Part shown: positions 1 through 40,384 of the stretch, in pieces
Position numbering within the stretch: position 1 is the stretch's first letter
Layout of the letters: every line of letters begins with the position of its first letter
Origin: a virus
Taxonomy: Duplodnaviria > Heunggongvirae > Uroviricota > Caudoviricetes
Reading direction: 5' to 3' (one strand)
Virus record (IMG/VR): IMGVR_UViG_2718218168_000007
Span: 1 to 40,384 of that record
Length of the DNA stretch: 40,384 nucleotides
Program-made: the position numbers and the translations under genes
The notes under the pieces: generated by a model
What the model was told of the DNA's origin: nothing
The model's input: only the letters and a program-made list of their open reading frames with translations
The model's database searches: none

Positions 1-540
1 TTCATGAAGTCCACTTATTGATAGAATTGAAAATCATCAATAACATAGAGGTTGTATACATGCTATCGTTCCATCGATAATTCACAGATACATTATTCGT
101 AGAGGCACTCCAGGAATGCTTTCAGTTATTCATTGGGGTTAAAAGAATTTACATGAATAATGCCAGTGAAGACTAACCAGAATAATAAACTCAAGAATAA
201 GATTATCATCAATTATAACGTCAAATATATAAGATATTTATTTCGCTTTTCGGTAGGAAAAACCGAAGAATTGAATAACGGCCAGTATGTTGGTAATGCT
301 GCCAACTTACTGATTTAGTGTATGATGGTGATTTTAAGGTGCTTGCGTGGCTTCCATTTCCATCAGATGTCCTTCCTGCTCCGCTACTGAAGGCGTGGTG
401 CGTAACGGCAAAAGCACTGCCGGGCATCAGCGCTATCTCTGCTCTCATTGCCGTAAAACATGGCAACTACAGTTCACTTACACCGCCTCTCAGCCCGGTA
501 CGCACCAGAAAATCATTGATATGGCCATGAATGGCGTCGG

Positions 541-1844
<1,304 letters not shown>

Positions 1845-1904
1845 GTCTTTAAGTGATAAGCATAAACCGCAGCACGATCTTCTTGCATACGACGTGCTAC
1901 GGTT

Positions 1905-2459
1905 TCATTTATCTCCGACCGGAAACTTCTTATACAGTGTCGATATACCAACATCATAGATGATCGCCACCTTTTGGCGAGGAACGCCTGATGCAATTAA
2001 TCGCCCGGCCTGCGCCCATTGTTCTGGTGTAAGTTTGGGACGACGTCCACCAATTCGTCCCTGTGCGCGAGCTGCTTCCAGTCCAGCTTTTGTTCGTTCA
2101 ACAATCAGTTCACGCTCCATTTCAGCCAGGGCACCCATCACATGAAAGAAAAAGCGCCCCATTGGGGTACTGGTATCAATTGAATCCGTCAGACTACGAA
2201 AGTTGATGCCTCGTTCGCGCAACTCCTCCACCAGCACGACAAGATGCCGCATACTGCGCCCCAGTCGGTCCAGTTTCCAGACCACCAGCGTGTCACCTGC
2301 CGATAATGTCCTGAGCAGCTTTTTCAGTCCTGGTCTGTCGGACTTTGTACCGCTTATCTTGTCTTCAAAAATCAGCTCACATCCTGCACACTCCAGCGCA
2401 TTACGCTGTAATTCCGTATTCTGGTTATTTGTTGATACGCGGACATAGCCAATAAGCAT
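1905..2459 (-). CDS. pin: Serine DNA invertase, Pin/Gin/Cin/Hin family
   Basis: MLIGYVRVSTNNQNTELQ...LVVWKLDRLGRSMRHL...GRIGGRRPKLT is the resolvase/invertase catalytic core plus C-terminal HTH. Start placed at the internal ATG (2459) preceded by AGGGGA rather than the ORF-track start at 2504. Confidence 0.9.
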   Translation of the reverse strand: MLIGYVRVSTNNQNTELQRNALECAGCELIFEDKISGTKSDRPGLKKLLRTLSAGDTLVVWKLDRLGRSMRHLVVLVEELRERGINFRSLTDSIDTSTPMGRFFFHVMGALAEMERELIVERTKAGLEAARAQGRIGGRRPKLTPEQWAQAGRLIASGVPRQKVAIIYDVGISTLYKKFPVGDK

Positions 2460-2486
2460 GAGCATTCCCCTGAGTAAAAACCGGGG

Positions 2487-2879
2487 ATGATGCCAGTTAG
2501 CCATAATCTCTGCATTTTCTTAAACGTTGGTTTGGGAGAAGCGGCTAAAAGGAATGTAGGGACAGGGGCGAATCAGATACCTGATATGGGTAGCTTCACG
2601 CTTTCTGTTTCAGGTACTGGATATCAAAAATTACCATCAGGTTTTATTCTTCAGTGGGGCTCAATCGGCGCTCCAGGCATTGCACAGGATGTAGTAACCC
2701 ATTTCCCAATTGCATTTCCAAACAGATGTCTGCGTGTTTTGGTCTCACAAGACTATACACCAGATAGCGGGGCTGTTGGTTATATTGCCTGTGCAGGTTT
2801 TAGTCCCGACCCGGTTAAATTTATATCCAGAGCCAGTAATCCTGGCCTCGGCGCTTCATTTTTAGCGTTAGGCTGTTAA
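2487..2879 (+). CDS. Alternative tail-fibre C-terminal cassette (silent in this orientation)
   Basis: Plus-strand ORF inside the invertible segment with no independent start context; it begins at the left crossover site and encodes a fibre-tip-like sequence that would fuse to the constant fibre N-terminus after inversion. Confidence 0.5.
2515..2540. repeat. Left crossover site of the invertible segment (gix/pix-like)
   Basis: tttcttaaacgttggtttgggagaa resembles the recalled gix consensus; its 14-nt core ttggtttgggagaa recurs inverted at 4383-4396. Confidence 0.6.
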
Positions 2880-2900
2880 TTTAGCTATATGGAGTGAAAA

Positions 2901-3341
2901 ATGAATTACATATATTCCGCGACTACAAACTCTTTCTATCCGCTGGAGATGAAAGAGGATTACACTCAAGCTGACTCATGGCCAGATGATGCTGTTGAAG
3001 TTGATGAGCAAGTGTATATTGAGTTTTCCGGATTACCGCCGAAAGGAAAAATCCGTATCGCTGGAGAAAATGGTTTTCCTGCATGGTCCGAAATTCCACC
3101 ACCAACACATGAGGAACAAATTGCTGCAGCCGAACTGGAGAAGCAGCAATTGATTAATCAGGCCAACGATTATATGAACAGTAAACAATGGCCTGGTAAA
3201 GCGGCTATTGGTCGTCTGAAAGGTGACGAACTGGCGCAATATAATTTGTGGCTGGATTACCTGGACGCACTGGAACTGGTCGATACTTCCGGTGCGCCAG
3301 ATATTGAATGGCCTACGCCTCCGGCAGTTCAGGCCAGATGA
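2901..3341 (+). CDS. Tail fibre assembly protein (alternative copy, Tfa')
   Basis: 146-aa product with the Tfa-like C-terminus LWLDYLDALELVDTSGAPDIEWPTPP; convergent with the other tfa, as in Mu U/U'. Confidence 0.8.
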   Translation: MNYIYSATTNSFYPLEMKEDYTQADSWPDDAVEVDEQVYIEFSGLPPKGKIRIAGENGFPAWSEIPPPTHEEQIAAAELEKQQLINQANDYMNSKQWPGKAAIGRLKGDELAQYNLWLDYLDALELVDTSGAPDIEWPTPPAVQAR

Positions 3342-3915
3342 CATCCGGCGCGGTGCTCGTATCTGTTGCCGTCACCGCGTCAATGTAATCCAGCACAGCG
3401 TTAAGTCGGGTGGTTTCTGCCTGCGTCAGCTTCCGCCCGGCCTGCAATTTCAGTTGAATCAGACTGATGGAAGCCATTGCAGTATCAATCAGTGACTGAC
3501 GCAGTGCTTCTGCCGCGTCTACTGCGGCGCTATGCTGTGCCTCAGTATCGGTCACCCATTTCTTACCATCCCATTTATCGAATGGCGTTAACGGGGCGAT
3601 AGTGGTTGTATTTTCAGGATAATCACCCGGAGCTGTGATTTCTTTGGCGTCTCCCGTTTCGGTGTTATAGACGATTTCACCGCGATGGTCTGGCACATAT
3701 TCCCATGAGTTTAAATCCATCGAACGGCAGATAGCATAACCCGCCTTATGTATACCAGGTTCATCCAGACAGGAATATGCAGGGATACCGACACCAATGG
3801 CAAGATATTCATTTGAAGTAGAAATATATTCCCGAGTTTTACCATCATAGTTATAGACGGTAATATTCCCCGCCTTCGTGGCAATAAGCTCGCTATTTAA
3901 TACGGCGTTATCCAT
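3313..3915 (-). CDS. Tail fibre assembly protein (Tfa, in the expressed orientation)
   Basis: 200-aa product with the Tfa-type C-terminus VLDYIDAVTATDTSTAPDVIWPELP; immediately downstream of the fibre gene on the same strand. Confidence 0.8.
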   Translation of the reverse strand: MDNAVLNSELIATKAGNITVYNYDGKTREYISTSNEYLAIGVGIPAYSCLDEPGIHKAGYAICRSMDLNSWEYVPDHRGEIVYNTETGDAKEITAPGDYPENTTTIAPLTPFDKWDGKKWVTDTEAQHSAAVDAAEALRQSLIDTAMASISLIQLKLQAGRKLTQAETTRLNAVLDYIDAVTATDTSTAPDVIWPELPEA

Positions 3916-4685
3916 TATGCAGCCCTCACGATATAGTTAAATGCAATATTTCGTGGACGGGTTTCACTCCCGCCAGTATTACCGATACTCCCTCGTGAAT
4001 GAAGTGTCGGTGATGGGATCAGACTCCCTCCTGTATTTGTGGCATCAAGTCCACGTCCTTGTGTGTATGTCTTTTTGAAAATCGTAGCCAGTTCCCATTC
4101 ATCTTTTGTGTCGTAACCATCATTGGCAACAACAATATGGCGGTGTTTTTCCAGCATCCCTGTCTGAATGCTCAATAAAACACGTCCTGCATCAATACCG
4201 CGCCCGTCATCCCAGCCACGAATAAACTCACCACGTAAATCAGGCAATTTATTTGTCGGATAAGCCTTTGCCAGTTCCGGGTATTCTTCAGCAGAAAAAG
4301 CCGCACCGTTGCATTTCAGCCAGCCTGTTGGCGGTGTGGCTGAAGGCCATGGAACAGGCACACCAACAGGTAATGCAGAGCCTTCTCCCAAACCAAGGTT
4401 TTCGAGAGCCGTTTGCACAGTGCCATCCGATTTGATATCGCCAAACGGATTCTTGCGGCTTAACAGCAGCGCGCGAAGTGCGGTAAGTAACTGGTCGTGC
4501 CGCCCCTTCTCCAGGCTGGCACCGGATGCCTCCACCACGCTGCAAAGTTCCTCCTGCAACATGTCAAAGTAGTCATCATCCAGATCGGTGGCAGGCGTGC
4601 CGGTCTGGGGGTTACCACGGGTAAAACCGTTCTTACCCGCGCCGAACTTATCCTTCTGCGCGGTTTTCGTGTCTATACGATGCAT
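3915..4685 (-). CDS. Tail fibre protein (constant N-terminus 4397-4685, variable C-terminus inside the invertible segment)
   Basis: 256-aa product; the right crossover site lies in the codons for ENLGLGE; position matches e14 stfP-like short fibres. Confidence 0.75.
4383..4408. repeat. Right crossover site of the invertible segment (inside the fibre gene)
   Basis: ttctcccaaaccaaggttttcgagag; the first 14 nt are the exact reverse complement of 2527-2540. Confidence 0.6.
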
Positions 4686-4688
4686 GGA

Positions 4689-5273
4689 TTACTCCGGATA
4701 TTTAAAAATTACGTAGGTATGCGACGGGCAGAGTTTGTTAAGCACACACTCGACAACGGTGTCACCCCAGATACGCAGTGCGGAATCACAGGGATCGCCA
4801 CATGTCATCCAGGTGGTGTTGGTGGTGGCTGGCATGTTGACCTGCCAGTAATACCGCCATTCCGGTGCATTCACCGCGTCAGTACAGGCCGATGAGCAGG
4901 TGAAAGTGCTTTTGTCGTATCGCGTGATGGTGGCATCTGGTCTGCCCAGGGCAGCAAGCTGTGCAAGATAAAAATCCTCGTTGATGCCGCCCGCCAGGTT
5001 AACCTTCGCATCCAGCCGTTGCTGACGCTGGCGAAGGGTCTGCGTTCCCGCCGGAATACATTCATCCGGCAGACCGCACAGACGCTCCCAGCGGTTTATC
5101 AGTTCAGTGGTGGTGCGCGGATCCAGCTCCCGCATCAGGGCATCCGCACGCTGATGAACACGGGTTAATGACGGTGCCGCACCGGCAATCGCCGGATCGC
5201 TGGCTGACCACGCCGGACCGGGCGGCAACAGTGCCGATAACAGGCGGATGTAATCATCGTTTGTCACGTCCAT
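4689..5273 (-). CDS. Phage tail protein, DUF2313 family (Mu gp48 / e14 YmfQ-like)
   Basis: 194-aa product recalled as YmfQ-like; sits between the baseplate J gene and the fibre gene. Confidence 0.7.
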
Positions 5274-6322
5274 GAAATCGTCCCCAGTACCGCCAGTTCG
5301 TTTTTCGCAATGGAGATATTGTCCACCGGTGCAAGCAACTGATGGCTGTATTCCCCGTTCGCACCGGAAATCGCCTCACTGATACGCGATACCTTGAGTT
5401 CTCCCTGCGGATAACCATCACGCAGCAGGAACGAACGCAACTCCGCGGTAATGGCAGCCCGTATTTCTGGTGTGTCCGGCGTCACGCGGATATGAAAATC
5501 CACCGTATGTGCCACCGGCCTGAATACATACAAATCAGAGCCTGCCACCGGGGCCAGTGGCCAGATATGTTGTCTTGCTGCCGTTTCCGTTGACTCTTCC
5601 GGAATGGGATTAATCAGGTCACTGCTGGCAATCATCACACCGACAGTTCCCGTTCCCATCCAGTGACGGTATGTCCATGCGCGGGTAATGCCGGGCACTT
5701 CTTTAGCCCAGACGACATAGTCCCCGTCAGCCCCGCCCTGAGGCGTCCAGTAATACCGCTCAATGACGCGGGCGCGCCACGTTTCCAGCTCTTCAGTATC
5801 AAATCCACCTGTCAGGGTATCTGCCACGCCGGAAGACGGCAGACCATTAACCGGCGTGACCAGGATTAATGACGTACCGTCGTCAGCGTTACCGACCGCG
5901 CCTGCACTTGAGCAGGCGATCGGCACGCGCAGGACACCACCGGAGCTGGTTGCATCGGCAGTTGCCGTGTACTGAACCAGGTCATCGCGCTGAATAACAC
6001 TCCCGGCGGTCACCTTCAGGCCATCGCTGACACCTTCCCAGCGCATATACCCGCTGGCAGCCGTGGCCCCCTTGCGCGGACACCGTTTCATCGCAGCATG
6101 TCGCGCCAGCCAGGACTCATCGCACAGGTCAGGCAGAATGTTCATTGCCAGATAATCGATGTACCCGTAAACCGTATGCAGCGCCGCCGCATACACCTTT
6201 GCCCGCACGTCTTCATCCATGCGCCGGAGCGTGTCGCTGACGTCCAGCCTGGCGAATAAATCGTTACGGAGCATACTGATATTTTCTGTCAGCGTCGGGC
6301 GCTGAAATTCACTGTCCGCCAT
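5264..6322 (-). CDS. Baseplate J-like protein (Mu gp47-like)
   Basis: 352-aa product at the conserved position in a Mu-type baseplate cluster; family assignment by recall. Confidence 0.75.
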
Positions 6323-6737
6323 GCGTTATCGCACTCCACAGATCATCAAAAGAAATCATTACCGGTCCGTCACGACGCCAGAGAGTGATACTATTACCCA
6401 GTTCATTAATCCCGGTGCGGCGGATATCCAGATCAATACGGGACACCACGCCGTCATCAATCATCCATTGCAGGCATTCGCGGATATACCCCCTTACCGT
6501 CTGCACCAGCTGATTGGTCAGTTTGCTGCGCTGAAGCAGCCACAGTCGGGAGCCGTAACGGTCATTCTGTACCGCAGGCCAGGTATCCCCCCACCATCCC
6601 ATCGGGACGTCGGCGTTGTCATCAGGCTCCGCCCGCCGCCAGGTAAACAGGGAAATCACCACGGCGCGGGTCAGCGGATCCAGCGGTGCGCTGGCGCAGG
6701 TGCGTTTACCGTTCACCGTCAGCCACAGTTCCATCAT
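6309..6737 (-). CDS. Baseplate protein, phage GP46 family (Mu gp46-like)
   Basis: 142-aa product; size and synteny between the gp45-like and gp47-like genes. Confidence 0.65.
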   Translation of the reverse strand: MMELWLTVNGKRTCASAPLDPLTRAVVISLFTWRRAEPDDNADVPMGWWGDTWPAVQNDRYGSRLWLLQRSKLTNQLVQTVRGYIRECLQWMIDDGVVSRIDLDIRRTGINELGNSITLWRRDGPVMISFDDLWSAITHGGQ

Positions 6738-7282
6738 GCCTCCATCGCTTTATCAGGTTTGTCGGTGTTACTGCCCTGACCGTTCTCTCTGTGACGATGC
6801 CCGTTATAGGCAAGCCGCATCGCTGACATGGTGGTGCCGCTGGAGTCGCACAGGTCTTTCACCTGTCCTGTCACTTCTAGGTCCATTTCAAAACGTGCTT
6901 TAGGTGAATTGCGAAACGTGATCGTTTTACCTGCACCGTCCACCACGATCCCCTCCCGGGTCAGCGTCACGGACTGCCCCTGATCGTCATAGACCGCCAC
7001 CTCACCCGTCTGCAGCCCTTTCAGGCGGTAGCGCCGGTCCGACACCGTAACAACCACCGCATGAGAACGGTCGCCATCCGGAAACAACACCACCGCTTCC
7101 GCACCGCTGTTTGCCCTTGCGGTAAAACCGTAGGGTTCAAGATGTTCAACCCCGGCTTTGGGTTCACCGGCAATCAGGGACACATCCACGGTCTGACATT
7201 TCGTGGCGGCACTGATGCTTTTCACCACTGCCCGCCCAATAAGGCCGAGAAGTTGTCGCTGCATGGCTTCAATCGTCCTCAT
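6734..7282 (-). CDS. Baseplate assembly protein V / spike (Mu gp45-like)
   Basis: 182-aa product; synteny and recalled similarity to gpV-type baseplate proteins. Confidence 0.65.
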   Translation of the reverse strand: MRTIEAMQRQLLGLIGRAVVKSISAATKCQTVDVSLIAGEPKAGVEHLEPYGFTARANSGAEAVVLFPDGDRSHAVVVTVSDRRYRLKGLQTGEVAVYDDQGQSVTLTREGIVVDGAGKTITFRNSPKARFEMDLEVTGQVKDLCDSSGTTMSAMRLAYNGHRHRENGQGSNTDKPDKAMEA

Positions 7283-8361
7283 CAGAACGGGTCCTCCTGT
7301 ACTCTGGCTTTTTTCTTTTTCCGCGCGCCGGGGGCTTCGGGTTCAGGCAGATAAGCATCAGGTGGGCCGACACGGATTTCCGTCAGGGTGCCGTTCTGGT
7401 CCTGAGTAAACGTGACTTCCGAGACAAGCAGTTCGGTATTGTCGAAACCACAGACCGGATCGAAGACAATCACCCGCTGGTTGGGCTGCCACAGCGTACC
7501 GTTACCCTGTCGCCAGCCCTGAACCACATAGGTGGTTTCATCCGTCCGCGCCGCCCGTTGTCGGGCTTCAAAGTCCGCACGGGCAATACAGCCTGCCCCC
7601 GTAGCCTGCCCTGTCTGCCTGATATACATCGGACGGTAACGGGCAATAAATGCGTCCTCTGTGCGGGCCCGCAGCGCGGTGGTGGTGGCCTCACCGAAAT
7701 CATCGTCGTTTCCGGCACGCTGCCCCGCCACCTGGTAAACAGAAAACCGCTCCCGGATACTCTTCTCCGTATCACAGGAAAGGATATTTTCCCCAAGTAC
7801 CAGCGCGGTATGTGCCCGCGTTGAGCCAATACCGCCAATCACCAGCCTGCCGTGCGGGTCGTCGTAAGCCAGTGCCTGCTGCTGACCGAGTATTTTGTTG
7901 ATCACCTCAATCACCGTTTCGCCGTGATCAGGCTGGACATCAGGAATAACACCCGACGGCGCACTGTTGTTCACCACCTCAATGCCGAAAGGCGCAGCAA
8001 GCGCCTGCGCAATCTGTACCAGCGATCGTCCGTTAAACTGTGTCGGTTCGGCTGCACAGTCAATCAGGTCAGCGGTCAGACTGCGTCCGGCAATACCGGT
8101 GCTGACCGAACGGGCATCGTAACGAACGGGCGTCGCCTCCACCCAGCCGGTGATCACCAGCTCATCACCAATCAGCACCTCCACTTTTGAACCGTTTTTA
8201 ATGCGCGGCTGAAGCGTGGTGATACCCTCATCTCCCGGCCACTGTCGGGTGATCTCCACACTGAAATCCCGCGCCAGCCGTTCAATACCGGCACCGATGC
8301 GTACCGATGTCCAGCCATTCCACTCCCGGCCATTTACCCGTAGCGTGACATTGTCGTTCAT
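7282..8361 (-). CDS. Baseplate hub / tail protein (Mu gp44 P-like, P2 gpD-like)
   Basis: 359-aa product downstream of the DNA circulation protein gene, as in Mu; start codon overlaps the upstream stop. Confidence 0.65.
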   Translation of the reverse strand: MNDNVTLRVNGREWNGWTSVRIGAGIERLARDFSVEITRQWPGDEGITTLQPRIKNGSKVEVLIGDELVITGWVEATPVRYDARSVSTGIAGRSLTADLIDCAAEPTQFNGRSLVQIAQALAAPFGIEVVNNSAPSGVIPDVQPDHGETVIEVINKILGQQQALAYDDPHGRLVIGGIGSTRAHTALVLGENILSCDTEKSIRERFSVYQVAGQRAGNDDDFGEATTTALRARTEDAFIARYRPMYIRQTGQATGAGCIARADFEARQRAARTDETTYVVQGWRQGNGTLWQPNQRVIVFDPVCGFDNTELLVSEVTFTQDQNGTLTEIRVGPPDAYLPEPEAPGARKKKKARVQEDPF

Positions 8362-9692
8362 TGCACTGGCACCTTCAGAGGGATCACCGGCACAAAGCCG
8401 GGATGCGTAATGGCATTACGCCGGATAATGTCCGCGTCACGCGCCGCGTTATCAAACCAGGTCGCCGCCAGCACCAGCGCGGGTAAAACCTCATCCGGTG
8501 TGCGCTGAATGATCCGTGCAGACTGTTCAAGGCGCGTGTTGATATCCGCATTCAGATCTGCTTTCACCCGGCGCAGCGCCAGAAACAGCGCATCACTGGT
8601 TGTACGGGACAACTCCTTATCAATTGTCGTATTCAGTGTGTCGCGAATGTCAGTCAGTTCTTCCCACGTCGGCAGGTCAACCGTGTTTTTCACCGCCGGT
8701 GCATTGTTCAGTGCCGGATGCGTGACGGAAGGCCAGCCAGTGCTCTGCGCAGGTGTTGTTGCCTGCCCCACTGCGGAATTCTGCATCACCGCGGAAGTTG
8801 TTGGCGCAGGCAATCGGGTGATGGCATACGCCGCTTCGCTGATTGCGGTCGTACGAAGGGTGCTGGCAACCACATTACGCTGCTGCGTAGCCGTGGCGGT
8901 GGTTTTACTGTCCGTTTTCCAGACGCCGCGCGGTTGCAGATCGCTGCCGAGGCTGACACCGGAAAGCGTTTTGATCATGGTGACCAGGTCGCTGGCGTTA
9001 CCATAAAGGCGTTTCCCGGTACGCCACATTTTCTGCACCTGCTCAACGAAATTTTTGCCTGACGATGGCGGCGGCAGAAGTACCGAGATATCCCCCTGCA
9101 ACAGCCTGGCGGCATCCGATACGGCAGAATCCACCACTTTCATCGCATCAGAAACATACCCCAGCATTATGCTGGCATTACCGATAACGTCGTTCTGCAC
9201 GAAATCCGCCACACCATCGATACTGAAACCGCTGAAGCTGTCACTGATGCAGTCATCCAGTGCAGAACAGGATGACATCAGCGTCTGCGCCGTCGCCGCA
9301 CCTGATGTGGGGTAAGAGAGTTCTCCTGCTTCGACAAACTTCAGGTCAAAGCGGACAATACGCCCTTCACTTTTCGATGTGCTGACCCGAACTTCCCCGT
9401 CAACACAGACTTTCAGCTCACCATATGTCGGGTGGACAAGCGTGCCGGGACCGGGTTTATTCAGCGCTTCAATCAGGCGATCGCGCTGGTCAAAGCAGTC
9501 ATCTCCCACCACATAAGCTGTGATGGACGGGCGGAAAGTGACTTTTCCCAGATCTTCGGTATAGGGCTTGTCGCGGTTCGGGTATTCATGTGTTTCCACA
9601 CGGCGACCAGTTCCCGCACTTTCTTCTTCAACCTTAAACGGCACACCTCGAAATGACGCATCCTGAAGCCTGTCTTTCCACGTCATATACAC
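8358..9692 (-). CDS. DNA circulation protein (Mu gp43 N-like)
   Basis: 444-aa product with N-terminus MYMTWKDRLQDASFRGVPFKVEE typical of the Mu N family; lies between the tape measure region and the baseplate hub. Confidence 0.75.
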   Translation of the reverse strand: MYMTWKDRLQDASFRGVPFKVEEESAGTGRRVETHEYPNRDKPYTEDLGKVTFRPSITAYVVGDDCFDQRDRLIEALNKPGPGTLVHPTYGELKVCVDGEVRVSTSKSEGRIVRFDLKFVEAGELSYPTSGAATAQTLMSSCSALDDCISDSFSGFSIDGVADFVQNDVIGNASIMLGYVSDAMKVVDSAVSDAARLLQGDISVLLPPPSSGKNFVEQVQKMWRTGKRLYGNASDLVTMIKTLSGVSLGSDLQPRGVWKTDSKTTATATQQRNVVASTLRTTAISEAAYAITRLPAPTTSAVMQNSAVGQATTPAQSTGWPSVTHPALNNAPAVKNTVDLPTWEELTDIRDTLNTTIDKELSRTTSDALFLALRRVKADLNADINTRLEQSARIIQRTPDEVLPALVLAATWFDNAARDADIIRRNAITHPGFVPVIPLKVPVQ

Positions 9693-9696
9693 TCCG

Positions 9697-9727
9697 AAAA
9701 TAAAAAAGCCACCTATTAGAAGGTGGC
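9697..9727 (-). terminator. Intrinsic terminator of the tail-operon moron
   Basis: On the minus strand: stem GCCACCT/AGGTGGC with a 6-nt loop followed by TTTTTTATTTT, about 20 nt after the stop of the 9748-10278 gene. Confidence 0.7.
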
Positions 9728-9747
9728 CTTGTAATGAATTTTATTAA

Positions 9748-10278
9748 TTAGCGAGTCAGAAACAACGAATCTTTATACTTTTGCTGTTGTTCATTTAAAT
9801 ACTTAGCTGTTTCATCGCTGGCAAATGGAAATATTACCGTATTTTTAGGCATGGTAATTTCTTTTTTGTCCAGCGTCAGAGTAAACATAGGAACATACTG
9901 AGCAGAGTAACGCACCGCAGAAACGAGCTCTAGTTTAGACTCTTCAATAACACTTAAATTATCCAGGCTAACTTTCTCTTCATCTTTTTTCTTTGACGCA
10001 TTTAAAGTTTTTATTACTTTATTTAATTTCTCCTGAAAATCCTCCTTAAAGTTTTCAGGATTGCCGTCGACAACAAGAATCTGTTCACCCTGATTATCTG
10101 GAAAAATAATCTTTGCACTTATCAATTTATTTTCTTTATAAACATCACCAAGTTTTATGGCTCCTCCAGATAACTGAATAATATGTTCATCTTTAAAGGA
10201 GATGTTGCCAGAGATTATGAGAGATGAAAAAATAGCCGCTGCTCCAAGAATTACACTTGCTGTGATATAGCCTTTCAT
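9748..10278 (-). CDS. AT-rich moron protein with N-terminal signal/anchor helix, unknown function
   Basis: 176-aa Lys/Glu-rich product with N-terminus MKGYITASVILGAAAIFSSLIISG; the gene is visibly more AT-rich than the flanking tail genes and has its own promoter-like and terminator elements. Confidence 0.65.
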   Translation of the reverse strand: MKGYITASVILGAAAIFSSLIISGNISFKDEHIIQLSGGAIKLGDVYKENKLISAKIIFPDNQGEQILVVDGNPENFKEDFQEKLNKVIKTLNASKKKDEEKVSLDNLSVIEESKLELVSAVRYSAQYVPMFTLTLDKKEITMPKNTVIFPFASDETAKYLNEQQQKYKDSLFLTR

Positions 10279-10313
10279 TTTTCGCCTATTAACATTTTTC
10301 TAAATGTGCATTA

Positions 10314-10341
10314 ATTCTATCACTCTATTTATGACTTACAA
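10314..10341 (-). promoter_or_regulatory. Candidate sigma70 promoter for the tail-operon moron
   Basis: On the minus strand: TTGTAA, 16-nt spacer, TAGAAT, about 35 nt upstream of the ATG at 10278. Confidence 0.4.
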
Positions 10342-10369
10342 CCAGCAATACATGTGAGGGGAATCCTGG

Positions 10370-12202
10370 CTACCAAAATCGGGTATAGCCAACATCGTGA
10401 TTTATATCAATGCCACTGGAGCGTGTTTCCGTAACCCGCATACCTGGTGGCATATTTATAAATGATACCTTGATCTCACCATCAACTTTTGGCGCGGTAG
10501 CTTTATTAATCATGAAGGGATTCGAGCCTGTGGCATCGGAGGCGTTGTTTGCCTGAGCCGGATCCACCGCCGGATAAGGAGTGTATCCCCGTGCCGGTAT
10601 TCCCGTCCCATAAGCATCATAAGCACCCGCGCCCCACTGCGCAGAGTTAATGGCATCGACCGTGTCACCGGAACTGTCGGTAAACCACTCAATAATTGGC
10701 TTCAGCTTGTCCCACATATCCTGAAACCACTTAACAACCGGCCCCCAGTTATTGATCACCATCCCCATCGGCGACCAGGCAAAAACTTTCTTAAGGAGTT
10801 CCCAGCCAGCCTCAAAATAAGGACCAATGGTTTCCCAGAGCTTCTTGAAATAAGGTCCGACAACATCCCAGTTAGTGATAATTAATCCCGCAGCCAGGGC
10901 TATCGCCGTCGCAATCATGCCAATCGGCGTCATCGACATGATCCTGCTGACAATGCTGATGGCACTGCCCACGCCCATCAATCCCAGTTTCAGAATCGCA
11001 AGACCGGCAGCAAGCCCGACGACGCCGCGAATAACCCGGGGATTTTCATCCGCAAACTTCGTGAATTTTTCCCCCAACTCCCCCAGCCATTGCGTGATAT
11101 TTTTGGCGTCACCAGAAAATGCGCCGCCAATAGCCGCAAGGCCGTTAGTTGCGGTCCCCGTCATTGCCTCCCACAGGTTGGACAGCGTACCAAGCTGTGC
11201 CTGAACACGTTTATTCAGGCTGGCCTGTTTATTCATCTTTTGCTGGATCTGATCGTAACCATCCTTTCCTTTATCGATCAGCGCATTGACCACCTGAAGG
11301 GTTTCGGCATCATCACCAAATATTGCCTTAAGTACACCTGTTCGCTTAACGTCGGTAAGTTTTCGCAGCTTTGCCAGTTGCTTAAACATGTTATCAAGAC
11401 CGCCAAAACTTCCTTTGCCGTCAGTAAAATCGAGCTGTACCCCGAGTTTCTGACGGGCCATAACTTTATTGACGTCCCTGATTTTCTTAACGCTTAATCC
11501 GGACTGGATAACTTTTCGCAGGGCATTACCTGCCGACTCCCCGTTCATCCCCATCTGATCCATCATGACGCTGATGGGGGCAAGGCTCTGTGCAGCCTGA
11601 AGACCGTCCTTGTTCACCATCTTCAGAACAGAACTGGTTTTAGTGAAGAAGGACAACATGTTGGTATCGTCAACGCCCAGATAAAACGCCTTCTGGATAG
11701 TGTCGAACAGCCCCATCATGTCTTCTGACGCCGTTCCGGTAGCATCCTGCATCTTTGCAGCAAACTCAGCAGCCGCTTCCGGTGTTTTTTTCAGTTGTAC
11801 CGCAAGATAAGCTGTCGCTTTACCCACACCACCAAGAATGTTTTCTGCCGGGATCCCCTGACGCACCAGCATCTGCATCATGTTCTGGAAATCAGCCGTT
11901 GTACCGGGTAGCTGGTTACCCAGGCCAATAGCCAGTTTATTGATGTCCTGAAAGCTCTTTCCGACCTCGCCGTTCGCATCCATCATGGCGACTTTCAGCC
12001 CGGTGGCGGCGTTTTCCTGATCGGCATAAGATTTCAGGGAAAGCGTCAGACCCGCTGCCAGTCCGCCACCAAGCGCCAGCCCACCCTGTGATGCTTCTTC
12101 CGCCTGGCGTTTAAATCCCCGGATTTTCTTTTGCATTTTCGACAGCGCGGGAGAAAGTCTGTCGACACCGGTGATCAACGCCTTAAGCTCAAATTCAGCC
12201 AT
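10370..12202 (-). CDS. Tail tape measure protein
   Basis: 610-aa product with Ala/Gly-rich helical N-terminus and a hydrophobic central segment; directly downstream of the chaperone pair. Confidence 0.85.
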   Translation of the reverse strand: MAEFELKALITGVDRLSPALSKMQKKIRGFKRQAEEASQGGLALGGGLAAGLTLSLKSYADQENAATGLKVAMMDANGEVGKSFQDINKLAIGLGNQLPGTTADFQNMMQMLVRQGIPAENILGGVGKATAYLAVQLKKTPEAAAEFAAKMQDATGTASEDMMGLFDTIQKAFYLGVDDTNMLSFFTKTSSVLKMVNKDGLQAAQSLAPISVMMDQMGMNGESAGNALRKVIQSGLSVKKIRDVNKVMARQKLGVQLDFTDGKGSFGGLDNMFKQLAKLRKLTDVKRTGVLKAIFGDDAETLQVVNALIDKGKDGYDQIQQKMNKQASLNKRVQAQLGTLSNLWEAMTGTATNGLAAIGGAFSGDAKNITQWLGELGEKFTKFADENPRVIRGVVGLAAGLAILKLGLMGVGSAISIVSRIMSMTPIGMIATAIALAAGLIITNWDVVGPYFKKLWETIGPYFEAGWELLKKVFAWSPMGMVINNWGPVVKWFQDMWDKLKPIIEWFTDSSGDTVDAINSAQWGAGAYDAYGTGIPARGYTPYPAVDPAQANNASDATGSNPFMINKATAPKVDGEIKVSFINMPPGMRVTETRSSGIDINHDVGYTRFW

Positions 12203-12343
12203 GTGTGCGTTTCTCCTGCTCTATCCTGTTTGCCTGACTGACCAGCAAGGGAATTTCACTGATCGGCATATTCAGCAATTCGAAGGGATTAATGCGCCAG
12301 TAACTGGCGCAGTCAAAGAAGCGATCAGTGAGGTATTCAGCCG

Positions 12344-12613
12344 TCAGGCCTGGAGGAAAAAACCGGCCACAAGCCACGCCGCTGCATTCAGGTCTGCCGG
12401 AGACATCTGGTCGACAGAGCTTTGCGGCACTTTCGCCAGCCGCACAATGTATTTCGACACCACATGCGCCAGAAGTCTGACGGACTCATCCTGATTCATC
12501 TGGTAGGGATACCCCAGCTCGCGGACATCCTTCCCGGTGGGTTCATCAAACTCCAGTACGGAAAGTGTCTCACCATGAGCGATAATCGGTTTCTTTAACT
12601 CAAGCTCTTTCAT
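12344..12613 (-). CDS. Tail assembly chaperone (Mu gp41 / P2 gpE-like), probable frameshift partner 12195-12377
   Basis: 89-aa ORF followed by an overlapping 60-aa ORF in another frame, immediately upstream of the tape measure gene: the canonical G/GT arrangement. Confidence 0.65.
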   Translation of the reverse strand: MKELELKKPIIAHGETLSVLEFDEPTGKDVRELGYPYQMNQDESVRLLAHVVSKYIVRLAKVPQSSVDQMSPADLNAAAWLVAGFFLQA

Positions 12614-12969
12614 TACTGGTAATCCCCTTCTTCACCGTGGAACTCAAGATCAACCGTGCCTTCTTCGGCATTATGGTTCGCTTCGCCGTGCAGCCAGGAG
12701 GACGACAATACATAGACCTGACCGTTCGCCAGCTCGGCAGTGATGGTCATCTCATCAGACGAGGTGATTTTGCTCACCGGAAAATTCTTCGGCACCTTGA
12801 AGGTCCCTTTGACATAAGGCGCACGGTGAGTTTCCTTGCGGTCCACTGAACCGTCCAGGCCGATGATGTCATCATTGACCGTCCTGTTCATGGGCACCTC
12901 AATGCCGCCGGTCAGCGATAGCTGCTGACCGTCAATTTTGAAATAACAGGTTCCCCCGATACGGGCCAT
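12613..12969 (-). CDS. Tail tube protein (Mu gpM-like)
   Basis: 118-aa product immediately downstream of the sheath gene. Confidence 0.75.
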   Translation of the reverse strand: MARIGGTCYFKIDGQQLSLTGGIEVPMNRTVNDDIIGLDGSVDRKETHRAPYVKGTFKVPKNFPVSKITSSDEMTITAELANGQVYVLSSSWLHGEANHNAEEGTVDLEFHGEEGDYQ

Positions 12970-14465
12970 TATGCGGACTCCTCTGAATACTGAAGACGGA
13001 ACTGGTTAACCACGGCAAAGACACGCAACTGGTTAACATAGTCAGGCGGGAACAGCGTGTTCAGGCGGTTCGGATCGCTGGCATCACGCTCCACAACCAG
13101 GTACTGCTTAAACAGTTCGTAGTTTTCCACGATCCCCGCACGCTCAAGCTGACGGTAGGTTGCCAGCAGTTCCCCTTTGATCACCGCCGGTGTGACAATC
13201 GCCTGACCGGGACCAAAGCGGGTACCGTCGCTGGCAAGCTTGTGACGCCCGTACTTACTGGTAATGACGGATTTCAGTTTGCGCAGCACATACGCGCTGG
13301 TATGCAGCGTCTCGCTGTCGAGGTAGCTGTTATCCGCAACACCGTAAGCGTTTTTCCTGTACGTGGTGACATCACGCTGAATGCGCAGCACCCCGCTTTC
13401 GACATACGCCGTTGCCACGCCATGAGACAGCAGGGTCTGTTGTTCGGTCATCGTGAACCGTTTCCCCTTCGGCGCAGGCAGCATCCCCACCAGCTCACCG
13501 GTCTGCGTGGGACGTGCCGGATCGTTGCGAATAAACACCGCTGCGCGGGCGGTACGGCTTGCCGCCAGCTCGTCGGCAGGCGTCTGGGTCTCTTTTTCGT
13601 ATCCCGCCAGGGTAATGTGCTGCTGGTTAAACTGGTCACCTGCGGTCACCAGTTCTGACAGCGTGCCGATCTTTGCCGTATACACATGACCATACAGCTG
13701 ACGCGCATAGCTCCAGCGACCGCTGGTATCGTTCATCTCGGTCACCAGCGTGTTAACGGAGGCCGTGTCGTTGAACGGCAGGCCGATATAATCAAACGGC
13801 TCATCCGCCATTGCAGCCACCGCGCCGGTGAGAACAGGAGCGCCCGTTCCGGCGGTACCCGTCGCCACGGCAATCTGTACGCCCGCTGGCAGCACTTCGC
13901 CCCCACCAAAGCCGTAGTAATTGAGGCTGACAGGAATTTCATTCCCGCAAAGCCCCTTATGACGCGCGGTCAGTGTGACCACGCCTGCCGAAGATGAGGC
14001 AGTAAACGGCAGGGTCGGAACGGCATTGATGGCATCCTGGATACTGCTGGCAATCGTCGCAACGTTATCGCCGTTGGTCACCGGTGCCTGCACGCGGGTA
14101 CGTCCCACATAAACATTCACCGTGCCGGTTTCGGTTGCCGCGCCGGTCACCGTCAGCGTAACCGTTGCCGCCGCGCCCGTGGATTCAGGAACGGCAATCA
14201 CATACAGCTCGCCAAACGGGTCGGTCTGGCGATAAGCCTCAACCATACGCGCCAGCTGACTTCCCGCACCACAAATCTGGCGTGCATAGTCTGCCGACGG
14301 CATCAGTACCAGACTGTTGGCAACAATCTCTGCACCGTTATTGGCATGACCAATCAGCAGCGATGCTCCGCTGTCCTGTGCAGTATTCGCAGCCTGGTTA
14401 TCCATTTCCGCATAAAACAGCGGAACCAGCGTATTCGACGGAATGGTGTTAAAGCTTATCGTCAT
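12969..14465 (-). CDS. Contractile tail sheath protein (Mu gpL-like)
   Basis: 498-aa product in a sheath-tube-chaperone-tape measure order. Confidence 0.85.
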   Translation of the reverse strand: MTISFNTIPSNTLVPLFYAEMDNQAANTAQDSGASLLIGHANNGAEIVANSLVLMPSADYARQICGAGSQLARMVEAYRQTDPFGELYVIAVPESTGAAATVTLTVTGAATETGTVNVYVGRTRVQAPVTNGDNVATIASSIQDAINAVPTLPFTASSSAGVVTLTARHKGLCGNEIPVSLNYYGFGGGEVLPAGVQIAVATGTAGTGAPVLTGAVAAMADEPFDYIGLPFNDTASVNTLVTEMNDTSGRWSYARQLYGHVYTAKIGTLSELVTAGDQFNQQHITLAGYEKETQTPADELAASRTARAAVFIRNDPARPTQTGELVGMLPAPKGKRFTMTEQQTLLSHGVATAYVESGVLRIQRDVTTYRKNAYGVADNSYLDSETLHTSAYVLRKLKSVITSKYGRHKLASDGTRFGPGQAIVTPAVIKGELLATYRQLERAGIVENYELFKQYLVVERDASDPNRLNTLFPPDYVNQLRVFAVVNQFRLQYSEESA

Positions 14466-14619
14466 CGGTGTTCACCTTTTTATTCACGCGCCGGATATCA
14501 CCCGCTGCTTCACGGCGCAGCCAGTAGTTGTTCTCATCAACATTTCGCCCTTCGGCGGGCAAAAGGTCGCCGCGGGCAGGATCAGGAACTGACCGCCCTT
14601 TAACAGGTTTGACAAACAT
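14449..14619 (-). CDS. Small Mu-like protein (DUF2635-like), not in the ORF track
   Basis: My own translation gives a 56-aa ORF, MFVKPVKGRSVPDPARGDLLPAEGRNVDENNYWLRREAAGDIRRV..., whose stop overlaps the sheath start; matches the small conserved gene before the sheath in Mu-like tails. Confidence 0.5.
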   Translation of the reverse strand: MFVKPVKGRSVPDPARGDLLPAEGRNVDENNYWLRREAAGDIRRVNKKVNTDDDKL

Positions 14620-14627
14620 GAGGATCC

Positions 14628-15188
14628 TCAGGAAGGAAGGGTTATTTCGGTGTGATGTTCGATATCGCCGTCAGGCCCGTTACCGGGCTCGAGATAATCA
14701 ACATCAATCGCCAGCGTTTGCAGTTCATCCAGACTGTTCAGATCATCCTGCTGGCGGGTATCGTCTTCAGTCAGCTCGCTGATGACCGAAAAATCGAACT
14801 GATAAATCAGCTCATGACGATTCAGATCCAGCAGCGTGCCGCCGTCATAGGTAATCGGGTTACCGCACGCCTCCGGGTTCCAGCCCAGCAGAGCCTTAAA
14901 GAGCATCTGCCGGACATCGTCCACCACATCATACGAGGCAAACTGACCGCGCTCATCACGCCCGTTACTCAGTATGACAACCACGGAGAAACCCTCTTTC
15001 AGCTCCTGCCAGTAGTCGGTCTGGCTTTTGTTTTCTCCCGGAGAATCATCACCCGGTACCACATACGCCGCCGGGAGTCTCAGCTTTCCGACCTCCGGCA
15101 GATTTTTGAACTGTGCCGCGCCTGCCACCCGGTTTTCAAAATACGGGCAGCGGGCACGCAGCGCAGCAATAACAGGCGTCAGTTTCAT
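14628..15188 (-). CDS. Mu gp37-like virion protein (DUF1834 family)
   Basis: 186-aa product at the conserved position upstream of the sheath cluster. Confidence 0.6.
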   Translation of the reverse strand: MKLTPVIAALRARCPYFENRVAGAAQFKNLPEVGKLRLPAAYVVPGDDSPGENKSQTDYWQELKEGFSVVVILSNGRDERGQFASYDVVDDVRQMLFKALLGWNPEACGNPITYDGGTLLDLNRHELIYQFDFSVISELTEDDTRQQDDLNSLDELQTLAIDVDYLEPGNGPDGDIEHHTEITLPS

Positions 15189-15691
15189 CTGTGTCGTCGC
15201 TCCGGCTTCAGTGATTTACGCAATTCCCGCGCCAGAAAATAGCGTGTCCAGCTGCGGTTCTTTTCAAGCGTTTCCACCATAAAGTTATTACGTGGAGCCA
15301 GTCGCCAGCCGCTGCCACCGGATGCACCACGATGATGGCTGCGACGACGCTTTGCTCCTCCCCGGACACCAAAAAACAGAAACGCCGGATAGAAGTCACC
15401 AGAGATCATCCGGTTCCCCTTCCCGTTGCGCTGGTTAGGGGCAATGCGTGTCATAAAACCGGCTCGCTTTTTACTGGCTCTCGGCACCATGTAACCAATC
15501 GAACGAGCCAGCCGTCCGGTCTGATAACCGGGGTTTTCACCCGGTGCCGACCGCGCACGGCGCATCACCAGCCGACGGGCATCACGCATATGACGCTGCC
15601 CAATCGTGACAAACGCCCGCCGGACACGGGCACGGTTAAAGCGCATCTCCGCGGGCTGCTGAACATCAACGTGAAAAAAGGGAGTCGCCAT
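15185..15691 (-). CDS. Virion morphogenesis / tail completion protein (Mu gp36 or HK97 gp10-like)
   Basis: 168-aa very Arg-rich product between the head-closure and tail genes; assignment by position and composition only. Confidence 0.45.
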   Translation of the reverse strand: MATPFFHVDVQQPAEMRFNRARVRRAFVTIGQRHMRDARRLVMRRARSAPGENPGYQTGRLARSIGYMVPRASKKRAGFMTRIAPNQRNGKGNRMISGDFYPAFLFFGVRGGAKRRRSHHRGASGGSGWRLAPRNNFMVETLEKNRSWTRYFLARELRKSLKPERRHR

Positions 15692-16076
15692 TGCTGCCTC
15701 CGTGACTCTGCGTAAATTCGCCCAGTTCCGTACACTCCAGCAGCAGAAAGCGCCGCGCCCCGTTCAGATCGCGCTGACGTTTCACCCGGTACACACTGTC
15801 ACCGCAGACCACCTCATAATCAGCGGTGATCCCCCGGCGGTAGCGAATGGTGATGTAATGGGTGATGGCGTCCCCGGTCTGCGCGGTTTCCTGCCAGGTG
15901 GTGGCACTGGTCTGGATAACCTTCGCCCATGTCCGGAACGTAACCGGGTATTGAGACTCCACGCCAAAGTTATCCGCGGGCATATCCACCCGCTGGCGGA
16001 TCAGGACGCGTTTATTCAGTTCACCGGGGTCCGGCAGAATGTAGGTTGCGCTGGTCTGCGCCTGACGAATTTTCAT
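15666..16076 (-). CDS. Head closure / head-tail joining protein
   Basis: 136-aa product downstream of the connector-like gene in an HK97-like head module. Confidence 0.55.
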   Translation of the reverse strand: MKIRQAQTSATYILPDPGELNKRVLIRQRVDMPADNFGVESQYPVTFRTWAKVIQTSATTWQETAQTGDAITHYITIRYRRGITADYEVVCGDSVYRVKRQRDLNGARRFLLLECTELGEFTQSHGGSNGDSLFSR

Positions 16077-16396
16077 TGCGGAAAGTACCTGTACGGGCCG
16101 ACAAGCCAGCCAAAACTCTGCGGCATGTCGAGTTTCTCCACTTCCGTAACCGACGAGCGGTTTTCGTAAAAATGGCTGATAAGCATCAGCATCCCCAGAC
16201 GAATATCATCCGGCAGGTGCAGCCCGTCCGGATCGCTGTCCGGAATGGTTTCATCCGGTGCATAGAGCTTCCGGTTCAGATACGTTTCCGTCCGCTTTTG
16301 CGCCGCACAGGCCAGCAGTTGCAGATGGCGGTCATCAGCATCGAAATCCTCATCCAGCCGGAGTTGGGCTTTAATCTCTTCCATTGTCAGAAGCAT
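16073..16396 (-). CDS. Head-tail connector (gp6-like DNA packaging protein)
   Basis: 107-aa product; N-terminus MLLTMEEIKAQLRLDEDFDADD resembles gp6-type head-tail adaptors. Confidence 0.6.
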   Translation of the reverse strand: MLLTMEEIKAQLRLDEDFDADDRHLQLLACAAQKRTETYLNRKLYAPDETIPDSDPDGLHLPDDIRLGMLMLISHFYENRSSVTEVEKLDMPQSFGWLVGPYRYFPQ

Positions 16397-16398
16397 AC

Positions 16399-16599
16399 TC
16401 AGCCCTCTTTACTGGTCGTGGCTTTTTTCTCTTTTGCCGCTTTACTGCTTTTTGCACTGGTTCCGCGCTCTGCTAACCCGGCCTGAAGTGCAATCTCCTG
16501 CACCCGGGCAGGAAGCGCCCCGTCGTCATACTCACCGGCCCGAATGACCTCAACACGCATACCGTCCGGTGACCATTTCAGATCTTGTTTCAGGATCAT
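16399..16599 (-). CDS. Small hypothetical head-module protein
   Basis: 66-aa ORF with a Lys/Ala-rich tail, packed between the capsid and connector genes. Confidence 0.4.
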   Translation of the reverse strand: MILKQDLKWSPDGMRVEVIRAGEYDDGALPARVQEIALQAGLAERGTSAKSSKAAKEKKATTSKEG

Positions 16600-16648
16600 G
16601 ATTCTTCACCCGTCAGAACAGGGGGCGCGGTTCCGCGCCCCTGAATGA

Positions 16649-17854
16649 TTACGCCGCAGCAATCTTCAGCAGTTTGATGGCCTGCGAATCGACCAGCATC
16701 CCGCCGGTGCGCTTGGTGGTATAAAAACCGACAAACGGTTTATTGGTGTACGGGTCACGCAGAATGCGGGTGCCGATACGGTCAACGATGGTGTAACCCC
16801 GTTTGAAGTTACCAAATGCAATGGCTTTCGCATCAGCGGCGATATCCGGCATCTGTTCGTTTTCAGCGATACCGTAACCCGCCAGAGAGGACGGCTGCCC
16901 CAGTTCCAGCCCCGGACGCCACAGATAGTTACCCTCGGTGTCTTTCAGCAGACGGATGGCAAACAGGCTGTTGTTGTTCATCATGAACTTCGCGCCAGTT
17001 CGGTGTGCCTTACGCAGCGTGTAAATCAGTTTGATAATGGCGTCTGCGGTCACCGCAGTCGCGTCGCCGGATACAATATGCTGAAGTTTGCCGAACGCCC
17101 GGACCTTGTCGGTTTCATCAGTGGATTCATACGCCAGGAACCCTTTCGGCTTCTTGGTGCCATCGCCTGAGGTAAAGGCAATTTCTTCCTGTTCGGCAAA
17201 TTCGGTTGCCAGCTCGCTGTTGATCCAGGCCTCCACGTTGAAGAAGGCATCGTCCAGCATTTTCTGGGTAGCCTGCGGGTTGCCGTAAATTTCCCCCATG
17301 AGAGGTTCAATCAGCTCCAGTCTGGAGGTGGCAGTCTGGGATCGCGTATCCGTTTCCCCCACCCATCCGGAAGCCGTACCGCCCAGATTCACCAGTTTTT
17401 TGTAGTCGGAACCGCCAACGGTGATCACCGTGGCTTCCTGACGCATCACCACTTCATCTTTCAGCAGGTTAAGAATGTTGCGATCCAGTTCTTCCGGCAC
17501 GGCGTAGCCACCGTCTTCATCGGTACCCACCTGCAATGCCTTACGCTCCAGATCGCGCAGACCGTCTTCACGGCCTTTACGCAGGAAGCCCACAAACGCC
17601 TCTTTATGCTCGGAGGCCAGTTTATTTTGCGCTCCACCAGCCGGACGTTTCAGCTCAAGCAGCTCTTTTTCAAGGTCGCTTTTGAGATTTTCCAGCTCGC
17701 TGAGTTTCCCGTTCAGGGTTTCCACCTGCCCGGCAAGCTTGCCTTTTTCCTGCTCAATCGCATCCACGCGCTTGTCGTTCTTTGCTTTGAAGTCGTCAAA
17801 CTTCTGCTGCAGCTCCTGCGCGACCTGTTCGACATCTTTAATATCAACCGCCAT
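16649..17854 (-). CDS. Major capsid protein, HK97 family
   Basis: 401-aa product with an N-terminal coiled-coil delta-like domain followed by an HK97-fold region. Confidence 0.85.
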   Translation of the reverse strand: MAVDIKDVEQVAQELQQKFDDFKAKNDKRVDAIEQEKGKLAGQVETLNGKLSELENLKSDLEKELLELKRPAGGAQNKLASEHKEAFVGFLRKGREDGLRDLERKALQVGTDEDGGYAVPEELDRNILNLLKDEVVMRQEATVITVGGSDYKKLVNLGGTASGWVGETDTRSQTATSRLELIEPLMGEIYGNPQATQKMLDDAFFNVEAWINSELATEFAEQEEIAFTSGDGTKKPKGFLAYESTDETDKVRAFGKLQHIVSGDATAVTADAIIKLIYTLRKAHRTGAKFMMNNNSLFAIRLLKDTEGNYLWRPGLELGQPSSLAGYGIAENEQMPDIAADAKAIAFGNFKRGYTIVDRIGTRILRDPYTNKPFVGFYTTKRTGGMLVDSQAIKLLKIAAA

Positions 17855-17868
17855 CGTATTTCTCCTGA

Positions 17869-18555
17869 TTAGAAGTTCAGATTTTTCAGTGCATTCAGTG
17901 CAGAGCCCACATCCTCAGCGTCGCGCAGGGACAGTGCGCCATAGCCCCCGGCCATGAATGCTTTGGCCTGGGTACGGGAGAGTCCGACATCACGCAGGAC
18001 TCTTTCGATTTTTTTCTGTTCGGGGATTTCCCCGCGGGCCAGTGCGTTCTTGACGTCGCTGATCCGCGCCTCGTCGTTAGACGGGAACGTCACCAGGCTG
18101 ACTTCCCAGAGGTCGATTTCTTTCAGCAGAAAGGCTTCTTTGCTCCGGTCGTATTCCCAGTCTTTCAGGACGTACCCAATAGAAAGGCCGGTTAACGAAC
18201 CGGCCTTCATGTGTGCATGTGCGCGTTTTGCGAGGGGATCATCATCAATAAGCAACCGTCCCCTGACGTAAAGCCCGACATCGTCTTCCTTCATTTCGGT
18301 GTAAACACCGATGGGTTCATCCATGCGGTGCTGCCAGAGCAGCGCAGGTAACGCTTTTCTGTCACTCCACGCCCGCAGGGAAGCAGCAAATGCCCCGGAC
18401 ATCACCACATCATCGTGGCTGTCCTTTACACCAAAGACGGAGCCATACCCTTCAAACTCACCGGAGTCACTGACAGATTTCAGACTCAGCGGTACATCAA
18501 GACGTTGTTTCGTCTGCATTGGCGTTATCCTTCTGCTTACCGGCTTTACTGCCAT
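17869..18555 (-). CDS. Prohead protease, HK97 family
   Basis: 228-aa product between the portal and capsid genes; overlaps the portal 3' end as is typical. Confidence 0.8.
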   Translation of the reverse strand: MAVKPVSRRITPMQTKQRLDVPLSLKSVSDSGEFEGYGSVFGVKDSHDDVVMSGAFAASLRAWSDRKALPALLWQHRMDEPIGVYTEMKEDDVGLYVRGRLLIDDDPLAKRAHAHMKAGSLTGLSIGYVLKDWEYDRSKEAFLLKEIDLWEVSLVTFPSNDEARISDVKNALARGEIPEQKKIERVLRDVGLSRTQAKAFMAGGYGALSLRDAEDVGSALNALKNLNF

Positions 18556-19738
18556 CGGAGGGTTTCGTGGTCATGTTCATCGGTGTGAGATAGACATCCC
18601 CACCGGGACGCGGATTCATATCTTCCAGGTCGCGGCAGTCATTGGGAGAGTAAATTCCCCAGTTGATCCCGGTGGCGTAGGCTTCAAAACGGGACTTCAT
18701 ATCCCCGCGCAGTAACGCCCCGGCGTTAAATTTGGCGTAATAAACGCCCTGCTTACTTTTTCGTACCAGTCCGGTGTTGATCCGCTGTTCGATGCGGGTC
18801 AGATACGGCACCAGTGAATAGTTGATAAATCCCAGCCCCAGCTCTTCGATATTGTTGAAGGTGGCGCGATCGGTGTTCTGCACCATGTGCAACGGTACCC
18901 GGAACAGACGACAGATTTCTTCAAGCTGAAACTTGCGGGTTTCCAGGAACTGGCTGTCCTCGGCGTTCAGCGCCATCGACTTCCAGTCCAGCCCCATCTC
19001 AAGGATCATCGGGCGGTGAGCATTACCAAGCCCGGTGTGACGCTCCTCAAAATCTTTCTTCAGGCGCTCATAAGCCTGATCCGACAGCGTCTGTTCTGTA
19101 CGCAACACACCGGACGTCACCGCGCCATTGCTGAACAGTCGGGCACCGTGCTCTTCAGTCGCTGCTGCCAGCGATATTGCCTCGCGGGCATAGGCGATGG
19201 GATTCAGTCCCACCAGACCGTCCAGCGTCAGCGTGCGCACATGCCAGATATCCTCCTGGGTCAGCACATCCGTGGAGCCATCCGGGAATGTGACCTGATA
19301 GACCGGCTCCCAGCTACTGTTAAGCTTCGGTACCACACAGCCGGGATCGACGGGCAGCAGTTCAGCCACTTCGCCAAATGCTTTCACTTTGTAGGCGTAA
19401 AAGTTTCCCCGCAGGCACAGACAGGTGACCACCAGCTCCCAGAACTCCTGCGGCGTCATATAGCCATTGGGATGCGTGGAAATCAGCTTATGCAGACGTT
19501 CGCCGGTGGCTCTCTGTTTCAGGTTGCCGTTCAGGTGATACAGGTTGCAGGGCAACATCCCGACCGACTCTGCCAGCACCCTGACGCAGGAAAAAACCGC
19601 CGTCAGTCGCATGGCCCGCTGACTGCTGATCTGCTTTCCGGTATAGGTGTCGTAGGACAGCCCGATAGCGTCCGCCAGCTCTGCTGGCGTGGTCACCGGT
19701 GCGTCACTTTTTCGTTGAAATAATCCCGAAAAGAACAC
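18497..19738 (-). CDS. Portal protein, HK97 family
   Basis: 413-aa product following the terminase large subunit. Confidence 0.85.
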   Translation of the reverse strand: MFFSGLFQRKSDAPVTTPAELADAIGLSYDTYTGKQISSQRAMRLTAVFSCVRVLAESVGMLPCNLYHLNGNLKQRATGERLHKLISTHPNGYMTPQEFWELVVTCLCLRGNFYAYKVKAFGEVAELLPVDPGCVVPKLNSSWEPVYQVTFPDGSTDVLTQEDIWHVRTLTLDGLVGLNPIAYAREAISLAAATEEHGARLFSNGAVTSGVLRTEQTLSDQAYERLKKDFEERHTGLGNAHRPMILEMGLDWKSMALNAEDSQFLETRKFQLEEICRLFRVPLHMVQNTDRATFNNIEELGLGFINYSLVPYLTRIEQRINTGLVRKSKQGVYYAKFNAGALLRGDMKSRFEAYATGINWGIYSPNDCRDLEDMNPRPGGDVYLTPMNMTTKPSDGSKAGKQKDNANADETTS

Positions 19739-19920
19739 TATTTACCTCCGCCGACAGACGACTGTGTACGGTCGAGATATCGCGCCACCAGCCACGACCA
19801 GAACAGGCACAACGCCCCGGCAACAACAAACCCCGCCGGGGGATAAATCAGCCAGGCACCATACGCCAGCAAAAGCGCCCCCAGCACGCCCACCAGAGGC
19901 GCGAGAATCAGCATGATCAT
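19738..19920 (-). CDS. Small predicted two-helix membrane protein between terminase and portal
   Basis: 60-aa [52 protein letters not shown] fills the terL-portal gap exactly. Confidence 0.45.
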
Positions 19921-19931
19921 AATTACCTCAG

Positions 19932-29692: not shown

Positions 29693-29919
29693 TCTTCATC
29701 CTCCAACTCAGATACGGCGTCCATTACATCTGAGCCGCGAATGGTTTCGAATGCCACACAAGCCATTTCAAAGCACAGGCGCTCATGCGGGTGCGGAGAT
29801 TGCCAATACTTGAAGCCAGGACGATGCGAATAGCCCTGCATCGCATAAAACTCTCCGGCCAATTCAATGGCGGCATCCACCAGTTCACGGTTTGTCATTG
29901 GTTTGTCGATGTTGCTCAT
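29689..29919 (-). CDS. Hypothetical small acidic phage protein (MSNIDK family)
   Basis: 76-aa ORF; ATGA overlap with the next MSNIDK ORF. Confidence 0.5.
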   Translation of the reverse strand: MSNIDKPMTNRELVDAAIELAGEFYAMQGYSHRPGFKYWQSPHPHERLCFEMACVAFETIRGSDVMDAVSELEDEE

Positions 29920-30116
29920 TGGGCGGCCTCCTGGATTAACTTTTCGAGAATGGCATCAAGGGCTTTCCGTTTTCCGATATACCCGCCACCAACCCACTCT
30001 CCACGAAGCAAGGCGTAATATTTCCCGTCGTCTTCGTGATACGGTCCTCGGATAGACCAGTCGGTTGTGATGGCGTCGATAGCCTTTTTAGTTTCTGCGA
30101 AATCCATCATGCTCAT
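29916..30116 (-). CDS. Hypothetical small phage protein
   Basis: Start placed at the internal ATG (MSMMDFAETKK...) preceded by GGAGGG rather than the ORF-track start at 30173. Confidence 0.45.
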   Translation of the reverse strand: MSMMDFAETKKAIDAITTDWSIRGPYHEDDGKYYALLRGEWVGGGYIGKRKALDAILEKLIQEAAQ

Positions 30117-30406
30117 ACCCCTACCCTCCCCCAAACCATCAACACCCGCTTCATCGCGGCACTCTGGCGACACTCCTTAAAAATCAGGTTAGTGCTCACC
30201 TTTCCTTCCCGTTCTTCCCTGGTAGCGAATCTGTAATACACCGTTCGCCAGACCTTACCATCAATGACCAAGATTCCTGCCCGCGCCATTTTAGCCGCAG
30301 CCTGATTTATGCTGGTTACTGTTGCGCCTGTTACCGCGGCAACGTCCTGCGCACAGAAGCTCTTATGCGTCCCCAGGTAATAAATAATTGCCTCTTTGCC
30401 CGTCAT
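30113..30406 (-). CDS. ren: Ren (lambda Ren-like protein)
   Basis: MTGKEAIIYYLGTHKSFCAQDVAAVTGATVTSINQAAAKMARAGILVIDGKVWRTVYYRFATREEREGK is near-identical to lambda Ren as recalled. Confidence 0.9.
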   Translation of the reverse strand: MTGKEAIIYYLGTHKSFCAQDVAAVTGATVTSINQAAAKMARAGILVIDGKVWRTVYYRFATREEREGKVSTNLIFKECRQSAAMKRVLMVWGRVGV

Positions 30407-31104
30407 ACACTTGCTCCTTTCAGTCCGAACTTAGCTTTGATTTCTGCGATCTTCGCCAAAGCCTGTGCACGATTTAAAGGTCTACCGCCCATGACAGGAA
30501 GTTGTTTTACTGGTTCAGGTATCGCCTCACCACGGTTAATTCGCGCGGTCATACAGGTCAGCTCATCGGCAGCTTTACGCCGTAATTCCGCGTCAGTCAG
30601 CGCATTGGCCCGCATGTTCTGGTACAGGTTGGTAACCAACCAGTAGTGCGCGTTTGATTTCCATGGATAAGACTCTGCGTCCGGATACAGGCCACGCTTC
30701 CGGCAATACTCGTAAACCATATCAACCAGCTCGCTGACGTTTGGCAGTCCGGCGGTAACGGATGCTTCTTCCCGGCACCATGCAACAAACTGCCCGGGTG
30801 ATGGCAGAAATGGTCGATTCTGCCGACGGGCTACGCGCATTCCTGCGTTAACCTGTTCCATCGTGGTGATCCCGTTTTCCCGAAAAGCCAGAACCCACTG
30901 GCGACGGATTTCGTTCACTTCGTTCTGGTCACGGTTAGCCAGGCTCGCCGGGAAAGTTGCCAGTAACTGGCTGAACACACCGTTGATGATCTGCGCTACC
31001 TGCTGTACCTGCGGCTTTTCGTCGTACTGTTCCGGCATGTTGTTGGCGATCCGACGCATCTGCTCACGGTCAAAGTTAACCATCTGTGCGGCGATGTTTT
31101 TCAT
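30403..31104 (-). CDS. P: Replication protein P (DnaB helicase loader)
   Basis: 233-aa product matching lambda P as recalled. Confidence 0.9.
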   Translation of the reverse strand: MKNIAAQMVNFDREQMRRIANNMPEQYDEKPQVQQVAQIINGVFSQLLATFPASLANRDQNEVNEIRRQWVLAFRENGITTMEQVNAGMRVARRQNRPFLPSPGQFVAWCREEASVTAGLPNVSELVDMVYEYCRKRGLYPDAESYPWKSNAHYWLVTNLYQNMRANALTDAELRRKAADELTCMTARINRGEAIPEPVKQLPVMGGRPLNRAQALAKIAEIKAKFGLKGASV

Positions 31105-32030
31105 AGATCCACCCCGTAAATCCAGTCTGTGTTTGTCAGGTCGAGTTTTGGTTTGCTGGCTGTCACGCCTGCCTGTTGCTTGTTACGGTTGATTTCGAGT
31201 TGGGTCCACTTATCGCGGAGTTTGGCCGGACTTAGCACGTTACCGGACCAGAAGTTGTCCTGGCATGCCCAGCGGAACAGCACGCACATGTCGCGGTGGT
31301 TACGTCCGTCACGTTCACGCATCAGGCGGATATCGTTAGCCCACCCTGCAAAATTCGGTTTTCTGGCTGATGGCGCGATGGTCTTCACCATGTCAAACAT
31401 CCACTCTGCGGCGGTCAGGTCTTCTGCTGTCCCCCACCTGCTGCCGCTCTGAATTGCAACATCTGGTTTCTCCACAGGAAGATCGTTTTCTGGTTGGTCA
31501 GAGGATTCGCCAGAATTCTCGGACGAAAAAGGTTTTATATTGTCTTTTGTTAGTTTGTCTTTTGTGTTTACCTGATTCGGGTAAACGCCTTTACCTGATT
31601 TGGGTAAACTTTTCTTACCTGATTCAGGTAAATTTACCTCTTTCAGGTAAACTTTATTTTTCTTACCTGATTCGGGTAATGTTGACCATTCACTGACCAC
31701 ATTATTAATGCCGATATTCCGCCCGCTCTGAATAAAAATCCCACGCTTTACCAGAACACTTTTTGCAGCAGAACACTTGTGCGGCAATATCCCGGTCAAC
31801 TCGGAAAGTTGCTCGTTGCTCACCCAATCCAGTTTTTTATTAAAGCCATATGTTTTGCGCATGACAGCCAGGAAGACCAGAAGCTGGTGCTGTGTTAATC
31901 CGGCCAGCATCACAGCTTCCAGCAACTCATTTGCAATGCGCGTATAACCATCATCGAGATCTGCCACGCGCGGCTCCTTTTGTGCCACATCCGGCACTGG
32001 AAAATTGAATATCTCAGCAGTGTTTGCCAT
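31101..32030 (-). CDS. O: Replication initiator O
   Basis: Lambda O-like start MANTAEIFNFPVPD...ADLDDGYTRIANELLEA preceded by GGGAGGA (ORF-track start 32120 rejected); the ori iterons lie within the gene. Confidence 0.85.
   Translation of the reverse strand: MANTAEIFNFPVPDVAQKEPRVADLDDGYTRIANELLEAVMLAGLTQHQLLVFLAVMRKTYGFNKKLDWVSNEQLSELTGILPHKCSAAKSVLVKRGIFIQSGRNIGINNVVSEWSTLPESGKKNKVYLKEVNLPESGKKSLPKSGKGVYPNQVNTKDKLTKDNIKPFSSENSGESSDQPENDLPVEKPDVAIQSGSRWGTAEDLTAAEWMFDMVKTIAPSARKPNFAGWANDIRLMRERDGRNHRDMCVLFRWACQDNFWSGNVLSPAKLRDKWTQLEINRNKQQAGVTASKPKLDLTNTDWIYGVDL
31568..31680. repeat. Replication origin iterons inside the O gene
   Basis: Five direct copies of about 18 nt: tacctgattcgggtaaa, tacctgatttgggtaaa, tacctgattcaggtaaa, tacctctttcaggtaaa, tacctgattcgggtaat, followed by an AT-rich stretch. 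Confidence 0.8.
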
Positions 32031-32116
32031 AATTCCTCCCGCAATGAGTGTGTTACGATTTGCACCTGAAAGTCGGTTCTGTTCGCGCAGACCGGCTTTC
32101 GCCATTTCTGAACCTG

Positions 32117-32662
32117 TCATATTGCCCCCAGCATGGTGGTGACCATCGCCATCAATGGACCAGCCAGGTCCGGGTCCACACGAAACATCGACACAATGCC
32201 TTCACTCATCTCCTTCAGTTTCTGGTGGCGTGGTGCGTTGAGAATGACAGCCTGTTTTGCCTCACTGAGTTCCTTTTCCATTTCAGCCAACCGAGTCATG
32301 AAGCTATCCTGCTCAACCAGGTAACCGCGATATTCCAGCGGTAGTACCGCCAGAATTGCCGGGGTCAGTTCACGCACGTTATTTCGGTATTTTTCAGAAT
32401 CGAATTTGTTATCGAGGAAGCGGAACAGCTTCTGGCGTGCACGGCTGACATCATCAGGGAAATCGATGGTGCCGCCGCCCTGCTCCCGATACTCATTCAC
32501 AATGAGTGCGGCAACAACATCCTGATTATCTGCAGCCGACCAGGCGCGGACGGCATCACGGATTTTTTCGTGGCCTGGCACCTGTTTTATTTGAGAACGA
32601 TTTATCACCGCAGTCGGGCTAAATCCGCTAGTCTGTTGGTATGTAAGTGGTTGCATAGTCAT
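32117..32662 (-). CDS. ydaT: YdaT-like protein (cII-position regulator)
   Basis: 181-aa product with NEYREQGGG and RELTPAILAVLP motifs recalled from Rac YdaT; immediately downstream of the cro-like gene. Confidence 0.55.
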   Translation of the reverse strand: MTMQPLTYQQTSGFSPTAVINRSQIKQVPGHEKIRDAVRAWSAADNQDVVAALIVNEYREQGGGTIDFPDDVSRARQKLFRFLDNKFDSEKYRNNVRELTPAILAVLPLEYRGYLVEQDSFMTRLAEMEKELSEAKQAVILNAPRHQKLKEMSEGIVSMFRVDPDLAGPLMAMVTTMLGAI

Positions 32663-32686
32663 TGCCTTATCAGTTAACGCCGCAGT

Positions 32687-32914
32687 TTAGGCGGCAGAAT
32701 TACTCGCGTTAAACAATGGTGCGAGGTCGGGACGAATATCTGCTGGTTTAATCTTTCCACCAGTGGCTGAGACAATTTTCATTACATAGCGGGCATCAAT
32801 TCCGCCACCGTGTAGCCAACGCCAAACTGTGGGTTGGGCTACACCGCATAGATCTGCCAGTCGTTTTTGACTACCTGTAATACTGATTGCGAGTTGAATG
32901 GTTTGATTTGTCAT
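32687..32914 (-). CDS. Cro-like HTH regulator (YdaS/Cro type)
   Basis: 75-aa product with HTH LADLCGVAQPTVWRWL; divergent from cI; start at the ATG preceded by AGGA. Confidence 0.7.
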   Translation of the reverse strand: MTNQTIQLAISITGSQKRLADLCGVAQPTVWRWLHGGGIDARYVMKIVSATGGKIKPADIRPDLAPLFNASNSAA

Positions 32915-33024
32915 TATCAATTCCTATTGGTATTGCAATGAATGAATAATAGCAATACGTATTAATCCAAGCAATAGCAAAACGTGTTTTGACCATCAAT
33001 ACGCAAGCGTATAAATTAAAACTT
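32915..33024. promoter_or_regulatory. OR-type operator/promoter region (divergent PR and PRM)
   Basis: Minus strand has TTGCTT, 17 nt, TATTAT toward cro; plus strand has TTGACC, 15 nt, TATAAA ending about 10 nt before the cI ATG; several ATAGCAAT-type motifs shared with the OL region. Confidence 0.55.
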
Positions 33025-33717
33025 ATGAAAAAAGAAACTCTTGCTGATCGCTTAAACCTAGCGATGGAACAATCTGGAATGTCTCAAGGCGCTCTTGCAA
33101 AGGCGTCTGGCGTAGCTCAACCCACAATCTGGAGACTGACAAGCGGCAACGCGCGCGGCTCAACAAAAATTGTTGAAATAGCTAATGCATTGGGTGTTCG
33201 AACAGAATGGCTCTCATCAGGCATAGGCCCGATGAGAAATGACGGTCAACAATCAGGGAAGCCTGCTGTCAGCCATTCCAAATACTTCAAAATTGACGTT
33301 CTTGATATAGAAGTCAGTGCCGGGCCAGGTGTAATCAACCGTGAGTTTGTAGAAGTTCTACGCTCGGTTGAGTACTCGTTTGACGATGCTCGTCACATGT
33401 TCGATGGCAGGAAGGCGGAAAATATCCGCATCATTAACGTGCGAGGTGACAGCATGTCAGGGACGATCGAACCAGGTGACCTGCTGTTCGTTGATATCAC
33501 TGTTAAATCTTTCGACGGTGATGGCATCTATGCGTTTCTATATGACGACACCGCCCATGTAAAGCGCCTGCAAATGATGAAGGATAAACTGCTGGTTATC
33601 TCTGATAACAAAAGCTACTCACCGTGGGACCCGATCGAGAAAGACGAGATGAACCGGGTATTCATCTTCGGTAAGGTTATTGGGAGCATGCCGCAGACGT
33701 ATAGGAAACATGGTTAA
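33025..33717 (+). CDS. cI: CI-type repressor (HTH plus S24 LexA-like autopeptidase domain)
   Basis: N-terminal HTH MSQGALAKASGVAQPTIWRL and C-terminal S24 motifs (GDSMSGTIEPGDLLFVD, HVKRL); start at the ATG at 33025 with essentially no leader. Confidence 0.85.
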   Translation: MKKETLADRLNLAMEQSGMSQGALAKASGVAQPTIWRLTSGNARGSTKIVEIANALGVRTEWLSSGIGPMRNDGQQSGKPAVSHSKYFKIDVLDIEVSAGPGVINREFVEVLRSVEYSFDDARHMFDGRKAENIRIINVRGDSMSGTIEPGDLLFVDITVKSFDGDGIYAFLYDDTAHVKRLQMMKDKLLVISDNKSYSPWDPIEKDEMNRVFIFGKVIGSMPQTYRKHG

Positions 33718-34005
33718 TCCCATGTCTAAATAATAGACAATATTAATGATGGCGATAGTCAAAGCTCTCGCCATGACACTTTATGTTGTATTGAATTATG
33801 CCTCTCTACCACTATATATAGCAAACAACTTTCCAGTACCTCTCCCCAGAATAATATGCTGTCCAATGAGGATAAACAGCAATAAATCCTATCGTTTTAT
33901 AAGTGACGGATGTACATAAAGTTATTAATATGTACTAACAGTTACCTTTCAGGTAAAATGCAAACATTACACAACTGGTTATTTATACAGTTAAGGGGGC
34001 ATAAC

Positions 34006-34476
34006 ATGGCTTACTCAGCTGCAGCGGTTGCTAATGCCTTCATTGAAAAGGCTTTAAAGGGTGAGTTAAAGAATCTGACTCCAATGAAGCTCCAGAAGCT
34101 TCTTTTTTATACTCAATCATGGCATTTAAAGTTACGCGACAACACACCGCTTTTTGATGATCTTTTCGCCAGATGGAAATTCGGGCCTGTTATTCCACCG
34201 CTTTATCATATGTTGAAGAAGTATGGCGCAAACGAAATCACTGAAAAGATTAGCGTCATCTTAGAGTGTGATGGCGAATTAAAAAGAATCACCCCTACAA
34301 TTCAAAAAGATGATGAAGAAGCTCAAGCTCTTATCAATAAAATCATCGAAGTATATGGGAAATTTTCAGGTACTGAACTGTCTAACTTAACACATGCGCC
34401 TGGTACAGCATGGAGCAAGGGAAGTGCAGATGGTGGCCCCATTTCTCATGAGGATATGGCGAAGCATATTCACTAA
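34006..34476 (+). CDS. Panacea-domain (DUF4065)-like protein, putative antitoxin/sensor, in the rexA-equivalent slot
   Basis: Motifs MKLQKLLFYTQSWHL and FARWKFGPVIPPLY fit my recollection of the DUF4065 core; start at the ATG preceded by AAGGGGG (ORF-track start 33910 rejected); visibly AT-rich. Confidence 0.6.
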   Translation: MAYSAAAVANAFIEKALKGELKNLTPMKLQKLLFYTQSWHLKLRDNTPLFDDLFARWKFGPVIPPLYHMLKKYGANEITEKISVILECDGELKRITPTIQKDDEEAQALINKIIEVYGKFSGTELSNLTHAPGTAWSKGSADGGPISHEDMAKHIH

Positions 34477-34859
34477 TGAAGTCGTTTGATAGCATATCTA
34501 TACCCAGTGGCACAAATGTAGGCTCATCGAAAGTATCAAGTGCCGAAGATGAGCCGCCAATTACAGAAAGAATATCCAGAGGTGACGACCTCAATGCTCA
34601 AAAAGCGGCAGATGCCAAGTCAAACAGGCAACTTCGTGAGATCTTGGCAGAAAAAGCGTACCGTGTCGTAAAAAAATCACTTTACGGATGGGCTTTGTTT
34701 CTTTTCTTTCAAGGCTGGTTTTCTATCATTGGGATAAAGGTTTTTTCCGATAAGGTAGTTTTGGCTGTAACAACAGCTGTTACTCTTAATGTATTCGCTG
34801 CTTTTCTTGGTGTTATCAGGGGATTATTCCCAGCTGCCAGTAGAAAAGATAAAAGTTAA
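34476..34859 (+). CDS. Small membrane protein with two C-terminal TM helices, putative toxin/effector, in the rexB-equivalent slot
   Basis: 127-aa product with a hydrophilic N-terminal half, then LYGWALFLFFQGWFSIIGI and VVLAVTTAVTLNVFAAFLGVI; start overlaps the upstream stop (TAATG). Confidence 0.6.
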   Translation: MKSFDSISIPSGTNVGSSKVSSAEDEPPITERISRGDDLNAQKAADAKSNRQLREILAEKAYRVVKKSLYGWALFLFFQGWFSIIGIKVFSDKVVLAVTTAVTLNVFAAFLGVIRGLFPAASRKDKS

Positions 34860-34886
34860 CCCGGCCACCGTGCCGGGTTTTCTTTT
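34860..34886 (+). terminator. Intrinsic terminator ending the cI / Panacea-like / membrane-protein transcript
   Basis: CCCGGC, loop caccgt, GCCGGG, then TTTTCTTTT, immediately after the stop at 34859. Confidence 0.8.
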
Positions 34887-35007
34887 GTCCCCTCCCCTCA
34901 TCACACACCACTCAAAAAACCACCACACCTCACTTCAGTTATCGCTATGCGATGCAAGTCACAAAATTAATTCTTTTTGCTATCAAACATTTAATATCAA
35001 AACACAT

Positions 35008-35056
35008 CTAGCAATAGCAATAAGTATTGATATCATCAATAGCAATAGCTATTATC
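35008..35056 (+). promoter_or_regulatory. OL/PL-type operator-promoter
   Basis: TTGATA (35027-35032), 17-nt spacer, TATTAT (35050-35055), overlapped by two agcaatagcaat repeats that also occur between cro and cI. Confidence 0.55.
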
Positions 35057-35332
35057 ACCATGTCGCAACAACACAACGATACGGCAATCACCTGATTCAC
35101 CGTTGCGATGACCGCTTAGATCCGCAGCTTGAATTTCAGCAGGCTCCGGGGAGTGCGAGGGGTGAAGCGGACGCGTGAACGTCGGTGTGACCAGCTGAAA
35201 TCAACTCAACACTTCATACCTCAGTCGCTTCAACGAGGCGGCTTAGTTATGACAACCGGCGGCCATCCACCGCCTGAATACGCGCAGAAGTCTTTATATG
35301 TTCAGCAGCCCAGCTTACGGGCAGGAGTTTTT

Positions 35333-35539
35333 ATGGTTCATCAACATTACGGAACGCAGACCGTTAATCGCGGTGCGGTCATGCCAGGAATGCTGGTCAA
35401 ACACAAAGATGGTACCTGGACTGCATCAGCTAATTTACGCGGACGGCTTTATCTGCATCGCGGCATCGAGCGCACTTATACCCGTGACTTGCTCGTGGAA
35501 GTTTTTCTCGACGGACGCGGCAACGGCCTGAATCACTAA
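35333..35539 (+). CDS. Hypothetical small protein in the kil/cIII position
   Basis: 68-aa ORF from the ATG preceded by AGGAG ([14 protein letters not shown]...); the longer ORF-track start at 35129 lacks an SD; no family recognised. Confidence 0.4.
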
Positions 35540-35614
35540 CCCCCTTTCCTGTTTTCCTAATCAGCCTGGCATTTCGCGGGCGATATTTCCACAGCCATTT
35601 TCAGGAGTTCAGCC

Positions 35615-35911
35615 ATGAACGCTTATTACATTCAGGATCGTCTTGAGGCTCAGAGCTGGGCGCGTCACTACCAGCAGATCGCCCGTGAAGAGAAAGAGGC
35701 AGAACTGGCAGACGACATGGAAAAAGGCCTGCCCCAGCACCTGTTTGAATCGCTATGCATCGATCATTTGCAACGCCACGGGGTCAGCAAAAAAGCCATT
35801 ACCCGTGCGTTCGATGACGATGTTGAGTTTCAGGGGCGCATGGCAGAACACATCCGGTACATGGTTGAAACCATTGCTCACCACCAGGTTGATATTGATT
35901 CAGAGGTATAA
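35615..35911 (+). CDS. gam: Gam (RecBCD inhibitor)
   Basis: [56 protein letters not shown] is near-identical to lambda GamS as recalled. Confidence 0.95.
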
Positions 35912-35916
35912 AACGG

Positions 35917-36702
35917 ATGAGTACAGCACTCGCAACGCTGGCTGGGAAGCTGGCTGAACGTGTCGGCATGGATTCTGTCGACCCACAGGAACTGATCACC
36001 ACTCTTCGCCAGACGGCATTTAAAGGTGATGCCAGCGATGCGCAGTTCATCGCATTGTTGATCGTCGCCAACCAGTACGGCCTTAATCCGTGGACGAAAG
36101 AAATTTACGCCTTCCCTGACAAGCAGAACGGCATCGTTCCGGTGGTGGGCGTTGATGGCTGGTCCCGCATCATCAATGAAAACCAGCAGTTTGATGGCAT
36201 GGACTTTGAGCAGGACAATGAATCCTGCACATGCCGGATTTACCGCAAAGACCGCAATCATCCGATCTGCGTTACCGAGTGGATGGATGAATGCCGCCGC
36301 GAACCATTCAAAACCCGCGAAGGCAGAGAAATCACGGGGCCGTGGCAGTCGCATCCCAAACGGATGTTACGGCATAAAGCCATGATTCAGTGTGCCCGTC
36401 TCGCCTTCGGATTTGCTGGTATCTATGACAAGGATGAAGCCGAGCGCATTGTCGAAAATACCGCATACACTGCAGAACGTCAGCCGGAACGCGACATCAC
36501 TCCGGTTAACGATGAAACCATGCAGGAGATTAACACTCTGCTGATTGCCCTGGATAAAACATGGGATGACGACTTATTGCCGCTCTGTTCCCAGATATTT
36601 CGCCGTGACATTCGCGCATCGTCAGAACTGACACAGGCCGAAGCAGTGAAAGCTCTTGGATTCCTGAAACAGAAAGCCACTGAGCAGAAGGTGGCAGCAT
36701 GA
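35917..36702 (+). CDS. bet: Bet (Red-beta single-strand annealing protein)
   Basis: 261-aa product near-identical to lambda Bet as recalled. Confidence 0.95.
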
Positions 36703-37379
36703 CACCGGACATTATACTGCAGCGTACCGGGATCGACGTGAGAGCTGTCGAACAGGGGGATGATGCATGGCACAAATTACGGCTCGGCGTCATCACCGCT
36801 TCAGAAGTTCACAACGTGATAGCAAAGCCCCGATCAGGAAAGAAGTGGCCTGACATGAAAATGTCCTACTTCCACACCCTGCTGGCTGAGGTTTGCACCG
36901 GTGTGGCTCCGGAAGTTAACGCTAAAGCGCTGGCCTGGGGAAAACAGTACGAGAACGACGCCAGAACCCTGTTTGAGTTCACTTCCGGCGTAAATGTTAT
37001 TGAATCCCCGATCATCTATCGCGACGAAAGTATGCGCACCGCCTGCTCTCCCGATGGTTTATGCAGTGACGGCAATGGCCTTGAGCTGAAATGCCCGTTT
37101 ACCTCCCGGGATTTCATGAAGTTCCGGCTCGGTGGTTTCGAGGCCATAAAGTCGGCTTACATGGCCCAGGTGCAGTACAGCATGTGGGTGACGCGAAAAG
37201 ATGCCTGGTACTTTGCCAACTATGACCCGCGTATGAAGCGTGAAGGCCTGCATTATGTCGTGGTTGAGCGGGATGAAAAGTACATGGCGAGTTTTGACGA
37301 GATGGTGCCGGAGTTCATCGAAAAAATGGACGAGGCACTAGCTGAAATTGGTTTTGCATTTGGGGAGCAATGGCGATGA
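36699..37379 (+). CDS. exo: Exo (Red-alpha 5'-3' exonuclease)
   Basis: 226-aa product near-identical to lambda Exo as recalled. Confidence 0.95.
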
Positions 37380-37537
37380 AGCATCCTCACGATAATATCC
37401 GGGTAGGCACGATCACTTTCGTCTACTCCGTTACAAAGCGAGGCTTGGTATTTCCCGGCCTTTCTGTTATCCGAAATCCCCTGAAAGCACAGCGGCTGGC
37501 TGAGGAGATAAATAATAAACGGGGGCTGTATGACTGA
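37376..37537 (+). CDS. Small hypothetical protein (lambda orf60a-like position), not in the ORF track
   Basis: My own translation gives a 53-aa [56 protein letters not shown]; ATGA overlap with the exo stop and with the next gene. Confidence 0.4.
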
Positions 37538-38087
37538 TTTCACCGGAAGCAATACTCCTGCCGAACATCGCGACAGCTGGCGCACACCACCAGAGATTTT
37601 TGCTGCGCTTAATGCAGAGTTCGTTTTTCAACTTGATGCTGCCGCCAGCGAAAAAAACCGACTATGTCGGCTTTTTATCTCACAGGAGCAGAACACATTA
37701 ACCACTTCATGGCCTGAAGCAATGGGATATGCCTCTGGTTATGTCTGGTTGAATCCACCATACAGCAATATTTCCCCTTTTGTGAAAAAGGCAGCCACTG
37801 AAAACAAATTCAGTAGTGTGGGATGTGTAATGTTATTGCCTGCTGACACATCTGTCGGATGGTTTCATGAAGCGATACAAACCGCCAGTGAGGTCAGATT
37901 CATCACGGCAGGACGACTGGCATTTATTAACCCACTCACTGAGAAACCCGTCAGTGGAAATAATAAAGGCTCGATGCTCATTATCTGGCACCCATACCCC
38001 CGTACACACTGCCACTTTACGACCGTTGATCGTGGAGAGTTGATGGCGTTCGGCTCAAGGATTCTTGCCCGTCGGGAGGCTGCATGA
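37530..38087 (+). CDS. Phage-type DNA N6-adenine methyltransferase (Dam-like)
   Basis: 185-aa product with the catalytic NPPY motif (VWLNPPYS) and a layout typical of small phage Dam methylases. Confidence 0.8.
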   Translation: MTDFTGSNTPAEHRDSWRTPPEIFAALNAEFVFQLDAAASEKNRLCRLFISQEQNTLTTSWPEAMGYASGYVWLNPPYSNISPFVKKAATENKFSSVGCVMLLPADTSVGWFHEAIQTASEVRFITAGRLAFINPLTEKPVSGNNKGSMLIIWHPYPRTHCHFTTVDRGELMAFGSRILARREAA

Positions 38088-38163
38088 CAACCACGGAATG
38101 CATTTTTCTGGCAGCGGGCTTCATATTCTGTGTGCTTATGCTTGCCGACATGGGACTTGTTCA

Positions 38164-38379
38164 ATGACACCTCAGCAGGAAAACGCCCTTCGCAGCATTG
38201 CCCGTCAGGCTAATTCTGAAATCAAAAAAGCCAGACAGCAGTTTCCGGATAAAAACGTCGATGACATTTGCCGTAGCGTACTGAAGAAGCACCGCGAAAC
38301 GGTAACGCTGATGGGATTCACACCGACTCATTTAAGCCTGGCAATCGGCATGTTAAACGGCGTCTTTAAGGAACGATGA
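38164..38379 (+). CDS. Hypothetical small protein
   Basis: 71-aa ORF from an internal ATG (MTPQQENALRSIARQ...); the longer ORF-track start would overlap the methylase gene. Confidence 0.4.
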   Translation: MTPQQENALRSIARQANSEIKKARQQFPDKNVDDICRSVLKKHRETVTLMGFTPTHLSLAIGMLNGVFKER

Positions 38380-38477
38380 ACATGAAAAGCAAAATCATCA
38401 GGGAGCTACAGGCTCCTTTTTTATTATTCGCATTCACCCTCAAGCGTATTAACCAACAATTCAGGGATTAATGGAAG

Positions 38478-40384: not shown

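Follow-up and report, generated by a model that had tools for sequence, protein, structure and literature searches.

The question raised by this locus is whether the segment of about 1.9 kb beside a DNA invertase gene is a tail-fiber switch, in which inversion exchanges one receptor-binding end of the fiber for another. The window analyzed here, meaning the whole stretch of 40,384 nucleotides, corresponds to an apparently complete SfV/SfII-like prophage of the E. coli/Shigella type. Its head is of the HK97 type and its contractile tail of the Mu type, and it also has a lambdoid early region and an integrase. Relatives of this prophage are located at the tRNA-Thr gene beside proA. The locus is very probably a Pin/Gin-type tail-fiber inversion switch, namely the P-segment system of e14 residing in an apparently complete SfV-like prophage. 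The system is already known, the locus being closely allelic to Pin and the P segment of e14. The prophage as a whole appears to be a complete relative of the ancestral phage that decayed into e14, and the defense gene PD-T4-3 lies just beyond pin, with IS1 and other rearrangements nearby. The positions of the features are given in Table 1.

Table 1. Genes, fiber modules, and recombination sites of the invertible segment and its surroundings (positions in the window)
Feature	Position	Strand	Description
pin-type DNA invertase gene	1905–2459	minus	184 aa; reads away from the invertible segment
Candidate recombinational enhancer	2370–2441	minus	5' end of the invertase gene; homology to the P1 cin enhancer
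Left 26-bp crossover site	2515–2540		TTTTCTTAAACG-TT-GGTTTGGGAGAA; core TT at 2527–2528; inner half-site 2529–2540
Alternative fiber C-terminus ORF	2487–2879	plus	short stub across the left site plus variable part B; Pfam Gp53-like_C, 5e-15
Tail-fiber assembly (chaperone) gene of part B	2901–3341	plus	Pfam Caudo_TAP, 1.5e-37
Tail-fiber assembly (chaperone) gene of part A	3313–3915	minus	expressed orientation; Pfam Caudo_TAP, 3e-32
Variable part A of the fiber	3915–4394	minus	155 aa; now fused to the constant part; Pfam Collar, 2e-15
Right 26-bp crossover site	4383–4408		inside the fiber gene; core AA at 4395–4396; inner half-site 4383–4394
Constant N-terminal part of the fiber	4397–4685	minus	101 aa through LGLGE; outside the segment; last in the late tail operon

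The fiber gene (3915–4685, minus strand) closes a long late operon on the minus strand, directly after a ymfQ/Mu gp48-like gene at 4689–5273. Its constant part is nearly the same as the N-terminus of e14 StfP (103/105 residues identical) and that of the SfII fiber (99/101), and the LGLGE codons with which this part ends fall inside the right crossover site. Variable part A shares 100 of 151 residues (66%) with its counterpart in e14 StfE, and the chaperone gene that belongs to it encodes a protein with 176/200 residues (88%) in common with e14 TfaE. On the other strand, variable part B comprises 2529–2879, or 112 aa after LGLGE. The first 16 of these residues match the phage SfII fiber, and only 27/96 (28%) are identical to the variable part of e14 StfP; the associated chaperone is identical to e14 TfaP at 62 of 96 positions over its C-terminal part. 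Between parts A and B there is no sequence relationship (17/55 in the best alignment), and they carry different Pfam domains.

The earlier note on this DNA had placed the right site within the fiber gene at the LGLGE codons and the left site at the start of a promoterless alternative fiber C-terminus, with two convergent tfa genes between them, and had predicted that inversion would replace the fiber C-terminus together with its cognate chaperone. These assignments stand. The reading frames agree at the right site, the alternative C-terminus carries a gp53-like C domain and has no promoter-like site upstream, and both genes inside the segment have the Caudo_TAP domain and converge tail to tail with an overlap of 29 bp. 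Inversion of 2529–4394 in silico brings the constant part in frame with part B to give a fiber of 213 aa, with its own chaperone gene next to it. With the constant part outside the segment, and two in-frame C-termini and their own assembly genes inside it, the arrangement is that of an invertible tail-fiber cassette. A scan of 1800–5400 for promoters and terminators gave no more sites than shuffled sequences, and the same scan found no promoter-like site upstream of the silent cassette (2487) or of pin.

When comparing the locus with the e14 P segment of E. coli K-12, the genes are found in the same order and orientation, ymfQ-stfP(ycfK)-tfaP-tfaE-stfE-pinE. YmfQ is identical to its homologue in the window at 192 of 194 residues, the tail-to-tail overlap of the two tfa genes has the same length of 29 bp, and the inner half-site together with the core, TTGGTTTGGGAGAA, is unchanged at both ends. 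With an invertase of the PinE type, a common crossover sequence, and the ymfQ-stf-tfa-tfa-stf-pin neighborhood, the locus is an orthologue of the e14 P segment, and the likeness proposed from the letters alone proves to be a gene-by-gene orthology that includes the inner half-site and core. In contrast to e14, which is a defective remnant, the element in the window has head, tail, lysis, replication, and integrase genes; beyond pin, e14 has mcrA, whereas the window has PD-T4-3 and IS1, and the orientation of the K-12 reference is opposite to that of the window. Flipping of the e14 P segment is documented by Plasterk and van de Putte (1985; cited in PMC4272514), its phase variation by PinE has been measured in K-12 (PMC4272514), and inverted P-segment forms are present in 33% of 562 database genomes (PMC12529663).

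The short stub that precedes part B allows another use of the same inversion, as a defense switch of the lysogen instead of, or besides, a host-range switch. The product of the stub ORF would then act as a free protein that blocks phage adsorption, and inversion would toggle its domain. Such a protein has been reported for e14, where inversion of the P segment creates StfE2, consisting of the stfE stub and the StfP C-terminus, which blocks adsorption of T2 (Kirigo et al. 2025, PMC12529663). The stub in the window has the same architecture as that of e14 (MPFACYFFIFINVGLGE), the equivalent ORF is annotated as a gene in RefSeq, and PD-T4-3 adjoins pin. However, the 28% identity between part B and e14 StfP means that the T2-blocking activity is not transferable by homology, the stub ORF has poor Shine-Dalgarno spacing as well as no promoter-like site upstream of 2487, and the apparent completeness of the prophage makes a role for the fiber in the virion the simpler reading. 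We consider a defense switch improbable for this locus, although it is the most tenable of the alternatives. A wider version is about equally doubtful: the lysogen may also make use of the switch, in that the free stub-fused domain (part B at present, part A after a flip) would block competing phages and, together with PD-T4-3, would form a phase-variable defense island, with the lone site of the Sf phages, which lack an invertase, marking the same 26 bp as a joint for module exchange.

The enzyme for the tail-fiber switch would be provided by the invertase gene, whose product matches Pfam Resolvase (9e-52) and HTH_7 (5e-13). It is identical to e14 PinE at 174/184 positions (94.6%), to Cin at 151/184 (82%), and to Gin at 143/184 (78%), and has all 184 of 184 residues in common with the O157 protein WP_000905124.1. 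The closest solved structure is that of Gin (3UJ3), which aligns with residues 1–181 at an E value of 1e-93. End-to-end alignment with Pin, Gin, and Cin places the start at the ATG at 2459 and not at the mechanical ORF start at 2504. Residues Tyr-5, Arg-7, Ser-9, Asp-64, Arg-65, and Arg-68 are all present, and with its N-terminal catalytic domain containing Ser-9 and its C-terminal helix-turn-helix the protein is a small serine recombinase of the Gin/Hin/Cin/Pin type. An inactivating change at the catalytic serine, which the earlier note had named as part of what would refute the switch, is not present, and the catalytic residues are intact. In NCBIfam, neither the invertase nor the fiber matched a specific model, all hits being below threshold, and PADLOC gave no match to the invertase or to the stub ORF. 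Within the phage collection, the most similar invertase is that of vB_EcoM-689R6 (93.5%); this phage was considered as a second example and set aside as uninformative, being a partial genome with pin and mcrA beside a truncated fiber gene. Other Pin-family invertases in the same cell could also flip the segment in trans (PMC12529663), which is compatible with the main reading.

The single assembled window displays one orientation only. Complete E. coli records in which the region was matched at a coverage of at least 80% were therefore counted by orientation, using the query as it stands and after inversion in silico. The orientation of the window was found in 86 complete records and the inverted orientation in 75. 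The cassette pair of the window itself gives single-piece alignments (97.2% identity) that span the two junctions whichever way the segment lies (H1 and H2 versus H41–H43). Among the matches listed, the cattle isolates of the strain series 113–140, which have near-identical chromosome lengths and carry the locus at the same chromosomal coordinates, divide into 10 genomes with one orientation and 10 with the other. The clearest pair is that of strains 114 and 133, two near-clonal cattle isolates that are identical over 9524 bp except for a block of exactly 1863 bp that is reverse-complemented, and the breakpoints of this inversion are the same 14-mer cores as in the window. Compared with the window, both strains have an identical invertase (184/184), an identical expressed fiber (256/256), and identical copies of both 26-bp sites. 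The segment is thus found both ways round in orthologous loci with the same invertase and sites, and public genomes of related E. coli strains include both orientations, with breakpoints in the 14-bp cores. The comparative evidence from related genomes indicates that the locus flips, and from its sequence the copy in the source strain would be expected to do so as well.

These comparisons also bear on the reading that the repeat and the invertase are remnants, and that the segment no longer flips in this lineage. The one orientation in the window and the presence of IS1 and rearrangements close by would fit such a relic. In contrast, the invertase is full length, has all of its catalytic residues, and shows 100% identity to the protein of O157 isolates that differ from each other by the inversion, and both 26-bp sites of those isolates are identical to those of the window, making loss of function very unlikely.

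The inverted repeat on which the tail-fiber switch depends was recovered at the same positions as before, with TTGGTTTGGGAGAA at 2527–2540 and its reverse complement at 4383–4396. The exact identity of the arms amounts to 15 bp, with 95% identity over 20 nt (2522–2541 and 4382–4401), and a search of the whole 40-kb window gave no exact copies of TTGGTTTGGGAGAA beyond these two. Exact inverted pairs of 14-mers are expected by chance at about 0.014 per 2.8 kb, and an inverted repeat of at least 14 bp occurred in 6 of 300 first-order Markov resamples (synthetic sequences of equal length, 2.8-kb region). The inverted repeat alone is modestly significant, and it is homology and position that are decisive.

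Each arm consists of the inner half-site and the central dinucleotide of one 26-bp site. Read on the other strand, the right site is CTCTCGAAAACC-TT-GGTTTGGGAGAA, and the core dinucleotide is TT in both sites when they are read in the same sense. Both sites have the AAACC-NN-GGTTT center that is common to Mu gix and P1 cix in the GenBank records, as expected of the gix-like sites proposed around the arms, with the outer half of the left site being AAACG, one base off AAACC; the sites of e14 and O157 have this same base. Compared with its e14 counterpart, the left site has 1 base changed, whereas O157 strain 114 has exactly the same left site, and the right site is identical to the e14 stfP (ycfK) site, to the O157 site, and to the lone SfII site. 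In terms of coding, the right site corresponds to the codons N-L-G-L-G-E of the fiber gene and the left site to the codons N-V-G-L-G-E of the alternative ORF. The length between the cores is 1866 bp, in keeping with the earlier estimate of about 1.9 kb. Two inverted 26-bp sites with imperfect 12-bp half-sites and a 2-bp core are those of a Gin/Hin/Cin/Pin system. With up to 2 mismatches the 14-mer has no other match in the window that could be a further crossover site of the shufflon or Min type, and a multi-site system of this kind was rejected, since AAACCNNGGTTT at up to 1 mismatch gives the two sites plus unrelated positions 15525 and 25090. A chance inverted repeat with no recombination function is next to inconceivable and was rejected: about 2% of the resamples do reach at least 14 bp, but the arms lie exactly at the fiber module boundary and beside an invertase gene, match the e14 crossover sites as well as the gix/cix pattern, and are the breakpoints of real inversions.

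A recombinational enhancer may be present near the 5' end of the invertase gene. The candidate region aligns with nt 19–90 of cin, annotated in the P1 record as "enhancer of Cin-mediated C-segment inversion," with identities of 56/72 to P1, 54/72 to Mu, and 63/72 to e14. Two Fis-like 15-mers, at 2423–2437 and 2375–2389, match GNNYRNNWNNYRNNC at 6/7 and 7/7 positions, with 48 bp between their centers and a distance of about 98 bp to the left core; the motif is degenerate, with several other 6/7 matches within the same 200 nt. A spacing of 48 bp between two Fis sites is the rule for the enhancer of Hin. The alignment and the motif spacing make this region a candidate enhancer, and inversion would then probably depend on Fis.

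In the proposed mechanism, the serine invertase would bind as dimers at the left and right 26-bp sites, which would pair in a synapse, probably with host Fis on the enhancer inside the invertase gene. Both sites would be cut at the central dinucleotide with a 2-bp stagger, the TT core in both being needed for rejoining, and rotation of the strands by 180 degrees followed by ligation would flip the 1866 bp between the sites. The constant 101 N-terminal residues would stay attached to the late tail operon throughout. In the present orientation the operon would encode the constant part with part A (Collar, StfE-like), followed by the TfaE-like chaperone, and in the inverted orientation the constant part with part B (gp53-like C domain) and then the second chaperone. 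A population of lysogens would in this way release two kinds of virions with different receptor-binding tips. The lack of sequence relationship between parts A and B and their different Pfam domains fit different receptors, and the two fiber forms would be predicted to differ in host range.

The layout also resembles other known inversion systems. The similarity to the Mu G segment that had been suggested for this locus is borne out by the same layout and by a Gin 78% identical to the invertase: in Mu the constant Sc lies outside and Sv-U and U'-S'v inside the segment, with the invertase downstream and reading away from it, the sites have the AAACC-NN-GGTTT center, and the fiber follows a gp47/gp48-type baseplate. 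Unlike the locus described here, the G segment is about 3 kb long and has longer fibers with unrelated domains, a TC core, and another half-site sequence, and Mu is a transposable phage, whereas the phage in the window is lambdoid and integrase-based. The P1 C segment has a Cin 82% identical to the invertase, cix sites whose core is likewise TT and whose inner half, GGTTTAAGAGAA, is similar, and the enhancer annotated in the cin 5' end, which aligns with the invertase gene of the window. P1 differs in that cin reads toward the segment, which is 4.2 kb in length, and in that the fiber is much larger. The Salmonella H segment is acted on by Hin, a recombinase of the same family, at hix-type 26-bp sites with a Fis enhancer. 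The hin gene lies inside its own segment, and inversion flips a promoter, resulting in flagellar phase variation; in contrast, the system in the window swaps coding sequence and has its invertase outside the segment. The Shigella phages SfI, SfII, SfIV, and SfV have a structural module about 97% identical up to the crossover site, and SfII has kept one intact 26-bp site and the part B linker, but these phages have a fixed fiber with one C-terminus and one chaperone, and have no invertase or second site.

The importance of the locus beyond annotation is small. It displays the complete form of the defective e14, that is, an SfV-like phage whose tail is of the Mu type and whose fiber is switched by Pin. 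Assemblies of such strains can legitimately differ by a 1.9-kb flip, and the fiber ORFs should for this reason be annotated as one constant part with two alternative C-termini; separate "gp53-like" and "tail fiber" gene labels are the wrong annotation for such loci. The locus also provides one further natural pair of receptor-binding cassettes, which could be tested for host range.

Window positions 2529-3341, which hold the silent cassette of the invertible segment, were compared with positions 3742-4565 of L001, an O157 Escherichia coli locus. No difference separates the two in the invertase, in the fibre that is expressed or in either crossover site, but the silent cassette differs, with only 47 of 107 residues of variable part B being identical and the N-terminus of the accompanying chaperone also diverged. 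This pattern of identical surroundings and a different cassette shows that one cassette within the segment has been exchanged. Where the convergent chaperone genes meet, their 3' ends overlap (see the table below), with the conserved C-terminal peptides of both chaperones coded by opposite strands of one DNA stretch, and tfaP and tfaE of the E. coli K-12 element e14 have exactly the same 29-bp overlap. Homology of the window to the serotype-converting phages SfI, SfII, SfIV, and SfV ends exactly at the right crossover site (window 4382). The fibre gene of SfII, a phage without an invertase, contains one intact 26-bp site (L008 1757-1782), followed by the same 16-residue linker as in the silent C-terminus of the window. 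As judged from these alignments, the crossover site coincides with a joint between fibre modules.

Coordinates of features in the window
Feature	Window position	Strand	Remarks
IS1	292-1059		complete, 768 bp; InsA and InsB frames
GIY-YIG (LEM-3-like) protein gene	1071-1844	+	adjoins invertase; PADLOC PD-T4-3 match
Overlap of convergent chaperone genes	3313-3341		tail to tail, 29 bp
ORFs equivalent to Panacea-domain and hypothetical genes of the closest relative	33910-34859	+	counterpart L009 13061-13914

The GIY-YIG protein is matched over its full length to the anti-phage defence gene PD-T4-3 in PADLOC (E = 2.4e-140). In contrast to the window, e14 and phage vB_EcoM-689R6 (689R6) carry mcrA in this slot after pin, which therefore looks like a variable place for defence genes. 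IS1 stops 11 bp short of the PD-T4-3 start codon. No target duplication was found around IS1, as the flanking 9-mers (cagtatgtt and gatattgca) are unlike each other, which suggests an IS1-mediated rearrangement or deletion.

In the closest relative, the genes annotated beside the repressor region include one for a Panacea-domain protein and one labelled hypothetical. Read from this annotation, these two may form a pair within the immunity region that acts in defence or as a toxin-antitoxin system.

Follow-up and report, generated by a model that had tools for sequence, protein, structure and literature searches.

The envelope proteins Imm and Sp of phage T4 and Llp of phage T5 stop DNA entry or inactivate receptors. 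The gp15 moron of phage HK97 is reportedly to be credited to Cumby et al. in 2012. This independently transcribed moron, located in the tail operon as a direct neighbour of the tape-measure gene, encodes a single-pass inner-membrane superinfection exclusion (Sie) protein; the protein is made in the prophage state and prevents genome entry, and whether an incoming phage is excluded depends on its tail region (PMC3594210). Envelope exclusion proteins encoded by prophages or phages also include SieA of P22 (PMC10883804), Ltp of TP-J34 (PMC3952083) and Cor (PMC3594210). The bor and lom genes of lambda are cargo of the late region, and their envelope products are expressed in lysogens (PMC3594210).

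The locus described here is a 176-aa ORF in the tail operon of a lambdoid prophage. It resembles the gp15 moron in being an AT-biased add-on that adjoins the tape-measure gene and in encoding what is predicted to be a single-pass inner-membrane protein. By contrast, gp15 is small and YebO-related and is encoded upstream of the tape-measure gene of a siphovirus, whereas the present product has 176 residues, including a predicted periplasmic domain, and is encoded downstream of the tape-measure gene of a contractile tail. Homology to YebO or gp15 was sought in Pfam-A, which we take to include a YebO model, and no family matched the 176-aa protein at E values up to 0.1; NCBIfam also gave no match.

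With SieA, Ltp, Cor/Llp and Imm/Sp the protein shares a predicted envelope location, and scans against Pfam, PHROG and PADLOC revealed no similarity to any of them. Cor, Llp and Ltp are exclusion lipoproteins that carry a lipobox cysteine, whereas the 176-aa protein contains no cysteine. The ORF is comparable to bor and lom in that it is envelope-protein cargo of a lambdoid late region. The products of bor and lom are, however, an outer-membrane lipoprotein and an outer-membrane beta-barrel with roles in host interaction, whereas an inner-membrane location is predicted for the protein described here.

The tail-operon locus and its carrier prophage

The window, that is, the whole stretch of 40,384 nucleotides analysed, is, to judge from its sequence, an SfV/SfII-like lambdoid E. 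coli prophage with a Mu-type contractile tail. It encodes a CI-like repressor, the O and P replication genes, an integrase and a Pin-like invertase, and its structural modules specify an HK97-type head and the Mu-type contractile tail. The tail-gene DNA is 96-97% identical to that of the Shigella serotype-converting phages SfV, SfII and SfI. In the nearest complete genome, the prophage is located at the icd/e14 site.

Positions 9693-10369 constitute the entire gap separating two minus-strand tail genes, and a single ORF, also on the minus strand, lies inside (Table 1). The first-pass annotation had reported, without giving a strand, a 176-aa ORF between the tape measure and DNA circulation genes that was visibly more AT-rich than its flanks, and both observations were confirmed: the GC content of the ORF is 0.343 (GC3 0.299), compared with 0.51-0.58 (GC3 0.56-0.66) for the flanking tail genes, and the 600-nt bin at 9601-10200 is the AT-richest in the 40-kb window. 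A Mu gp44/P-like hub gene comes next after the DNA-circulation gene.

Table 1. Coordinates of the ORF, its flanking genes and associated sequence features in the window
Feature	Position	Strand	Remarks
DNA-circulation gene (Mu gp43/N-like)	8358..9686	-	PF07157, 4e-34; downstream edge of the slot set by its Shine-Dalgarno and T-run
Intrinsic terminator, 10-pair hairpin (GGCCACCT...AGGTGGCC) plus T-run	9694..9730	-	Abuts the Shine-Dalgarno of the DNA-circulation gene
Terminator hairpin	9730..9705	-	Followed by TTTTTTATTTT, then the GGAG Shine-Dalgarno of the DNA-circulation gene
176-aa ORF, phrog_5485 member	9748..10278	-	Predicted bitopic inner-membrane protein with a periplasmic beta/alpha domain
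Codons of the N-terminal transmembrane helix, residues 2-23	10210..10275	-	KD19 mean 2.11; AF2 helix 2-23
Weak Shine-Dalgarno-like AGGCGA	10282..10287	-	Read from sequence; 3-6 nt ahead of the ATG of the ORF
Perfect palindrome ACATTT-AGAA-AAATGT	10292..10307	.	Directly past the -10 hexamer; operator-like or leader position; read from sequence
Candidate sigma70-like promoter TTGTAA-16 nt-TAGAAT with TG extension	10341..10314	-	9/12 consensus matches; 35 nt 5' of the ATG
Tape-measure gene	10370..12202	-	PF10145, 1e-26; variable slot bounded upstream by its stop codon
Intact lambdoid Q antiterminator gene	25963..26652	-	PF06323, 4e-95, positions 1-217 of 220

Occupants of the tape-measure/DNA-circulation junction

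The junction was surveyed in 5426 complete E. coli genomes. The flanking sequence was present in ~1092 of these and the ORF in 170-177, and it is missing from ~84% of E. coli prophages with the same flanking tail genes. Among the ORF-carrying E. coli records, 178 of 179 matched at an identity of at least 99%. Carriers make up 3% of the E. coli genomes; their hosts and sources are highly diverse, and no association with a pathotype is apparent.

Sampling of the junction among near-identical tail clusters revealed five states, namely the ORF, an empty site and three other occupants. The empty site, which is the state of most relatives, has a 60-nt spacer (for example, L001). The other occupants encode a 164-aa protein with a classical signal peptide, designated alt164 (L002; 85 genomes), a 225-aa lipoprotein with an LLGGC lipobox (L003; 55 genomes) and a 148-aa OB-fold protein with an N-terminal TM helix, the gene for which lies on the opposite strand (L004; 72 genomes). 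Phage SKA5 carries alt164, and gp16 of Pantoea phage AH07 looks related to this occupant. All slot occupants are AT-rich (31-42% GC) and all are, by prediction, targeted to the envelope. The other occupants each matched a PHROG family of their own, none of them the phrog_5485 family to which the 176-aa protein belongs, and they and the ORF were mutually exclusive among near-identical tail clusters.

The OB-fold occupant matched phrog_8545, annotated 'superinfection exclusion Sie-like' (1.5e-49), and also PF12869; the 'Sie-like' label is an annotation given by PHROGs. This protein and the remaining occupants share with the ORF the chromosomal slot, AT-richness and envelope targeting, but the OB-fold gene runs on the opposite strand and shows no sequence relationship to phrog_5485. 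Neither phrog_8545 nor PF12869 was among the Pfam and PHROG matches of the 176-aa protein.

Junction alignments showed that similarity between the states breaks off in the final 2-3 tape-measure codons and, at the opposite edge of the slot, where the DNA-circulation gene has its T-run and Shine-Dalgarno. The genomes of SfV, SfII, SfI and vB_EcoM-689R6 have the empty state, with the tape-measure and DNA-circulation genes adjacent. Given that these four were, as we presume, isolated as infectious phages, the ORF appears to be dispensable for virions. The comparison with homologous tail clusters that had been proposed for this locus yielded insert-free relatives, and the ORF is not a conserved tail component. 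No match to the ORF was obtained when 50,697 phage records were searched by blastn and tblastn, and no deposited phage genome among them carries the gene.

Patchy presence in collinear relatives, deviant base composition and a downstream terminator, which are among the features of a moron in the sense of Juhala and Hendrix, were found for the cassette. It is an ordinary, well-behaved moron with an uncharacterised product, and we consider it very probable that it represents horizontally exchanged cargo in a polymorphic slot.

The 176-aa protein and the phrog_5485 family

The N-terminus of the 176-aa protein reads MKGYITASVILGAAAIFSSLIISG. Although the first-pass annotation had stated that no family could be assigned, the protein matched phrog_5485 over its full length (3.8e-108, positions 1-176 of 176). 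This family carries no function annotation in PHROGs. A profile search of 1.84 billion cluster representatives (50% clustering) retrieved 77 relatives, most of which are ~170-200 aa long with an N-terminal hydrophobic segment, and all 61 of the relatives that were aligned matched phrog_5485. No defence-system model in PADLOC-DB v2 was matched by the 176-aa protein at E values up to 1, a Pfam scan of the 61 family members returned scattered single-member noise only, and no PDB sequence reached an E value below 0.3 in a profile search. Nothing was found when IMG/VR was searched with single distant family members. The literature was searched for the protein, by accession, and for morons located between the tape-measure and DNA-circulation genes, and no paper on either came to light. 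By sequence comparison, the protein appears to lie outside the gp15/YebO, OB-fold Sie-like and Cor/Llp/Ltp families and all PADLOC families.

Orthologues are known at 41-59% identity, and the conserved motifs were present in the 15 that were aligned. The best-conserved motif of the family, G-x-[VI]-x-L-G-x-[VI]-Y-x-E, spans residues 38-49, just past the hydrophobic helix, and a second is centred around Y124...P-x-F-x-L-x-L. Orthologues in Leclercia-type prophages (53-55% identity) and in Edwardsiella anguillarum (41% identity) occupy the slot of the ORF; in the latter the flanking tape-measure and DNA-circulation proteins are 44 and 68% identical, respectively. The ORF is old in the slot and not a recent insertion. 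The orthologues checked stay at 35-39% GC, and this lasting AT-richness may reflect selection, control by H-NS or recurrent replenishment from an AT-rich pool. For the one unsaturated pair, L007 and L012, a dN of 0.084 and a dS of 1.07 were obtained (dN/dS 0.078), which is indicative of purifying selection on the ORF.

More distant relatives, at ~23% identity, were found in Pseudomonas-type and marine genomes, where they reside in small integrase/resolvase elements and not in tail operons, with an Mrr-like nuclease and another secreted protein as neighbours. Because the distant relatives sit in such elements, phrog_5485 can be regarded as generic mobile-element cargo. A 180-aa neighbour of the distant relatives was considered as a possible paralogue and rejected (hhalign probability 0.2).

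The hydropathy profile revealed one hydrophobic segment (Kyte-Doolittle 19-residue mean of 2.11 at residues 5-23) and no second one. A single Lys precedes the hydrophobic helix and a net charge of -1 follows it; the region past the helix contains 20 K and 14 E. As the protein is devoid of Cys it has no lipobox and is not a lipoprotein. In the family members P0097 and P0090, the hydrophobic segment is internal, following ~115 and ~43 residues, respectively; it therefore cannot be a cleaved signal peptide there, which favours a retained N-in/C-out anchor. One source names a Leclercia orthologue 'Secreted protein'. The N-terminal signal or anchor helix and the Lys/Glu-rich character recognized at first pass were thus both upheld, with the evidence favouring a retained anchor over a cleaved signal peptide, and the suggestion of a periplasmic or membrane-anchored product is supported, as a prediction, by hydropathy, the AlphaFold2 model and the internal segment of P0097. 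A membrane-anchored protein with a periplasmic domain is the likely topology.

An AlphaFold2 model built on the 61-sequence alignment (pLDDT 91.9, pTM 0.76) predicts a helix at residues 2-23, a beta-hairpin at 32-44 and strands at 46-58 and 65-72, followed by a helix at 74-93, strands at 114-126 and 132-143 and a helix at 149-171. Fold searches used an earlier AlphaFold2 model (pLDDT 68) that has the same secondary-structure elements from residue 46 on; with this query, Foldseek against the PDB gave nothing below E 0.05. A BFVD match to a 'Lipoprotein' of Pseudomonas phage ventosus (E 1.7e-5) was not taken as homology, the TM score being only 0.42-0.50.

Transcription signals and proposed function

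The TTGTAA-16-TAGAAT sequence that the first-pass annotation had taken as a sigma70-like promoter belonging to the ORF is present, but as a consensus match only. Shuffling of the 91-nt intergenic spacer gave a promoter match at least equally good in 13% of cases, and within the 4.5-kb region four promoter-like sites were found, compared with 4.1 expected. By itself, the match is weak and not significant. Several diverged orthologues have promoter-like sites of their own at a similar distance from the start codon, in spacers that are not alignable. The site of the L094 orthologue (TTGTCA-16-TATAAT) reaches 11/12 matches, and none was found upstream of the L099 orthologue. Taken together, the upstream sites of the orthologues lend modest support to an autonomous promoter. 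At the position of the palindrome that adjoins the promoter candidate (Table 1), the Leclercia orthologues have different inverted repeats.

The strong terminator with a T-tract abutting the next Shine-Dalgarno, also reported at first pass, is indeed present, and its hairpin has a folding energy of -15.6 kcal/mol, but it is not specific to the cassette. A hairpin and T-run, with other stem sequences, also occur at the empty site (-14.8 kcal/mol) and in two of the three other occupants, and the depositors of the SfII record annotated the empty-site hairpin as a putative rho-independent terminator. The terminator is therefore a property of the slot and not of the cassette alone. As no terminator was found downstream of the tape-measure gene and ahead of the ORF, transcripts of the late operon must extend into the ORF as well. 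Polymerase modified by lambda Q ignores intrinsic terminators, and for this reason a Q-dependent late operon would be expected to tolerate the slot terminator; by analogy, we infer read-through at this site.

The following mechanism is proposed. In the lysogen, a constitutive and possibly H-NS-modulated sigma70 promoter would drive a monocistronic mRNA of ~0.6 kb that ends at the hairpin, such that the baseplate genes would stay silent. During lytic growth, Q-modified RNA polymerase would pass the hairpin, rendering the cassette non-polar. The protein would insert N-in/C-out, with its single helix tethering a ~150-residue beta/alpha domain at the periplasmic face of the inner membrane, and may there block incoming phages at the genome-entry step. 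Its targets could be the tail-tip/tape-measure machinery of the incoming phages or a host envelope factor that those phages need. That phrog_5485 is conserved in unrelated elements and hosts speaks against a partner as narrow as a single type of tape measure.

The most likely function would be superinfection exclusion, or defence, acting when the phage genome enters, as suggested by the precedent of HK97 gp15, by the 'Sie-like' annotation of the OB-fold occupant and by the envelope targeting of all occupants; we hold it tentatively, with confidence that falls somewhat short of even. The argument for exclusion is one of position and analogy. The overall account, an exchanged moron encoding an envelope protein that probably serves in superinfection exclusion, may be viewed as almost evenly balanced, if still slightly on the doubtful side. 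The hotspots of P2 and P4 swap cytoplasmic defence systems. It is doubtful, if conceivable, that in a similar manner the junction of SfV-like phages forms a dedicated, recombination-bounded 'envelope-defence slot' that swaps exclusion genes, with phrog_5485 as an unrecognised exclusion family of periplasmic proteins anchored in the inner membrane and acting via the conserved membrane-proximal hairpin of the G-x-[VI]-x-L-G-x-[VI]-Y-x-E motif (G39, L43, G44, Y47, E49).

The position of the ORF within the tail cluster, right after the tape-measure gene, and the conservation of that position in Leclercia-type prophages and Edwardsiella could be explained if the product were a structural or assembly component of the tail, such as a tape-measure- or baseplate-associated factor. 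This is highly improbable and is largely refuted: the ORF is missing from most near-identical tail clusters and from SfV, SfII and SfI, unrelated envelope proteins replace it in the slot, one of them encoded on the opposite strand, an N-terminal membrane anchor is predicted, and family members occur in elements without tail genes. It is extremely improbable that the ORF is non-functional, a decaying stretch of AT-rich filler, even though truncation, a frameshift or IS5 has affected some copies (P0004, L099, H6). Such decay is contradicted by the evidence of selection and structure, since dN/dS is 0.078, the motifs are conserved across 61 diverse members, the co-evolution-based AlphaFold2 model is confident (pLDDT 91.9) and 178 of 179 E. 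coli records agree at an identity of at least 99%.

Two further explanations accept the predicted envelope location and differ from exclusion in the role assigned. As a periplasm-facing membrane protein made from the prophage, the product could benefit the host in a manner unrelated to phages, for instance through envelope stress tolerance, resistance to serum, colicins or bacteriocins, or adhesion (cf. lambda Bor and Lom). The anatomy of the cassette and the envelope targeting fit such lysogenic conversion equally well, moron products with roles of this kind are documented (PMC3594210), and the presence of distant relatives in non-phage elements implies that the function of the family need not concern one phage group. 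We nevertheless regard it as unlikely, as the slot can also hold a gene annotated Sie-like, carriers make up only 3% of E. coli genomes with no visible pathotype link, and Pfam and NCBIfam scans revealed no similarity to a known virulence or resistance family. Since late lytic transcription would also yield the product, the protein could instead serve the lytic cycle of the phage itself, as an accessory co-transcribed with the late tail operon, and the upstream promoter match would be a matter of chance; the protein might stop progeny from injecting into infected or lysing cells, in the manner of T5 Llp, or tune envelope events before lysis. That late transcripts must contain the ORF, there being no terminator after the tape-measure stop, that the promoter match is statistically weak and that orthologues keep the same slot in Leclercia-type prophages and Edwardsiella are all consistent with this. 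It is quite unlikely, however, given that the SfV, SfII and SfI genomes lack the ORF, which thus appears dispensable, that promoter-like sites, one of them with 11/12 matches, lie at comparable distances in several diverged orthologues, and that the distant relatives lie outside any late operon.

Two results are modestly new, namely that the tape-measure/DNA-circulation junction is a slot for envelope proteins with several states, and that a confident predicted model is available for the uncharacterised family phrog_5485. The slot, with at least five states and all occupants envelope proteins, is useful for prospecting; three of the four occupant families are without known function, and all four are candidates for one kind of role. 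If the 176-aa protein excludes phages, it would represent a new and structurally distinct family among the few envelope-level exclusion proteins and would give the study of contractile-tail phages a tractable case in E. coli. Caution is indicated in phage therapy and typing, in that SfV-like prophages differing at the slot alone may differ in phage-resistance profile.

Terminator, composition and damaged copies at the variable slot

The slot between the tape-measure and DNA-circulation genes, occupied in the window by the AT-rich 176-aa gene of phrog_5485, retains a hairpin followed by a T-run even where it is empty, as in the relative L001 and in SfII (L105), where the depositors labelled the element a putative terminator. 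A mid-operon intrinsic terminator among the tail genes is therefore a standing feature of the SfV/SfII-like phage group.

The GC content of the gene is 34-39% in every genus, as determined for the window copy and its orthologues in L007, L012, L013 and L016. The encoded proteins have diverged to 41-55% identity, which equals or exceeds the divergence of most flanking tail proteins. Amelioration is absent despite this divergence. Damaged copies were also observed: the locus in NZ_CP101274.1 (hit H6) carries an IS5 insertion, the copy in P0004 has an internal deletion, and that in L099 is shortened or disrupted, with an annotated CDS of just 315 nt and a 2-nt deletion within the promoter spacer.

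A perfect palindrome adjoins the candidate promoter of the gene. Its position is that of an operator-like or leader element, and inverted repeats of different sequence occupy the equivalent place in the Leclercia orthologues.

Locations of features in the window and in related loci
Feature	Location	Strand	Remarks
Palindrome ACATTT-AGAA-AAATGT	window 10292-10307		directly after -10 hexamer
176-aa gene (phrog_5485)	window 9748-10278	-	
Shortened or disrupted copy of 176-aa gene	L099 6001-6531		
Hairpin (-14.8 kcal/mol) and T-run	L001 790-850; L105 1539-1577		empty slot
Integrase/resolvase elements	L100 4434-7534; L104 5935-7531		distant phrog_5485 members
Two extra ORFs	L007 8013-9808		Leclercia-type prophage
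IS1 transposase, LEM-3-like GIY-YIG nuclease ORF, Pin-like invertase	window 541-2504		left end
DUF3800 ORF	window 24938-25741	+	Pfam 1e-10
Q antiterminator gene	window 25963-26652	-	
CI-like repressor gene	window 32989-33717		
SocA/Panacea antitoxin-domain ORF	window 33910-34859	+	domain match 8e-21

Distant members of the family

Distant phrog_5485 members (23% identity) lie within integrase/resolvase elements in L100 and L104, in both cases adjoining a small resolvase. Next to the L100 member there is also an Mrr-like restriction nuclease, as well as another protein with a signal peptide. The setting of these members looks like a small defence or cargo island.

Possible further cargo and mosaicism of the prophage

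Leclercia-type prophages (L007, L008, L009, L011 and L012) contain two extra ORFs, of 503-507 and 94 aa, between the DNA-circulation and hub genes. Neither gave a Pfam match, and both are missing in the window and in L013. The DNA-circulation/hub junction, one gene further downstream than the first slot, forms a second slot of this variable kind.

Within the window, the DUF3800 ORF has the look of a second cargo gene of the moron type: it is encoded on the opposite strand, within a patch of 37-40% GC, with the Q antiterminator gene on one side and lysis genes on the other. The SocA/Panacea ORF directly follows the CI-like repressor gene in AT-rich surroundings and may pair with an abutting 127-aa ORF as a toxin-antitoxin or defence module of the immunity region. 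At the left end, the transposase, nuclease and invertase ORFs adjoin the tail-fibre genes. Because collinearity with the nearest complete genome (99%) is limited to positions 4383-22635, the remainder of the prophage is mosaic.

Follow-up and report, generated by a model that had tools for sequence, protein, structure and literature searches.

Systems that join a Panacea-domain antitoxin (PanA) to a membrane-depolarising toxin (PanT) were described in 2022, with validation of a pair from E. coli (PMC8832971). In E. coli STEC O31, the toxin of cluster T3 caused membrane depolarisation and permeabilisation, and the cognate PanA neutralised it; the two were validated as a toxin-antitoxin pair, and a T3 member from V. 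cholerae was toxic (PMC8832971). Some other PanA-linked candidates in that work were non-toxic or were not neutralised, one E. coli pair of class T1 being recorded as 'not Toxic', and LexA control is not discussed there. [quoted passage not shown]

The pair of STEC O31 (PanA WP_000287252.1 / PanT WP_000019185.1; Kurata et al. 2022, PMC8832971) resembles the genes described here in that a stand-alone Panacea protein is encoded upstream of a small toxin whose N-terminal part is charged and whose transmembrane helices are C-terminal. It differs in having a 22-nt gap between its genes and in being labelled 'NotPhage', whereas the pair studied here has a 1-nt overlap, lies inside a prophage immunity operon and is another sequence variant. 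The PanAT pair of Bartonella choladocola/apis (T12 / node D11; PMC8832971, PMC10440598) can be likened to it by description, as a depolarising toxin that is directly neutralised by a stand-alone Panacea protein, but its toxin belongs to a separate cluster that is, according to its authors, only possibly homologous to T3. The contacts quoted above for a related membrane PanT come from this system and serve as the model for the pair studied here.

The genes compared with these systems, panA and panT, were found in a viral DNA stretch of 40,384 nt, called the window below. An earlier note on this DNA had read them as a Panacea-like gene and a membrane-protein gene, located where lambda carries rexA-rexB. 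The features of the locus are as follows.

33025-33717, + strand: cI-type repressor gene, product with HTH and S24 autopeptidase (Pfam Peptidase_S24 at 1.5e-18, HTH_3, RefSeq annotation)
33718-33899, + strand: distal AT-rich non-coding part of the cargo, restricted to module-bearing genomes
33900-33972, + strand: cassette-borne 5' region with weak promoter-like elements, within the ~105 nt 5' of panA that can be aligned across cassettes
33903-33908 and 33926-33931, + strand: candidate -35 GTGACG and -10 TAATAT with a 17-nt spacer, read by eye (8/12 consensus)
33942-33956: palindrome TTACCT-ttc-AGGTAA, seen as a hairpin in the RNA fold
33954-33959, + strand: alternative candidate -10 TAAAAT, read by eye (8/12 consensus)
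33973-33992, no strand assigned: predicted LexA (SOS) box AACTGGTTATTTATACAGTT, from a position weight matrix (PWM), abutting the panA Shine-Dalgarno sequence
34006-34476, + strand: panA, stand-alone Panacea (DUF4065) antitoxin gene, 156 aa (PF13274 SocA_Panacea)
34476-34859, + strand: panT, putative T3-type small membrane toxin gene, 127 aa (homology to T3 members, hydropathy, AlphaFold)
34858-34887, + strand: intrinsic terminator from a terminator scan, stem at 34858-34879 followed by TTTTCTTTT
35013-35061, + strand: OL/PL region, a 49-nt repeat in common with OR (32948-32996) at 76% identity

The product of panA matches the PF13274 profile at E=5e-21 and 76.1 bits (gathering score 25.7) over residues 29-136 of 156, and it contains both the MKLQKLLFYTQSW and the FARWKFGPVIPPLY motif. 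The profile search confirms the Panacea/DUF4065 assignment that the earlier note had made by recognising motifs, and RefSeq already labels this gene 'Panacea domain-containing protein'. The protein also matches phrog_1281 (9e-42), and its gene is preceded by a Shine-Dalgarno sequence, AAGGGGG, at 33993-33999. A Panacea domain in the antitoxin is likewise a property of the type VI system SocA-SocB of Caulobacter. Identity with SocAB was rejected: PanA scores 92.8 bits against the NCBIfam SocA model NF047745, for which the cut-off is 190, and its partner is a membrane protein without a family match. SocB is a soluble replication-clamp inhibitor, and SocA is a ClpXP adaptor, not a stoichiometric binder.

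The panT start lies inside the panA stop codon (TAATG, 34474-34478), and no Shine-Dalgarno sequence belonging to panT itself was found. Hydropathy places hydrophobic segments at ~69-89 and 94-118 of a protein with a pI of 9.8 and a net charge of +4 just before the first segment. The AlphaFold model (mean pLDDT 66) has a disordered stretch at 1-38, a helix at 39-84, a loop and a second helix at 92-117. Hydropathy and model agree on a layout of disordered acidic N-terminus, basic juxtamembrane helix and two C-terminal transmembrane helices, in accord with the membrane-toxin shape that the earlier note had seen in this product. Searches of Pfam, NCBIfam and PADLOC gave no match for PanT, which does match phrog_33656 (3e-42); one motif, TLNVFAAFLGVIRGLF, is shared without variation across the toxin family. 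A Foldseek search of the model against viral structures gave nothing under E=0.77, an outcome to be expected of a helical hairpin, and PDB sequence searches with PanA and with the toxin profile gave nothing meaningful. Both genes have a GC content of 0.41, against 0.51 for the window. Homologous panA-panT pairs are present in many genera, and comparisons with diverged copies give a dN of 0.17-0.45 and saturation at synonymous sites. Judged by their sequences, panA and panT are real genes.

A Panacea gene lies immediately 5' of the toxin gene and on the same strand in all 24 genome loci that contain a toxin homologue, and also in 4/4 distant representatives. PanA and PanT distances are correlated (Mantel r=0.88, a value reached by 0 of 2000 permutations). 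By tblastn, PanT is 45-47% identical (E=3e-30 to 5e-31) to the toxins of loci L011, L013 and L014, which belong to Tatumella morbirosei LMG 23360, T. saanichensis NML 06-3099 and Phaseolibacter flectens ATCC 12775. Dataset S1 of PMC8832971 places the toxins of these three strains in cluster T3, and the intergenic distances of the three loci (8, -4 and 15 nt) agree with those in the same dataset. By homology, PanT is a member of the published T3 class, an assignment resting on listed members other than the validated WP_000019185.1; four diverged E. coli variants have accessions and gene spacings unlike those of the validated STEC O31 pair. The panAT pair is an already published kind of system and not a new one, and novelty of the pair is not supported. 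No near-identical DNA was found in phage records, where the only version is one of 57% identity in Stx2a phages.

Between the cI stop codon and the terminator lies a cargo slot with precise borders, which takes interchangeable two-gene cargos. At its left border, the cI gene, homology to sister prophages with other cargo stops at 33718-33722, and at its right border homology to empty or other-cargo prophages restarts at 34859/34860. In the sister prophages the slot is either empty or filled with pairs that PADLOC lists as known or candidate defence pairs; the three alternative cargos examined match PDC-M63, PDC-M11 and a PD-T4-6/Stk2-like kinase, with PADLOC matches at 1e-39 to 1e-133. The terminator was considered as a component of the cargo and rejected as such, since the empty-slot prophages have it too (the hairpin of prophage L055 is identical); on this comparison it is part of the prophage backbone. 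Beyond it, a PL-like promoter (TTGATA-17-TATTAT, 35027-35055) lies within the OR-like 49-nt block. The sequence of the OL/PL region varies among prophages of other immunity types, and the same panAT module is found beside at least three repressor alleles. The PL leader folds no better than shuffled sequences (z=-0.8), and an Rfam search of 32500-36000 found nothing. The carrier is apparently a complete, SOS-inducible lambdoid prophage with a single copy of the module, and it encodes separate holin, endolysin and Rz genes.

These borders agree with the rexAB-slot position proposed in the earlier note, and the finding of an exchangeable slot goes past that first reading of the locus. The gene overlap, low GC content, terminator and OL/PL region that it had reported are all present. 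Its description of the pair as directly downstream of cI stands for the same-strand downstream position and fails for strict adjacency, the two being separated by a 288-nt spacer of 34% GC. The pair lies on the cI strand, a + strand terminator scan between cI and panA was empty, and a terminator follows right after panT. With lambda RexA-RexB the pair has in common the slot and strand downstream of cI, before a terminator and OL/PL, and, as predicted for PanT, an outcome in which membrane potential is lost through a prophage-encoded membrane protein. The products have no sequence relation: a Pfam scan at E<=1 gave SocA_Panacea alone for the first gene and nothing for the second, so homology to RexAB was rejected, and the earlier statement that the two are unrelated is upheld. 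The functional analogy to RexAB proposed with it extends to the outcome, membrane depolarisation, and no further, given that RexA is an activator or sensor of RexB, whereas PanA would inhibit PanT. RexB has four transmembrane helices, and a LexA box is not known for rexAB.

The Stk kinase of phage 933W is a cargo of the cI-N slot, and another is BstA, for which anti-phage activity has been shown (PMC8585504). BstA, Stk and the PDC-M63, PDC-M11 and PD-T4-6-like kinase + PP2C pairs share hotspot and strand with panAT, in the repressor transcription unit, and their proteins are unrelated to PanAT. Anti-phage activity has been shown for BstA, Stk and PD-T4-6, whereas for PanAT it is putative.

The spacer between cI and panA consists of parts that differ in distribution. 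The sequence of 33718-33899 is confined to the 11 complete E. coli genomes that have this module; it is not homologous to the DNA that precedes panAT cassettes at other sites, and the terminator scan found no + strand terminator in it. An alignment with cassettes from unrelated contexts (L004, L006 and L008) covers the final ~105 nt 5' of panA and does not extend farther upstream. A promoter scan of the cassette 5' region at a threshold of 9/12 found none, and the region folds no better than shuffled sequences (z=-1.4).

The LexA box, a predicted operator at panA that had not been noticed earlier, is the top PWM match in the 40-kb window at 24.5 bits, followed by a runner-up of 13.9; the matrix was trained on 27 E. 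coli SOS boxes from the literature, with a median of 20.0 and a range of 12.8-26.4 bits. A match to the pattern CTGKW9CAG is present a single time in the window, where 0.03 would be expected. Within 250 nt 5' of panA, a box of >=14.6 bits is present in 17 of the 24 related cassettes (~0.01 expected per locus), and it is kept across 9 genera at differing positions and with differing sequences. Three further cassettes without a box of their own sit behind a DinI-family gene with LexA boxes in tandem, and no terminator intervenes; in a Serratia sister cassette an extended -10 promoter (10/12) is followed by a LexA box. The version of the module in Stx phages (L003) has no LexA box and is located behind a terminator, so SOS control is not universal.

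In the window, the LexA box separates all upstream promoters from the panA ribosome-binding site. With so strong a box in this position, panAT expression is probably SOS-gated rather than simply linked to the repressor. The earlier note's expectation that the pair is expressed in the lysogen together with the repressor is therefore doubtful as stated. The candidate start sites are ~7-55 nt upstream of the box, so that repression would act partly as a roadblock, which can be leaky, and read-through from PRM past the box may still express panAT.

Based on the comparisons described above, we consider it probable that panAT is a PanA-PanT type II toxin-antitoxin cassette with a T3-class toxin, carried as LexA-gated cargo of the slot and serving in abortive infection or phage competition. 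By the example of its validated relatives, PanT would insert in the inner membrane via its two C-terminal helices and dissipate the membrane potential, and PanA would bind PanT at its cytoplasmic N-terminal and juxtamembrane portion and so render it harmless. Since panT lacks a separate ribosome-binding site and begins within the panA stop codon, PanT synthesis would be coupled to that of PanA, probably at a lower level. From the predicted operator, LexA would repress panAT in the undamaged lysogen, and DNA damage would lead to LexA cleavage and raise panAT expression; the LexA-cleaving signal would be the same one that induces this prophage. Loss or inactivation of PanA would then free PanT, in abortive infection or in competition against other phages.

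The putative anti-phage role of panAT is plausible. A search of PADLOC-DB v2.0.0 gave only NsnC at E=0.014 for PanA and none for PanT, and a literature search yielded no published test of a membrane-toxin PanAT against phages. More tentatively, we suggest as a possibility that PanAT(T3) is a prophage-borne, SOS-gated system of abortive infection or phage competition in which host LexA gives a transcriptional control that a Panacea protein without DNA binding cannot, in which the complex becomes more abundant on DNA damage or on SOS provoked by a phage, and in which PanA is a sensor that an invading or co-resident phage inactivates, thereby freeing the depolarising toxin.

The same pair could instead serve an SOS-induced growth arrest or persistence like that of TisB or DinQ, in which derepression and free PanT would lower the proton-motive force, with dormancy and drug tolerance as the result and phage defence as an incidental effect. 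E. coli has several LexA-controlled small membrane toxins, namely tisB, dinQ and hokE, which count in favour of such a role, and TisB/IstR-1, DinQ/AgrB and HokE resemble panAT as LexA-controlled small inner-membrane depolarising proteins. They are chromosomal type I systems, in which the antitoxin is an RNA and the peptides have ~30 aa, whereas panAT has a protein antitoxin co-induced from the same operon and a prophage as its carrier. Retention of the LexA box before the cassette in 9 genera is consistent with growth arrest, as are the linkage of some cassettes to DinI-family genes or their position adjoining umuDC-like genes and the depolarisation of membranes by the T3 toxin (PMC8832971). 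We nevertheless regard this role as rather unlikely, given that toxin and antitoxin are co-induced and translationally coupled, so that induction alone need not free the toxin, that all clade contexts examined are prophages or mobile elements and not the core SOS regulon, and that the cassette in the window occupies a slot otherwise holding defence-type cargo.

Another reading is that of an addiction or stabilisation module, in which PanA would be less stable than PanT, cells losing the prophage or the cassette would die, and cargo and prophage would thereby be fixed in the population. This reading is distinctly less likely: an integrated prophage is seldom lost, hence the benefit would be small, and among 72,556 plasmids, where addiction modules are most useful, no toxin homologue was found at E<=1e-3. 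What speaks for it is classical toxin-antitoxin logic together with the tight co-inheritance of the pair, the presence of the module on prophages, an integrative conjugative element and genomic islands, and the persistence of orphan PanA genes where the toxin is deleted, as expected if prior loss of the antitoxin is lethal. It is very improbable that PanT is a non-toxic inner-membrane protein that, for instance, prevents DNA entry by superinfecting phages or helps lysis, with PanA as its chaperone or regulator. PanT is small, has two transmembrane helices and occupies a prophage moron position, all of which would suit such a protein, and some PanA-linked partners were non-toxic in E. coli (PMC8832971); homology to T3, whose tested members were toxic, and the obligate, family-wide pairing with an antitoxin domain argue against it. 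A weak similarity of PanT to the holin family phrog_881 (E=0.039) would also fit, but the match is not significant, and a holin identity was rejected, no stretch being over threshold and a separate lysis cassette being present.

The reading of panAT as a LexA-gated toxin-antitoxin cargo with a role against phages bears on the Panacea family in several ways. If the LexA control is real, it would explain how the operon is regulated for an antitoxin without a DNA-binding domain, and it would bring a membrane toxin of type II into the SOS response, for which the cases known to date are mainly type I peptides such as TisB. If SOS-gated defence by PanAT(T3) is true, the Panacea family would gain its first natural trigger and regulatory logic, and the list of defence systems a new entry; if none of this holds, the locus is another annotated toxin-antitoxin moron. 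Panacea antitoxins neutralise dozens of unrelated toxins, and this locus offers a tractable natural E. coli setting in which to probe their trigger and role.

The window is a lambdoid prophage whose + strand runs in lambda's leftward direction, and the immunity region is arranged as follows.

Gene order of the immunity region (positions, strand where assigned, feature)
32687-32914, -, Cro-like gene
33025-33717, +, cI-type repressor with HTH and S24 peptidase domains
between cI and gene 1, AT-rich spacer of 288 nt
34006-34476, gene 1 (panA)
34476-34859, gene 2 (panT)
34858-34879, terminator stem, followed by a T-run
35027-35055, promoter-like site of the OL/PL region, within a 49-nt block 76% identical to OR
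beyond OL/PL, kil (35333-35539), gam, bet and exo

The earlier note's description of an AT-rich gene pair with a TAATG stop/start overlap (34474-34478), a terminator and OL/PL was accurate, and each gene has a GC content of 0.41 compared with 0.51 window-wide. Its placement of the pair directly downstream of cI is correct for strand and order but not for "directly", since the 288-nt spacer intervenes. An E. coli S51 prophage, next to tRNA-Thr/proA, is 100% identical to the window over 33718-34886 and 33275-35540. Neither an N-like nor a Nun-like gene is annotated or recognisable between PL and kil (35062-35332), although the prophage does have a Q antiterminator (25963-26652). The GC-rich kil leader there, ~270 nt long, gave no Rfam hit, and its fold is no better than those of shuffled sequences (z=-0.8). 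YdaS- and YdaT-family proteins occupy the Cro and CII positions (32687-32914 and 32117-32656, both on the - strand). A second toxin-antitoxin pair was rejected for these genes despite their Pfam "toxin" names; they have been argued to be equivalent to Cro and CII in phages of this group (PMC5917428, PMC9986795). The prophage also carries three other moron-like genes, all on the + strand and opposing the late-gene direction.

Other moron-like genes
1071-1844, +, LEM-3-like GIY-YIG nuclease, beside IS1 at the tail-fibre end
23158-23451, +, serum-survival lipoprotein Iss
24938-25741, +, DUF3800 protein, between Q and the lysis genes

The earlier note had called gene 1 a Panacea/DUF4065 protein, given the gene 2 product two C-terminal membrane helices and proposed that the two form an antitoxin-toxin pair; the first two calls held up, and homology supports the third. 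The gene 1 product is a stand-alone Panacea protein (PF13274, E=5e-21, 76 bits against a cut-off of 25.7, residues 29-136 of 156), already labelled "Panacea domain-containing protein" in RefSeq; its score against the NCBIfam SocA equivalog (92.8 bits) lies below the cut-off of 190. The gene 2 product has no match in Pfam, NCBIfam or PADLOC and falls in phrog_33656, a phage protein family of unknown function (E=3e-42). Its family (304 clusters at 50% identity, E<=1e-3) has a variable, disordered N terminus, a conserved basic amphipathic stretch (R.LRE.F..KAYKV.[RK]K.LYGW), a variable first hydrophobic helix, a short loop and a second helix bearing the invariant motif TLNVFAAFLGVIRGLF. Hydropathy maxima lie at residues 69-89 and 94-118, and AlphaFold predicts helices at 39-84 and 92-117 with moderate confidence.

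Panacea antitoxins (PanA) pair with many toxin families (PanT), and three of the nine validated pairs have membrane toxins, including that of E. coli STEC O31 (cluster T3), which depolarises and permeabilises the membrane and is neutralised by its cognate PanA (Kurata et al. 2022, PMC8832971). When species-representative genomes were scanned for the toxin family, 24 loci were found, three of which belong to strains given as T3 in Dataset S1 of PMC8832971, each with the same PanA-toxin distance as in that table.

Loci shared with the published T3 cluster (strain, PanA-toxin distance)
Tatumella morbirosei LMG 23360, 8 nt
T. saanichensis NML 06-3099, 15 nt
Phaseolibacter flectens ATCC 12775, -4 nt

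Compared with these three listed T3 members, the window toxin shows 45-47% identity (E 5e-31 to 9e-30), and gene 2 is by this sequence comparison a T3-type PanT. A PanA homologue (50-77% identical) lies directly upstream on the same strand at all 24 loci, and likewise beside four distant toxin representatives (E 3e-21 to 1.7e-8). Pairwise distances of PanA and PanT are correlated (Mantel r=0.88; 0 of 2000 permutations that high), and both genes are under purifying selection (dN 0.17-0.45, with synonymous sites saturated). The PanAT locus thus belongs to a known, experimentally characterised kind. Certain integrative conjugative elements have kept PanA and lost the toxin; in that of E. coli AH19B041 (locus L043; compare loci L005 and L042) the toxin gene is deleted, and for strain RM11911 (locus L007) the annotation gives a 257-aa PanA and no separate gene for a toxin. 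Both are orphan antitoxins, which fits a decay of such pairs that starts with the toxin.

The pair occupies a precisely bordered cargo slot. Homology to sister prophages stops at the cI stop (33718-33722) and restarts at 34859/34860, where the terminator hairpin begins, so the terminator belongs to the prophage backbone. The three alternative slot pairs examined match PADLOC models.

Slot content in sister prophages
nothing (117 nt)
DUF6932 protein and 310-aa protein, PADLOC PDC-M63 A and B (7e-43 and 4e-42)
353-aa protein and ASCH protein, PADLOC PDC-M11 A and B (3e-133 and 7e-52)
Ser/Thr kinase and PP2C phosphatase, PADLOC kinase families mad6 (3e-39), PD-T4-6 (1e-34) and Stk2 (2e-27)
BamE-like gene, DUF7946 gene or other hypothetical genes

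PDC systems are candidate, not proven, defences; proven defence activity is known for PD-T4-6 and for the Stk kinase of phage 933W. The EH53 prophage has a repressor protein identical to that of the window and different cargo. Prophages of a different immunity type become identical to the window only in the C-terminal half of cI, and that identity breaks exactly at OL. A query from the cI C terminus to kil matched 2,239 of 5,426 complete E. coli genomes, only 11 of which contain the module. The exact toxin sequence is present in 530 indexed blocks of public assemblies; all ten among the matches listed lie between cI and kil, beside repressor alleles of 229, 230 and 251 aa and with differing chromosomal neighbours. 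In O145:H28 Stx2a phages, a 57%-identical PanAT lies downstream of cI behind a restriction-modification pair, and both cargo units end in a copy of the same terminator. This tandem arrangement suggests that cargo is exchanged by recombination at the terminator hairpin. The cI-N interval, which houses rexAB and bstA, has already been described as a mosaic hotspot (PMC8585504).

In one such O145:H28 prophage (L003), near-copies of the immunity-region terminator (4851-4872 and 5850-5869) flank PanAT, so this slot holds two tandem cargo units with one terminator copy apiece; the first copy stands at the end of a unit made up of cI, an Eco57I-like methylase and a BsuBI-PstI endonuclease, and the second lies after the toxin gene. 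A circular 44.8-kb record with a plasmid annotation (NZ_CP172337.1, pCE-O153H30-A) contains a 97.8%-identical module; it has the same early, immunity and integrase genes and, immediately beyond the integrase, an Avs2 defence gene. Because the toxin was found in no PLSDB plasmid, this record is probably an excised or circularised prophage and not a true plasmid. Relatives in Pantoea, Phaseolibacter and Serratia marcescens lie in prophage or prophage-remnant regions, those of Pantoea and S. marcescens at the prophage end, and the Pantoea cassette adjoins a umuDC-like operon.

Only the final ~105 nt upstream of panA are common to cassettes in unrelated contexts, which argues that the cassette carries its own 5' region. 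When the 5' regions of 21 cassettes were read, SOS-box palindromes were seen, and a matrix was built on 27 E. coli LexA boxes known from the literature (consensus taCTGtatatatataCAGta, quoted in PMC7556043). The top score in the whole 40,384-bp window is a predicted LexA box, AACTGGTTATTTATACAGTT (33973-33992), which ends one base before the Shine-Dalgarno sequence and scores 24.5 bits compared with a training median of 20.0 and 13.9 for the runner-up; the strict pattern CTGKW9CAG has a single occurrence window-wide, where 0.03 were expected. At 17 of the 24 loci, panA is preceded within 250 nt by a box scoring 14.6 bits or more (background ~0.01 per locus). The boxes vary in sequence and position (-13 to -154) and, with the window included, span nine genus-level lineages (Escherichia, Dryocola, the Enterobacterales MAG L010, Serratia, Phaseolibacter, Pantoea, Erwinia, Pseudomonas and Stutzerimonas). 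The near-perfect box of Serratia sp. Ag1 comes 16 nt after an extended -10 promoter (10/12). Three loci (L004, L006 and L008) have no box of their own, and their cassettes lie ~260 nt behind a same-strand DinI-family gene with tandem LexA boxes upstream (15-26 bits); in L004, the one scanned, no terminator separates this gene from panA. Neither PanAT paper (PMC8832971, PMC10440598) mentions LexA or SOS, and our literature search found no paper tying DUF4065 or Panacea to LexA, so the conserved box appears to be previously unreported.

The cassette 5' region also contains a perfect 6-bp palindrome, TTACCT-ttc-AGGTAA (33942-33956), retained as GTTACC-N5-GGTAA in L004, L006 and L008, which may serve as an operator or form a hairpin in the 5' UTR. 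In the E. coli EH53 prophage, whose slot holds PDC-M63 cargo, a LexA-box-like sequence (TACTGTAATTTTATACAGCT, 21.8 bits, L052:942-961) lies inside the first cargo gene, which encodes DUF6932; SOS boxes may recur in the slot's cargo, or this site may be due to chance.

By analogy with validated relatives, PanT would depolarise the membrane, and PanA would bind the N-terminal and juxtamembrane part of PanT, in line with modelling and mutational support for a Bartonella pair (PMC10440598). The gene anatomy suggests that translation of PanT depends on that of panA, and that all transcripts reaching panA, from PRM or from weak promoter-like elements (33903-33931, or a -10 at 33954-33959), cross the LexA site; PanAT levels would for this reason be low in the undamaged lysogen and rise during SOS. 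Panacea includes no DNA-binding domain, and the authors who described it are doubtful of autoregulation (PMC10440598); a host repressor would fill that regulatory gap. Derepression during SOS would keep antitoxin coming once cI cleavage turns PRM off, and this supply may protect the prophage's own lytic cycle.

The earlier note's observations thus stood, and its interpretation as an exclusion or abortive-infection module is partly supported. Because of the slot, we rank defence or competition against other phages first of four possible roles. The defence-type alternatives found there are good support for this role, but of a circumstantial kind only, since PanAT has no match in PADLOC and our literature search found no published anti-phage test of a membrane-toxin PanAT. 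SOS-linked dormancy, for which TisB offers an analogy, ranks second; addiction, weakened by the absence of the toxin from plasmids, ranks third, ahead of a non-toxic membrane function for gene 2. With its exact cargo-slot anatomy, defence-type alternatives and conserved LexA box, this locus is a useful and tractable test case for the purpose of Panacea systems.
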